From Candidatus Eremiobacteria bacterium (GTDB lineage: Bacteria; Vulcanimicrobiota; Vulcanimicrobiia; Vulcanimicrobiales; Vulcanimicrobiaceae), in assembly GCA_963758295.1 (NCBI GenBank), contig CAVWUU010000001.1:151274-215273 (forward strand): a stretch of 64,000 nucleotides of DNA, given 5' to 3'. The position numbers and the translations under genes are program-made. Shown here piece by piece: positions 1 to 64,000 of the stretch; position 1 is the first letter of the stretch, and each line of letters starts with the position of its first letter. The notes under the pieces are model-generated. The model ran no database searches. It saw nothing but the letters and a program-made list of their open reading frames with translations, and was not told the origin of the DNA.

Positions 1-963
1 ATGCGCCCGACGGGAGGCCTGCATTTGGGCCATCTCGTGGGCGTGCTTGCGCAGTGGGCAAACTATTGCGAAACGGCGGATTCGTATTTCGAAATCGCGG
101 ATTTGCACGCGTACACGACCGGTTACGAAGATCCGCAGGTAATTCGCGACGCACGCAACGAGATGGTTGCGGTCTGGCTTGCCTCGGGCGTCGACCCGAA
201 GAAATCCACGATTTTCTTGCAATCCGCGGTCCCGGAGATTGCCGAGTTGCATACGTTGCTCTCCATGGTTACGCCGGTCTCGTGGCTCGAACGCGTTCCG
301 ACGTATAAAGGGCAAATCGATGCGCTCGGCCAGCAGATCGCGACGTACGGGTTTCTCGGCTATCCGCTGCTGCAGTTGTGCGACATCGCCATCGTGCGCG
401 GCGAACGCGTGCCGGTCGGCCGCGATCAGATCGCGCATTTAGAGTTCGCAAGAGAAGTGGTGCGCCGCTTCAACTTTCTCTACGGAAATGGCGAAGAAGT
501 GCTCCTCGAGCCGCAACCGACGCTCACCGAATTTGCGGAAGTTCCGGGTACCGACGGCCGGAAAATGTCGAAGTCCTACGACAACGCCATTCTCATTGCG
601 GACGATGAAGAGACGACGACGAAAAAAGTGCGTTCTATGATCACCGATCCGCAAAAGGTGCGGCGCGGCGATCCCGGCCGGCCCGAGGTGTGCCCGGTGT
701 TCGCACTGTGGAAATTCGTCAATCCGCTCAAGCTTGATGCGATTGCGGAAGGTTGCCGCTCGGGCGCCCTTGGATGCGTTGCGGATAAGTCCGATTTTGC
801 GGAACAGCTAAACGCCTATCTTCGCCCGGTGCGCGAGCGCTTGGCGGTCTACCGGCAAGACCCGGGTGAAGTCGAGCGCATCATTGCCGACGGCACGGCC
901 CGGACGCGTGGGATTGCAAGCGCGGTCGTCACAGACGTCAAACGCGCGATGAAGCTGTTGTAA
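1..963 (+). CDS. trpS: tryptophan--tRNA ligase, 5' end probably cut by the window edge
   Basis: Class I aaRS signatures are present: GLHLGH near the N-terminus and KMSKS (GRKMSKSYDN). The frame is open to TAA at 961-963. The ATG at position 1 lies inside the conserved MRPTG..LHLGH block, so the true start is likely upstream of the window. Confidence 0.93.
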   Translation: MRPTGGLHLGHLVGVLAQWANYCETADSYFEIADLHAYTTGYEDPQVIRDARNEMVAVWLASGVDPKKSTIFLQSAVPEIAELHTLLSMVTPVSWLERVPTYKGQIDALGQQIATYGFLGYPLLQLCDIAIVRGERVPVGRDQIAHLEFAREVVRRFNFLYGNGEEVLLEPQPTLTEFAEVPGTDGRKMSKSYDNAILIADDEETTTKKVRSMITDPQKVRRGDPGRPEVCPVFALWKFVNPLKLDAIAEGCRSGALGCVADKSDFAEQLNAYLRPVRERLAVYRQDPGEVERIIADGTARTRGIASAVVTDVKRAMKLL

Positions 964-994
964 GACAAGAAGAGCCACCGCGAAACGGTGGCTC
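962..994. terminator. stem-loop between convergent trpS and a lipoprotein gene
   Basis: Perfect 9-bp stem gagccaccg (972-980) / cggtggctc (986-994) with loop cgaaa. Read on the minus strand it is followed by the U-rich tract ttcttgtctt. It lies in the 56-nt gap between two convergent stop codons. Confidence 0.6.
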
Positions 995-1019
995 TCGCTC
1001 GATCTGGACGAGGGCGCCT

Positions 1020-2180
1020 TTACTTGATGACGTGCCAGTCGGTCATTACGTATTGCGCGCCGCTCGGCGTAACGGTCAGCGTGCCATCCCCGAATGCGTC
1101 AACGTTGAACGTGGCGATTTGCGCGCCGCCGTTTGAAACGATCCCCGTCACAAACTGATCGCTCGTGGGCGAAACGCTCGAGTTCGTCGAGACGTTTAGG
1201 GTGTTGCCGTTTGCAAGCGTTGCGTTCGTCACGGTGAGATTCGTCAGAACGCCGCGGTTGAACGTCGTCGTGACGGGAATCGAGTACTGGCCGCGTCCCG
1301 TGCCGCCGTCGAGCGCGAACTCCGGCGCCGCGATCGGACAGACCGTATTCGCGTTTGCAATCCCGACCGACAGCGAGCCGATGGCGCCTTTGAAGGCGGA
1401 GCCGGTATGCGTGGCCGTCCACGTGACCGATCCGTCGGCGTTAATGGTGCGCGTTCCACCGGTCGCTACGGCGCTCTGCCAGCCGAAGGTTTCACCCAGG
1501 CGTTGGATGCCGGTTGCGTTGTAGCCTGCGGCGTCACCGCAAAAGGTACTGGTGTTTCCGGCAGCCGGCATCACGACGAGTTCGTCGTCGTCCACGGCCG
1601 TTTTTGCGCCCGCGAGATCGAGGTTCGACTGCGATTGGCGATTGAATCCGTCCGCCACGACCGGATAGCCGTACTGCGTGAACGTGGCGTTCCCGAACGT
1701 TACCGCGGAGGTTCGCGTTGCGCTGGGCGTATTGTTGTTCACCGCATAAAGTTTTTCGGTGCGATTGACGGTTTCGGCGTTACCGTTGATGGTATAGATA
1801 CGCACGACGTCGCGCGCCAGCTGCGTGCACGCGGCGTCGTAGAAATATTGCGTTTCGGTCGAGCTCGCGTCGGCGTTCTTGTCGGGCGCGAAGAACTCCA
1901 CGCTGCCGGTACACGTTCCGCTCGTGTCTCGCTCGTAAGAACCGTTCTTAGAAGCCAGACTCGGCGCGATCGTATTGTTGTAATTCGAGAGCGTTTTTAC
2001 CGGGTCGCCCAGCGAATTCGCGGTGTCGATCGCGTTCTCCGATTGCTGCTGTGGGCTTAGCGTTGTGCCGCCGCCCGGATTGACCGGCGGACTCGTTGCG
2101 ACCCCGGCGCCGGAGCCTCCGCCGCAGGCAGTAAGCGTAGCGGCCAGCGCGAGTGTCGCATAAAGAACTTTCGAGTGCAT
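1020..2180 (-). CDS. hypothetical lipoprotein (Thr/Asn/Gly/Ser-rich)
   Basis: The ATG at 2180 is preceded by AGAGGA. The N-terminus MHSKVLYATLALAATLTACGGGSG has a signal peptide and a lipobox (LTAC). No recognisable catalytic motif. Confidence 0.7.
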   Translation of the reverse strand: MHSKVLYATLALAATLTACGGGSGAGVATSPPVNPGGGTTLSPQQQSENAIDTANSLGDPVKTLSNYNNTIAPSLASKNGSYERDTSGTCTGSVEFFAPDKNADASSTETQYFYDAACTQLARDVVRIYTINGNAETVNRTEKLYAVNNNTPSATRTSAVTFGNATFTQYGYPVVADGFNRQSQSNLDLAGAKTAVDDDELVVMPAAGNTSTFCGDAAGYNATGIQRLGETFGWQSAVATGGTRTINADGSVTWTATHTGSAFKGAIGSLSVGIANANTVCPIAAPEFALDGGTGRGQYSIPVTTTFNRGVLTNLTVTNATLANGNTLNVSTNSSVSPTSDQFVTGIVSNGGAQIATFNVDAFGDGTLTVTPSGAQYVMTDWHVIK

Positions 2181-2337
2181 TCCGTTGTCCTCTGAATCGA
2201 ATGAGTGCGTTTGCTCCCTGAGCATAGGAGCAGGCACGTCGCGAAACATTAGCGCTTGCTGAAGCCGGCGCCAATTTTACGCGCCTCTCATTTTGATGCG
2301 GCGATAAATGAAAGCGGGCTTAGGGCCGCTCCGGTTC

Positions 2338-2366
2338 TGGACGGTTTTGGACAAAACGTCTATAAT
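2338..2366 (+). promoter_or_regulatory. sigma70-like promoter giving a near-leaderless antitoxin mRNA
   Basis: TGGACG (2338-2343), a 17-nt spacer, then perfect TATAAT (2361-2366). The antitoxin ATG at 2373 sits about 7 nt after the -10 box and no Shine-Dalgarno can fit. Confidence 0.5.
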
Positions 2367-2372
2367 GAGAAT

Positions 2373-2789
2373 ATGGCGCAAACGGCGGTTCTTGGAATCG
2401 AAGAAGCCTCGGCGATCCTGCGGAGTAGTGATCGCGCTTCGCGCCCGGCGTTGAACGCGTTCACCGCGATTGCCGATGAGTGGGATCTCACACCCAGGCA
2501 GCGCCAGAACATTCTGGGGCTCGCGCCGTCAACGTACTACGCGTATCTCAAGCGTCCTGAAAGCGCGCGGCTCTCGCCCGACACTTTGGAACGCATTTCG
2601 TACGTCCTCGGCATCTTCAAAGCGCTACGGATCCTCTTGCCGAGGCGCGACGCGCGCATCGCCTGGCTGCACAATTCGAACGCCGATCCCGAATTTGCCG
2701 CGGCATCGCCCCTTGCGATCCTGACAGCCGGCAAAGTAGCAAATCTTTACCGCGTGCGGCGATATTTGGACGGCCAGCGCGGGTGGTAA
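2373..2789 (+). CDS. Xre/MbcA/ParS-type antitoxin (DUF2384-like C-terminal toxin-binding domain)
   Basis: About 138 aa and immediately upstream of a RES-domain gene, overlapping it by 7 nt. The C-terminal region (ARIAWLHNSNADPEFAAASPLAILTAGKVANLYRVRRYLD) fits the antitoxin family that pairs with RES toxins. The longer ORF start at 2256 is unlikely given the promoter. Confidence 0.75.
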   Translation: MAQTAVLGIEEASAILRSSDRASRPALNAFTAIADEWDLTPRQRQNILGLAPSTYYAYLKRPESARLSPDTLERISYVLGIFKALRILLPRRDARIAWLHNSNADPEFAAASPLAILTAGKVANLYRVRRYLDGQRGW

Positions 2790-3469
2790 CCCGCCTGACG
2801 TGGCGGACGGCATATCGCATTATTCCATCGCTCTATCCCGTAGCCGGCATCTTCGACGACGTAACGAATCCAGCCGACCTCCAAGTGATCCTCGAGCTCG
2901 AAGCCGCGACGAACCCGCGCGTCCTCGATGAAGCGGGAGAACTGGCAATGGTGCGGCCCGAGGATCGCATCGCCGGCGTGGGCGCGACGCCGGTAATGGC
3001 GGCGTTTACGCACACGATGGCAAGCCGCTTTTCCGACGGCACCTATGGCGTTTTCTACGCGGCGCACGATGAGCCGACGGCAATAGCGGAGACGGCGTAT
3101 CATCGCGCGCGTTTCTTGCGCAACGCCGGACTGCGCAGCGAGATCGTTCAGATGCGCGTGTATCGCGCAAGCATCGATGGAACCTTCAACGACGTTCGCG
3201 GCAAATCGACGCGCGCCGCGATCTACGCGCCGAATTCCTACGAGGCGTCGCAGCGCTACGCGCGCCCGCTCTATCTGAAGAATGCCGTAGACGGCATCGT
3301 GTATCGCAGTGTTCGCCGGAGGGAGGGCGAGTGCGTTGCCGTTTTTCGGCCGCGTCGTGTGCGGTCATGTAACGTTTTGCGGCACTTAGAGTACCGTTTC
3401 GAAGACTTTGAATTAACCGCCGTGCTCGCCGTCGACGACGTCACGAACGAAAATAGAACGAACCGGTAA
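2783..3469 (+). CDS. RES-domain toxin (NAD+-degrading MbcT/ParT-like family)
   Basis: 228 aa. GTG start overlaps the antitoxin stop (gtggtaa). Layout is typical of RES-domain proteins (TWRTAYRIIPS..., YRSVRRREGECVAVFRP) and it is paired with a DUF2384-type partner. Confidence 0.8.
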   Translation: MVTRLTWRTAYRIIPSLYPVAGIFDDVTNPADLQVILELEAATNPRVLDEAGELAMVRPEDRIAGVGATPVMAAFTHTMASRFSDGTYGVFYAAHDEPTAIAETAYHRARFLRNAGLRSEIVQMRVYRASIDGTFNDVRGKSTRAAIYAPNSYEASQRYARPLYLKNAVDGIVYRSVRRREGECVAVFRPRRVRSCNVLRHLEYRFEDFELTAVLAVDDVTNENRTNR

Positions 3470-3700
3470 CTGGAGTTTCAAACGACGTAGGTCTTTGTGT
3501 GGACCCGCTAGTCTTTTGGTCCCGGTGCGCTAGGAACTACTTTTTGTTGTAACAATTTGTGCGCATGTTAGCGTGCTACGCTTCTGTTGCACGCGTGTCT
3601 TTCTCAGGGTGTTTCGGTTCGAATCACTAGGCTGCGTTTGGGACGCAGCTGTGTTTCGTATTGTTCCGTGACGCTGGAATGTTTCTTCATTGGAGGCCTC

Positions 3701-4801
3701 TTGAAACTACACAAATTGCTCGTCGCGTCGGCCATCGTGGGCAGCATGTCGCTTGCCGCATGCGGTGGCGGCGGCGGGACCGGCGCACCGGGCGCGGTTC
3801 CGACAACGAATCCCTCAAAGCCGACGCAGCAAGCTACGGCAAAGTCGACGCTGACGATGCGCGTCCCGCTGAATTTCTCCGGCGGTAAGAAGGGGCCGTC
3901 GCTGCGAAACTCCGGCGCTATCAGACCGATGTTCGTCGACGGCAACAGCAACGGTACCGTTAACGTCTACTTCGACGGTACGAGCGTTCTGAATTTCTCC
4001 TCGAACGGATCGCCGGGCGCTGGCCCGTCCGGAAGTGCCAATCTCTCAAACGGCGGCTCGTTTACGTGGACGTCGGCCATTAGTCTCGTCGGCAATCAGC
4101 CCGTCGCAACGATCACGGCGAATTACGCGACGGTTCCAGGTTTGCACACGATCGGTGCCGTGCAGCTTGACGGCGCGTGCGTCGGCCCCGATCCGTGCAT
4201 TCCGAATACGGATGGCTACGTGCTTGCCGAAGGGCAGACCACGCAGGTTCTGCAATCGGGCAGCAACGGCAACGCCAATCTCTACATGCGCGGCGTGATG
4301 GAGTCGGCCTACGTTTGCGATCCGGGCTGCACCGGTCAGAATCTCAGCGTGGACGGGCAGGGCTACTACGACCTGTATGTCGTCGTTGCGGACGAAAACG
4401 GAACGGCAATTACGCATCAGTTCGAAGATGATGGAACGACGCCCGTTCCGTTCGACAATGGGAGCTACACGATCGCCGAGCAGAATCCGCAGGGCAACAA
4501 CGGCACCGGCATTCTGTCGATCGACAAACCGGGACCCTTCACGGCGCCTGGAACCGACCGCGCGAGCGGCGGGTATGGCGTCGATATCAAAGTGAAGTGC
4601 GTGCACACCGGTACGACGACGCTTGCGGCGGTACTGGATGCGACCGGCGGAACGCCGGGCGTTCCGGTGGCCGGTTTCACGTACACGGCAAATAACTATC
4701 CGTCGGCCAATATGGTGCTCGGATCGGTTGGTTCCGACATCTATTACGGCAACCAGCTGGCGTTGAATTGCGACGCCTCGGGAACCCTGACCATTCAGTA
4801 A
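3701..4801 (+). CDS. hypothetical lipoprotein
   Basis: TTG start at 3701 lies 4 nt after GGAGG. The N-terminus (M)KLHKLLVASAIVGSMSLAACGGGGG has a signal peptide and lipobox. The mature part is Gly/Asn/Thr-rich. The ORF-track start at 3587 lacks an RBS and would bury the signal peptide. Confidence 0.7.
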   Translation: MKLHKLLVASAIVGSMSLAACGGGGGTGAPGAVPTTNPSKPTQQATAKSTLTMRVPLNFSGGKKGPSLRNSGAIRPMFVDGNSNGTVNVYFDGTSVLNFSSNGSPGAGPSGSANLSNGGSFTWTSAISLVGNQPVATITANYATVPGLHTIGAVQLDGACVGPDPCIPNTDGYVLAEGQTTQVLQSGSNGNANLYMRGVMESAYVCDPGCTGQNLSVDGQGYYDLYVVVADENGTAITHQFEDDGTTPVPFDNGSYTIAEQNPQGNNGTGILSIDKPGPFTAPGTDRASGGYGVDIKVKCVHTGTTTLAAVLDATGGTPGVPVAGFTYTANNYPSANMVLGSVGSDIYYGNQLALNCDASGTLTIQ

Positions 4802-4824
4802 CCTGGGTCAACGGAATCCTCGAT

Positions 4825-4856
4825 AAAGCTCCGGCTCGTAACGAGCCGGAGCTTTT
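4825..4856 (+). terminator. rho-independent terminator after the lipoprotein gene
   Basis: aaagctccggctcg (4825-4838), loop taa, cgagccggagcttt (4842-4855), ending in TTTT. It starts 24 nt after the stop codon. Confidence 0.8.
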
Positions 4857-4916
4857 GCGTGCCATAAGGCCCGCTTGACCCGTGCTGCGCTTCGCGCTAC
4901 GAAAGAAAACGAAGCC

Positions 4917-7900
4917 ATGGGATCGGGAACACTTCGTATCTTTCTTTTTGGCGAACCGCGATTCGAATATGCGAACGAATCGTGGAAATTCAATGCGCCC
5001 CCGAAGACGTTACCTCTGCTCGCCTATCTCTTGCTCCACCGCTCGGCACCGGTACAGCGCGAGCGGCTTGCAACGGCGTTGTGGGCCGATGAAGAGCCCG
5101 CCCGTTCTCAGGCAAACCTGCGGCGGCACATTCACTATTTGAACAAGGCTTTGCCGGTGGGCGACGCGCCGTGGCTACTCACCAACCCAAAGAGCATCGG
5201 CTGGAATACCGCTGCTCCCTATTGGCTCGATGTCGACGCGTTCGAACTTGCAAGCAATGACGCCGCCGTTCGAGGCCGCGCGGTTCGCCTCTACGCCGGC
5301 GATTTATTCGAGCGGTGCGCCGAGGAATGGATGGACTTCGACCGCGAGCGACTGCGCACGCTGCAGCTCTCCAACTTGAAACGGCTTTGCGTTGAAGCAC
5401 GCGAGCGAAATGCCTATCTTGAAGCGCTGCAATATGCCCAGCTGATGCTTGTCGCCGATCCTTGGCGTGAGGATGCCGTTCGGGTCATCATGGAAATTCG
5501 GCTGCTGTTGCACGACCGGGCCGGCGCCATTGAAGAGTACGAATCGTTCGCGCAGCGGCTGCGCGACGAATTAAACACCCAGCCGCTTGAGGAGTCTACT
5601 CGGCTCTACAACGATATCTGTGAAGGGCGTGCGTCAATCGACTCGCACGGCGCGGCGCAGGAACGTGCTATGATCGGACGCCGCAATGAGAGTGCGACGC
5701 TGCTCGACGAATGGCAACGCGCAGCGCGCGGCGAGGGCCGCGTGTTGTTCGTTGGTGGAGAAGCGGGGATCGGCAAGAGCACCTTGCTGGAATCGTTATG
5801 CGAGCGCGTGGTACGGGAAGGCGCGATCGTGTTAAAAGCCTTTGCGGCGGAGCAAGAGAATGCGCCGTACGCGAGTTTTGCTCAGCTAGTGCGCGAAGCG
5901 GCGGCTCAGACCGGCGAAGAGGCGATCGACGTGCGCGCGGGAGCCGCGCTGGCACACCTTGTCCCGGAGCTTTCTCCGCTGCCGGCAAAGGACGACGGTG
6001 CGAGCGAAGAAGGACGCCTGCAGTTGTTTAACGCCGTTGCGAATCTCACGCAAGCCGTTGCCGATCGTGCGCCTCTGTTGATTGCATTCGAAGATGCGCA
6101 TCTTGCCGGCAATGCGACTCTCGAGCTTCTTTCCTACCTCGCGCTTCGCGTACTGGACCGGCGCGTCTTAATCGTGGTGACGTATCGGGAGTTCGAAGTT
6201 GGAAGAGTCCATCCGTTGCGAAAATTGCGCCGGCGTCTCTCATCAACGCGGAGATTGACGTCCGTCGCTCTAAGCGCTCTCGATCGCGATGATGCCGGTG
6301 CCCTTGTTCAAGCCAGAGTTCCGTATTTACTGGAAAGCAAGGTCGTCGACAGCCTGTATCGGCGCAGCGGCGGAAATCCGCTGTTCATGATCGAGATCGT
6401 TCGTGAAGCGGCTGAAGCCGGATTCGATGCTATTCCGGAATCGGTTGCAGAGATCGTTCGCCGCCGGCTGGACCGGCTCGACACAATTCCCCGCGAAGTC
6501 TTAGCGCTGGCGTCGGTTGCGGGAACGTCGTGTTCGTTCGAATTGCTCGGCGCAGTTGCCGGTCTTCCGGAAGCGGAATTGACCGTGACGGTAGATCGCC
6601 TGGTGCAATCGCACTTCCTTCGTTTCAATGCAATGACGAATGAAGTCGCGTTTGTGCACGGAGTCATTCATCAGGCAATTTACGACACGATCGAGGAGCG
6701 GCCCCGGCGAGCCGCACACGCCCGGCTGGCGATCGCGATGCGCGATTTATGGGGCGCCCAGGGAGCCGCTGCGTCAATAGCGCGGCACTTTGAATTGGGC
6801 GACATGCGGCAGGATGCCGGCGCCGCGCATGTCGTTGCAGCGGAGGCGGCGCTTCGCGTGTACGCGTTGGACGAATCCGAAGAGCACGCGCTTCGCGCCT
6901 GTGCAAACGAGCCCGACCGTGAGAGCCGATTTCGTGCCGTTCGCGTGCTCGAAACGATCAGCGGGGTACGGGCCGATGCGGCGCAACAGAAAACCTATGT
7001 TGACGCTTTGCTCGAACTCAGTACGCATCTCCCGGCGACATACCGTGCGGAAGCGTTAATGCGTGCGGCGGACTTTTCCGCCGGCTATCGCGATGGACAG
7101 CACGAGGCCGCGCTCCGCGCCTTGGAAGCCTTTGTAACGGGCGAGCCGGCATTCGCCGCGGACTACCAGCTGCGATTTGGCGAGTATCTTTCACGTAGCG
7201 GTGAGCTTCGCGCATCGTTGGAACCGTTGCGGGCCGCGCTGGAATTCTATAGCAAGCACGGCAAGATCGAAGCGGCAATCCGTACCATCGCCGTGCTCTA
7301 TGCGACGTCAATCTATTTGGGAGAACCGGTAGAGTTCTTCGAGCGCGAGCTGGAAAGCGTACGGGAGCGAGTTTCAAGCGCCGCCGACGCAAGGATTCGC
7401 GGTCGGCTCGCGCAATTGCGCAGCGGCGCATTATTGGATAAAGATCCCGGCGCGGCGTATGCCGCCGCCCTCGAAGTCCTTGCGTTTGCAGACGAGACCG
7501 ACGATCTCGCCCTTTGCACGGCCGGACATCGTGCGGCCGCCGCCTCCTCGATCAGACAAATGGAGTTGGGAAAGGCCCTCCGTCACCTAAGGGAATGCGA
7601 AGAACTGGTGACAACGAACGGGCGCCCACGCGATCTGGCTCACGTACGATCGTGGCAAGTTCTGTACGAAAACCGCTGCGGCGGGTTCGACCGCGCCATA
7701 GCGCTCGGCGAAGAAGGCATCGCGATTGCGGACCGCGCGCGAGCGCTTGAATTGCGGACGATCATTGAGAGCAATATCGCAATAAGCCTGAAATGGTCGC
7801 ACCGGCTAGATCGCGCCGAGGCAGCGATCTCCAGCGCGATTTACGCGAACGAAACACTCTCGCGGCGCAGTTCTTCCATGCTGAGCGTGTTGGCGGAAAT

Positions 7901-8357
7901 TCGCATCGCTAAAGGGTTTCTCGACGAAGGAATCGCGTTGCTGGAAGAGTCCGTTCGCATTCGATTGCCCCAAAGCGATGCGCTGGGCGTTGCCTCCGTG
8001 CACGAGCCGCTCGTGCTCGGTCTTGCGTACGTCGCGGCCGGCCGCACGAAAGACGCGAAGCGATGTGCCGGCCGGATTCTTAGCGCAATGGACCGGTACG
8101 AGGCCTATTACTTTCATCCGCAAGCTTATCTATGGGCTGCAAGCCGGTTCCTTAGCTTCTTCGGATATGCCGAAGCGGAAGAGTTCCGTGCCGCCGCCAG
8201 GCGCCGTTATAGCGCCATTCTTGCCGGGATCGACGATGCAGATGCGCAACGGTCGTTCCGCGACTTCGTCTTCAACAGGCTTATCGTTGAGGACGTCCGC
8301 GTCGAAGATCCGCATTGCGTGTGGTTCTCTCCCGGTGATTTGCGGAGCCCTGCATAA
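4917..8357 (+). CDS. SARP/AfsR-like regulator: winged-helix plus BTAD domain, P-loop (STAND-type) ATPase, TPR-like C-terminal repeats
   Basis: The N-terminus LRIFLFGEPRF...LLAYLLLH...RERLATALWADEE...NLRRHIHYLNKAL resembles an OmpR-type winged helix and is followed by BTAD-like helices. Walker A is GGEAGIGKSTL. A helical-repeat tail of more than 600 aa follows. Start chosen at ATG 4917 (MGSGTLRIF). Confidence 0.8.
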   Translation: MGSGTLRIFLFGEPRFEYANESWKFNAPPKTLPLLAYLLLHRSAPVQRERLATALWADEEPARSQANLRRHIHYLNKALPVGDAPWLLTNPKSIGWNTAAPYWLDVDAFELASNDAAVRGRAVRLYAGDLFERCAEEWMDFDRERLRTLQLSNLKRLCVEARERNAYLEALQYAQLMLVADPWREDAVRVIMEIRLLLHDRAGAIEEYESFAQRLRDELNTQPLEESTRLYNDICEGRASIDSHGAAQERAMIGRRNESATLLDEWQRAARGEGRVLFVGGEAGIGKSTLLESLCERVVREGAIVLKAFAAEQENAPYASFAQLVREAAAQTGEEAIDVRAGAALAHLVPELSPLPAKDDGASEEGRLQLFNAVANLTQAVADRAPLLIAFEDAHLAGNATLELLSYLALRVLDRRVLIVVTYREFEVGRVHPLRKLRRRLSSTRRLTSVALSALDRDDAGALVQARVPYLLESKVVDSLYRRSGGNPLFMIEIVREAAEAGFDAIPESVAEIVRRRLDRLDTIPREVLALASVAGTSCSFELLGAVAGLPEAELTVTVDRLVQSHFLRFNAMTNEVAFVHGVIHQAIYDTIEERPRRAAHARLAIAMRDLWGAQGAAASIARHFELGDMRQDAGAAHVVAAEAALRVYALDESEEHALRACANEPDRESRFRAVRVLETISGVRADAAQQKTYVDALLELSTHLPATYRAEALMRAADFSAGYRDGQHEAALRALEAFVTGEPAFAADYQLRFGEYLSRSGELRASLEPLRAALEFYSKHGKIEAAIRTIAVLYATSIYLGEPVEFFERELESVRERVSSAADARIRGRLAQLRSGALLDKDPGAAYAAALEVLAFADETDDLALCTAGHRAAAASSIRQMELGKALRHLRECEELVTTNGRPRDLAHVRSWQVLYENRCGGFDRAIALGEEGIAIADRARALELRTIIESNIAISLKWSHRLDRAEAAISSAIYANETLSRRSSSMLSVLAEIRIAKGFLDEGIALLEESVRIRLPQSDALGVASVHEPLVLGLAYVAAGRTKDAKRCAGRILSAMDRYEAYYFHPQAYLWAASRFLSFFGYAEAEEFRAAARRRYSAILAGIDDADAQRSFRDFVFNRLIVEDVRVEDPHCVWFSPGDLRSPA

Positions 8358-8730
8358 AAACGACCTTCCACCTTCGCCGTTGAAGCGCAGCGGCGAATAG
8401 CAGATACCCCGTATGGACTGGAAGGGCGCCCGGTTCTTGCAATGCGTGCCCGCGCATGCTCCACACGGCATTCACGATCGCGCACGACCGGTTGATAAAA
8501 CGAATCGCAGCAACGGTGATGCGAAGGTCGCTTTTTGCGAGGGTAGTTGCGAACGTTTCCCGGTAAAAAGCAGCAATTGCATCGCGTCCTTGAAGCGTCA
8601 CACCGCTGACGTCGATCACCTCGGCGTCAGCGGTGTAGAGCTCGCACAGGGCTTCGGCATCGTGCATATTCCACGCTCGCTCGAAGAACGTCGTGAGTTC
8701 TTCCACTCGAGCGCGAAGCGCGCCGGTCAT
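8281..8730 (-). CDS. NTF2-like / SnoaL-SgcJ-EcaC family protein
   Basis: N-terminus ELTTFFERAWNMHDAEALCELYTADAEVIDVSGVTLQGRDAIAAFY fits the pattern of the SgcJ/EcaC (DUF4440-like) NTF2 fold. Its ATG overlaps the upstream cupredoxin stop (ATGA). Its 3' end overlaps the convergent regulator gene by 77 nt. Confidence 0.65.
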   Translation of the reverse strand: MTGALRARVEELTTFFERAWNMHDAEALCELYTADAEVIDVSGVTLQGRDAIAAFYRETFATTLAKSDLRITVAAIRFINRSCAIVNAVWSMRGHALQEPGALPVHTGYLLFAAALQRRRWKVVFMQGSANHRERTTRNADLRRGRPQR

Positions 8731-9686
8731 TGAACCGTAACCGATCCCATCATGCCCTCGGCGCCATCATGGAAGAGGCAGTCGTATGCATACGTTCCGG
8801 CTTTCGTGAACGTCAAGCTGAAGCTCCGCCCGGGCATCATCGGTCCGGAGTTCACCATCGTCGAACCGTCGTAACTGGTCGGTCCCGACGGCGGAGAGAA
8901 CGGACTCATCGGCGGCAACTGTTGTCCAGCGACGGGGAACGTCACGGTGTGCGGGAGATTGCTGTCCAAGTTCGTCCAGGTAACCGTCGTTCCGACCGCC
9001 ACTTTCACGTCGGTGTCGTCGAGGGAGGGTCCGGTGAGGAAACGCACGACGCTGGATGGTCCAAGCGGCGGTAAGCCGAGGCCGCTCGAGATGCCGGCCG
9101 CAATATGCGGCCCACCGGCGGTGTACGGGAAGAGCCCTACGGCGCTAGTCGCGTTCGCAAGGTCCGCTTGCAGATTGGACTGTCCGGTAGCATCCAGCTG
9201 CGCTTGGGACTGCGGATAAGCAGTTCCGGCAGGCTGAACGACAACCGTTCCCACCATTTCACCGTGGATGAGGCAGTAATACGTGTACGTCCCCGCCTTG
9301 GTGAACGTCAGGGTGTAGGTCTTGCCGCCGGCGGCGAAGCCGGAGTTCGTATAAACCGTGCCGTCGTAACTGCTGCCGCCCGCGGGCTGCTGGTTCGACG
9401 GGTCGGACGGCGGCGGCGGTGACGCTTGCGGGCCGAGAAAAGTGACCGTGTGCGGTTCGGCAGCCGGAAATTTCCACGTGACGGAATCGCCCGCGTCGAT
9501 CGTGATGGACTTTGGATAGTATTCGAGCCCCTGGAGCGCTTCGGTTTGGGTCGATCCGCCGGCTTGCACGTACCACATTTGCGCGGCGGGTTTGGAGCTG
9601 GGGGTAGGCGTTGGCGATACGGTACCGCCGCCGCAGCCCGAAAGGGCCAGGCCGGCGACGGACGCGAGAATTAGCAGACGTTTCAT
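8727..9686 (-). CDS. two-domain cupredoxin (plastocyanin/azurin-like blue copper) lipoprotein
   Basis: Signal peptide plus lipobox (LALSGCGGG). There are two repeats, each ending in a type-1 copper ligand pattern: YYCLIHGEM and YDCLFHDGAEGM (Cys-x2-His-x(n)-Met). Confidence 0.8.
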   Translation of the reverse strand: MKRLLILASVAGLALSGCGGGTVSPTPTPSSKPAAQMWYVQAGGSTQTEALQGLEYYPKSITIDAGDSVTWKFPAAEPHTVTFLGPQASPPPPSDPSNQQPAGGSSYDGTVYTNSGFAAGGKTYTLTFTKAGTYTYYCLIHGEMVGTVVVQPAGTAYPQSQAQLDATGQSNLQADLANATSAVGLFPYTAGGPHIAAGISSGLGLPPLGPSSVVRFLTGPSLDDTDVKVAVGTTVTWTNLDSNLPHTVTFPVAGQQLPPMSPFSPPSGPTSYDGSTMVNSGPMMPGRSFSLTFTKAGTYAYDCLFHDGAEGMMGSVTVQ

Positions 9687-9722
9687 GAGCTCATCGTGGC
9701 TCGTGAAGCGTCTAATTTGCGT

Positions 9723-10088
9723 CTAGAGCGAGACGGCCAGCTCGATCATTTCGAAGGGGAGCAAATCGGCGTTTTCGCGCACGAGCGAGCGCAAGCGCCG
9801 GCGTGGCAGCTCGGCGGCGATAGAAACGCCCAGGTTGTCGGCCGCGTCGAGCGCATCGGCAAGCGCGGCCACGAGCAATCCCCAAGTGCCGCCGGTGAGG
9901 GCAGCGCAGTACGCGGCGCACAGCGTGCCGATGGCGCGCTCGGCGGCCTGCGGTGCCATTGCCGTATGTTGGAAGAGCGTGCGAACGTCAGCGATGAATC
10001 GTTGCAACGCCGCCAAGCGATCTGCATCGAGGCCCGCACTTCGCGCGGTGATCTCGCCCCACACCGATGAATTCTTCTCCATACACAA
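9723..10088 (-). CDS. hypothetical helical protein, first gene of the cupredoxin operon
   Basis: 121-aa ORF co-directional with and 36 nt upstream of the cupredoxin gene. No recognisable motif. Coding is supported only by context and frame length. Confidence 0.45.
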   Translation of the reverse strand: MCMEKNSSVWGEITARSAGLDADRLAALQRFIADVRTLFQHTAMAPQAAERAIGTLCAAYCAALTGGTWGLLVAALADALDAADNLGVSIAAELPRRRLRSLVRENADLLPFEMIELAVSL

Positions 10089-10137
10089 GTTCTACCAAGC
10101 GATACCTGACAGGTAGTGTCAGGATTGGCAATCCTCC

Positions 10138-10176
10138 AAAAAGAAAAGCAGCGCCGCTCGTTTGGAGCGACGCTGC
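10138..10176 (-). terminator. rho-independent terminator after the aminotransferase gene
   Basis: Read on the minus strand: GCAGCGTCGCTC-CAAAC-GAGCGGCGCTGC (11/12 bp) followed by TTTTCTTTTT. It starts 25 nt after the stop at 10201. Confidence 0.8.
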
Positions 10177-10200
10177 CGTTCAAACTGTGACTTCTTGAGA

Positions 10201-11397
10201 CTAGCCCTTGAACTTCGGCAGCGCTTTCCCGATTTGTTCCAGTGCGTAATCGATGTCCGCCAGCGATGCCGCGTACGAGAAGCGCAGATACCCTTTACCG
10301 GCCGGGCCGAAGGACGAGCCGCCGCCGCACGCGACACCGGCCTCTTCCAGCAGGAAGCTCGCGAGGGCCTTATCGTCGTGCGTGATCTCCATCACGTTGG
10401 GGAACGCGTAGAACGCACCCTCCGGAAGCGTACATTTCATACCGGGGATGTTGTTCAAACCGGCAACGAGGCGGTCGCGGCGCTGGCGAAAGATTTCGTT
10501 CATCTCGCGCACGGGTTTATCGTCACCCGTGAGCGCGGCGATGCCTGCTTTCTGGACGAACGTGGCAACGCAGCTAAACGTGTTGTTGTTGAAGAGCGTC
10601 ACGATCTTGTTCAGCTCTTCGGGCATGATCGCGTAGCCGAGGCGCCAGCCCGTCATCGCATACGCCTTCGAGAAGCCGTCGACAATGATCGTGCGGTCTT
10701 GCATTCCGGGCAGCGACGCAATCGAAACGAACTCGGTGTCCAGGTAGAAGTTGCGGCTGTAGATTTCGTCTGCGATTACGAGGAAGTCGTGCTTTTGCGC
10801 GAGTTCCGCGATGCGCTCGAGATCTGAGCGAAGGAGCACGCCGCCTGTGGGATTGTGCGGCGAGTTGATGACGACCGCTTTGGTACGATCCGATACGCGG
10901 CCGGCCAATTCGTCGAGATCCATGCGCCAGTTGCGCTCTTCACGCAACGGGATGCGGATCACGTTCGCCTGCAAGTAGCTCGAGGCCGAACCGTAGGCGG
11001 GATACGCGGGATCGAAGTAGATGAAGTCGTCGCCCGGATTGAGGAGCGCGCTCAAGATGTTCCAGATCACCGGCTTCGCGCCCGGCGCGACGGTGACGTT
11101 GGCAGCCGTGTACGGCTTACGCATCTTGCGGAACGACGTAGCGTAATCAGCGATTACCTCGCGCAGCTCGATGATGCCGGCCGATGGCGTGTAATGCGTG
11201 TCGTGGCCCATGAGCGAGTCGATTGCCGCTCTCTTGATATGCTCGGGCGTATCGAAATCGGGTTCGCCGATCTCCATATGCACGACGCGACGTCCCGTCG
11301 CCTCGATTTCGCGTGCACGCGCAAGGACTTGAAATGCGTTCTCTGCACCTAATCGCGACACGGCGTCGGCGATGCGATTGTCGTGGACTGCGAGCAT
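10201..11397 (-). CDS. PLP-dependent aminotransferase, class I/II (aspartate aminotransferase-like)
   Basis: 398 aa with the PLP-lysine motif SKAYAMTGWRLGY. GAAGAGGAAG RBS lies upstream of the ATG. Confidence 0.9.
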   Translation of the reverse strand: MLAVHDNRIADAVSRLGAENAFQVLARAREIEATGRRVVHMEIGEPDFDTPEHIKRAAIDSLMGHDTHYTPSAGIIELREVIADYATSFRKMRKPYTAANVTVAPGAKPVIWNILSALLNPGDDFIYFDPAYPAYGSASSYLQANVIRIPLREERNWRMDLDELAGRVSDRTKAVVINSPHNPTGGVLLRSDLERIAELAQKHDFLVIADEIYSRNFYLDTEFVSIASLPGMQDRTIIVDGFSKAYAMTGWRLGYAIMPEELNKIVTLFNNNTFSCVATFVQKAGIAALTGDDKPVREMNEIFRQRRDRLVAGLNNIPGMKCTLPEGAFYAFPNVMEITHDDKALASFLLEEAGVACGGGSSFGPAGKGYLRFSYAASLADIDYALEQIGKALPKFKG

Positions 11398-11486
11398 CTA
11401 GGGCTTCCTCTTCTTTATCGTTTACTTGATGACTTAACGGAGTTTGCTTATCAAGGGGGCGCCTCATCAGCGGCGAACTCGGCGGC

Positions 11487-14400
11487 ATGCGTACCCTGTC
11501 GGAAGTTTTCGCACCAGGATCACCGACGCTGCCGGAGGGCCTCCGAACGCTCGTCGTTTCGCCCGACCGAGAGTTGGAACCTGGAATGACGGTGCGCGCA
11601 TCATTCACGTTTCGCAATCAAGGCGGCGCTCCGGCATCCGGCGTGCGCGTGCGTTTCAACATACCCGATGGGCTCGTCTACCTCGTTGGGACGGGCCAGC
11701 TTGACGGCGCCGATCTCGACGACGAACAGGGTAATTCGCCGTTGCTGGCTCGCGGCGGCGCGCAGATCGGCGACGTGGCGCCCGGCGAAGAACGTCGCAT
11801 CGAAATCTCCTACAGCGTAGCGGGAGCAATCGAGAACGGCACAACGATCGAGCTGCAGGCGGCAGTCGCCTCGTTCGAACTTCCACCCGTCGGTTCGAAT
11901 ATCGTCCGCTTGATCGCCCGGAGCCGCCCGCAGTTGCAAAATGCCATCACTGGAATTGCGATTGAGGGCCGTCAGAACGCGGCGCCCGGCGCGGAAGCGC
12001 AGATCACTTTGCGTTTGCATAACGCCGGCGAATCGAGCGCCCACGACGTGGTCGTGGTGGCACCGATTCCCGAACACACGCGGTACGTTCTAAACTCGGC
12101 GCGTGTAAACGGCCGTGAGATCGAACGCGATCTCGGCGTCCCGTTCGACCGCGTATATGCACCGGTCGTCGCGCAAACGCTTGCGGCCAGCGCAAGCGCA
12201 ACGTTGGTCTATCGGGTGCGGATCGACAACCCGCTGCGAAACGGCACGCCGATCGTGGCACATGCGCAGATCGCTTCGCAAGAAACGCCCGCTTTCGCGC
12301 TCGAGGCCGCGTCGCTGAACGTCGAATCAGCGCCCGACTTGAGCGACGAGCGCACGACCTTCACCATCGAGCCGTCGCACGACGTGCGTCCCGGAAGCCG
12401 CGTGTCGATGGTGTTTTCCGCGTATAACGCCGGCTCGGCCGCCGCGGAAAACGTCACGGTGACCCTTGAGCTGCCCGATGCCCTAACGCCGGTGCGCGGT
12501 TCGGTGCAAGTCGATGGACGCCCGGTTCGCGAACGCAAAAAAGACCAGCTTTCCCTTGATTTGGGCCGTCTCGACGCAGACGAACGCGTTGAGCTGCGTT
12601 GCGAAGCGACGGTCGTTTCTCCGCTGGCCGATGCATCAGCATTGCCCGTATCGGCATTGCTTGTGTGGCAGCCGTCGGAAAATGACTCGCAGCGGCGCTT
12701 CGACCGCAGCATCGCTGTGCGCTCGGAACCGGCGCTGCCCGTTCGCCGAAATACCATTTCACGCGCGCACGGCGAGATCGTGAAGCCGGGCGAAGAAGTG
12801 GAAGCGGCAATCGTCCTTTCGAACGACGGCAGTGCCGCTGCTACGGACGTCGTCTTACACTTGCGTCCCGATCCCGGGCTCGAAGACGTGCGGCTTTTCG
12901 AGAAGAACGCTCGCATCACGCTCGATGCGGACGCCGCAGAAATCGGCTCGCTCGAGCCGTACTCGCAGCGGCGTTTCACGATGCGCGCCCGCGTGCGCGT
13001 TCCGTATGCCGATCGCAGCGAACTGCGGACCGGAGCGAGCGTGCACAGCCGCGAGCTGGGCGAGACGCCGCTGGGCGAAACGACATGGCGTGTGGATTCG
13101 CATCCGGCGTTTTCGACGCAGAGTTCGCACGTGCAGCTCGAAAGCGAAGAAGTGCTGCGACCGAATCAACTCGCCGACGTTGCCGTTCGCGTGGTGAATG
13201 CCGGCAGCGACGTCGCACACAACGTACGCGTCCGTTTGTACGTATCCCCCGAAGCGCGCTTGGAAACGGTCGACGGTGCCACGCGAGAAAAATCGAAGCT
13301 CGTGTTCGGTGAGATCGCGCCCGGCGCGCGCGCCGAAGCGCGTCTGGGAGTGCGCCTTTTGCGCAGTCTTGCAAAAGAGTACCCGGTAACGATCGATGCC
13401 GTTCTAACGGCCGACGCGATGCTTCCGGTTCCGCTCGAACGTCTCACGATCGTGACGACTGCCGAGCCGGACTTCTCCGTTGGTACGTTGCGGAGCGAAC
13501 CGGTCGAGGTCGCCGACGCCGGTGAAACGATCGAGTGGACGTTGCACGTGCGCAACGGGGGCGACGGACCGGCGCGCCGCGTGCAGATCGCCGTTGCGCA
13601 GCCGGAATCGCTCATTTACGTGCCCAACTCTACGACCGTTAACGACGTCCCCATTCGCGACACCGGCGCGTTGACGCCGCTCGCGAGCGACCGCGGAATC
13701 GTTTTGAACGACGTCGATCCCAGCGTTGAGGCGACCATTCGGTGGCGCGACGTGATTCACAACGGCCTTGGTGCCGGCGAAGCGATCTCCCGCACCGCGC
13801 GCGTCTCGTACGACGGCGATCGCGAAGACGCACTCGTTTCAAATGAATTAAAAGTTCGCGCGACGCCCGTTTTCGCCAACGCGATTCCGGGTTTACCGTT
13901 CGGGCTCGACGGCATGATCGGCCCGTCGCTTGGCGGACAACGCGCATTGACCGAAGACCGGTTTTTGGAATTGCCGCCCGCGACGCCGGTGAACGGCGAA
14001 GGTGCAGTCCATCGCGAGTGGTTGCAGCAGCAAGATTTGCCGGTGCTCGAATCGGCGAGTAATGGCCGGCACGATACCGTTTCGCTTCACGACGAAGCGA
14101 TTGTTGAAGGCGCGCTCGTCCACGAAGGAGCGGGCGTTGCGATTTCCTTCACGAGCGAGCGGCTCACGCGCACGTTGCGGTACTTGGAGGAAGCGCGCTT
14201 TAACGGGTTGATCACGCATCTCTTTGCGATCCGGGCATTCTTTCCGGAGACGCTCGGCGACACGCATGCGGGGTCGGTTACCGCGATCCGCGAAATGCTG
14301 CGCGACGAGTTCGACCGGCTCTTCATTAAACTGCGCTTGCCGAACTACGTCATCGCCGCTCGCGATATTGAAACGCCGTCGCTGCGAGCGACCGTGGAAC

Positions 14401-14744
14401 GCTTCGTTCACGACGCTTCAACGGCGCGCGGGATCCCTGCGGATGTTCCGGGCGCCGCGGTGATCTTGCGCGGCACACTCGATGCCGGCGGGTTTGGCGA
14501 AATAGCCGATACGCTTTCCGAGGCGGAGCTAGCGTCGGCGCTGCCGTGGACGCTGCTCGCCCGTGCCTTGCCCGATGCGACGCCGCAGCTGGCGCATTAT
14601 CGGAAGATGCTCGTCGATCGATTGGACGGCCTCGTGGATGCGGAGTCCGCTGAGTTCGTGGATTCGCTGCAGCGCCGGCGCGATACCGCGCTCGACGCGG
14701 CGTTGGACGTCCTTCGCACGTCGCTCTATGCAAACGCCAGGTAA
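11487..14744 (+). CDS. large DUF11/CARDB-like repeat protein, paralog 1 (no signal peptide)
   Basis: 1085 aa. About six ~130-aa modules each carry an N-x-G-x3-A-x2-V-x-V signature, for example FRNQGGAPASGVRVRF, LHNAGESSAHDVVVVA, YNAGSAAAENVTVTL, LSNDGSAAATDVVLHL, VVNAGSDVAHNVRVRL and VRNGGDGPARRVQIAV. A ~250-aa helical C-terminal domain follows. The N-terminus is hydrophilic. Confidence 0.8.
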   Translation: MRTLSEVFAPGSPTLPEGLRTLVVSPDRELEPGMTVRASFTFRNQGGAPASGVRVRFNIPDGLVYLVGTGQLDGADLDDEQGNSPLLARGGAQIGDVAPGEERRIEISYSVAGAIENGTTIELQAAVASFELPPVGSNIVRLIARSRPQLQNAITGIAIEGRQNAAPGAEAQITLRLHNAGESSAHDVVVVAPIPEHTRYVLNSARVNGREIERDLGVPFDRVYAPVVAQTLAASASATLVYRVRIDNPLRNGTPIVAHAQIASQETPAFALEAASLNVESAPDLSDERTTFTIEPSHDVRPGSRVSMVFSAYNAGSAAAENVTVTLELPDALTPVRGSVQVDGRPVRERKKDQLSLDLGRLDADERVELRCEATVVSPLADASALPVSALLVWQPSENDSQRRFDRSIAVRSEPALPVRRNTISRAHGEIVKPGEEVEAAIVLSNDGSAAATDVVLHLRPDPGLEDVRLFEKNARITLDADAAEIGSLEPYSQRRFTMRARVRVPYADRSELRTGASVHSRELGETPLGETTWRVDSHPAFSTQSSHVQLESEEVLRPNQLADVAVRVVNAGSDVAHNVRVRLYVSPEARLETVDGATREKSKLVFGEIAPGARAEARLGVRLLRSLAKEYPVTIDAVLTADAMLPVPLERLTIVTTAEPDFSVGTLRSEPVEVADAGETIEWTLHVRNGGDGPARRVQIAVAQPESLIYVPNSTTVNDVPIRDTGALTPLASDRGIVLNDVDPSVEATIRWRDVIHNGLGAGEAISRTARVSYDGDREDALVSNELKVRATPVFANAIPGLPFGLDGMIGPSLGGQRALTEDRFLELPPATPVNGEGAVHREWLQQQDLPVLESASNGRHDTVSLHDEAIVEGALVHEGAGVAISFTSERLTRTLRYLEEARFNGLITHLFAIRAFFPETLGDTHAGSVTAIREMLRDEFDRLFIKLRLPNYVIAARDIETPSLRATVERFVHDASTARGIPADVPGAAVILRGTLDAGGFGEIADTLSEAELASALPWTLLARALPDATPQLAHYRKMLVDRLDGLVDAESAEFVDSLQRRRDTALDAALDVLRTSLYANAR

Positions 14745-14750
14745 CGCCTC

Positions 14751-15158
14751 TTGAACACAATCGTTATCATCCTGGTCGTGATCTTGCTCGCCGGTATCGC
14801 GGTAGGCGCGTATGCGTTCTTAGCGCCGCGCCGTGCCGAGCGCGACGACGAAGGCGCCAAAGGGACGCGCGAGCCCGCGCAGGCGGCGACCGGCTGGAGC
14901 GGTGAGACGGAAAACGAATTTGCGGGCCTATCGGAAGCCGCGCGTTGCGATCTCGTGTTCGCCGTTGCGACCTTGGAAGACGAACGTTCGCAGCAACTGC
15001 TCGTGCACGCGCTCGACGATCCCGCCGAAGCCGTCGCCCTTGCCGCGGCCCACGCGCTCGTTTCAAGCGGCCGCAGCAGCATCGTTGAATCGTTTCTCGC
15101 GCGTTCGCCCGGGCCTCGCGCCGAGCGCATCAGCGATACACTCGCGCTTCTTGACTGA
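14751..15158 (+). CDS. small single-pass membrane protein with HEAT-like C-terminal region, partner 1
   Basis: TTG start 7 nt after the paralog-1 stop. N-terminal TM helix NTIVIILVVILLAGIAVGAYAFL. The C-terminus LLVHALDDPAEAVALAAAHALVSSG resembles a HEAT/PBS-lyase-type repeat. Confidence 0.6.
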   Translation: MNTIVIILVVILLAGIAVGAYAFLAPRRAERDDEGAKGTREPAQAATGWSGETENEFAGLSEAARCDLVFAVATLEDERSQQLLVHALDDPAEAVALAAAHALVSSGRSSIVESFLARSPGPRAERISDTLALLD

Positions 15159-15211
15159 TTACAAACAGCGGGTCCCTAGGTTGCGCCTGGTCGGAGAGGG
15201 AAAGTAGCGGC

Positions 15212-18200
15212 GTGGCTTCCTCGCTGACCGGCATTTTTGCCCCGGGCTCTCCCGCTTTGCCGGAGACCCTTCGGACATTGATTCTGGAACCGGCGCGCAG
15301 CGTTGCGCCCGGTGATAACATTCGAGTCAGCTTTTCGTTTTCGAATCTCGGCGGTGCGCCGGCGACGGGCGTGCGCGTGCGCTTCGCGCAACCGCAAGGC
15401 GTCGTCCACGTTGGCGATGCCGACGTCGTGGACGACACTGCGCTCGCTGAGGGTTCCTTTGCGGATGCGAGCGGTGCGGCCATCGGCGATTTGGAACCCA
15501 ACGCGCAGCGCCGCCTCACGTGTACGTTCCGCGTCAACGATACGATCGAAGACGCCACGGAGCTGCAGTTTCAAGCCGCGCTCGCAACCGATCAGACGCC
15601 GCTTGTCGGCTCGAACGTGGCCCACGTCGTCGTTCGCAGCCGCCCCGAACTCCAGGGCAGCGGAACGCTCGCAACGATTTCGTCGCCGTCGGTCCCGAAG
15701 CCGGGCGATGCCATCACGGTTCGCGCGACTATTGTCAACTCGGGCTCGTCGAGCGCGCACGACGTAACTCTCGTCTTGCCGGCGCCGGAAAACACCAGTT
15801 ACGTATCGCGCAGCGCGCGCATCGACGGGCGCGTCGTCAAGAGCTCCAGCGGCGAGCCGTTCGATTACGATAGCGCGACAATCATCAGCGAACGCTTGAT
15901 GCCGGGCCAAGCCGTGCTCGTCGAGTATCAAGCGACGATCGATTCACCGCTGGCCGACGGCACGCGGATCAAAGCATCGGGAACCGTCGGCTCGCGTGAA
16001 CTTTCGGAATTCGCTATTTCATCGGCGGAGGTCGTCGTCACTTCGCCCGTCGACTTCGAAGGCGAAGAGAGCGGTTTGACGATTCTGTCGGACGACGTCG
16101 TAACGCCGGGGATGCGCGTCCCGATGGTCCTGCGCGCGATGAACACCGGGACCGGCATTGCGCAACGGCTGCAGTTTTCGTTCGATCTTCCCCAAGGATT
16201 GATTTACGCTCCAGGATCCGCGCACGTCGACGGCCAGCCCGTGAGCGACGACTCTATCCCGGGCCTGGTTTTCTCACTCGGCTCGCTCGCGGCGGGACGT
16301 ATGGTCGAAGCCGGTATCGCGGCGACGGTCGCGGTTCCCGCAAGCGGCGGCGCGACAGCGCTCCCCGTGCAGGGCACGCTGCGTTGGCGAAACGGTGAGC
16401 GGCGTTTCACGCGGCGCCTTTCCGTGCGTGTTGCACCGCGGTTCAGCCGCGCCCGCAATTTCGTCGAAGCGGATCGCGGCGTCGCGCAAGCGCGCGACGA
16501 AGTGAAGTTCACGGTTCACGTTTATAACGACGGTACCGCGCCCGAACAAGACGTGCGTTTGCGTTTGATTCCGGGTTTGCACCTCGGCGATTTGCGCATC
16601 GGGGAAGACTCCGAGGAATCCCAGGCGTACGATCAACCGCTCGCGCTCGGCCTTGTGGAACCGCACAACCAGCGAACGTTCACCGTTTACGCGCGCGTCG
16701 GCTCCCGTGTGCCGGATCGTTCGAACGTTGCGCTCGGCGTCATTCTGGAACACGCCGAAGGCGCCGTCGATCTGGGAACGGCTACGGTCGTCGTGCGCTC
16801 GCGGCCGGCCATCGAAAGCGTCGTCTGGGAACTCGCGTCGCACGAACCGCTCCGGCCCAATCGCACTATCGACGTGATCGTTCGCGTCGCGAACGGAGGC
16901 ACGGACGTTCTGCGCGACGCGCGCCTTTCGCTGACCCTTCCTCCGGAACTTGCAGTGGAACGCGCCGTCGACGCGCAGCGAGATCGTGAAGGCGTAGCGT
17001 TCCAAGACGTTCCCGCCGAATCAACGCATGAAGCGCGCATGACGTTACGGCTGCTTCGCGCCGTTGCGAGCACTCGCGTGCTTACGGTCGATGCGTGGCT
17101 GCACGGCAAAGGCATCAGCCCCGTTCAGCTCTCACCGCTCGAAGTGCCGGCATACGCGGAACCGCAATTCGCACAAAGCTCGCAAGTCTTGGCGATTCCA
17201 GCCGAACACGTGAACGCCGGTGAGCGGCTGTTCTATGAAATTCGCTTGCGCAACGACGGCGACGGCCCGGCAGAGCGTTTGGTGATACGCGTCGTGCCGA
17301 CGAATTTAGCGGTATACGTGCCGGCATCGACCACGCTCAACGGCATGCCGGTGAACGACGATTCGGGCGTTTCACAGTTGTGGTCGCAACGCGGACTCGT
17401 CCTAGCCGATGTCAATCCGAATGTCGAACTGCGCATCCGCTGGGAAACGATCGTAATGTCGCCGCTCGCGGCCGATACGCCGATCGATACGCGAGCCGTC
17501 TTCGAGTGGGATCAAGGCAAGACCCTCGCGCTGACCGCACCCACGGTTCGCGTTCAAGCGCAGCCTTCGCTCAGCGAATCGGCCGAAGGAACGCCCATTT
17601 CGATTGCGCGCGTCTTTTCCGCCGAGGGGCCCGTGTACGAAGCGGCGCCGCTGCCGCCCGAACCCGAACCGGTTCCCGAACCGCCGCAGCCGCCGGTGGA
17701 AGCCGCTCCGCCGCGCATGATTGCCGAGGTTATAGCGGCTGAAACGGTCGAGTTTCCCTCGGTGCTTCCGATGATCGGTGCTCCCGAACCGCCGCAAGCG
17801 GCGCAGGCCGTGCCCGTTCTCTACGCCGATTTCTCGCCGGACCGTCTCGACAACACGATTCGCATGATCGAACGCAGCAATGTCGGCGGACTTGTGCAGC
17901 ATCTTTTTGCAATGCGCATGCTGCTGTTCCCCGAACATGCGATCAATGCGTCGCCGCAGCTCAGCGGGTCGTTTGCGAACGCTAACCGGCTCTTACGCGC
18001 GCCGCTGGAAAAATTGTTCGTCCGTCTAGGTACGCCGCGCTTGCAAGTCAGCGGCAAGGACATCGAAGATCGTGAAAGCCGCGACGGGCTGCGCAACCTG
18101 ATCGACGATCTGTCACTTGCGCCGACGGCTTCGCCGCAGCCGCCCCCGCCGGGCGTCATTCGAATCGAAGGCGCGGTCGAACTTGACGTCGTGCAGTCGC

Positions 18201-18475
18201 TCGCGCTCTCGCTCGAATCGTTACCGCTCGGTGCCGTGGCGCCTTGGCTCATCAACGCGCAATTGCTCGGCACTTCAATTGTCTACGATCGAACGAAATC
18301 CGAAACGCTCGAAGCGTATCGGAGCGAGCTTTTGAACGTCTTTACGGTGCTGGCGGAATTACCGATCATGGAGTTTCACCGCGTGCTCACGACGAGCGTA
18401 AATCGCACGCTCGATGAGTCGCTCGCCGCGGTGCTCGAAGCACTGCGCGGCGCCGCGCACATTGCTGTCGAGTAA
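15212..18475 (+). CDS. large DUF11/CARDB-like repeat protein, paralog 2 (no signal peptide)
   Basis: 1087 aa with a GTG start after GGAGAGGGAAAG. It shares the N-terminal motif IFAPGSPALPETLRTL with paralog 1 (VFAPGSPTLPEGLRTL), the same six-module layout, a Pro-rich linker (PLPPEPEPVPEPPQPPVEAAPP) and the conserved helical C-terminal domain (GGLVQHLFAMRMLLFPE versus NGLITHLFAIRAFFPE). Confidence 0.8.
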   Translation: MASSLTGIFAPGSPALPETLRTLILEPARSVAPGDNIRVSFSFSNLGGAPATGVRVRFAQPQGVVHVGDADVVDDTALAEGSFADASGAAIGDLEPNAQRRLTCTFRVNDTIEDATELQFQAALATDQTPLVGSNVAHVVVRSRPELQGSGTLATISSPSVPKPGDAITVRATIVNSGSSSAHDVTLVLPAPENTSYVSRSARIDGRVVKSSSGEPFDYDSATIISERLMPGQAVLVEYQATIDSPLADGTRIKASGTVGSRELSEFAISSAEVVVTSPVDFEGEESGLTILSDDVVTPGMRVPMVLRAMNTGTGIAQRLQFSFDLPQGLIYAPGSAHVDGQPVSDDSIPGLVFSLGSLAAGRMVEAGIAATVAVPASGGATALPVQGTLRWRNGERRFTRRLSVRVAPRFSRARNFVEADRGVAQARDEVKFTVHVYNDGTAPEQDVRLRLIPGLHLGDLRIGEDSEESQAYDQPLALGLVEPHNQRTFTVYARVGSRVPDRSNVALGVILEHAEGAVDLGTATVVVRSRPAIESVVWELASHEPLRPNRTIDVIVRVANGGTDVLRDARLSLTLPPELAVERAVDAQRDREGVAFQDVPAESTHEARMTLRLLRAVASTRVLTVDAWLHGKGISPVQLSPLEVPAYAEPQFAQSSQVLAIPAEHVNAGERLFYEIRLRNDGDGPAERLVIRVVPTNLAVYVPASTTLNGMPVNDDSGVSQLWSQRGLVLADVNPNVELRIRWETIVMSPLAADTPIDTRAVFEWDQGKTLALTAPTVRVQAQPSLSESAEGTPISIARVFSAEGPVYEAAPLPPEPEPVPEPPQPPVEAAPPRMIAEVIAAETVEFPSVLPMIGAPEPPQAAQAVPVLYADFSPDRLDNTIRMIERSNVGGLVQHLFAMRMLLFPEHAINASPQLSGSFANANRLLRAPLEKLFVRLGTPRLQVSGKDIEDRESRDGLRNLIDDLSLAPTASPQPPPPGVIRIEGAVELDVVQSLALSLESLPLGAVAPWLINAQLLGTSIVYDRTKSETLEAYRSELLNVFTVLAELPIMEFHRVLTTSVNRTLDESLAAVLEALRGAAHIAVE

Positions 18476-18788
18476 TCCCGCACTCGGAATTTTCGCCGCA
18501 CTTTTTCTGCTCGGCGCGTTATTCTTTGCCGCCGGCACCTGGCTTGCTCGCCGCGAAAGAGTCGCGCCCGTTTCCTTGCCGGTGGCGCCGATCACCTGGA
18601 CGCAGGCCGTTGCCAATAGCGACGAAACTTTCGCGCCTCAATTGCGTCTGGATATGATCGAACGCCTCGCCATGGTCGGGCAAGAGTGGTGTGTCGAGGT
18701 GCTGCAGCGCGCGCGTATCGAAGAAACCGATCCCGCGATCGCCGACGCGATCGAACGCGCTCTCATCGTGATCGGCGCGCGCCGTTAG
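18462..18788 (+). CDS. small single-pass membrane protein with helical C-terminal region, partner 2
   Basis: Same position relative to paralog 2 as 14751-15158 has to paralog 1. TM helix ALGIFAALFLLGALFFAAGTWL, then the helical tail VEVLQRARIEETDPAIADAIERALIVIG. The start is uncertain: TTG 18462 places the TM helix at the N-terminus as in partner 1, and the alternative is ATG 18414. Confidence 0.5.
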   Translation: MLSSNPALGIFAALFLLGALFFAAGTWLARRERVAPVSLPVAPITWTQAVANSDETFAPQLRLDMIERLAMVGQEWCVEVLQRARIEETDPAIADAIERALIVIGARR

Positions 18789-27713: not shown

Positions 27714-28314
27714 GCGCCGTCCCGTACAGCTTCTGAGCCACGATATACTGCCAGACCGGCTCGGGCACCAGGTAGCGCACGCTGCGCTCTTGTGCGAGGA
27801 GCGTTCGAACCATCGTGGCGGACTCGGGAAGCTCCGGCATGTTGAGCGTCGCAATGCGTTCGCGCAAATGTTTGGGAATCGCATCGAGAATGCGCTGCAG
27901 AGCGTCGGAACGGACGCCGGGACGCGGCGCAATCACGAAGCGTTCGAGGTTTTCGAGGACCTGGTCGAAGCGCTGCCACGTCGTGTTCGCGAGCGAATCG
28001 GCGCCGATGATGAACGTGAATTTCGCATCGGGATACTTCGCGTGCAAACCCGGGAGCAAGTCGGCGGTGTAGCCCGTCGCGTCCGGGCGCAGATCGGTGT
28101 CGTCGAGTTTGAAGCGCGGATTGCTCGCGATGGCGCCGAGGACCATGGCGCACCGGTGGTCCGCACTAGCTTGCGCCTGCGCGCGATGCTGCTGGTTGTT
28201 GGTGGGAACGAAGAGCACGCGGTCGAGGTTTTCGAGTAAGCGCGCTTGTTCGGCTACGAAGAGATGCCCGTTGTGGATCGGGTCGAACGTTCCGCCGAAG
28301 ATACCAAGTCTCAT
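27706..28314 (-). CDS. nadD: nicotinate-nucleotide adenylyltransferase
   Basis: N-terminus MRLGIFGGTFDPIHNGH (the nucleotidyltransferase (H/T)xGH motif). 202 aa, downstream of obg as in many bacteria. Confidence 0.93.
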   Translation of the reverse strand: MRLGIFGGTFDPIHNGHLFVAEQARLLENLDRVLFVPTNNQQHRAQAQASADHRCAMVLGAIASNPRFKLDDTDLRPDATGYTADLLPGLHAKYPDAKFTFIIGADSLANTTWQRFDQVLENLERFVIAPRPGVRSDALQRILDAIPKHLRERIATLNMPELPESATMVRTLLAQERSVRYLVPEPVWQYIVAQKLYGTAHA

Positions 28315-29576
28315 GAGTACGTGAATTCGTACTGCCCGATCCTAACGGTATCCCCTTCGGCTGCGCCGAGCTCGCGGAGTTTTTTCTCGACGCCCATCTT
28401 TGCAAGCACGCGTTCGAAACGTGCAAGGGCCTCGTCGGAATCGAAATTCGTCATCGCCGCAAGACGTTCGACACGGTCGCCCGAAATCACAAAAGTGCCG
28501 TCGCGCTGGCGTTCGATCGCGAAGGCGTTATGCGGAACCAGTTCGATGTGCGCGGGCGGCGGCGTAACGATTTCCGGCATGGGTGCCTGTTCGATCGTTT
28601 GCCACAGCGCGTACACGAGGTCGCGCACGCCATCGTTGGTTGCGGAACTTATGCCGCGCGCGTCGGGAAACTCTTGTTGCAACTCGCGCAAGCGCTCTTG
28701 TGCATCCGGCAGATCGAGCTTGCTCACCACGAGCAGCGTCGGCTTTTCGACAAGTTTCGCGTTCCAGGCGGCGAGTTCACGTTCGATCGTCGCTTTGTCG
28801 GCAAGCATTTCGTCCAGCGGTTTGGCGCCGTCGAGTAAATGCACTAGCGCTCGCGTACGCTCGACGTGTTTCAAAAATTGATCGCCGAGGCCCGCGCCTT
28901 CGTGCGCGCCTTCGATAAGGCCCGGAACGTCGACCATGAAGAACGAGTTTTCATCTGAAACGCGCACCACGCCGAGTTGCGGCTCGATCGTCGTGAACGG
29001 ATAGTCCGCGATCTTCGGGCGCGCCGCGGAAACGACGGAGAGCAGCGTCGATTTGCCGGCGTTCGGAACGCCGATAATTCCGGCATCCGCGAGCAATCGG
29101 AGTTCGAGACGCAGCGACGCCTTTTCGCCGGGCTCGCCGTTGTACGCGATACGCGGCGCTTGACGGGTGCTCGTGGCAAAATGCTGGTTGCCCAAGCCCC
29201 CGCGGCCCCCTTTAGCGACTTGCACGCGATCGCCCGCGTGAGCGAGGTCGGCGAGAAACGCTTCGTTCTTGCCTTCGGGCGTGCGATAAACGATCGTGCC
29301 GACGGGCACGAAGATCGTCAGGTCTTCACCACTCCGGCCCGATTTGTTTGAAGTGCCGCCCGCATTCCCGGCCTCGGCGCTGAACGCGCGCTTGTAGCGG
29401 AATTCGACGAGCGTCGAAAGGTCGCTGGTGGCCTCCATAAAGATGGTGCCGCCGTGCCCGCCGTCGCCGCCGGCCGGCCCGCCCTTGGGAACGTATTTCT
29501 CACGACGCCATGCGACAATGCCGTCGCCGCCGTTGCCGGCCGCCACCGTGACCGTTGCTTCATCGATAAATTTCAT
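28311..29576 (-). CDS. obg: GTPase Obg/CgtA
   Basis: MKFIDEATVTVAAGNGGDGIVAWRREKYVPKGGPAGGDGGHGG is a glycine-rich Obg fold. G1 motif GVPNAGKST. A C-terminal OCT-like domain is present. Confidence 0.95.
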   Translation of the reverse strand: MKFIDEATVTVAAGNGGDGIVAWRREKYVPKGGPAGGDGGHGGTIFMEATSDLSTLVEFRYKRAFSAEAGNAGGTSNKSGRSGEDLTIFVPVGTIVYRTPEGKNEAFLADLAHAGDRVQVAKGGRGGLGNQHFATSTRQAPRIAYNGEPGEKASLRLELRLLADAGIIGVPNAGKSTLLSVVSAARPKIADYPFTTIEPQLGVVRVSDENSFFMVDVPGLIEGAHEGAGLGDQFLKHVERTRALVHLLDGAKPLDEMLADKATIERELAAWNAKLVEKPTLLVVSKLDLPDAQERLRELQQEFPDARGISSATNDGVRDLVYALWQTIEQAPMPEIVTPPPAHIELVPHNAFAIERQRDGTFVISGDRVERLAAMTNFDSDEALARFERVLAKMGVEKKLRELGAAEGDTVRIGQYEFTYS

Positions 29577-29583
29577 GGCGTAG

Positions 29584-29611
29584 AAAAGGAAAAAGGCCCC
29601 TTTGGGGCCCT
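29584..29611 (-). terminator. rho-independent terminator/attenuator between rpmA and obg
   Basis: Minus strand reads AGGGCCCC-AAA-GGGGCCTT followed by TTTCCTTTTC. It lies between the rpmA stop (29635) and the obg ATG (29576). Confidence 0.75.
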
Positions 29612-29634
29612 CTCCCGTTATCCTTCGTGACGAA

Positions 29635-29919
29635 CTAAGCGGCGGTCAACGGGCGAATGTTGATTTGCTGCTTGTTGCGGCGGGCGCTGAACTCGACCGT
29701 GCCTTCGACCAACGCAAAGAGCGTGTGGTCTTTGCCCATACCGACGTTCTCACCGGGGTAGAACTTGGTGCCGCGTTGGCGAACCAGAATGTTGCCCGCG
29801 AGCACGCGCTCACCGCCGTAACGCTTGACGCCGAGGCGTTGAGCGTTGGAGTCGCGGCCGTTACGGGTTGAACCGGCGCCCTTCTTGGACGCGAACAGTT
29901 GCAGATCGAACTGGAACAT
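29635..29919 (-). CDS. rpmA: 50S ribosomal protein L27 with an N-terminal propeptide-like extension
   Basis: [36 protein letters not shown]. The mature part matches the L27 consensus. The 10-residue leader ending in FA|S resembles the Prp-cleaved leader of Firmicute L27 (compare S. aureus MLKLNLQFFA|SKKG). Confidence 0.93.
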
Positions 29920-29968
29920 AGCCGCGTGAGTATAGCAAAGGCCTCCGGCCCACGCAAGGCCTTCGCCG

Positions 29969-30409
29969 TCAGCTGTGGACGGGGTGCGGAATGGCTCCCG
30001 GACCCGCTCCCTGCGGCACTCGGCGGCTGGGCGAAAGGTTCGGCGGAAGCCCTGGATGCCGATGCGTGGGCACGACATCGGAGACGTTGCCCGAGCCGTG
30101 CCGCCGACGATGCCCGCCGCTGGACCCGCATGGATTACCGCGGCGGGACCGCTGATTCGAGCCGAAATTGAAGCCGTACGGGGTTGGATTTTGATTGAGG
30201 TTGACGCCCCCCGAGCGGCGGCCGCCGGCGTTCGTACACGGATAGCCGACGTAATCGATGGTCACGGCAGGCGGGTCGACGCTTCGCGCGGGACGGGGCG
30301 AGGGACCCGAAGTCAAAGTCCAAAAGGTCTGCTCGGCTTGGGCGGGCGCCACGAGAGCCGCCAGCAGCAGAACGGTTAGTACCCCGAGGACCGGGCGAAG
30401 ATGCCTCAT
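29969..30409 (-). CDS. possible secreted low-complexity protein (weak call)
   Basis: An internal ATG at 30409 gives [25 protein letters not shown], a plausible signal peptide. The remainder is Gly/Asn/Arg/Pro-rich with no motif. A competing plus-strand ORF is equally unconvincing. Confidence 0.25.
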
Positions 30410-30467
30410 GCCTTCAAGTTTACCACCGAAAGGGGCAAAACTTCGCCCGCCGTAACAGGGTGGAGTT

Positions 30468-31712
30468 TTGGATAAGAGACGTGTAGCAATCACCGGCCTT
30501 GGTGCCGTTACGCCCCTTGGGAACTCGGTAGGCGAATTCTGGCGGCGCCTGGCGGCCGGCGAGTCGGGCATTGGACCCATCACGGCATTCGACGCAAGCG
30601 ATTTCACGACGCGGTTCGCAGGCGAGGTCAAAGACTTCGATCCCGACGCGCTGGTTGGTAAGAAGGAAGCGCGCCGCATGGACCGCTTCTCCCAGTTCGC
30701 GCTTGTCGCGGCGCGGGAAGCGATCGAAGATGCGAACTTCCCAACCGATCAAGCCTTCAAAGACCGGGTCGGCGGCGTGATCGGCACGGGAATCGGCGGC
30801 ATCCTGACCTTTTGGAACGAGTCGAACAAAGCCGCGCAAAACGGCACCTGGGCGAAAACATCGCCGTTCTTCATTCCAATGCTGATGGCCAATGCCGCAC
30901 CGGCGCACGTTTCGATGGCTTACGGCTTCCGCGGCCCCTTCTTTGCGACGGCTAGTGCATGCGCAAGCGCCAACGATGCAATCGTCACCGCGTATAACAC
31001 GGTCGCGTACGGTGATGCGATTGCCATGATCACGGGCGGAACCGAAGCCTGCATCTCGCCGCTCGCGGTCGGCGGATTCTGCTCCATGAAAGCGATGTCG
31101 ACGCGTAACGACGATCCGGCGAAGGCGAGCCGCCCGTTCGATAAAGAACGCGACGGATTCGTGTTGGGCGAAGGTTGCGGCATCCTGGTGTTCGAGGAAT
31201 ACGAGCATGCCAAAGCGCGCGGCGCAAAAATCTATGCCGAAGTATTGGGTTACGGCCAGTCGGCGGACGCGTATAACATCGTCGCACCCGATCCGGAAAG
31301 CAGCGGCGTCATCCTTGCGCTGCAGCGGGCGCTCGAGTCGACGAAAATTGCGCCCGGCGACGTGCAGTATATCAACGCCCACGGAACGTCGACGCCGCTC
31401 GGCGATACGGCGGAATCCCAGGCGATTCAAACCGTGTTCGGCAACGACACGAAAGTCGCGGTGAGTTCCACGAAATCGATGCACGGCCATACCCTCGGTG
31501 CCGCCGGCGGATTGGAAGGCGTTGCTACCGTTCTATCGGTTGCCAACGACCTGCTGCCACCGACGATCAACTACGAAGTGCCGGATCCCGATTGCACCCT
31601 CGATTACGTTCCGAACGTTGCCCGCAAAGCAACGGTCGACGTGGCGTTTTCGAACTCGTTCGGGTTCGGCGGCCACAACAGTGTTATCGTGTTCGGAAAA
31701 GCGCGAAGCTAA
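30468..31712 (+). CDS. fabF: beta-ketoacyl-ACP synthase II
   Basis: 414 aa with the KAS II hallmarks: active-site Cys context ATASACASA, INAHGTSTPLGD and SFGFGGHN. Confidence 0.95.
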   Translation: MDKRRVAITGLGAVTPLGNSVGEFWRRLAAGESGIGPITAFDASDFTTRFAGEVKDFDPDALVGKKEARRMDRFSQFALVAAREAIEDANFPTDQAFKDRVGGVIGTGIGGILTFWNESNKAAQNGTWAKTSPFFIPMLMANAAPAHVSMAYGFRGPFFATASACASANDAIVTAYNTVAYGDAIAMITGGTEACISPLAVGGFCSMKAMSTRNDDPAKASRPFDKERDGFVLGEGCGILVFEEYEHAKARGAKIYAEVLGYGQSADAYNIVAPDPESSGVILALQRALESTKIAPGDVQYINAHGTSTPLGDTAESQAIQTVFGNDTKVAVSSTKSMHGHTLGAAGGLEGVATVLSVANDLLPPTINYEVPDPDCTLDYVPNVARKATVDVAFSNSFGFGGHNSVIVFGKARS

Positions 31713-31716
31713 AGCC

Positions 31717-32430
31717 ATGAGCGGGGAAGCGCACCGGCGGCGCCTTCGCGCGCTGCTTAATGGTGCGAGCGTTCGCGTTGCGGGCGATCTCGAGATCCTC
31801 GAGCAGGCCTTCGTGCACGAAAGCTTTGCGAAGGAACAGGGTGGCCAGTCCAACGAGCGCATGGAGTTTCTCGGCGACTCGGTGCTGGGCGCCATCACTG
31901 CGCACTGGCTGTTCCAGCATTTTGCGGACGAGCCCGAAGGCCGGTTAACGGTACGCAAAGCGGCGATCGTCAACGACGCACAGCTCGCGCAAAGCGCCCG
32001 CCGGCTCGGGTTTTCGGAGTTGGTCAAGCTCGGCGCCGGAATGCGCAATGCGGGCGGCTCCGACAACACGTCGATTCTCGCCGACGCGTTCGAAGCGTTC
32101 GTCGCAGCTCTCTTTCTGCGTTACGGCATGGAAAAAGCGCGCGCATTCGTCGTAACGCAGCACATCGAGCGCCTCGACCACGCACCGGACGCATTGCTCG
32201 ACGCGAAGACGCGCCTGCAGCATTACACGCAGGAACACCTTTTCGTCACGCCCACGTACCGGGAGAACAGCGAGGGCACGCCACAGGCGCCGCGTTTCCG
32301 TTCTACGGTATTAGTTAACGAAAAGACGTTGGGAACCGGGACGGGTTCCTCGAAGAAGGCAGCACAACAGGCCGCCGCCGAGGCGGCCTTAGCATCGCTC
32401 GAAGGTGAGCGCAGCGAAGGGACCACGTGA
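31717..32430 (+). CDS. rnc: ribonuclease III
   Basis: RNase III signature [13 protein letters not shown] and a C-terminal dsRBD ([16 protein letters not shown]). The ATG at 31717 is 5 nt after the fabF stop. Confidence 0.93.
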
Positions 32431-35400
32431 AACTCAAGAAGATCAAAGCTTTCGGCTTTAAGACTTTTGCCGAACCGACTACGCTCGATTTTTCGGGTGG
32501 TATCACCGCGATCGTCGGGCCGAACGGTTCGGGCAAATCGAATATGGTCGATGCCTTTCGCTGGGTGCTGGGCGAGACGTCCAGCAAAAGCTTGCGCTCG
32601 GGCAAATTAGAAGACGTTATTTTCGCCGGCAACGATAAACGTAAGCCGCTCGGTCTCGCGGAAGTCTCCATGACTTTCGACAATGCCGATCGCAAACTCG
32701 CGACGGACTACAGCGAAGTCGAGATCACGCGCCGCACGTACCGCGCCGGCGAAAGTGAGTACTTCATCAACCGCAACCAGGTTCGTTTGCGCGACATCGT
32801 CGAGCTGCTTGATGGGCACCGGGCTTGGGCCGGGCTCGTACTCGATCGTCTCCCAGGGACAGATCGACTCGATCCTTACGAGCAAACCCACCGAACGCCG
32901 CGCCCTCTTCGAAGAAACGGCCGGCATCAACAAGTTCCTGGCGCGCAAGAACGAGTCGATGCGCCGCCTGGAGCAAACCGAGCAAAACGCGATCCGCATC
33001 AACGATTTGATCGCGGAGCTCGAGCGCCGCATTCCCGAGCTGGAAACGCAAGTGCGCCGGGCCAAGCGGTATCGCAAGGTGAGCGCCCGCGTTCGCGATC
33101 TCGAGATTCTGTCGTACATGCGCGCGAGCGAGTCGCGCCGTATGGAGCGCGAAACGCTGCGCGCGGAACTCGAGAAGAACGAAGAGCTGCGCACGGGCGC
33201 GTCCGCGAAAGCGGCACAGCTCGGTGCCAACCTTGCGGAACTGCGCACGCGCGCCTACCAGCAAGAACTGCAGTTGGAAGAGCTGCGCTCGGAAACGCAA
33301 GGGAAGCGGGCCGAATTAGCGCGCCTCGAAGCGGACTACGCCGCTGCGCTCGCGCGCCGCGAAACGCTCGAACGGCAGTCGACGCAGACCTCCGAAGACG
33401 CGGCGCGGGTCGAAGCCGAACGCGAAGAGCTCGCCGCAACGATCGCGTCGCTCGAAGAGCAGCTGGCGCCCCTCGCCGGCGAACTCGAAGGCGCGCGCGA
33501 GAAAGAACTTGCGGCGCAGACGGCGCTTGCGCAAGCGCGCAAACAGCTCGACGAGATCTTCACGCAATTGCGCGAAGTTGAATCGTCGGCCGCGGAACTT
33601 GCCGCCCGGAAAGCCGAGCGCCGCGTTCAGGGCGAAAACCTGCGCGCCGAAGCCGAACGTCTCGACCAAGAAGCGCACGCCGCGCGCGAGCGCGTCGCCC
33701 AAGCGGAAATCGCTACCGGAACCGCAACGCAGAATTATGCCCAGCGCGAATCGCAGTTGGCGTCGCTAGAAGAACAGCAGATGGAAGCGCGTACGCGTGC
33801 CGAGCAGGCCGAACGCGCCGTTACGCAAGCGCAGGAAGATTTGGCCCGCGCCGTTCGTCAGCATCGCGAACATACCGGCGAAGTAAAAGCCGCCGAATCG
33901 CGCCTGCATACGATCGAAGAACTCGAAGCATCTCTCGAAGGGCACGTACCCGGCACGAGGGCGGTCGTGGAAGCGGTGCAGCGCGGCGAACTGCGTGGCA
34001 TCGAAGGCATCGTTTCTAACCTCATCACCACCGACGAACGGTATGCCCGCGCCATGGACGTTGCCTTCGGCGCGCGCCTTTCGAACATCGTCACTTCGCG
34101 CTCGGAAGACGCCGAACGCGCGATCGAATTTTTGAACCGCAGCGAACAGGGTCGCGCGACGTTCTTACCGCTCGACACGCTCGCGAACCGCGAAGCGCGT
34201 CAAATGACGGCCGAATTGCATCGCACGCACGGCGTGATTGGTTACGCGCACTCGCTCATCCGCACCGAGCCGAAGTACGAGGGCGTCGTTCGGTTCCTCG
34301 TCGGCAACGTGCTCGTAGTCGATACGTTGCAGACCGGCATTCATCTCGTGCGCGAGCGGGGGTTCCGCGATACGATTGTTACGCTTACGGGCGAGCAGAT
34401 CGCCGGCGGCGGAGCAATCACGGGCGGACGCTTCCGTCGCGAGAAATCGATCCTTTCGCGTCGCGTGCAAGCTGAAACGCTGCGCGAAGCGCTGGCTGAA
34501 ATGCGCGCGAACCTCGATCGCTTCGAGCGCGAGGCGCAGCAGGCAACGCAACGCTCGGAGCAGGCGACGTCCGAGCGCAGCGCCGCACGCGATGCGCTAG
34601 CGAAACTCGAGCTTCAAATGGCCGAAGTTCGCACGGAAATGGCCGCGGTTTCGGCTGAGCTCGAACGCATGCAAGGCGTAATGCTAACCGCCCACGCGCA
34701 AGTCGAAGAGCTCGCGGCGCGCGCGGTCGAGGCTCGCGAGCGCGAACACACGCTCGAAGGCGACGAACCCGACCAGGTTCACAGTCAAGAAGAACGCCGG
34801 CGTCTCGAAGCGGAGCTCGCAAAGGCGCGCGAAGAAATCGCGCACGCTGAGGCATCACAGGCAGAAGTCGCGCGCCGCGCGGCGGATCTGCGCGAACGGA
34901 CGGCTGCGCTTACGGCGCAACGCGACGCTGCTACCGGCCGTCTCGGCATGCTGGATCAAAACAGCGAACGCGCGCAACACGCGCGCGAGCAGATGCTTGC
35001 GGAGATCGGGCGGCTCGTGGAGCAGACACGAACGGCTCACGCGCATATCGAAGGCTTGCGCGCGGGCGTGAGCGATCTCGATGCGAAACTCGACGTCGCC
35101 CGCCGCCAACGCGAAGCGATGGCCAACGATCAGCTCGAGATCGAATCGTCGCTTCGCAGCGCCGAGAACGACGAACGCGAAGCGGCGGCAGGCGGCGAAC
35201 GCCACCGTACGCGTCTTGCGGAAATCGAAGCCGAGCTTGGCATGCTGGTTTCGCAGTTCGCGCAGAATCCCGCTACCGACGAAGAACTGCGCGACGTCGA
35301 AGAACGGTACAAAGAAGAGTCGGACCAGGTAGCCGACGAGTTGCCGCGTCTGCGTGAAGAACTCGCGCGTCTCTCGGCTAACGTCAACCTCAATGCCGAA

Positions 35401-35994
35401 TCGGAGCGTGAAGAACTCGGCGAACGCGAGACGTTCTTGCGCACGCAGCTCGAGGACCTCGCGAAAGCGCGCGAAACACTGCTGGAGTCGATCCGCGAAA
35501 TCGAAGCGCAGAGCCAAGCGCAGTTCAATGAAGTCTTCAATCAAGTCTCGGAAGCGTTTTCCGAGATGTACACCAAGCTGTTCCCGGGCGGACAGGCCAA
35601 GATGTGGCAGACGAATCCGGAGAATCTGTCGGAGACGGGCATCGAGCTTTCGGTGCAGCCGCCGGGCAAACGGCTTATGCCGCTTACGGCGCTTTCGGGC
35701 GGCGAACGCGCGATGACGGCGGCGGCGCTGATCTTTGCGCTCATCAAGGTGAAGCCGTCGCCGTTCTACCTGCTCGACGAAGTAGATGCGGCGCTCGACG
35801 ACATGAACGTCGAACGTTTCTCGAACCTGGTGCGCGAGATGGCGGCCGAATACCAGATGATCATCGTCACGCACAACAAGAAGACGATGGAGCTGGCCGA
35901 CCGCATGTACGGCGTAACCATGCGCGAACCCGGTGTGAGCTCGGTAATAGCGGCCGCGCTTACCGAACGCGAACCGGAGCTCGCCCTTGCCTGA
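32427..35994 (+). pseudogene. smc: chromosome segregation ATPase SMC, interrupted by an apparent 1-nt insertion (frameshift near 32814-32816)
   Basis: Frame 1 (from 32427) encodes the SMC head N-terminus (GPNGSGKSN...[29 protein letters not shown]) and then turns to nonsense. The next frame continues [21 protein letters not shown] through the coiled coils, hinge and C-terminal head (LSGGERAMTAAALIFA, LDEVDAALD) to 35994. Removing one G from GGG at 32814-32816 restores ...[14 protein letters not shown].... Confidence 0.85.
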
Positions 35995-37561
35995 CACGAC
36001 GAAGCCGGCCGCGCTCTTCTCGCTTTCCGATAAGACGGGCGCAGTCCAGCTCGCGCGCGCGTTGCACGATAGCGGCACGGTGATTTACGCCACCGGCGGA
36101 ACGAAACGGCATCTCGAAGAGAACGGCATAGCCGCCTTTGACGTGGGCGACATGACGGGATTCCCGCCGCTCTTCGACGGACGCGTGAAGACGCTGCATC
36201 CGAAGGTCTTCGGGGCGATTCTCTACGATCGCAGCAACCCCGACCACAGCGCGCAGGCCGAGAAATACGCCATCGCGCCAATCACCACGGTGGTTGTGAA
36301 CCTCTATCCCTTTGAGGCAACCGTGGCGCACGAGGGCACGACGCTTACCGAAGCCATCGAGCAAATCGACATCGGCGGCGTTTCGCTGCTGCGCGCGTCG
36401 GCAAAGAATTTTGCGCACGTTTCCGTGCTGACGCATCCTTCGCAGTATGCGGAATTTCTCGCGGCCTTCACTGCGGGCGAAATCCCGACCGCGTTGCGCC
36501 GAAAGTATGCCGTTGCCGCGTTCGAGCGTACTGCCGAGTACGATGCCGCGATTTCTCACTATCTCACGACGGAAGGCCGCGTGCTTCCGAGCGATCTGCC
36601 CGGCGCGCTGACGTTGACGCTTCCGCTCAAGCAGCGTTTGCGCTATGGAACGAACCCGCAGAATCGCGCGGCGTTCTACTTGGACCGCGCGGACCGTCTG
36701 CCGGAGCAATTGCACGGAAAGGCGCTTTCGTACAACAACTTGCTCGATCTCGACGGAACGCTGCGCATGCTTTCGCGCGCGCCGCTCGGTGCCGACTTCG
36801 GCAGCGAACACGAGCGCTTCATTCGCGCGGCTGTCGTGAAACACACGGTTCCGTGCGGAGTCGCTCAACGCTCGACGGTCGGAAAAGCGGTCGCCGACGC
36901 GCTCCAAGCCGACCCGGTCTCGGCGTTCGGCGGTATCGTGGCCACCGACGGCCGTATCGATCTCGAAAGTGCGGAGTCGCTGGCCAAATTTTTCCTGGAA
37001 ATCGTCGCCGCACCCGACTTCGACGAAGACGCGCTCGCGCTTCTGCGCAAAAAGAAAAACCTGCGCGTGATGCGATTCGTGCAATCGCTGCCCGACGAGC
37101 TCGCGAAAGAATTGCGTGTGCGCAGTGCGCTCGGCGGCGTGCTCGCCGAAGATGACGGCCCGGATTCGCCTGCCGAAGAATGGCGCGTTGTCTCGAAGCG
37201 CCGGCCGACCTCGCAAGAATGGCACGATCTGGCGTTTGCATGGGACGTCGTACGGCACGTGAAGTCGAACGGTATCGTCATCGCCAAAGGGGGAACGACT
37301 CGCGGCATCTGCGCCGGCCAAACCAATCGCGTAAGCGCGGTGCAAATTGCGGCGCATCGAGCGGGGGAGGAAGCGCGCGGCGCCGCATGCGCAAGCGACG
37401 GATTCTTCCCGTTTGCGGACGGCCTTGAAGCGGCTGCTGCCGGCGGCTGCAGCGCCGTCATCGCGCCCGGCGGTTCGGTTCGCGATGAGGAAGTTATTGC
37501 TGCAGCCGATCGACTCGGCGTCTCGCTCGTATTCTCGAATTACCGCTACTTTTTGCACTAG
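35987..37561 (+). CDS. purH: bifunctional AICAR formyltransferase / IMP cyclohydrolase
   Basis: 524 aa. The N-terminal MGS-like domain has GRVKTLHP. The C-terminal AICARFT domain ends in [10 protein letters not shown]. Confidence 0.95.
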   Translation: MPDTTKPAALFSLSDKTGAVQLARALHDSGTVIYATGGTKRHLEENGIAAFDVGDMTGFPPLFDGRVKTLHPKVFGAILYDRSNPDHSAQAEKYAIAPITTVVVNLYPFEATVAHEGTTLTEAIEQIDIGGVSLLRASAKNFAHVSVLTHPSQYAEFLAAFTAGEIPTALRRKYAVAAFERTAEYDAAISHYLTTEGRVLPSDLPGALTLTLPLKQRLRYGTNPQNRAAFYLDRADRLPEQLHGKALSYNNLLDLDGTLRMLSRAPLGADFGSEHERFIRAAVVKHTVPCGVAQRSTVGKAVADALQADPVSAFGGIVATDGRIDLESAESLAKFFLEIVAAPDFDEDALALLRKKKNLRVMRFVQSLPDELAKELRVRSALGGVLAEDDGPDSPAEEWRVVSKRRPTSQEWHDLAFAWDVVRHVKSNGIVIAKGGTTRGICAGQTNRVSAVQIAAHRAGEEARGAACASDGFFPFADGLEAAAAGGCSAVIAPGGSVRDEEVIAAADRLGVSLVFSNYRYFLH

Positions 37562-37634
37562 GAAAACGCAACGAGAGCCGCCGCTCTCAGAATTTCGTCA
37601 GCGAATTATCAGTTCGTCCGTATCATAATGGTGA

Positions 37635-38915
37635 GTGCGAAAACGGCGGCCGGAATGGCGATGGGCCGCGGCGCTCGGCGTCGCGCTGTTTCTTTTGTGT
37701 GGTGTGCGGTCATTTGCCGAGGAACGGCCGGGCGAATGGACGCAGTTCCGGCAGAACCCTCGCAATAACGCGGTTGTCGCGAGCGATCTGCGGGCGAAGT
37801 GGCGGATAGAAACCGGTTTCTCGTTTTCGTCAAGTCCGAGCGTATCGGGAACAACGCTTTTCATTGGCAACAACGGCGGCGAGCTTTACGCGGTCGACCT
37901 GCGCAACGGCAACGTGCGTTGGCAAAAACGTGTGTCGGCGCCTTTGATGTCGAATCCGATTCTCTGGAAAAACCTCGTCATCGTCGGCGAGGGAAACCAG
38001 AACTCGTTCAATGGCGACGACGTCCATCCGGTCATCGTGGGCAACGGTGAGAACGCGCTCATCGCGTATGACGCAAAGACCGGTGAAGAACGCTGGCAGC
38101 TGCCGCTGCATGGCAGCGGAATGCCGACCGCCGCGATCGTTCACGGCATGCTTTTGCATCACGACGGCTCCGGCGAATTCATCGCAGCCGATCCCGCAAC
38201 CGGTCAAGTCACGTACCGGCGCGATCTCAAAAGCGTCGCCTCCATGAGCGCGATCCTTCCCATCGGCAACGGCACCGTCGTGACAAACGGCATGCAGCCC
38301 ACCGCCGTGCAAGCGCTCGACGTGCGCACCGGCAATCCGGTCTGGTCATACGCTTTCGACGCGTCGGCGTCGGGTGTCGGCGATTGTCCGGCAGCGGCGG
38401 GAAACGGCTACATCGTTTGCGATTACGTCTCCGCCACGCACGGTGCAGCGCTGCACGTCGGCGACGACGCAGTCGAGCACGCGTATGCTTTGAGCGCAAC
38501 ATCCGGCACGCTGTTATGGGACACAAAATTCGATGATGCCGGCACGCTGCCGCAAGGAAACGAATCGGCGATTCCGCTCGTGAGCGGCGGTACGGCGTTT
38601 ATCGGCAGCGCCGTCGCGCCGGCGATGAACGCCATCAACACGGCGACCGGGAAAGTCCTGTGGCACCTGGTCGTTCGCGGTCCGGTCAAAGACGGACCGG
38701 TTGAAAAGAACGGTGCGATTTACTTCGGCGATTTAGGCGGCTACTTGTGGGCCGTCGATGCCGCTACCGGCAACGCCATCGGCAGAAAGAACGTCGGCGT
38801 ACCATTCAACGTCGGATCTCCCGTCATCGTCGGAAACACCCTTGTGATCGGCAGCCAAACGGGGGCGCTCATCGCCCTGCCGCTCGATGAAGTGCGCCGG
38901 TCGCAGGATGGGTAA
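37635..38915 (+). CDS. secreted PQQ-like / BamB-like beta-propeller repeat protein
   Basis: Signal peptide [19 protein letters not shown]. Repeated motifs of the type G.LYAVD...G...W ([57 protein letters not shown]) are typical of PQQ-like propeller blades. Confidence 0.75.
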
Positions 38916-38919
38916 ACCC
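38878..38919 (+). repeat. direct repeat B, copy 1 (3' end of the propeller gene)
   Basis: tgccgctcgatgaagtgcgccggtcgcaggatgggtaaaccc recurs at 40283-40324 with 2 mismatches by hand alignment. Confidence 0.85.
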
Positions 38920-38922
38920 GAA

Positions 38923-39042
38923 GCCGGCTGCACGGCCGTCATCGCACCCGGCGGATCGGTTCGAGACGGAGAAGTCATCGCGGCTGCCGATCGCCTTGGC
39001 GTCTCGCTCGTATTCTCGAACTACCGATATTTCCTACACTAA
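38923..39042 (+). pseudogene. orphan duplicate of the purH 3' end (last ~39 codons plus stop)
   Basis: It encodes [39 protein letters not shown], versus the purH end [39 protein letters not shown]. Over the last 108 nt I count about 19 differences, almost all synonymous. There is no upstream coding continuation. Confidence 0.85.
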
Positions 39043-39080
39043 GAGTGTTCTGCAGGGCACGGGCATAATGCTGTGACCCT

Positions 39081-39518
39081 TTAAGCGTACACCTTGTGGC
39101 TTGCGATCGAACTGTATTGGCCGACAATAAGTTGCGTTTCGATCAGTTCTTTATTCTCGCCGGTTAGCAGTGTCAATGCGTACTTACCGGGCCGCGAAAA
39201 GACTACATTCTCTAAATCAACACCGTGAATAAAAAAATCCCCATCCGGCAGTATCGGCGGACAATGCAAACGCTGATCGTCCGTTTCAGGACACGAAACA
39301 AGCAAATCGATGCTCGTCGCGCCTTCGACTTCCGCCCACGTAGACGCCAAGTACAATGACGTACGGTCAGAGCGCTTGCTGCTATGAGGCGGGAACGCCG
39401 ATGTTCCTAAATCGCGAAGGCGGCTTGGAAATCTTGTCAGCCGGAGTCGTTCGACAACACCTAGCCAGTCGGCCGAAGTCTCGTTGACAACAACTTTTTG
39501 GCAAATGGCGAACCGCAT
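39081..39518 (-). CDS. hypothetical protein in the low-GC cassette
   Basis: ATG 39518 (MRFAICQKVVVNETSADWLGVVERL...) lies 4 nt after the upstream membrane-protein stop. GC is visibly lower than the surroundings. The pattern (F.P.GKY.L.L...) vaguely recalls small beta-sandwich DUF families. The alternative start is 39578. Confidence 0.45.
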   Translation of the reverse strand: MRFAICQKVVVNETSADWLGVVERLRLTRFPSRLRDLGTSAFPPHSSKRSDRTSLYLASTWAEVEGATSIDLLVSCPETDDQRLHCPPILPDGDFFIHGVDLENVVFSRPGKYALTLLTGENKELIETQLIVGQYSSIASHKVYA

Positions 39519-39522
39519 AGCT

Positions 39523-39807
39523 TCACAGGGCGATCCGCCGCTTAGGGAGGTCTTCGCCCTTAATCGCGGCAACCGCAAAAATGACCGTTCCGACTACGAG
39601 CGCCACATTCCCAACGGACAGAAATCTGGAATCGCGCATTGCGACCGTTGCCAGGACGCTGGCTGTTATCCCGAAAAGCCAAACTATGTACGATGCTTTA
39701 ACCAGCAAAGACGTTGGTGGAATGGATCTCCAGCCCCTGAAGAGCAGAAGCGAGATACAAAGCTGAGCAGCCATCATCGCAAAGTGGCTGGAGTCCAAAT
39801 GGACCAT
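39523..39807 (-). CDS. hypothetical small membrane protein in the low-GC cassette
   Basis: The ATG at 39807 is preceded by GAGGT. About three hydrophobic helices are present (AAQLCISLLLF, IVWLFGITASVLATVA, VALVVGTVIFAVAAI). Confidence 0.5.
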   Translation of the reverse strand: MVHLDSSHFAMMAAQLCISLLLFRGWRSIPPTSLLVKASYIVWLFGITASVLATVAMRDSRFLSVGNVALVVGTVIFAVAAIKGEDLPKRRIAL

Positions 39808-40282
39808 TGTTACCTCGGGCAACTGAGAAAAATAGCTAGTGCCTGATCTGGTTGCGCGAGTTATCGCTGAAGTCTTGCGGTGTCGCTCCAGGAATATACA
39901 TTACGTCTCCTTAGTTCTTAGGTGCGTCCATGCAACGGGATTAAACTCTTCGAGTTTCCACATCCCCGCAATGGCTTATCGCTTCCAAGAATTAGTTTGC
40001 AATAGCCGGGTCTTGAGACAAAGTACCTGATACTACCGCTACCCGGAAAGATTCTTTGACGTATTGCGTCCGAGCTCACGTGAAAAGTGGCCGGCGATTA
40101 TGGATCGCTGCGCCATGAGCGTCATGGCGTTCATGCTGAGTCTGTGTGAGCGAAGCTCGTTCGCGGAAGAGCCTCGGCTCAATGAACGTGCGGCACCATC
40201 AGGAGCCGTATGGCGAGCCAATTGAAAATGCTTGATCGCGCGATCTCGCACTCGGCATTCCGTGAGCCCACTGTCACGGGAA

Positions 40283-40324
40283 TGCCGCTCGATGAGGTGC
40301 GCCGGTCGCAGGATGGGTAAATCC
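40283..40324 (+). repeat. direct repeat B, copy 2 (orphan copy of the propeller-gene 3' end)
   Basis: tgccgctcgatgaggtgcgccggtcgcaggatgggtaaatcc. Similarity to the propeller gene starts abruptly here. The upstream sequence is not propeller-like. Confidence 0.85.
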
Positions 40325-40329
40325 CTAGT

Positions 40330-40731
40330 ATGCCGAGCTTCTTGCATACGTCTATTTTCGTTAACGACATGAATGAATCGATCGGATTCTATCGCGACAA
40401 ATTAGGATTGAAACTCCTGGACGGCCCATTCCACTATCCCGGAAATGCCGACATGGCGTTCGTCGGCAACGATTGGAATTCGTATATCGAGCTGGTGTAC
40501 GACTTGGAAGAGCACCCGCCGTACGAGCTGGGAAACCGGTACGAACATCTAGCCCTCGTTTCGGACGGCGATCTCAAAGAGTACGTTGATGAATTGAAAC
40601 GCAAAGGCGTAAAGATTCTCAAGGACGTCTACAAGTCGCCCGGCGGAACGCGCGCGATCGCCTTCATCGAAGATCCCAACGGCATCCCGGTTGAATTGCT
40701 GGAGCCGCGAAAAGCGAAGTCGCTCGCTTAG
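40330..40731 (+). CDS. VOC-family protein (glyoxalase I / lactoylglutathione lyase-like)
   Basis: 133 aa with the beta-alpha-beta-beta-beta module pattern (HTSIFVNDMNESIGFYRDKLGLK ... YEHLALVSDG ... AFIEDPNGIPVELLE). GC is lower than the window average. Confidence 0.8.
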   Translation: MPSFLHTSIFVNDMNESIGFYRDKLGLKLLDGPFHYPGNADMAFVGNDWNSYIELVYDLEEHPPYELGNRYEHLALVSDGDLKEYVDELKRKGVKILKDVYKSPGGTRAIAFIEDPNGIPVELLEPRKAKSLA

Positions 40732-40997
40732 TGCGGCGCCCCGCGCCGCTCGTTAACGATGATGTATGCAAGGATCGTTGCGGAAACGAGCGTCAGCCAC
40801 AAGTTCGTAAGCGCGACCGGGATGGAATGGATCGCGAAGGCGTAGGGCACGTAGAGCAACGAGCCAAGCGCAATCAACCCATAAGTCCACTTTGAGAGAT
40901 CCGCCGTGTCCCGCGTACGGACGACTTTCAGCAGTTGCGGAATCTGCGTGACGGCGACGATCAGCGTCGCCGCGTAGCCAAGAAGCTCGATGCCCAT
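40728..40997 (-). CDS. SemiSWEET / PQ-loop family small transporter
   Basis: 89 aa from ATG 40997 with three TM helices and the PQ motif (TQIPQLLKVVRTRDTADLS). The longer track ORF start at 41141 overlaps hisS. Confidence 0.65.
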   Translation of the reverse strand: MGIELLGYAATLIVAVTQIPQLLKVVRTRDTADLSKWTYGLIALGSLLYVPYAFAIHSIPVALTNLWLTLVSATILAYIIVNERRGAPH

Positions 40998-41080
40998 CGA
41001 CCGCTTTTTCCCGCCCGGCAAGCGACCTATATCGCAGGGCTCTAGGATTCGCCTCCGGCCTTTAGAACCAGGCTCAGGCC

Positions 41081-42352
41081 ATGCCGTCCAAGATAACCGC
41101 GCCGCGCGGCACGCAAGACATTCTGCCGCCGCAGTCGGCACAGTGGCACGCGCTCGAAACTCGCATTCACGAGCTTGCGCGCCGCTCCGGCTATAGCGAA
41201 ATCCGAACGCCGACTTTCGAGTCGACGGATCTCTTCGTGCGCGGCGTCGGCGAGACGACCGACATCGTCGAAAAAGAAATGTACACGTTCGTCGACAAAG
41301 GCGATCGCAGCATGACGCTGCGCCCGGAGTGGACGGCGCCGGTCGTACGTGCCGCGTTGGAACACAACCTCTTCACGCAAGGACCTCAGCGGCTGTATTA
41401 CATCGGGCCGATCTACCGCTACGAGCGGCCGCAAAAAGGCCGCTACCGGCAAGCGCATCAGTTCGGCGTGGAATGCACCGGATATCAAGGTCCCGAAGCC
41501 GATTTGGAAGTGATTGCGCTCGCGTGGGAACTGGTGCGGAGCTGCCACATCAACGACGCCGTGCTGAATGTCAATTCCATCGGCGACGACGTTTGCCGTC
41601 CGCGCTATCGTGAGGCTTTGCTCGAGCACTTCCGGCCGCATCTTGCCGAGCTTTCGGAGGATTCGCAACGCCGCCTGGAACGCAATCCGTTGCGTTTGCT
41701 CGACAGTAAAGATGAAAAGGACCGGCGGTTCGTCGAGACCGCGCCGACGTTTGAATCGGTGCTGTGCGACGATTGCCGCGCCCACTTTGAAACGTTGAAA
41801 GCCTACCTCGACGCGGTCGGCATCCCGTACGTCGTAAACTCGCGGATCGTGCGCGGCTTGGATTATTACACCCGCACGGTTTTCGAGATCGTATCGAGCG
41901 CGCTCGGCGCGCAGTCGACCGTTTGCGGCGGCGGGCGGTACGACGGCCTCGTGCGATCGCTCGGCGGTCCCGACGTGCCGGCGGTCGGCTTCGCTCTGGG
42001 GATCGAACGGTTCTTGATGATGCTCGAAGCCCTTAGTACAGAGCCGGCCGGGGCTCGCAGCGGCGTGCAGGCGATCGCATTGGGTGCGCAGGCACGCGCC
42101 GTTTTGGTTCCGCTGGTGGCCCGCTGGCGCCGCGAGCTTCGTCAGCCGGTCTTCATGGATTTCGAGGAACGCAAGGTTCCGGCGCAATTCAAGATTGCCG
42201 ACCGGAACGGCGCCCGTTACGCGGCGATCCTCGGTTCGAACGAAATTGCAGCGGGCGAGCTGATCTTACGCGATTTGGAAACGCGCACCGAACGCCGCCT
42301 GGCGCTCGAGGGAGCAGACCTTGCGGCTGAGCTTGGCGAAGGCAACGCATAA
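41081..42352 (+). CDS. hisS: histidine--tRNA ligase
   Basis: PRGTQDILP start, class II motifs (YRYERPQKGRYRQAHQFG, GGGRYDGL) and a C-terminal anticodon-binding domain. Confidence 0.95.
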   Translation: MPSKITAPRGTQDILPPQSAQWHALETRIHELARRSGYSEIRTPTFESTDLFVRGVGETTDIVEKEMYTFVDKGDRSMTLRPEWTAPVVRAALEHNLFTQGPQRLYYIGPIYRYERPQKGRYRQAHQFGVECTGYQGPEADLEVIALAWELVRSCHINDAVLNVNSIGDDVCRPRYREALLEHFRPHLAELSEDSQRRLERNPLRLLDSKDEKDRRFVETAPTFESVLCDDCRAHFETLKAYLDAVGIPYVVNSRIVRGLDYYTRTVFEIVSSALGAQSTVCGGGRYDGLVRSLGGPDVPAVGFALGIERFLMMLEALSTEPAGARSGVQAIALGAQARAVLVPLVARWRRELRQPVFMDFEERKVPAQFKIADRNGARYAAILGSNEIAAGELILRDLETRTERRLALEGADLAAELGEGNA

Positions 42353-42354
42353 AC

Positions 42355-42816
42355 ATGGCACACGAAGAAGAACACGAGACGATCTCGTCGCTGCTCGAAA
42401 TCATGCACGAGCACGATCTCGACCGGATCAAAGTCAAAATGGGCGATGCGGTGTACGAGCTGGTACGTCGCGAAGCGGGCGCTCAGCTCGTCGCGCCGAT
42501 GCATGCGGTCACGCAGGCTGCCTCTACGGCAGCGGCAGCGGCCGCACCGGAACCCGGGGCCGCTGCCTTGCCCGCAAATGCCAAACGTATCACCGCTCCG
42601 CTCACGGGCGTTTTCTATCGCTCGTCGTCGCCCGATGCCGAGCCGTTCGTGAGCGCTGGTTCACGCGTCGAGAACGGCGATGTGCTGTGCATCTTGGAAG
42701 CGATGAAACTTTTCAACGAAATCCAAAGCGACTACAGCGGCACGATCTTGCGCATTTTTCCTGAAAACGGGGAACTCGTCTCCCAAGGCGAGGATCTCTT
42801 CTGGGTTCAACCGTGA
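42355..42816 (+). CDS. accB: biotin carboxyl carrier protein (AccB-like)
   Basis: Ala/Pro-rich linker, then a biotinyl domain with the EAMKL motif (CILEAMKLFNEI). Confidence 0.85.
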   Translation: MAHEEEHETISSLLEIMHEHDLDRIKVKMGDAVYELVRREAGAQLVAPMHAVTQAASTAAAAAAPEPGAAALPANAKRITAPLTGVFYRSSSPDAEPFVSAGSRVENGDVLCILEAMKLFNEIQSDYSGTILRIFPENGELVSQGEDLFWVQP

Positions 42817-43406
42817 TCGACGTCAAAGGCAAGCGCGGCTTCGCGGAGTTGATCGCCGAGCGGCGGAATCTTCTCGATGCGCCGCACTATCAGACGCAGG
42901 TGGAAGCCATCGCCGATGCGCTCGTCGAGGCGTTGCGCGCGAACAAAAAGGTGCTTTGGTGCGGAAATGGCGGAAGCGCCGCCGAGGCGCAGCATATGGC
43001 CGCGGAGCTTTCCGGCCGGTTCTTACGCGAACGCCCGGGCCTTTATAGCGAAGCGCTTTCCGTAAATACCTCGACCCTCACCTGCGTGGGCAACGATTAC
43101 GGCTATGACTACATCTTCTCGCGTCAAGTCGAAGCGTTTGCCCAGCCGGGCGACGTCCTTATCGGCATGACGACGAGCGGCACGTCGAAGAACGTGGTGC
43201 TCGCGCTGGAAGCCGCAAAGAAAAAGGGCGCGATTACCGTGGCCTTCACCGGCAACGGGGGCGGAACAGTCGCGGAAATTTCCGATCTCGTCCTGATGGG
43301 ACCGGACGGCTATGCGGCCATCGTTCAAGAGGTGCATCAGGTCATGGCGCACATCGTCTGCGACCTGGTCGAACAGCGCCTCATATTCGAGGACGGCATC
43401 GCGTGA
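42813..43406 (+). CDS. gmhA: D-sedoheptulose-7-phosphate isomerase (SIS domain)
   Basis: GNGGSAAEAQHMAAEL, TSGTSKNV and QEVHQVMAHIVC are typical of GmhA. It is followed by heptose kinase and adenylyltransferase genes. Confidence 0.88.
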   Translation: MIDVKGKRGFAELIAERRNLLDAPHYQTQVEAIADALVEALRANKKVLWCGNGGSAAEAQHMAAELSGRFLRERPGLYSEALSVNTSTLTCVGNDYGYDYIFSRQVEAFAQPGDVLIGMTTSGTSKNVVLALEAAKKKGAITVAFTGNGGGTVAEISDLVLMGPDGYAAIVQEVHQVMAHIVCDLVEQRLIFEDGIA

Positions 43407-44389
43407 GCGCACCGGTCCTAATGGCAAACGACGCGCGGACGCTGTTCGAGCGCATGCGCGGCCGCCGCATTCTCGTCGTCGGCGATCTGATGATCGACGA
43501 ATGGATTTGGGGAAGCGTCAGCCGCATTTCGCCCGAGGCGCCGGTTCCGGTGGTCGCGGTGACGGATCATTCGTTTACGCTCGGCGGCGCGGGAAACGTT
43601 GCCAACAATCTTCGCGCGCTCGATGCCGAGGTGGATTTCGTGGGCACGATCGGTGACGATGCGTTCGCCGCCGACGTGCGCCGCATGCTGCAGGCCGAAA
43701 ACGTGGGCCATACCGGCGTTTTCGCGGTCGGCGACCGGCCGACGACGCGCAAGACGCGCATCGTTGCACACAACCAGCAAGTCGTGCGTGCCGATTGGGA
43801 ATCGAGTAAAGCCTTACGCAACGGCGACCGCGAGCGCATCGTTGCCTACGTACGCGACCGCGCGGCCCAATGCGACGCCGTTATTTTAAGCGACTACGCC
43901 AAAGGACTGCTTTCGCGCGATATCGTCGAGGCTGCCTCGGCTTGCGCCCTCGTACTGGCCGATCCGAAGCCGCAAAACATCGACTTATTCTCGGGCGTAA
44001 CGTGTCTCGCGCCGAACGTGCACGAGGCGAGCGCCGCCAGCGGCATTCAAATCGTTGACAACGACTCGTTGCGTCGCGCCGGTGCGCGTTTGCTCGAGCG
44101 GTTGCAGTGCCGCTACATCGTCATTACTCGCGGCGAACACGGCATGTCGCTCTTTGGACGCGACGGCGAACGCTTCGACATTCCGTCGGTTGCGCGCAAG
44201 GTGTTCGACGTTTCCGGTGCAGGCGATACGGTTATCGCCGTGCTTTCGCTGGCGCTTGCGGCCGGCGCATCGGTCGAGCGCGCAATGCAGCTTGCCAATT
44301 TCGCAGCCGGAGCAGTCGTCGAAAAGCTCGGAACGGCAACGGCATCGGCGGAAGAAATCTTGTCCCTGGTCGAGCATGGACACGCCTAA
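43403..44389 (+). CDS. hldA: D-glycero-beta-D-manno-heptose-7-phosphate kinase (PfkB family; RfaE domain I as a separate protein)
   Basis: ILVVGDLMIDEWIWG...PVPVV...GGAGNVANNL, and C-terminal DVSGAGDTVIA (PfkB signature). Overlaps neighbours by 4 and 14 nt. Confidence 0.85.
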   Translation: MSAPVLMANDARTLFERMRGRRILVVGDLMIDEWIWGSVSRISPEAPVPVVAVTDHSFTLGGAGNVANNLRALDAEVDFVGTIGDDAFAADVRRMLQAENVGHTGVFAVGDRPTTRKTRIVAHNQQVVRADWESSKALRNGDRERIVAYVRDRAAQCDAVILSDYAKGLLSRDIVEAASACALVLADPKPQNIDLFSGVTCLAPNVHEASAASGIQIVDNDSLRRAGARLLERLQCRYIVITRGEHGMSLFGRDGERFDIPSVARKVFDVSGAGDTVIAVLSLALAAGASVERAMQLANFAAGAVVEKLGTATASAEEILSLVEHGHA

Positions 44390-44873
44390 GTTCTTCGGCA
44401 ATATATTCCAGGCCGAGGCCGCGGTCGAGTGGCGCGAAGCACAGGGCGCCGAAGGCCATCGCGTAGTCTTTACCAACGGCTGTTTCGACGTAATGCATGC
44501 GGGACACGCCGGCTATCTCGCGTGGGCGCGATCGCAGGGAGACGTGCTGATCGTGGGCCTGAACTCCGACGCTTCCGTGCGCCAACTCAAAGGCGAACGC
44601 CGTCCTCTCGTTCCGTTCGAAGATCGCGCGACGCTGCTTGCGGCGCTGCGAAGCGTCGACGCCGTCGTCGGATTTTCAGAACGCACGCCGGAGTCGATCA
44701 TCGACCGCATCAAGCCCGACGTTTTCGTAAAGAGCGCGCAGTACCGCGAAGACGAGCTTCCCGAACGGACCGTCGTGCGCAAACACGGTGGTGAAATTCT
44801 GCTGGCTCCGCATCTCGCAGGCCATAGCACGACCGACATCATCGCGGAGATCATCTCCCGCTACGGGGCATAA
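44376..44873 (+). CDS. hldC: D-glycero-beta-D-manno-heptose-1-phosphate adenylyltransferase (cytidylyltransferase fold; RfaE domain II)
   Basis: VVFTNGCFDVMHAGHAGYL (HxGH motif) and LIVGLNSDASVRQLKG. ATG at 44376 within the ORF-track frame. Confidence 0.85.
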   Translation: MDTPKFFGNIFQAEAAVEWREAQGAEGHRVVFTNGCFDVMHAGHAGYLAWARSQGDVLIVGLNSDASVRQLKGERRPLVPFEDRATLLAALRSVDAVVGFSERTPESIIDRIKPDVFVKSAQYREDELPERTVVRKHGGEILLAPHLAGHSTTDIIAEIISRYGA

Positions 44874-44876
44874 GCC

Positions 44877-46094
44877 GTGCGAATCGCGCTGACGGCAAAC
44901 GGACCGGGCGAAGTCGCCGGGTGGGTACGGCCGCTGGTTCGCCGCCTCTACGAACGCGCGCCCGATACCGACATCTATTTATTTCTCGTTCCCGACGATT
45001 ACGCGACCGGTCACGAGGCCGAAATGGCGCGCCGGCTTTTTCCGAGCGCCCATGTTTTTGATCCTAAAGCCTATGTTCGCGTTGCGCTCGGGCGAAGCGC
45101 GGAGAACTTGCCGCAAAACGTGGACGTAGTCCAGTATCTGGGCGGCGATTTGATGCATGCCATGCGGCTGCACGGCCGTTTCGGCGGCGCCGCCTCGACG
45201 TACAAATTCTCCAAGCAGTCGTACTCGCCGAAGTGGCAACGGGCGTTCGCCGTTGACTGGAAAAGCGTCGAACAACTGCGCGGTTGGAAAGTTCCCGAAG
45301 AGCGCATCATAACGGTCGGCAACCTCGCGATCGATGGAGCGTTACTTGAAGCGCAAGCGCCGCTCGAAGAAGGCGCGCCTCAGGACGGCATTTTGGTGAT
45401 GCCCGGTTCGCGCACGTACGAAGTGGAGCACATGATCCCGTTTTTCTTCACGGCCGCGTTGCGCATCGTGCAAGAACGCCCCGGCACACCCATTGCTTTT
45501 GGGATTTCGCCATTTACGCCGCTGCGCGACGTACGAAAGGCTGTCGAACGCGGCGGCGATTCGCGCGTGTTCGCGCAACGTGGCCGATTGGTCGAGGAGA
45601 ACGGGCGCGCCTGGCTCGTTTCGCTCGACGGCAGCGCGCGATTTCCCGTGTTGCACAATGCGCTTGCCGCGGCGACACGCGCGCGATTGGTGCTCACTCT
45701 GCCGGGAACGAAGTGCATCGAACTGGCGATTCTGGGCGTCCCGATGGTTGCCATTACGCCGTTGAACGCTCCGGAGAAGATCGCGTTCAACGGGCCGCTG
45801 ACCTATCTCGATCGCATTCCGTTTGTCGGCGTGCCGTTGAAGCGCAACGTCGCGGTGGCGGTCTCCAAACGCTTCAAGTACCACACGCAGCCGAACATCG
45901 ATGCCGGCGCCATGGTTATCGAAGAACTCCACGGAACGCTCACGCCCGGGCGCGTTGCGCGCGTCGCATTAGAGCGCTTCGACGATGCGGATTGGCTTGC
46001 GCTGTCTAAGAAGCGGCTGGCCTCGCTGTACGAAAGTCACGTGGGGGCGGCAGACCGCATGGCCGAATCGCTTCTCGAACTCGGCGGTTCATAG
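44877..46094 (+). CDS. LpxB-like (GT19-like, lipid-A-disaccharide synthase-related) glycosyltransferase
   Basis: Motif order resembles LpxB: NGPGEVAGW near the N-terminus, VMPGSRTYEVEHMIPFF, LPGTKCIELAILGVPMV and PNIDAGAMVIEEL. The assignment is from remembered consensus only. Confidence 0.5.
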   Translation: MRIALTANGPGEVAGWVRPLVRRLYERAPDTDIYLFLVPDDYATGHEAEMARRLFPSAHVFDPKAYVRVALGRSAENLPQNVDVVQYLGGDLMHAMRLHGRFGGAASTYKFSKQSYSPKWQRAFAVDWKSVEQLRGWKVPEERIITVGNLAIDGALLEAQAPLEEGAPQDGILVMPGSRTYEVEHMIPFFFTAALRIVQERPGTPIAFGISPFTPLRDVRKAVERGGDSRVFAQRGRLVEENGRAWLVSLDGSARFPVLHNALAAATRARLVLTLPGTKCIELAILGVPMVAITPLNAPEKIAFNGPLTYLDRIPFVGVPLKRNVAVAVSKRFKYHTQPNIDAGAMVIEELHGTLTPGRVARVALERFDDADWLALSKKRLASLYESHVGAADRMAESLLELGGS

Positions 46095-46099
46095 AAGAT

Positions 46100-46975
46100 A
46101 TGCGAATCTCGATCGTGATTGCGACCAAAGACCGGCAACGGTACCTCGAGCGCGCGCTTGCATCGCTCGAGGCGCAGGCCGGCGCGCCGTCGTTCGAGGT
46201 TATCGTCGTCGACAACGGATCCGGCGACGACACCAAAGGCGTTACCGAACGGCAAGCCGCTCGAGGTGCCTTTCCGGTAAACTACGTCTTGGAGCCCGAG
46301 CCAAATCGCGGCAAGGCCCGCAATCGCGGCGTAGCGACCGCCTCGGGATATCTCGTGTTGTTCTGCGACGACGACGTGCAATTGCCGCCGGGCTTTCTTG
46401 CGGCGCATGAGGCGGCGCACTCTACTTCCAACTTGGTCGTGAACGGGCCGATTTTGAACGTCGAATCGTATGACGACCAGCCCAAACCGGTCGCCGGGAA
46501 CTATTCCCGTGCGTTTCTATGCACGTGCAACGTGTCGGTCCCCAAACACGCCCTCGACGCAGTCGGCGCGTTCGACGAATCCTTCGATCTCTACGGATGG
46601 GAAGACACCGAGCTCGGCGTCCGTTTGCGCGAGCACGGCATGCGGTGGAAATTTGCGTGGGACGCGTATTTGTGGCACATCAAGCCGCCGACGGAAAACA
46701 CGCTCGAACTTGAAACGCGGAAAGCGCTCGAAAAAGCGCGCATGGCGCGCCATTTCCTCGAGAAGCAGCCGTCGCCGCGGGCTCGTATGGCGACGGGTGC
46801 ACACGGCATGAACTTGTTGCGTGGGCGTTATTTGCTGCCTGATTCGCTGCTCGCCGTTTACGCCGGAATTGCCACTGCTGAAAAGGCACCGGCGGCGCTA
46901 CGCGCGCTTGCGCGCGCACAATTTCTCGACGGCATGTATACGCGCGAGTTAATCCGCGTGCTCGACGAAAAATGA
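46100..46975 (+). CDS. family 2 glycosyltransferase (paralog a)
   Basis: ISIVIATKDR...VIVVDNGSGDDT...FCDDD (DxD), and YGWEDTELGVRL. Confidence 0.85.
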   Translation: MRISIVIATKDRQRYLERALASLEAQAGAPSFEVIVVDNGSGDDTKGVTERQAARGAFPVNYVLEPEPNRGKARNRGVATASGYLVLFCDDDVQLPPGFLAAHEAAHSTSNLVVNGPILNVESYDDQPKPVAGNYSRAFLCTCNVSVPKHALDAVGAFDESFDLYGWEDTELGVRLREHGMRWKFAWDAYLWHIKPPTENTLELETRKALEKARMARHFLEKQPSPRARMATGAHGMNLLRGRYLLPDSLLAVYAGIATAEKAPAALRALARAQFLDGMYTRELIRVLDEK

Positions 46976-48012
46976 CCGGCGGCGCACGGGCGCTCTTGTA
47001 TTGCGCGGGCGGCGGGATCGGCGATTCGCTCGTTGCCTCGGTCGTGGCTCGTGCGTTGCACGAACGCTACGAGCACGTGGACGCGCTGACGTTGCCCGGC
47101 CACCGCGCAACGCTCGAACGCGTCCCTGACCTCAGCGAAGTGCTCGTCGACAATGGCGGAGATGCGGACGCGCTGGCTGCGCATCTGCGCAAGCGGCGAT
47201 ACGATGCCTGCGTTGTCACCTGGGCCACGTCGCGCACCGCGCGGGTCGCGCAGCTTGCGGGCATTCCGCTGCGCGTGGGTCAAGCGGGGCGGCTCTATTC
47301 ATTCCGCTTCACCAATCGCGTCCTGGTGCGAAGCGAACGGGGCGACGTAACGTCGCATTGGAGCGACATTCTGCTCGACTATGCGCGTGCGATCGGATGC
47401 GACACGGCCGACCGCGGGCCGCAGTTCGTTCCCACGCCGCACGATGAAGACGAAGCGAACGCGTTGCTTCGCGAGCTTCGAATTGCACCGGCAAACTTCA
47501 CGATTCTGCATCCGACCAACGCGATCGCGCCAAAGCGCGGCATTTGGCCGCTCGCCGGGTGGGCGAAACTTGCGCGCGCCATGCAGGAACGCTTCCGCAG
47601 TTCCGTGTTGCTCACCGGATCGAAGGACGACGAACAGATCAATGCCGGCATTCTTCGTGAAGCAGGCGTGGACGGCGTCATCGACATTGCGGGGAAAACG
47701 GGCATCGGGGCTTTCGGCGCGCTTGCGAAGCAGGCTCGCGTGTTCGCCGGAATCACGACCGGTTCCATGCACGTGGCCGCTGCAGCGGGCGCACCGACCG
47801 TAGGCATTTTCCCGTATCAAACGGACTTTCCGGAACGTTGGGCTCCAATTGGTACGCGTACCGCAGTCGTCCGCGCCTCGTATCCGTGCCACCCGGGCGA
47901 TACGAAGGAAACCTGTCCCGACTATGCCTGTATAGCTAACCTTGACGTTCCCCGCGTGCTGGCGGCGGCAGAGTCGTTGTTGACGCCCGCATCGAGCGGC
48001 GCCGGTTTGTAG
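46972..48012 (+). CDS. family 9 glycosyltransferase (heptosyltransferase-like, paralog a)
   Basis: GGGIGDSLVAS N-terminus, W.LAGWAKLA, and C-terminal GITTGSMHVAAAAGAPTVGIF typical of GT9. Confidence 0.8.
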   Translation: MTGGARALLYCAGGGIGDSLVASVVARALHERYEHVDALTLPGHRATLERVPDLSEVLVDNGGDADALAAHLRKRRYDACVVTWATSRTARVAQLAGIPLRVGQAGRLYSFRFTNRVLVRSERGDVTSHWSDILLDYARAIGCDTADRGPQFVPTPHDEDEANALLRELRIAPANFTILHPTNAIAPKRGIWPLAGWAKLARAMQERFRSSVLLTGSKDDEQINAGILREAGVDGVIDIAGKTGIGAFGALAKQARVFAGITTGSMHVAAAAGAPTVGIFPYQTDFPERWAPIGTRTAVVRASYPCHPGDTKETCPDYACIANLDVPRVLAAAESLLTPASSGAGL

Positions 48013-48023
48013 GAGAAGCTCCT

Positions 48024-48917
48024 TTGCGCGCAACCATTCAGCTTTGCACGTACAATCGCTCGCATCTGCTCGAACGCGTGCTCGATGCCTGCTTCGAACA
48101 AACCGTCGCATCGAGCGAATACGAAGTCGTGCTCGTCAACGACGGTTCGACCGACGACACGGCCGCCGTCATCGAAAGAGCGCTGCAGCGCGCAACCTGC
48201 AAGTTCACGGTCGTGAATCAACCGAACTCCGGTCTCGCCAAGGGCCGTAACGTCGGGATCGCGCGCGCGACCGGCGAACGCATGATCTTCATCGATGACG
48301 ACGTGCTGCCGCTCCCGAACTTCGTCGAGCAGCACTTGCGCTCGCATTTGAATCACCCGAAGGCGGTCGTGCGCGGCGGCGCCATCAACGTTGAATCGTT
48401 CGATGAACTTCCGCCACCGGTGTGGAGCATCCGTCACTACAGCGGCAATTACTTCTGGACGACGAACGTGTCCGTTCCGCTTGTAACGATTCGTGCCGTC
48501 GGCGGATTCAACGAGTCGTTTTCCGAGTATGGCTGGGAAGACATCGACGTCGGGCTGCGCTTGCGCTTCGGCGGCGTTAAAGCGGTCTTCAATTCGAAAG
48601 CGCTCGTCTACCATTGGAAGCCGCGGCCGCGCAGCGGAAACGTCGAGAAGATGGTTCGTCAGGCGCGCGCGCAGGCGCGAACGGCCGTTCAGCTCGCGAA
48701 GATTCATCCGCACTGGCGGACGTATCTTGCGACCGGCATCAATCCGGTGCAACGGCGCCTGCACGCATGGATGCACTCGGTGAGGCCGGCAGAGAAAGGC
48801 CGCGCTTCGCTGGGCGACCTCTGCGTTGACCGCCCGCTGACGAACAAAGAGCTGCGCGCGGCACAGCGCCTGGCGAGCGAGGCATACTTCGACGAACTCG
48901 AGCACTCGCTGCGCTAG
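48024..48917 (+). CDS. family 2 glycosyltransferase (paralog b)
   Basis: CTYNRSHLL...VVLVNDGSTDDT...FIDDD and YGWEDIDVGLRL. A clear paralog of 46100-46975 (NVESYDD/NVESFDE, NVSVP). Confidence 0.85.
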   Translation: MRATIQLCTYNRSHLLERVLDACFEQTVASSEYEVVLVNDGSTDDTAAVIERALQRATCKFTVVNQPNSGLAKGRNVGIARATGERMIFIDDDVLPLPNFVEQHLRSHLNHPKAVVRGGAINVESFDELPPPVWSIRHYSGNYFWTTNVSVPLVTIRAVGGFNESFSEYGWEDIDVGLRLRFGGVKAVFNSKALVYHWKPRPRSGNVEKMVRQARAQARTAVQLAKIHPHWRTYLATGINPVQRRLHAWMHSVRPAEKGRASLGDLCVDRPLTNKELRAAQRLASEAYFDELEHSLR

Positions 48918-49895
48918 ATGCGGATTCTTCTTTCGCGAACGGATCGAATCGGCGATCTGATTCTGTCCACGCCCGCGATTGCCACGGTTCGAGCTTCCTT
49001 TCCCAAAGCGCACATCACGATGGTTACGAGCCCGTACAATCGGATCGTCATGGAGCGTAACACCGACGTTGACGAACTAATCGACCTCCCGCGTGAAGTC
49101 AAGCCCGAAACGTTCGGCGCGGCCTTCCGTAACTTCGATCTCGCCGTTGCGCTTGCACCGCGCTCGCAAGACCTCCGCATCGTCGGCGCAACCAAGGCGA
49201 AAGTTCGCGTGGGCTACACGTACGTCAGGCGATGGATTGCACGGCTTACCGCGCGTTTGTACGTAAACCGCGTGATGGTATCGCCGGCAGATCCGGATTT
49301 GTGCGAACGATATCCCGATCGAATCGTGCCGCACGAGGTGGATCAGCTGCTTCAGCTGGTGGCGCTTGGCGGAGCGCACGATCGAATCGATCGATTGCGG
49401 ATCGACATCACGCCGGCGGACCGCGAGGCGCTCGACGGATTGCCGGTGTCGCCGCTCCTCGTGCACTTGGGGCTGCGCTGGTTTACCACGGGCAGCACCC
49501 TCGCGAGTACGCTTGAGTTGATGCAGAGACTGCAGGCGCTCGGCTTGCCGCTTGTCGTGAGTTGCGCGACCGAATGCGAGGAGCACGCTCCGGCATTTGA
49601 AAATGCGGGTTTGTCGGTCGTTCGCGGCCTTCCGTTTCACCAATGGGCCGCGCTGTTCGAACGCGCGCGCTGTGTCGTGACGGTCGATACCGGTGCGACT
49701 CATGTCGCAAGCGCAATGCGCAGGCCCACCGTGGTCGCCTTCGAACATCGGTACTTCCGGTTGAACTCGCAGGAATGGGCGCCCTATCACGTGCCAAGCG
49801 TGCTTGTTCGCAAACCGGCCGGCGCCGGCGAATCATCACTCGCGGAGTTTCGCGACTCGATCGTCAACGGTGTCACCGATTTAATCGATGCCTGA
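48918..49895 (+). CDS. family 9 glycosyltransferase (heptosyltransferase-like, paralog b)
   Basis: MRILLSRTDRIGDLILSTPAI start, and C-terminal VTVDTGATHVASAMRRPTVVAF typical of GT9. Confidence 0.8.
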   Translation: MRILLSRTDRIGDLILSTPAIATVRASFPKAHITMVTSPYNRIVMERNTDVDELIDLPREVKPETFGAAFRNFDLAVALAPRSQDLRIVGATKAKVRVGYTYVRRWIARLTARLYVNRVMVSPADPDLCERYPDRIVPHEVDQLLQLVALGGAHDRIDRLRIDITPADREALDGLPVSPLLVHLGLRWFTTGSTLASTLELMQRLQALGLPLVVSCATECEEHAPAFENAGLSVVRGLPFHQWAALFERARCVVTVDTGATHVASAMRRPTVVAFEHRYFRLNSQEWAPYHVPSVLVRKPAGAGESSLAEFRDSIVNGVTDLIDA

Positions 49896-50784
49896 TATTT
49901 CCGTAGTCATCCCGACCTATAACCGGTTGGACACGCTCGCTCATGTCGTTCCGACGCTGCTCGCGCAAGATTTGGCGGCGGACCGGTACGAGCTGCTCGT
50001 ATGCGATTCAAATTCGACCGACGGCACGCGTGAATATCTCGCCGGCGTGCATGCGGAACATCCGAACGTTCGCCATTTGCCCGGCTCGTACACCGGTCGC
50101 GCGATGGCACGCAACGCCGGAATTGCCAGGGCTCAGGGCGACGTCGTGCTTTTTAACGACTCGGACATCCTAGCGTCGCCGGACCTGCTTTCGCGCCATC
50201 TGCAGCATCACGAAGCGGAACAAAAGGTCGCGGTCGTCGGACTCGAGGTGCAAGTCAAAGACCTCGAGGACTATGCGTACAAACGGGATCATGCGGATGC
50301 GCGCGGTTTTCTCCACAAACCCACGCGCAAAGAGCTGCCCTGGCTGTATTTTCTCACCGGCAACGCGTCGGTGCGGCGCGACGATCTGCTTCGCGTGGGT
50401 TCGTTCGACGAAAGCTTCACCGGGTATGGGCACGAGGACTTGGAGCTGGGTTACCGGTTGGAAAAAGCCGGCATCCGGATTCTTTACGAGCCCAACGCGG
50501 TGAACTATCACTGCCAAGACGTGCCGCACGACGATCAAAAAGAAAAAATGAAACTTGCCGGACGTTCGACCGTCCGGTTCTATCGCAAACATCCGGACTT
50601 TGCGGTGAAGTTGAATCTCGGCATGACGCCGTTGTCGCTCGGGCTGCACGGCGCGCTCACGCGTATGCCGGCGCTTCTGGGATACTTCGATGCTCGTGCG
50701 AAAGATTCGAAATTTGCGCGCGATCTCGTGCAACAGTACTACTACGTTTCCGGAATCAAACAAGCATTGGACGGCAAGGAATGA
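49888..50784 (+). CDS. family 2 glycosyltransferase (paralog c)
   Basis: ISVVIPTYNRLDTL...LVCDSNSTDGT...FNDSD and YGHEDLELGYRL. Confidence 0.85.
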   Translation: MPDISVVIPTYNRLDTLAHVVPTLLAQDLAADRYELLVCDSNSTDGTREYLAGVHAEHPNVRHLPGSYTGRAMARNAGIARAQGDVVLFNDSDILASPDLLSRHLQHHEAEQKVAVVGLEVQVKDLEDYAYKRDHADARGFLHKPTRKELPWLYFLTGNASVRRDDLLRVGSFDESFTGYGHEDLELGYRLEKAGIRILYEPNAVNYHCQDVPHDDQKEKMKLAGRSTVRFYRKHPDFAVKLNLGMTPLSLGLHGALTRMPALLGYFDARAKDSKFARDLVQQYYYVSGIKQALDGKE

Positions 50785-52556
50785 CTAGCGTAACGAAACG
50801 GGTTTCATGCGGCGGACTGCGTGGAAATGATGCGGGCGAAACGGCCGAGTTGATGGGCTGGGTGAACCGCCGGCGCGACCACGGCGGACTGATTTTCGTC
50901 GATCTGCGCGATCGTGACGGTGTCACGCAAATCGTCTTCGACCCGCAGCATCCGAGTTTCAAAGACGCCGAGCATCTGCGCCATGAAGACGTGTTGCGCG
51001 TGCGCGGTTCCGTGCGCCGCCGTCCGGAGGGCACGGAAAATCCCAAGCTCGCCACCGGTGAGATCGAAGTCGGCATCGATTTTCTTGAAATCTTGAATCG
51101 CTCGCAGGTTCCGCCGTTTCAAGTAAACAGCGACGAGCCGGTTGACGAAAATCTGCGGCTGGAATACCGCTACCTCGATCTTCGCCGCCCGCGCATGCAA
51201 CGCAATATTCGATTGCGACACAAGGCCATCAAAGCCATGCGCGATTTCTTCGACGATCGCGGCTTTATCGAAATCGAAACGCCCATGCTCATCAAGAGCA
51301 CGCCGGAAGGCGCGCGCGATTATCTCGTGCCGTCGCGCCTGCATGCGGGAACGTTCTACGCGTTGCCGCAGTCGCCGCAGCTGCTGAAGCAAATTTCGAT
51401 GATCGCCGGGTTCGGCCGTTACATGCAAATCGCGCGCTGCATGCGCGACGAAGATTTGCGCGCCGATCGTCAACCCGAATTCACCCAAGTCGACGTCGAG
51501 CTATCGTTCTGCACGCAAGAAGAGGTGCTGGAAACGATGGAGTCGGCGATCCGGTACGTTTGGAAGAGCGTTCTCGACGTCGATCTTGCGCCGTTCCCGC
51601 GTTTGAAGCACGAAGAAGCGCTCGTGAAATACGGGGTCGACAAGCCGGACCTGCGCTTCGGGCTGGAACTTCAGGAAGTAAACGGCGTCTTTGCCGGGAC
51701 CGATTTCGTCGTCTTCAAGTCGGTGATCGAAAGCGGCGGCGCGATCGTCGCTCTGCGCTATCCCGGCGGCGCCTCCTTGTCGCGGCGTGATTTCGATGCG
51801 CTCACCGAAGACGCGAAGCAATTCGGCGGCAAGGGCATGGTGTGGGTCGCGCTGGGCGCGGACGGCGTTAAATCGTCGGCACAGAAGTTCATCGGCGAAG
51901 ACCATATTGCGAAACTTCGTGCCGCGACCGGTTCGGAAACCGGCGATGCGATGCTGCTCTTTGCCGACGCGCGCTCCGTATCGCTTCCGGTTGCCGGCAA
52001 AATGCGCAACCTCGTCGGCGAACGCTGCGGCTTGCGCGATCCGAACGCATTCGCATTTTGCTGGGTGCTCGACTTTCCGTATCTGGAAATTGACGAAGAA
52101 ACAGGCAAACCCGCACCGGCGCACCATCCGTTCACGTCGCCGGGCGAAGATCAGTGGGAGCTCATCGATACGGATCCGCTCAAGATGCGCGCGCAGCATT
52201 ACGACATGGTCCTCAACGGCTTCGAACTAGGCTCGGGCTCTATCCGCATTCACAAGCCGGACCAACAGCGCAAAATTTTCGAAATGCTCGGCATGACGCC
52301 CGAGCAGATCGAAGAGCGGTTCGGCTTCTTCGTTCGTGCCCTCGACTACGGCGCGCCGCCGCACGGCGGCATGGCGCTCGGCGTCGACCGCATAGTGATG
52401 CTGATGGCCGGCGAGGAAAACATCCGCGAAGTGATCGCTTATCCGAAGAACCAGGTCGGCCGCGACCTGATGATGGACGCGCCCACGACGGTGCCGGAGC
52501 CCCTCTTGCGGGATCTTTACCTGCGGAGCACGGCCCCGGAGGCGAACGGCCGATAA
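50781..52556 (+). CDS. aspS: aspartate--tRNA ligase
   Basis: N-terminal OB fold (GWVNRRRDHGGLIFVDLRD), class II motifs (FRDEDLRADRQPEFTQ, GSGSIRIH, GGMALGVDR) and the bacterial insertion domain. Confidence 0.95.
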   Translation: MTSVTKRVSCGGLRGNDAGETAELMGWVNRRRDHGGLIFVDLRDRDGVTQIVFDPQHPSFKDAEHLRHEDVLRVRGSVRRRPEGTENPKLATGEIEVGIDFLEILNRSQVPPFQVNSDEPVDENLRLEYRYLDLRRPRMQRNIRLRHKAIKAMRDFFDDRGFIEIETPMLIKSTPEGARDYLVPSRLHAGTFYALPQSPQLLKQISMIAGFGRYMQIARCMRDEDLRADRQPEFTQVDVELSFCTQEEVLETMESAIRYVWKSVLDVDLAPFPRLKHEEALVKYGVDKPDLRFGLELQEVNGVFAGTDFVVFKSVIESGGAIVALRYPGGASLSRRDFDALTEDAKQFGGKGMVWVALGADGVKSSAQKFIGEDHIAKLRAATGSETGDAMLLFADARSVSLPVAGKMRNLVGERCGLRDPNAFAFCWVLDFPYLEIDEETGKPAPAHHPFTSPGEDQWELIDTDPLKMRAQHYDMVLNGFELGSGSIRIHKPDQQRKIFEMLGMTPEQIEERFGFFVRALDYGAPPHGGMALGVDRIVMLMAGEENIREVIAYPKNQVGRDLMMDAPTTVPEPLLRDLYLRSTAPEANGR

Positions 52557-52563
52557 CGGAAGC

Positions 52564-52938
52564 GTGGGAGTTCGACTCGTGTTTTCTCGCGCGCTGATGG
52601 TCCTGGTCGCCGGCGCCAGCCTGCTTGCCGCCGGGCGACCGGCGGCTGCCGCGACGCTCGGTCCGGCGTGCACGGACTTCGTTCAAAAGGGCGACGGCGT
52701 TGCCATTCACGTGTTTTTCGCGAAAAACGGCGCCGTTCAACGGTACGACGTGCTATCGGCGCACGGCAATCCGGAATCGGAAAATCAACTGCGGCTCGCC
52801 CTCGAGCGGACGTATGGACCGGCCGGTGTGAATGCGCCTCCGGTGCAGATCGTTTCGTTCAAGCGGGCGAAATCAGGCGGCCTGATGATTCCGGATAAGG
52901 CGGTCGACTCGTGCGGACGCACTTCTTCGTTCCTGTAG
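52564..52938 (+). CDS. hypothetical secreted protein
   Basis: GTG start and signal-peptide-like VFSRALMVLVAGASLLAAGRPAAAA. No known motif. Confidence 0.45.
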   Translation: MGVRLVFSRALMVLVAGASLLAAGRPAAAATLGPACTDFVQKGDGVAIHVFFAKNGAVQRYDVLSAHGNPESENQLRLALERTYGPAGVNAPPVQIVSFKRAKSGGLMIPDKAVDSCGRTSSFL

Positions 52939-53288
52939 TTCTCTTATCGCTCGCGGCGTGCGGCGCTCAGAAGTCCGGCACCGCGCAATCCGCCGCGTCG
53001 GCATCGCCGGCTCCGCTTCAGGCATGTGAAACGCGAGAACTGACGCTCGACAACGTCGACCTGATGCTGCAGGCGAATATCGATGGAACGCCCGCTTCGA
53101 TTACGATCGTGCGTGCACCGGACCGCGACGCGCAAGATAAAGCGGTCGAAGAAGCGCGCAAATTGTTTGGTGTAGCGCGTCCGGATACGCGGACGATGAC
53201 GCATCAAAGCAAATGGGGCATCGTAGAAATTACAGACCCGTGCGGACGGCCTGTTACGGCGCCTTCAGCAACGCCTTCGCCCGCGTAA
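52911..53288 (+). CDS. hypothetical lipoprotein
   Basis: GTG start. VPVVLLSLAACGAQ is a signal peptide with a lipobox. Its 3' end overlaps the convergent UDG gene by 35 nt. Confidence 0.5.
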   Translation: MRTHFFVPVVLLSLAACGAQKSGTAQSAASASPAPLQACETRELTLDNVDLMLQANIDGTPASITIVRAPDRDAQDKAVEEARKLFGVARPDTRTMTHQSKWGIVEITDPCGRPVTAPSATPSPA

Positions 53289-53949
53289 AGATCGCATCGA
53301 ACATCGCCACGGTCAACAGGCCCGTGTTGGTATTCTGCCGGCTCGGGTGGTACGTGCCGATCAACGTCACCGTCCGTTCGCCTTTTTGCGCTTTGAATTC
53401 GGCAGCGTGACCAAAGACCGGTTTCCGGTCGAAGGCGAAGCCACGCTGAGCCAGCACGCTAGCAATCGCATCGAAGCCGATCCTTCCCAAACCGATCGCT
53501 ACTTCGAGTTGCGGCATTGCCTCGAATTCTTCGAGCAAATACGGTGCGCAATTTCGCAACTGCTGCGGGGTCGGCTTATTCTGCGGCGGGGCACAACGTC
53601 CGGCGGCCGTGATCATACAATCATTCAACCGCATCCCATCATCGCGATCGCGTGCATTGGGTTGCGACGCAAAACCGGCGCGATAGAGCGCGGGATACAG
53701 GAAGTCGCCCGAGGCATCACCGGTGAACGAGCGTCCGGTGCGATTGCTCCCGTGTGCACCCGGCGCAAGGCCGACGAGCAGCACGCGTGCATTAGGATCT
53801 CCGAATGCCGGAACCGGCTTTCCCCAATAGGCTTCTTGCGCGTAGGCGCGCCGCTTTTCACGCGCAACGGTCGCACAATACTCACGCAACTCGGGGCAGC
53901 GTTTGCACGCGATCACCGCTCGCTCGATACTCTTCAACGATTTCGGCAT
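53254..53949 (-). CDS. uracil-DNA glycosylase superfamily protein, family 5 (UdgB)-like with an Fe-S cysteine pattern
   Basis: CKRCPEL...C near the N-terminus and motif LVGLAPGAHGSNRTGRSFTGD (family 4/5 type; the GLAP.AHG form resembles family 5). C-terminal HPSRQN. Confidence 0.8.
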   Translation of the reverse strand: MPKSLKSIERAVIACKRCPELREYCATVAREKRRAYAQEAYWGKPVPAFGDPNARVLLVGLAPGAHGSNRTGRSFTGDASGDFLYPALYRAGFASQPNARDRDDGMRLNDCMITAAGRCAPPQNKPTPQQLRNCAPYLLEEFEAMPQLEVAIGLGRIGFDAIASVLAQRGFAFDRKPVFGHAAEFKAQKGERTVTLIGTYHPSRQNTNTGLLTVAMFDAIFTRAKALLKAP

Positions 53950-53950
53950 G

Positions 53951-54844
53951 CTATAGATCGATTTGCGCTTCGGACATGAAGGTGATGAACTGTTGCGCCG
54001 ACGGGCCGTACGAGGCGCGACGCATTACCAGTGACATGCGGCGTACGACCGGATGGGGTGCAAGCGACATCAGCGCGACGTTCGGCCCCGGCGTATTGCC
54101 GAGCGTTCGCGGAAAAAGCGCGATACCCAGCCGTTCGGCAACCAGCGATCGTACCGTTAGGGAATCGGCGCTTTCAAAGGCGACACGCGGCTGGAACCCG
54201 GCGCGTTGCGCAAGCGCGAACAGTCGCTGCGTCATCGTGGATCCGGGACGAAAAATCACGAACGGCTCCTCGCGCAGTTCCTCCATGCGTACCGACGAAC
54301 GGGACGCGAGTGGATGCGACGCGGCTACGGCGATGGCAAGTTCGTCTTCGTAAAGCGGAACGTTCTCGAACTCGACGCGGCCGGGGGCCGATGCGTCGCC
54401 GAGATCGCCGACGAACACGTCGATGGCGCCGTCGCGCAGCCCGGAAAGCAAATCGTCGGCCATGCCCTCGCGCAGCGCGACTTCGATGCCGGGATGAAGC
54501 GCGTGAAAGCGACCCAGCAGCTTCGGAAGCGTATATTCCGCGAACGACTGATAGGCGCCGACGACTACGCGGCCACGGAGGCCGCCTGCATAGGCGGTCA
54601 TCTCTTCGGCGGTTGCCTCAACCTCGGAGAGGATGCGTTCCGCGCGCGCTACGAACGTGCGCCCGGCGTCGGTGAGAGCGACCCTCCGGTTCGTCCGCTC
54701 GAAGAGCCGCACGCCGAGCTCGGACTCAAGCGCCGCGACCTGCTGGGAAAGAGCCGGCTGGGCGACCGTGAGTGCCTCGGCCGCCTTCGTGAAACTCAGG
54801 CGCTTGGCGATGGCGACGGCATAACGAAGGTGGCGCAACTCCAT
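53951..54844 (-). CDS. LysR-family transcriptional regulator
   Basis: MELRHLRYAVAIAKRLSFTKAAEALTVAQPALSQQV is a helix-turn-helix region. It is divergent from an MFS transporter gene. The track ORF start at 55063 is upstream of the conserved N-terminus. Confidence 0.9.
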   Translation of the reverse strand: MELRHLRYAVAIAKRLSFTKAAEALTVAQPALSQQVAALESELGVRLFERTNRRVALTDAGRTFVARAERILSEVEATAEEMTAYAGGLRGRVVVGAYQSFAEYTLPKLLGRFHALHPGIEVALREGMADDLLSGLRDGAIDVFVGDLGDASAPGRVEFENVPLYEDELAIAVAASHPLASRSSVRMEELREEPFVIFRPGSTMTQRLFALAQRAGFQPRVAFESADSLTVRSLVAERLGIALFPRTLGNTPGPNVALMSLAPHPVVRRMSLVMRRASYGPSAQQFITFMSEAQIDL

Positions 54845-54919
54845 AGATGCATTTATCTTATCAAATCGAGCGGAATAATCTATTAGACTTATGCATGTTG
54901 CCATGCGAAGATAAAACCC

Positions 54920-56131
54920 ATGGCCGTAGCAACCACTTCTGCCCCCGCTTCGCTTGCGGAGGGGGCCGACCGACGCGGGATCACGCTTCTCACCGTGGCT
55001 CACCTCATGAACGACGCGAATCAGAGCGCGCTCCCGGCCATCATTCCATGGCTCGTCGCCCATCGGGGGCTATCTTTGGCGGTGGCCGCCACGCTCGTGC
55101 TGGCTATGAACCTCTCGTCATCGATCGTCCAGCCGCTCTTTGGCCATATGTCCGACCGGCGATCGCTCGCATGGGTCATCCCGACGTCCTTACTGGTGGC
55201 AACTTTTGGCACCGCACTCATCGGCCTGGCATCGTCGCTTCCCATGATGCTGGCCGGCGCTCTTGTCTCGGGGATCGGCGTTGCGGCCTTCCATCCGGAA
55301 GGGTCGCGGTTCTCCAATTACTTCGCAGGGCCCAAGCGCGCGTCGGGCATGAGCTGGTTTACCTTGGGCGGCTACCTCGGCTTTGCCATGGGACCGATCG
55401 CCGTTACGCCGCTGATTCTGGCCTTCGGGTTGCACGGCACAGCCCTGCTATTGATCCCGGCGATCGCGGTTTTCGCCCTCGTTTGGCGCGAACTGCCGCG
55501 GTTCGAGGAAGCGCGGCGCGTGGCGCATCGCGCGCACCGCGAACGTGCCGGCGACGACGATTGGCGTGGATTTTCCGTGCTTACCGGCGTCGTGGCGCTG
55601 CGTTCGATGACGTTTCTCGCCGCGGTGACGTTCACGCCGATTTTCGCTATCCGCGTCGCGCATGTGGATGCAACGCTTGCCTCGATGGCTCTTGCCGCCC
55701 TCCTGTTCGGAGGCGCGTTCGGCACGGTCTTCGGCGGACGAATCGCCGATCGCATCGACCGGCGTTACGTTGTGTCCATTTCGCTTGTCCTCACGACGCT
55801 TTTCGCGGTTGCCGTCGCCGCAGCGGGCTCGCACGCTCCTTATTACGGATTGATCGTTGCGCTTGCGGTCTGCCTCGGAATTTCGCTCGGTCTTTCGGCC
55901 GGCGTCATCGTCGTCATCGGTCAGGAGTATCTTCCGAAGCGGATCGGCGTTGCGTCGGGCGTTACGCTCGGGCTTGCGGTCACGATCGGCGGTCTCGCCG
56001 CGCCTTTCTTCGGCTGGATCGGCGACCGCTACGGTCTCGTTACCGTGTTCTTTATGATCGCGTTTTTTGCGGTGCTTTCGATGGCAGGCTCCCTTGTAAT
56101 GCCCAAGCCGAAGGCGCTCGCGAAAGCGTAA
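54920..56131 (+). CDS. MFS transporter
   Basis: 403 aa with about 12 hydrophobic segments and the MFS loop motif (GHMSDRRS). Confidence 0.85.
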   Translation: MAVATTSAPASLAEGADRRGITLLTVAHLMNDANQSALPAIIPWLVAHRGLSLAVAATLVLAMNLSSSIVQPLFGHMSDRRSLAWVIPTSLLVATFGTALIGLASSLPMMLAGALVSGIGVAAFHPEGSRFSNYFAGPKRASGMSWFTLGGYLGFAMGPIAVTPLILAFGLHGTALLLIPAIAVFALVWRELPRFEEARRVAHRAHRERAGDDDWRGFSVLTGVVALRSMTFLAAVTFTPIFAIRVAHVDATLASMALAALLFGGAFGTVFGGRIADRIDRRYVVSISLVLTTLFAVAVAAAGSHAPYYGLIVALAVCLGISLGLSAGVIVVIGQEYLPKRIGVASGVTLGLAVTIGGLAAPFFGWIGDRYGLVTVFFMIAFFAVLSMAGSLVMPKPKALAKA

Positions 56132-56162
56132 CTCCGGCTGACCAACGTCCGTTGTAAAAGCG

Positions 56163-56690
56163 TCACGTCAGGCCGGGGAAGTCCAGAGCGGCGAGCGCGC
56201 CATAAGTAGCAATTCCGACGGCGGTAGCGAGGTTGATGCTACGCACGCTGTCCTGACGCATGGGAATACGCAACGCTCGGTCAGGATTTTCCGACACCAG
56301 CGCCGACGGTAAGCCTTTCGTTTCTTTCCCGAAGACCAACATGTCGCCCCACGAAAACGACGCCTTCGGGTACGTGCGCGTCGCGTGCGTCGAGAAATAC
56401 CAGCGATTGAACGATGCGGTCGTCTCCAGAAAGGCCTCGAGCGACGAGTGCATCACCACGCCCAAAGCGTGCCAGTAATCGAGACCTGCTCGTTTCAACT
56501 CACGATCGTCGATGCGAAAGCCAAGCGGCTCGACGAGGTGCAGAGCGCATCCGGTCGCCGCGCACAATCGCGCGACGTTGCCGGTGTTCGGCGGAATTTC
56601 CGGCTCGACAAGCACGATATGCAGCGGCGCGTCGCGCATCTCATCGAGCGCGCGAACGCGTTCGTGCGGTTGTGCGGACGGCGAGGTCAT
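56163..56690 (-). CDS. trmL: tRNA (cytidine/uridine-2'-O)-methyltransferase TrmL (SpoU/TrmH family)
   Basis: HIVLVEPEIPPNTGNVARLCAATG, LVFGKETKGLP and SINLATAVGIA are the three SPOUT motifs. About 175 aa. Confidence 0.88.
   Translation of the reverse strand: MTSPSAQPHERVRALDEMRDAPLHIVLVEPEIPPNTGNVARLCAATGCALHLVEPLGFRIDDRELKRAGLDYWHALGVVMHSSLEAFLETTASFNRWYFSTHATRTYPKASFSWGDMLVFGKETKGLPSALVSENPDRALRIPMRQDSVRSINLATAVGIATYGALAALDFPGLT

Positions 56691-64000: not shown

Follow-up and report, generated by a model that had tools for sequence, protein, structure and literature searches.

Tandem CLIPPER/DUF11 arrays are commonly taken as markers of cell-surface adhesins. The locus described here raises the question of where such an array works when its protein has no recognizable export signal and its gene is followed directly by that of a small membrane protein. 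The locus lies in a window of 64 kb, the whole stretch of DNA analysed, from a member of the Eremiobacterota, a globally abundant but barely cultured soil phylum. It holds two copies of a two-gene module, Big1 with Small1 and Big2 with Small2, all on the plus strand.

Big1 (11487..14744, plus strand) is a 1085-aa protein with an ATG start, six Ig modules, a disordered linker and a C-terminal domain. Big2 (15212..18475, plus strand) has 1087 aa, the same architecture and a GTG start preceded by GGAGAGGGAAAG; AAGGAGG precedes the orthologous start in related loci. The two are paralogs (37% identity over 809 aa, E 3e-151). Small1 (14751..15158, plus strand, 135 aa) starts at a TTG 6 nt past the Big1 stop. 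Small2 (18462..18788, plus strand, 108 aa) starts at a TTG and shares 14 nt with the end of Big2, stop codon included, and its stop overlaps that of the convergent mrdA by 4 nt. An ATG at 18414 was considered as the Small2 start and is disfavoured; TTG 18462 is most likely, its position being conserved in orthologs. Pairwise the small proteins are barely similar (E 0.083), while profile comparison with hhalign (probability 93.8%, E 1.8e-7) marks them as homologous. The preliminary description had proposed a tandemly duplicated big-plus-small module with large ORFs of about 1085 aa and TTG starts for both small genes, all of which holds. Its size range of about 110–135 aa for the small proteins fits Small1, but Small2 falls below it.

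Are these genes real? Many spurious ORFs arise in GC-rich DNA, both small genes start with TTG, and many public gene calls begin Big1 33 residues later, so the small ORFs might be chance occurrences and the large ones decaying remnants of secreted adhesins whose signal peptides have been lost. Conservation effectively refutes this reading, to which we give next to no probability. The TM segment, charge pattern and HEAT-like motifs are kept at 30–69% identity in 71 Small1 and 33 Small2 orthologs. The large ORFs are intact across 181 species-level genomes and 439 protein clusters, with Big1 orthologs in Eremiobacterota at 57–79% identity, and the N-terminus is the best-conserved segment. That N-terminus, together with upstream stops, also fixes the start codons of both large genes. 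Going upstream from either start, an in-frame stop is reached after just 18–19 codons, none of them a start, so that a hidden signal peptide is impossible in either protein.

The pairing is equally stable. Big1 and Small1 occur together in 60/60 complete Eremiobacterota loci, with a median gap of 2 nt, and always have an aminotransferase gene on one side and mrdA-mreD-mreC on the other. Big2 and Small2 (median gap −14 nt over 33 orthologs) are both present in 23 of these loci and both missing in 32, so that 55/60 are concordant; the five exceptions are four loci with a stand-alone C-domain gene and one (L021) with Big2 alone. A third subfamily, 22–25% identical over the full length and encoded at a different locus, shows the same big-small pairing, with a start/stop overlap or a gap of a few nucleotides. 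The gene-neighbourhood check proposed at the outset, whether small ORFs stay adjacent to homologs of the large genes, thus came out in favour of the pairing. All clearly labelled matches come from Eremiobacterota, to which the two-gene module appears to be confined. From all examined loci, the 181 species-level genomes and the labelled matches in this phylum only, we therefore regard the module as a candidate signature trait of Eremiobacterota.

The rod of Ig modules matches a known family. Pfam DUF11 (PF01345, gathering cut-off 24.6 bits) scores 113.2 bits over five stretches of Big1 and 89.5 bits over four of Big2, NCBIfam TIGR01451 (cut-off 24) scores 97 and 78.6 bits, and NPCBM_assoc and CARDB likewise exceed their Pfam cut-offs, which upholds the first assignment to DUF11/CARDB. 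The six Ig-like modules noted earlier are also recovered. Big1 has six copies of the N-x-G..A signature (N44, N179, N314, N446, N571 and N690), and its AlphaFold (AF2) model (mean pLDDT 84 at full length) has six beta-sandwich blocks at pLDDT 80–95. Module boundaries fall at residues 1–145, 146–282, 283–412, 413–538, 539–659 and 660–792; beyond the first 24 residues the modules occupy 11559..13862 (plus strand), as placed by module alignment, signatures and model. From typical Ig-domain size the rod would be roughly 25 nm long. Since modules 1 and 2 wholly lack Lys, and no module in the alignment has a strand-A Lys, the Lys-Asn isopeptide is absent, as judged with the triad positions (first-strand Lys, catalytic Asp/Glu, last-strand Asn) from PMC12617251 and the HMM consensus.

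The N-terminal motif, residues 1–24 of Big1 (MRTLSEVFAPGSPTLPEGLRTLVV, 11487..11558, plus strand), is the protein's most conserved stretch: orthologs are 94% identical here, and Big2 is 62% identical. Its FAPG..LPE.LRTL core (F8, A9, P10, G11, L15, P16, E17, L19, R20, T21 and L22) is unchanged in 12 aligned sequences, and pLDDT here is about 70. The preliminary description was right about its conservation but not about its standing apart: it aligns with the linker and A-strand that open modules 2–6 and recurs after module 6, so a separate targeting element was rejected. Along with this motif, domain 1 (87% conserved among orthologs) is among the most conserved parts of Big1.

Past module 6 comes a conserved tail motif (TPVFANAIPGLPFGLDGMIG, 13863..13922, plus strand), for which 62 orthologs give the consensus PvFANaIPGLPFGlDGM; Big2 and the third subfamily have equivalents. 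The motif is disordered in the monomer model, where pLDDT drops below 50 from about residue 796 onward. There follows a variable, low-complexity Pro-rich linker (13923..14123, plus strand, ending at residue 879), delimited by pLDDT (below 50 for residues 815–879) and ortholog identity (20% for residues 837–885); its length varies, and relatives such as P0157 have up to about 300 aa of it.

The C-terminal domain spans residues 880–1085 of Big1 (14124..14741, plus strand; AF2, Foldseek and HMM evidence) and, by alignment and the same HMM, residues 871–1087 of Big2 (17822..18472, plus strand). A conserved terminal domain had been anticipated, and its existence stands, although the folded part has about 205 residues, preceded by about 85 disordered ones, rather than some 250. 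It is not purely helical as had been thought; the model, with pLDDT 95.1 and pTM 0.91, is mixed alpha/beta. Foldseek finds no fold relatives (best E: PDB 1.4, BFVD 0.69), and Pfam, NCBIfam, PADLOC and PHROGs give no match on it. PADLOC and PHROGs likewise report no anti-phage or phage family for the four proteins, and these searches together match the architecture to no characterized system, as first described. Matches to the domain fall in 248 representative clusters and are C-terminal in every listed protein of sufficient length to judge. We consider this a new domain family, with a confident predicted fold and no solved relative.

What might the domain do? In four species the second position holds only a stand-alone C-domain gene, intact and of 196–216 aa, and 3/4 of these genes are immediately followed, in the same orientation, by a Small2-like TM/HEAT ORF. 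Because these genes persist with such an ORF, and because no other part is as well conserved with the third subfamily (27%), we count the domain as belonging to the module's core. An active domain, catalytic or ligand-binding, which the small protein couples to the membrane, with the Ig rod an accessory dropped by some lineages, would suit these loci. It would also suit the polar residues conserved across 87 non-redundant sequences (H911, R944, K948, R950, D960, E962, R967, Y1038 and D1070). In the third subfamily, moreover, a Crp-family regulator and a GGDEF gene are invariably the divergent neighbours, and one relative has a response regulator and histidine kinase downstream. We nevertheless judge such a membrane-associated enzyme or signalling pair improbable: no enzyme or sensor family resembles the domain by sequence or fold, the mrdA-side locus lacks those regulator neighbours, and the greatest conservation, in the N-terminal motif and domain 1, ill fits an accessory rod.

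The small proteins bear on location. Both have the single N-terminal TM helix ascribed to them, at about residues 4–25 in Small1, with a median length of 24 residues in Small1 and 23 in Small2, and a HEAT-like tail; the Small1 architecture is common to all 71 orthologs. The HEAT-like reading of the tail draws on Small1 residues 68–116, which match designed alphaRep chains in PDB (phmmer, E 5.5e-11); Pfam HEAT_2, at 20.6 bits, stays below its 27.7-bit cut-off. About two repeats are discernible (residues ~62–116), with the motif DDP..V..AAA.AL...G forming a helix-turn-helix repeat and giving weak HEAT_2 and NblB matches; the third-subfamily partner matches HEAT_2 at E 0.011. Over the 15 aa that follow the TM, Small1 has on average 3.7 K+R against 0.35 in the N-tail, a pattern seen in 70/71 orthologs, and Small2 has 3.4 against 0.9 (32/33). 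By the positive-inside rule alone, the HEAT-like domain is predicted to be cytoplasmic and the N-terminus outside, a rule that is weaker in the third subfamily, whose small proteins have few charges after the TM.

The large proteins show no sign of export. No N-terminal hydrophobic h-region or TM segment was found in any of 223 family members of at least 800 aa, third subfamily included; Big1 and Big2 contain no LPXTG, RTX (GGxGxD) or twin-arginine motif, and Pfam and NCBIfam find no sorting, anchoring or adhesive tip domain. Secretion genes are missing among the scanned ORFs of at least 250 aa in the window, and no ABC/MFP/TolC or other secretion gene is called beside the module in either conserved neighbourhood. 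The original observation that signal peptide, lipobox, sortase signal and adjacent secretion gene are all lacking therefore stands.

Could the rod leave the cell all the same? As a fibrillar adhesin or envelope spacer it might use a type I-like or other route that needs no Sec signal, with the small protein a cytoplasmic docking or export adaptor or an anchor of the C-terminal end. In acidity (pI 5.0) and scarcity of Cys (a single one each, P about 0.014 given the window background) the large proteins resemble type I substrates, and a Pro-rich spacer separates the rod from the terminal domain. The phylum is diderm with LPS (PMC9758169), LPS-core-like glycosyltransferases lie within the window, and characterized CLIPPER/DUF11 arrays are extracytoplasmic stalks (PMC12617251). 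Yet GGxGxD repeats, a loose C-terminus and a transporter in the scanned 64-kb ORFs or related loci are all missing, so Big1 and Big2 do not look like type I substrates, although a transporter might lie elsewhere in the genome; in place of a loose secretion signal they end in a conserved, confidently folded 205-aa domain. The isopeptide-forming Lys is absent, the third subfamily is Cys-rich (1.1%), prediction places the partner's soluble domain in the cytoplasm, and the composition is Glu/Arg-rich and cytoplasm-like. In a crude, in-sample composition score built on 20 window proteins (13/14 of the cytoplasmic set positive, 6/6 of the exported set negative), Big1 (+0.038), both C-domains and both small soluble domains group with the cytoplasmic set, and the Ig part of Big2 scores 0.0. 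An exported surface fibril, the main alternative to the reading we favour, seems to us rather unlikely.

We favour, at a little short of an even chance, an Ig rod in the cytoplasm that its C-terminal domain and the small anchor fasten to the inner face of the membrane. The large protein would stay in the cytoplasm as a six-domain Ig rod with a flexible Pro-rich linker and a compact alpha/beta domain. The small protein would be translated right after it from a shared message, insert N-out and turn its HEAT-like domain of two repeats toward the cytoplasm at the inner membrane. There this domain would dock the rod's C-terminal domain, possibly together with the conserved disordered peptide just upstream. 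Held by its C-terminal end, the rod would act as a spacer or scaffold, presenting its N-terminal motif and domain 1 to a further partner at a fixed height above the membrane.

The analysis establishes the architecture, the lack of export signals, the partner's predicted topology and the joint inheritance and close spacing of the paired genes; physical binding, cytoplasmic location and scaffold role are what we infer for the module. On location, where the preliminary description did not choose between the inside of the cell and export, partner topology, family-wide signal absence and composition lean toward the intracellular side, as far as sequence goes, and the large proteins lack the surface-stalk features of isopeptide Lys, sorting signal and adhesive tip domain. 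Against a cytoplasmic rod we count that characterized DUF11/CLIPPER, CARDB and NEW3 arrays sit on the cell surface, that each large protein has a single Cys, and that the Big2 Ig part is neutral in composition. A Pro-rich spacer by the anchoring end also resembles wall- or periplasm-spanning segments.

Filamin is an intracellular Ig rod that links membrane and cytoskeleton. A lineage-specific intracellular scaffold in Eremiobacterota, made of an Ig rod of a kind so far known only on cell surfaces and keeping the membrane apart from some internal structure in the manner of filamin or hydin, is possible though doubtful; candidates for that structure are the wall elongation machinery next door (mrdA-mreD-mreC), the nucleoid and intracytoplasmic membranes. 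The 'VFAxxxPxLPxGL' peptides at both rod ends might allow head-to-tail assembly. If a cytoplasmic rod is correct, a deeply conserved signal-less family with a cytoplasm-facing partner would mean that the CLIPPER/DUF11 fold is also used inside bacterial cells, and would caution against surface annotation from domain content alone. Localization and knock-out work are feasible because the phylum has a cultured member, Vulcanimicrobium alpinum, a candidate host of the module.

Among known systems, the CLIPPER/DUF11 proteins (PMC12617251) are closest, with tandem CnaA-like Ig domains, the N-x-G...A signature and a long acidic rod, and Big1 and Big2 score far past the gathering cut-off. Unlike them, Big1 and Big2 lack signal peptide, sorting signal and adhesive tip domain; they carry an unnamed C-terminal domain, and each is paired with a small membrane protein that is predicted to expose its soluble part to the cytoplasm; the Lys-Asn isopeptide of many, not all, members is absent from Big1. 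Small1 shares its helix-turn-helix repeat motif with PBS-lyase-type HEAT repeats (HEAT_2, alphaRep, NblB/CpcE) but differs in having about two repeats, an N-terminal TM anchor, a sub-gathering Pfam score and no phycobiliprotein link. Giant type I-secreted adhesins such as LapA and SiiE are large, acidic and Cys-poor, with Ig-like repeats and no N-terminal Sec signal, as are Big1 and Big2; the latter lack RTX and nearby transporter genes, are of only about 1085 aa and have a folded, conserved C-terminal domain. With the full Big1 model, Foldseek ranks ciliary central-pair Ig arrays highest (7som_D at E 3e-26, then 9ijj and 7sqc chains, to E 1e-20), which we take to be ASH domains, although a query of six repeats gives an advantage to long repeat arrays of any sort and the ranking is inflated by repeat number, identity being about 10–12% and TM-scores 0.1–0.2. 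The likeness would be one of form, with no sign that the proteins are related by descent or that a cytoskeletal partner exists here: like the eukaryotic cytoplasmic Ig/ASH rods, Big1 may use a long array of Ig sandwiches as a spacer or scaffold.

Big1 (11487-14744, + strand, ATG start, 1085 aa) and Big2 (15212-18475, + strand, GTG start, 1087 aa), the two large tandem genes, are open reading frames at the positions first reported and encode paralogs (37% identity over 809 residues, E 3e-151). The Pfam search proposed in the preliminary description upholds its assignment of their repeats: DUF11 scores 113 bits in Big1 and 89.5 bits in Big2 (curated cut-off 24.6), and both proteins also pass the cut-offs for NPCBM_assoc, CARDB and TIGR01451. 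Six Ig-like modules had been counted and six are found. The N-x-G..A..V signature occurs six times in Big1 (N44, N179, N314, N446, N571 and N690), the modules are mutually alignable, and the full-length Big1 AlphaFold model, made with 79 sequences as input, has six beta-sandwich blocks with pLDDT mostly 80-95. When the Ig region, or module 2 by itself, was compared with PDB sequences, no useful match emerged, and the CLIPPER crystal structure 9IFR was missed.

The N-terminal motif is conserved as described, being the best-conserved stretch of Big1 (94% among orthologs, 62% to Big2), but it does not stand as a separate element: in alignment it matches the 'xPxL/F' linker and A-strand that open modules 2-6 and, judged in this way, is no separate targeting peptide. 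A peptide resembling it follows module 6 (Big1 tail VFANAIPGLPFGL, N-terminal VFAPGSPTLPEGL) and has counterparts in Big2 and in a third subfamily of the pair found at other loci. This tail peptide and the next ~70 residues are predicted to be disordered (pLDDT <50 for 796-879). Big1 residues 837-885 are only 20% conserved, and in relatives the linker is Pro-rich and of variable length, up to ~300 residues.

The C-terminal domain (C-domain), first described as helical, is a conserved domain but not a purely helical one; the model of Big1 880-1085 (pLDDT 95.1, pTM 0.91) is mixed alpha/beta with ten helices and two strands. A search with the C-terminal 297 aa of Big2 returned only 18 proteins, mostly fragments, Pro-rich words having probably swamped the candidate list. 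Its place was taken by a profile run exhaustively against 1.84 billion representatives, which yielded 248 C-domain clusters; wherever the listed protein was long enough to judge, the match lay C-terminally, in an 800-1300-aa protein or in a C-terminal fragment. Near-invariant among 87 non-redundant sequences are H911, R944, K948, R950, D960, E962, R967, Y1038 and D1070. The C-domain had no match in Pfam or NCBIfam, and the PADLOC and PHROGs searches gave zero matches. No convincing sequence relative was found in the PDB (best E 0.003, a short aldolase stretch), and Foldseek, likewise run as proposed, found no fold relative (best E 1.4 in PDB, 0.69 in BFVD). An enzyme or signalling role centred on this domain, with its near-invariant residues, is in our view improbable.

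Each large gene is followed by a small one. Small1 (14751-15158, +) has a TTG start 6 nt after the Big1 stop and encodes 135 aa. The longest Small2 ORF begins at 18414, but orthologs favour a TTG at 18462 (+), overlapping the Big2 stop by 14 nt; the proposed TTG start is thus retained, while the length, put at about 110-135 aa for the small proteins, becomes 108 aa for Small2. Across related loci the gap in the first pair has a median of 2 nt (<=30 nt in 70/71), and in the second a median of -14 nt, spacing of a kind that would suit translational coupling. In both small proteins a very short N-tail precedes a single hydrophobic segment of 23-24 residues; after this come a basic patch (APRR or RRER), a variable linker and the helical tail. 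The predicted transmembrane (TM) segment holds, and the evidence for a HEAT-like tail is mixed: Small1 aligns with designed alphaRep proteins (idealised PBS-type HEAT repeats) at 5.5e-11, but the Pfam HEAT_2 score of the small proteins lies below the Pfam cut-off. Compared pairwise, Small1 and Small2 are barely similar (E 0.083); profiles of their 71 and 33 orthologs align at 93.8% probability (E 1.8e-7), and the alignment extends from the TM segment through the HEAT-like tail, so the two are homologous. The Small2 stop (+) overlaps that of the convergent PBP2 gene mrdA (-) by 4 nt (18785-18788), so the two convergent transcription units meet without spacer or terminator.

With one genome scanned per species, relatives turned up in 181 stretches. 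The best 120 protein matches have 63-79% identity and their names, where given, are all Eremiobacterota (Vulcanimicrobiota). The best 80 loci share one order: aminotransferase (-), Big1 Small1 [Big2 Small2] (+), then mrdA, mreD and mreC (-). A few 'MAG TPA' or 'MAG TPA_asm' records carry other names (loci L001, L008, L013, L014, L023 and L056 and some protein entries, labelled Acidoferrum, Verrucomicrobiia, Acidiferrales, Babeliales or Limnocylindria); because they have the same Eremiobacterota synteny at 58-75% identity, we judge these phylum labels unreliable, and those of the 'MAG TPA_asm' records look wrong.

Presence was counted in the 60 loci that span the whole interval. Small1 follows Big1 in all 60, Big2 and Small2 are both present in 23 and both missing from 32, and one has Big2 without Small2. 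In the remaining four the second position is reduced to a C-domain gene that is intact and stands alone, with a product of 196-216 aa (L020:11334-12549, L028:11649-12621, L029:6454-7044 and L036:11637-12607). In L020, L028 and L036 this gene is followed immediately, and on the same strand, by a Small2-like TM/HEAT ORF; in L029 the sole Small2-like match is on the opposite strand. Judging from these loci and the conservation profile, the core of the module is the C-domain, usually together with the small anchor. Two apparent fusions dissolved. P0345, seemingly a Big-Small fusion, is a read-through product of a frameshift and contains Arg-rich stretches translated out of frame, and Small1 of L004 reads in frame into Big2 owing to a 1-nt insertion before its stop codon and so is not evidence of fusion. 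The neighbourhood survey, another check suggested at the outset, leaves the Big-Small pairing strongly supported. The tandem two-gene finding is real, and an artefact is hardly credible.

The third subfamily shares only 22-25% identity with Big1 along its whole length and has the same build of Ig repeats, tail motif, linker and C-domain, without a signal peptide. Here too the large gene precedes one for a small TM protein whose tail is HEAT-like. The small gene overlaps the large-gene stop by 4-7 nt in L082, L083, L087 and L088 (pairs at L082:10001-13311, L083:10001-13296, L087:6001-8975 and L088:6001-9311) and starts 7 nt after it in the more distant L085. In four of the five loci, L085 being the exception, the order is rsgA-rpsT-priA-GGDEF-Crp (-), Big3 Small3, ... 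clpX-clpP-tig, with the pair divergent from the Crp-family regulator and GGDEF gene and near priA/rpsT and clpX/clpP/tig. Members that carry a name belong to Candidatus Elarobacter and 'Eremiobacteraeota'; the genes around the pair had suggested only an unreliable 'Candidatus Binatia' label, and it was these named matches that pointed to Eremiobacterota. In one locus a 926-aa Gly-rich protein (L088:3116-5896, -) with no Pfam match, unrelated to the family by BLASTP, separates the large gene from the Crp gene. The mrdA-mreD-mreC genes adjoin all Big1 loci and are missing beside the third subfamily, so a tie to cell-wall elongation is only a lead.

Other genes of the window include a SARP/AfsR-like STAND regulator (4875-8357, +; 1160 aa, Trans_reg_C/BTAD/AAA_16), a lipoprotein-like protein (MKRLLILASVAGLALSGC...) with two plastocyanin/azurin-type copper-binding domains (8727-9686, -), and, at 23198-27128 (-), an 899-aa protein whose sole domain match is zinc-dependent phospholipase C, then a 423-aa ORF without Pfam match. 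An SMC gene (32683-35994, +) coincides with unusually high AT skew (~0.2) at 32-36 kb. A run of GT2 and GT9 (heptosyltransferase-like) glycosyltransferases between pfkB and aspS (44877-50784, +) looks like an LPS-core cluster, which would fit a diderm envelope.

Where the large protein resides is the main point of interpretation. The signal peptide and sorting motif reported missing are indeed missing: a signal-like N-terminus or TM segment is absent from all 223 family members of 800 aa or more, and searches of Big1 and Big2 for LPXTG, RTX and twin-arginine motifs found none. Upstream of the two starts the frame stays open for only 18 (Big1) or 19 (Big2) codons before a stop, and none of these is a start codon, so a hidden signal peptide is impossible. 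Just as no adjacent secretion gene had been seen, the ORFs scanned across the 64-kb window yielded none. A type I-like or unknown export route, which we consider rather unlikely, would agree with characterised CLIPPER/DUF11 arrays, which are surface stalks (PMC12617251), with the acidic nature and single Cys of both Big1 and Big2, and with a Pro-rich spacer that recalls wall-spanning segments. Besides the missing signals, it is opposed by the partner: the positive-inside rule predicts N-out/C-in for 70/71 Small1 and 32/33 Small2 orthologs, so the HEAT-like domain should face the cytoplasm. A composition score, crude and trained on this window's own proteins, places Big1, the two C-domains and the soluble domains of the two small proteins with the cytoplasmic rather than the exported set. 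The Ig modules also lack the isopeptide Lys that stabilises surface stalks (PMC12617251). Cys depletion was dropped as a sign of export, being modest in Big1 and Big2 (P ~0.014) and reversed in the third subfamily (1.1% Cys).

One relative, P0124, appeared to join a lipoprotein signal to a C-domain and would have given that domain an extracellular position, but it is an assembly chimera: the contig on which it lies, L081, shares 99% identity with L012, where Big2 is full-length, only downstream of the Pro-rich linker. At L081:7270-8529 (ENA k141_922976) the final ~840 bp of a Big2 locus have been fused to an unrelated lipoprotein/Fn3_assoc gene, the junction falling inside the GC-rich, Pro-rich linker.

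We tentatively favour, at a little under even chances, a cytoplasmic Ig rod held at the inner membrane face by the C-domain and small anchor; C-domain/HEAT binding, cytoplasmic location and scaffold role are all what we infer. Both genes of each pair would be expressed together and the small protein would insert N-out/C-in, its cytoplasmic mini-HEAT domain docking the C-domain of the large protein and perhaps the disordered tail peptide too. The six-domain rod would then hang from the inner membrane face on a flexible tether and offer a partner its N-terminal motif and domain 1, both highly conserved. The cultured relative V. alpinum (PMC9758169) makes tests of function and location feasible, provided the strain carries the module.

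Compared with fibrillar adhesins, the large protein is without signal, sorting signal, tip domain or isopeptide, and it shows none of the features of type I substrates that are testable here. The small proteins are similar to PBS-type HEAT repeats at sub-threshold Pfam scores. The best Foldseek matches of the full-length model are chains of the ciliary central-pair apparatus (3e-26 to 1e-20), which we take to be cytoplasmic Ig/ASH arrays and which rank above complement/alpha-2-macroglobulin MG domains, PrgB and integrin alpha. To us the likeness is one of form, its scores raised by the number of repeats, and gives no evidence of homology. A search of the accessible literature found no paper describing the Big-Small family and, as first stated, the architecture matches no characterised system. 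By HMM score its Ig modules are CLIPPER/DUF11 members, and the large protein is best filed among these repeat proteins, to which it adds new traits: a C-terminal domain of a new kind, a membrane partner of its own, predicted to face the cytoplasm, and the lack of an export signal.

Follow-up and report, generated by a model that had tools for sequence, protein, structure and literature searches.

Tandem arrangement of two versions of a variable gene slot downstream of purH in an uncultured Eremiobacterota bacterium, a probable scar of one-sided recombination

The present analysis of a 64,000-nt stretch of DNA (hereafter the window) from an uncultured soil bacterium of the Eremiobacterota revealed two versions of a variable gene slot lying in tandem at the 3′ side of purH (Table 1). 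Allele 1 would consist of the purH end followed by a gene encoding a PQQ-like beta-propeller protein, as in the sister species, and allele 2 of another purH end, a low-GC cassette of two genes and the last 12 codons of a propeller gene. This arrangement is probably the scar of a one-sided homologous recombination event that joined two alleles of a hotspot devoid of mobile elements. Allele 2 would come from another congener whose propeller gene had given way to the cassette, and the two alleles would be linked by a single illegitimate junction (38919|38920).

Table 1. Features of the purH-VOC interval and of its borders (positions in the window).
Feature	Position	Strand	Remarks
purH (AICARFT/IMPCHase)	35987..37561	+	Pfam PF01808/PF02142; upstream core gene, flank of the hotspot
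A, last 40 codons of purH with stop and 2 nt	37439..37563	+	functional purH end
PQQ-like beta-propeller gene (426 aa)	37635..38915	+	Pfam PF13360/PF13570/PF01011
B, last 12 codons of the propeller gene with stop and 4 nt	38878..38919	+	from repeat search
Novel junction B/A′	38919..38920		4 nt after the propeller stop joined to purH codon 485
A′, orphan purH 3′ end (40 codons with stop)	38920..39044	+	intact; frame differs from that of the propeller gene
Low-GC cassette	39045..40282		1.24 kb, 52.6% GC, two minus-strand genes
c145 (145 aa)	39081..39518	-	cassette gene, function unassigned
c94 (94 aa)	39523..39807	-	cassette gene, co-oriented with c145 and immediately upstream of it
Right part of the cassette, non-coding	39808..40282		no convincing ORF
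B′, orphan propeller-gene end	40283..40324	+	5 nt before the VOC start codon
VOC/glyoxalase-family gene	40330..40731	+	Pfam PF00903; downstream core gene, flank of the hotspot

The identities that a first-pass annotation had given to purH, the propeller gene and the VOC gene are confirmed by Pfam, and the synteny of SMC and purH is kept in all relatives. The hydrophobic N-terminus of the propeller protein is a probable signal peptide, judging from its sequence. The same annotation had claimed that interleaved duplicated gene ends lie 3′ of purH, and these proved real with both a repeat finder and a self-BLAST of the whole window: A (37444-37563) matches A′ (38925-39044) over 120 nt (82.5-83% identity, E 7e-28) and B matches B′ at 40 of 42 nt (E 1.4e-11). 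No other internal repeat of the window is as strong, the third being a 48-nt match (E 5e-4). Over 123 nt, A and A′ are about 80-83% identical. The hand counts of the annotation, 19 differences in 108 nt (over 37454-37561) and 34 of 35 identical residues between A and A′, are exact, and its two differences in the 42 nt of B and B′ agree with our match. Its description of A′ as an orphan purH end holds, and the extent given (about 39 codons at 38923-39042) can be refined: A′ starts at 38920 and comprises 40 codons and the stop. It reads there GAA GCC GGC TGC (EAGC), a natural purH variant in relatives, and it therefore directly abuts B. The similarity between A and A′ continues 2 nt beyond the stop. 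Their longest identical run (23 nt) is internal and not at a repeat boundary; at the left boundary, identical runs do not exceed 7-11 nt, and the sequence of A′ continues leftwards as true purH.

Comparison with the sister species (L162) delimits what is supernumerary. This species carries purH, the propeller gene and the VOC gene with nothing extra; positions 32940-38919 of the window are collinear with its positions 1-5962, and 40283-43057 with 5921-8690. The window thus has exactly 1405 extra bases (A′, the cassette and B′), flanked by the 42-nt repeat. An orthologue of the propeller gene with 86% identity lies between purH and the VOC gene in L162-L165 and L170 (67% identity in L166), and the same propeller-VOC junction as in L162 is found in L163-L165, L170 and further Logan contigs of the same species (L173, L176). 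Among the nearest lineages, the purH-VOC interval is empty (L167), occupied by the propeller gene (L162-L166, L170) or occupied by the propeller gene and the cassette (the window). The propeller gene is thus the resident cargo of the hotspot in the clade of the window. No orphan purH end was found in the purH-VOC gaps of more than 60 other loci, so that the duplication is not shared by the hotspot at large and the additive outcome is rare.

The origin of A′ was examined from its substitutions. The estimates for A versus A′ (dS about 1.0, dN about 0.06, dN/dS about 0.06) and the excess of synonymous changes on the A′ branch (seven of nine, compared to 2.5 expected under neutrality, P=0.002) indicate, from sequence, that A′ evolved under purifying selection. 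Furthermore, both of its amino-acid changes are natural variants in relatives and it is intact, without any disabling change. Since its differences are almost only synonymous, A′ derives from a functional purH, that of another, unsampled congener, in agreement with the first-pass proposal of a diverged, once-functional allele, and its status as a neutrally decayed local duplicate can be rejected. The identity of A′ is 80-83% both with A and with the purH ends of L162, L167 and L166, and this equidistance from all the sampled congeners points to an origin in a fourth lineage.

These data also bear on an in-situ origin, in which the segment extending from the purH end through the propeller end would have been duplicated in tandem, the cassette would have taken the place of the second propeller gene, and purH would later have diverged or undergone allelic replacement. 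No rearrangement is commoner in bacteria than tandem duplication, and the A-B-A′-B′ order formally corresponds to one. However, A′ has diverged in the manner expected under purifying selection and bears no disabling change, B′ is not decayed, and the interiors of the two units are unrelated, no homology being detected between the cassette and the intergenic region and propeller gene that stand in its place. At least three events would be needed, and an inter-lineage replacement would be among them anyway. We consider this scenario very unlikely.

The second repeat pair is significantly less diverged than the first (5% for B/B′ compared to 20% for A/A′, Fisher p=0.026). B has two states absent from both B′ and L162 (A at 38891 and C at 38917), whereas B′ has the state of L162 at both positions, is identical to it at 39 of 42 nt and occupies the same position relative to the VOC gene as the intact gene end does in L162. 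In 42 nt, not a single change maps to the B′ branch (P=0.046 at the rate of the A′ branch), in keeping with a recent event. The possibility that this repeat is a conserved regulatory element located before the VOC gene was rejected: B-like sequences are confined to propeller-gene ends, none being found elsewhere in the loci compared (176 loci collected). The features of B and B′ could also result from a Campbell-type insertion, in which a circularised allele-2 fragment (B′-like end, A′ and cassette) would have entered by a single crossover within the 42-nt propeller end, duplicating it. The 1405 extra bases between direct repeats are exactly what a single crossover leaves, B and B′ share a 25-nt identical block, and their low divergence would be natural if both copies were hybrids of donor and recipient. 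Nevertheless, the usual minimum for a RecA-dependent crossover is about as long as these 42 nt with their 25-nt identical core, or longer, and a chromosomal fragment would have had to circularise beforehand exactly at the joint between the B′ end and the start of A′. Although this insertion is topologically indistinguishable from one-sided recombination from sequence alone, we regard it as unlikely.

One-sided recombination implies a junction joined without homology, and the microhomology at 38919|38920 is at most a short run of C. This B/A′ junction was found in none of the other collected loci and is seen only in the contig of the window. An independent Logan contig (L001) is 100% identical over 37301-38916 and ends 3 nt short of the junction, exactly at the first base that differs between B and B′. 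Exact-protein look-ups gave no match for the junction-spanning 51-aa ORF, c94, c145, PQ-loop, purH or VOC. It is therefore necessary to consider an assembly artefact, in which alleles 1 and 2 of co-occurring strains or species would have been put in tandem by a chimeric read or by a false duplication of haplotype type. Such an artefact would explain why no independent contig spans the junction, the sole candidate being L001, and why the look-ups of the junction-spanning ORF and of the cassette genes gave nothing else. However, the junction is outside the sequence common to both alleles, so that a mis-join in the assembly graph has no path, and the sequences on its two sides match one and the same sister genome, collinearly and with equal identity. 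Furthermore, the size of the contig (871,862 nt) suggests long reads that would span this 3-kb region, and the end of L001 at the first difference between B and B′ would better fit a real fork in the reads of that sample. An artefact thus appears quite improbable.

The cassette, reported in the first-pass annotation as a low-GC pair of genes, does differ in composition from the resident genes (52.6% GC compared to 61%; GC3 of 0.54-0.62 compared to 0.73-0.78), and by this measure it is foreign. Its origin was searched widely: no homologue of the cassette was found in plasmids, phages, viral contigs, Rfam or the 176 collected loci, its proteins have no match in PADLOC, PHROGs or NCBIfam, and the allele-2 lineage (purH-cassette-B′-VOC) was found in none of the collections searched. 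The product of c145 has no Pfam match and a single full-length distant homologue (P0122, 31% identity, E 4e-7) among 1.84 billion representatives; its AlphaFold model is unusable (pLDDT 31). The c94 gene corresponds to the called gene P0121 of the source contig, and its product, whose hydrophobic stretches can be read as about three membrane helices, has no homologue but itself among 5.8 billion clusters. A 165-aa ORF likewise has no homologue among these 5.8 billion clusters. The non-coding right part presumably carries the promoter region of c94-c145; it contains one weak minus-strand promoter-like match, at chance level, and scans for promoters, terminators and tRNAs were uninformative.

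The hotspot 3′ of purH that had been proposed from the window is borne out across the Eremiobacterota. In 62 loci, purH and the VOC gene are in the same order, separated by 9 nt to 5.7 kb (73 nt or less in 21 loci), and the cargo, which is unrelated between genomes, includes an MFS transporter, an Lhr helicase, an HNH nuclease, EamA, GGDEF, phosphoesterases, a Vgb lyase accompanied by a propeller, a sensor kinase, a beta-lactamase-like protein and a type II restriction-modification system. Cargo occupancy therefore varies between relatives, contrary to the invariant arrangement that the first-pass annotation had held to speak against its reading. Its statement that integrases and transposases are absent also extends beyond the window: neither the unit nor 20 neighbouring genes, nor 30 cargo ORFs examined in relatives, yielded an integrase, transposase or other mobility gene.

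Islands inserted at the ends of genes typically show orphan 3′ ends beside their cargo, and A and A′ could thus be the attL and attR sites of a small element that integrated site-specifically at the 3′ end of purH and brought a replacement end. This is highly improbable: no integrase is encoded in the unit, by the 20 neighbouring genes or by the 30 cargo ORFs of relatives, A and A′ are only about 82% identical with their 23-nt identical run inside the repeat, the sister species harbours the propeller “element” with only one purH end, and B/B′ would be left unexplained. An integrase-borne island was rejected for lack of a recombinase within or next to the unit and of an identical core at the repeat boundaries. 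The insertion of an IS or transposon was also rejected, since no transposase was found, the repeat search found no inverted repeats at the cassette ends and the flanking repeat is 42 nt.

Recombination at a flanking core gene may have left a trace in purH. The site patterns between the window, L162 and L167 pass from a background of 715:397:406 to 66:66:68 in 36671-37561 (chi-square p=8e-4), a shift that comes from one locus and three taxa with synonymous sites near saturation. The 3′ third of purH (from about 36.7 kb) thus has a phylogenetic signal that differs from that of the 5′ part, the sister signal between the window and L162 being lost. Against L162, purH codons 1-228 have a dS of 0.81 and codons 229-524 one of 1.37. 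The site patterns on the VOC side (99:50:54) are similar to the background. Identity to L162 in sliding windows shows no sharp breakpoint, and the shift appears only in three-taxon patterns and dS. Such a shift with a higher dS is expected if purH serves as a recombination anchor, and these sequence signals are compatible with a left anchor in purH.

The most likely route to the tandem is one-sided homologous recombination (homology-facilitated illegitimate recombination), in which DNA of a related species would have paired with a flanking core gene at one end and been joined without homology at the other, so that the incoming allele was added and the resident one kept. Either a cassette-bearing genome may have acquired the propeller unit by way of a purH anchor, or a propeller-bearing genome may have acquired the cassette unit by way of an anchor on the VOC side. 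Three-taxon counts over 123 nt group neither A nor A′ with L162 as its sister, and the direction of transfer thus cannot be assigned. The allele-2 lineage, the mechanism and the possible directions are what we infer from the arrangement. Several points weigh against one-sided recombination: a divergence between donor and recipient of about 18% in A/A′ is a poor substrate for RecA-dependent pairing, a single donor fits the divergences of B/B′ (5%) and A/A′ (20%) only if the B region evolves slowly, the allele-2 lineage was not found in the collections searched, the B/A′ junction is seen only in the contig of the window, and the additive outcome is rare among the loci compared.

Hotspots devoid of mobile elements that recombine at flanking core genes were described previously (PMC5635113). 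As in these, two conserved core genes bound fast-changing unrelated cargo, mobile-element genes are not recognisable and a flanking core gene shows possible signs of recombination. However, such hotspots usually show clean replacement by double crossover, whereas the present locus would be a rare additive intermediate in which both alleles and the breakpoint are visible. Homology-facilitated illegitimate recombination is reported for Acinetobacter, Streptococcus pneumoniae, Pseudomonas stutzeri and E. coli conjugation (PMC3240628; refs 41, 42, 47 in PMC5361080). The locus resembles its products by foreign DNA beside a putative homologous anchor gene, one homology-free junction and the absence of recombinase and transposase. 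It differs by being deduced from a natural genome rather than seen in experiments, by a high anchor divergence (about 18%) and by partners that are alleles of one locus, giving a product that resembles a two-allele tandem duplication.

Illegitimate displacement anchored by one-sided homology, leaving orphan 3′ ends behind, is also known (PMC5361080). In C-terminal displacement arrays of Rhs, CDI and T6SS effector-immunity loci (PMC5361080, refs 44-46), a new 3′ end arrives with its cargo and the old pair is kept downstream as an orphan; here, A′ and the cassette lie downstream of an intact purH and propeller gene. However, the displaced gene is the purine-synthesis gene purH and not a polymorphic toxin, nothing indicates that the retained cargo is an immunity gene, the cassette proteins fit no family, and only one displaced unit exists, in one of more than 60 loci. 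Islands integrated by tyrosine recombinases at the 3′ ends of tRNA or protein genes are likewise flanked by a duplicated gene end, but the present locus has no integrase and no identical core at the repeat boundary, its repeats differ by 18%, and a second repeat pair is interleaved with them.

Taken as a whole, the locus is a clear but fairly ordinary scar of exchange between related species, of a kind already known. Evidence for the turnover of integrase-free hotspots by host recombination has so far been mostly statistical. Here, the two alleles can be read side by side, together with the exact breakpoint and an orphan gene end that has not decayed, and the locus thereby documents, in a natural lineage of uncultured soil bacteria, an exchange between species about 18% apart that would have added cargo rather than swapped it. 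Orphan gene ends of this type can mimic pseudogenes or mis-assemblies, which should warn annotation, copy-number and pangenome pipelines. It is conceivable, although we think it unlikely, that the tandem two-allele state is a recurrent and still segregating intermediate of integrase-free gene gain in the hotspots of Eremiobacterota. In that case, whole hotspot alleles would pass between species, their own flanking gene ends acting as built-in homology arms, a cell could retain both cargos through additive joins, and the end of L001 would reflect genomes with and without the insertion (or of donor and recipient) in one sample. The purH-VOC and VOC-hisS intervals are places to look for strain-specific genes in the Eremiobacterota.

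Of all internal repeats recovered across the 64 kb by a repeat finder and by self-BLAST on the whole window, the two strongest both belong to the purH-VOC locus. The first one pairs the 3′ end of the functional purH gene (A) with an orphan purH 3′ end (A′) over 120 nt (~83% identity, E 7e-28), and the second one pairs the end of a beta-propeller gene (B) with an orphan copy of this end (B′) over 40/42 nt (E 1.4e-11). The interleaved A-B-A′-B′ arrangement described in the first-pass annotation is therefore confirmed, and its hand counts for A versus A′ (19 of 108 nt different, 34 of 35 residues identical) are exact. Since A′ begins at position 38920 with the codons GAA GCC GGC TGC (EAGC), a natural purH variant among relatives, it abuts B without any filler. 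Elsewhere in the window, two adjacent ORFs of ~1085 aa each (11487-14744 and 15212-18475) share a 48-nt match (11610-11657 versus 15339-15385, 81%) and are probably paralogues. The start codon of purH is TTG, and the gene has an 8-nt overlap with the SMC stop (35987-35994); the same overlap was called in L162-L164 (sister species) and L167 (a congener).

Features of the purH-VOC locus (window positions)
Feature	Position	Strand	Remark
SMC	32683-35994	+	
purH	35987-37561	+	
purH-propeller spacer	between 37561 and 37635		73 nt
PQQ-like beta-propeller gene	37635-38915	+	426 aa
A′	38920-39044	+	orphan purH 3′ end
Low-GC segment (cassette)	39045-40282		1.24 kb
c145	39081-39518	-	cassette gene, 145 aa
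B′	40283-40324	+	orphan copy of propeller-gene end
VOC/glyoxalase gene	40330-40731	+	
SemiSWEET/PQ-loop gene	40728-40997	-	3′ of VOC
hisS			after SemiSWEET/PQ-loop gene
Unit 1	37439-38919		purH end, spacer and propeller gene
Unit 2	38920-40324		purH end, cassette and propeller end

The closest lineage with data (L162-L165, the 2.25-Mb contig L170 and further Logan contigs; 95% purH protein identity, DNA ~83%) has the arrangement purH-propeller-VOC, in which 9 nt separate the stop of the propeller gene from the VOC start. In BLASTN, window 32940-38919 matches L162 1-5962 and window 40283-43057 matches L162 5921-8690; compared with this species, the window therefore carries exactly 1405 extra bases bounded by the 42-nt repeat. 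The propeller-VOC order is also present in the more distant relative L166, and VOC directly follows purH in a third close lineage, L167 (purH ~92% identical). All three cargo states in question (none, propeller, propeller plus cassette) are found among congeners. B could have been a conserved regulatory element, but this is ruled out since B-like sequences are confined to propeller-gene ends and never occur upstream of VOC in genomes devoid of the propeller gene. In L170, SMC and purH (749-4059 and 4201-5909) were each called as several genes, which probably results from long-read frameshift errors and not from real pseudogenes.

From its purH, whose top species representative shows 85% protein identity, the window can be assigned to Eremiobacterota. 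The order SMC-purH-VOC-hisS-BCCP is kept across >100 fetched loci, and the purH-VOC spacing in 62 loci varies widely, the shortest being 9 nt and the longest 5.7 kb (≤73 nt in 21 of the 62). The cargo is unrelated between genomes, with genes encoding, among others, an MFS transporter, Lhr helicase, HNH nuclease, EamA, GGDEF, phosphoesterases, Vgb lyase with PQQ propeller, a large sensor kinase, a beta-lactamase-like protein and a complete type II restriction-modification set. The latter, in locus L005 (9710-12728), comprises an m5C methylase, an HNH nuclease, Vsr and a NgoMIV-type endonuclease; the corresponding site in locus L010 is occupied by an HNH_2 nuclease. Neither integrase nor transposase was found among 30 cargo ORFs scanned in the purH-VOC gaps of relatives or among 20 genes surrounding the window locus. 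The VOC-hisS interval (window 40732-41080; loci L002-L176) is likewise variable, from a 16-nt overlap to ~5 kb: it contains only the SemiSWEET/PQ-loop gene in the window and the L162 species, a DUF1980_C gene in addition in L166 and L167, and a different insert of ~1.2 kb in most remaining relatives.

Units 1 and 2 are two alleles of the same hotspot placed one after the other, and the single junction between them was found nowhere else. The arrangement of unit 2 was absent from every collection searched. The sole independent assembly of the window strain, Logan contig L001 from the short-read run ERR11594400, matches window 37301-38916 at 100% identity and ends 3 nt short of the junction, where B and B′ first differ. 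Because no 30-mer common to B and B′ reaches this point, the contig end resembles a branch point of the read graph, i.e., a second continuation or co-existing variants in the sample; this continuation could correspond to an un-inserted strain or to a donor genome. The junction could also be an assembly artefact, but this is unlikely since it lies outside any sequence common to both alleles.

The two orphan ends differ in their divergence, which is lower for B/B′ than for A/A′ (Fisher p=0.026). Between A and A′, dS is ~1.03 and dN ~0.06. When polarised with L162, seven of the nine A′-specific changes are synonymous, versus 2.5 expected if mutation were random (P=0.002). Furthermore, the two amino-acid differences (S to T and E to G) are both known from functional purH of relatives. 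Identity is 80-83% both between A′ and A and between A′ and the purH ends of L162, L167 and L166. A′ is thus a fragment that stems from a functional purH in a fourth, unsampled congener and that was orphaned too recently for decay. At both positions that distinguish it from B, B′ has the L162 state, and it carries no private change.

The cassette has a foreign composition (GC 52.6%; GC3 0.54-0.62 versus 0.73-0.78 in resident genes) and bears no trace of similarity to its positional equivalents in unit 1, the spacer and the propeller gene. The existence of unit 2 implies that, in some lineage, foreign DNA took the place of the spacer and of the propeller gene except its last 12 codons. The cassette carries two closely spaced minus-strand genes, c94 (94 aa) and c145. 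The former was called as a gene in the source contig, has hydrophobic stretches that can be read as predicted membrane helices, and has no homologue besides itself. The latter is a real gene, though a very rare one, since its only match among 1.84 billion representatives is a distant full-length homologue, P0122 (147 aa, 31% identity). These two proteins, which both end in VYA, form a two-member family without matches in Pfam, NCBIfam, PADLOC or PHROGs; the whole cassette gave zero family, defence, phage, plasmid or RNA matches.

The flanking genes may also bear traces of exchange. The loss of the window/L162 sister relationship in the 3′ third of purH (site patterns 66:66:68 versus a background of 715:397:406, p=8e-4) and the rise of window-L162 dS (1.37 in the 3′ part of purH versus 0.81 in its 5′ part, 1.04-1.16 across the propeller, VOC and PQ-loop genes, back to 0.80 in hisS) agree with recombination at the flanking core gene but are suggestive only, because saturation is nearly reached at synonymous sites and a comparison of three taxa cannot tell which genome recombined. 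The exchange may have involved a larger stretch of DNA around the hotspot. From mid-purH to the PQ-loop gene (36671-41000), dS is 1.04-1.6, versus ~0.8 in SMC, the 5′ part of purH and hisS. Counts over 123 nt, which bear on the direction of transfer, place neither A nor A′ as sister of L162.

The simplest origin of the tandem would be a recombination between the DNA of two congeners, with homologous pairing within a flanking gene at one end and an illegitimate join at the opposite end. A single crossover of a circularised fragment inside B gives the same product. Homologous pairing coupled to an illegitimate join has been shown experimentally in several bacteria (PMC3240628; PMC5361080) and was invoked for orphan 3′ ends at Rhs, CDI and T6SS loci (PMC5361080). 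The purH-VOC setting also matches described hotspots in which mobile elements are absent and the flanking core genes show recombination (PMC5635113). These results support the initial interpretation of this locus as a recombination/insertion hotspot. Overall, rather than representing a new type of system, the locus provides a clean example, from nature, of an already known process in a phylum that has been little studied.
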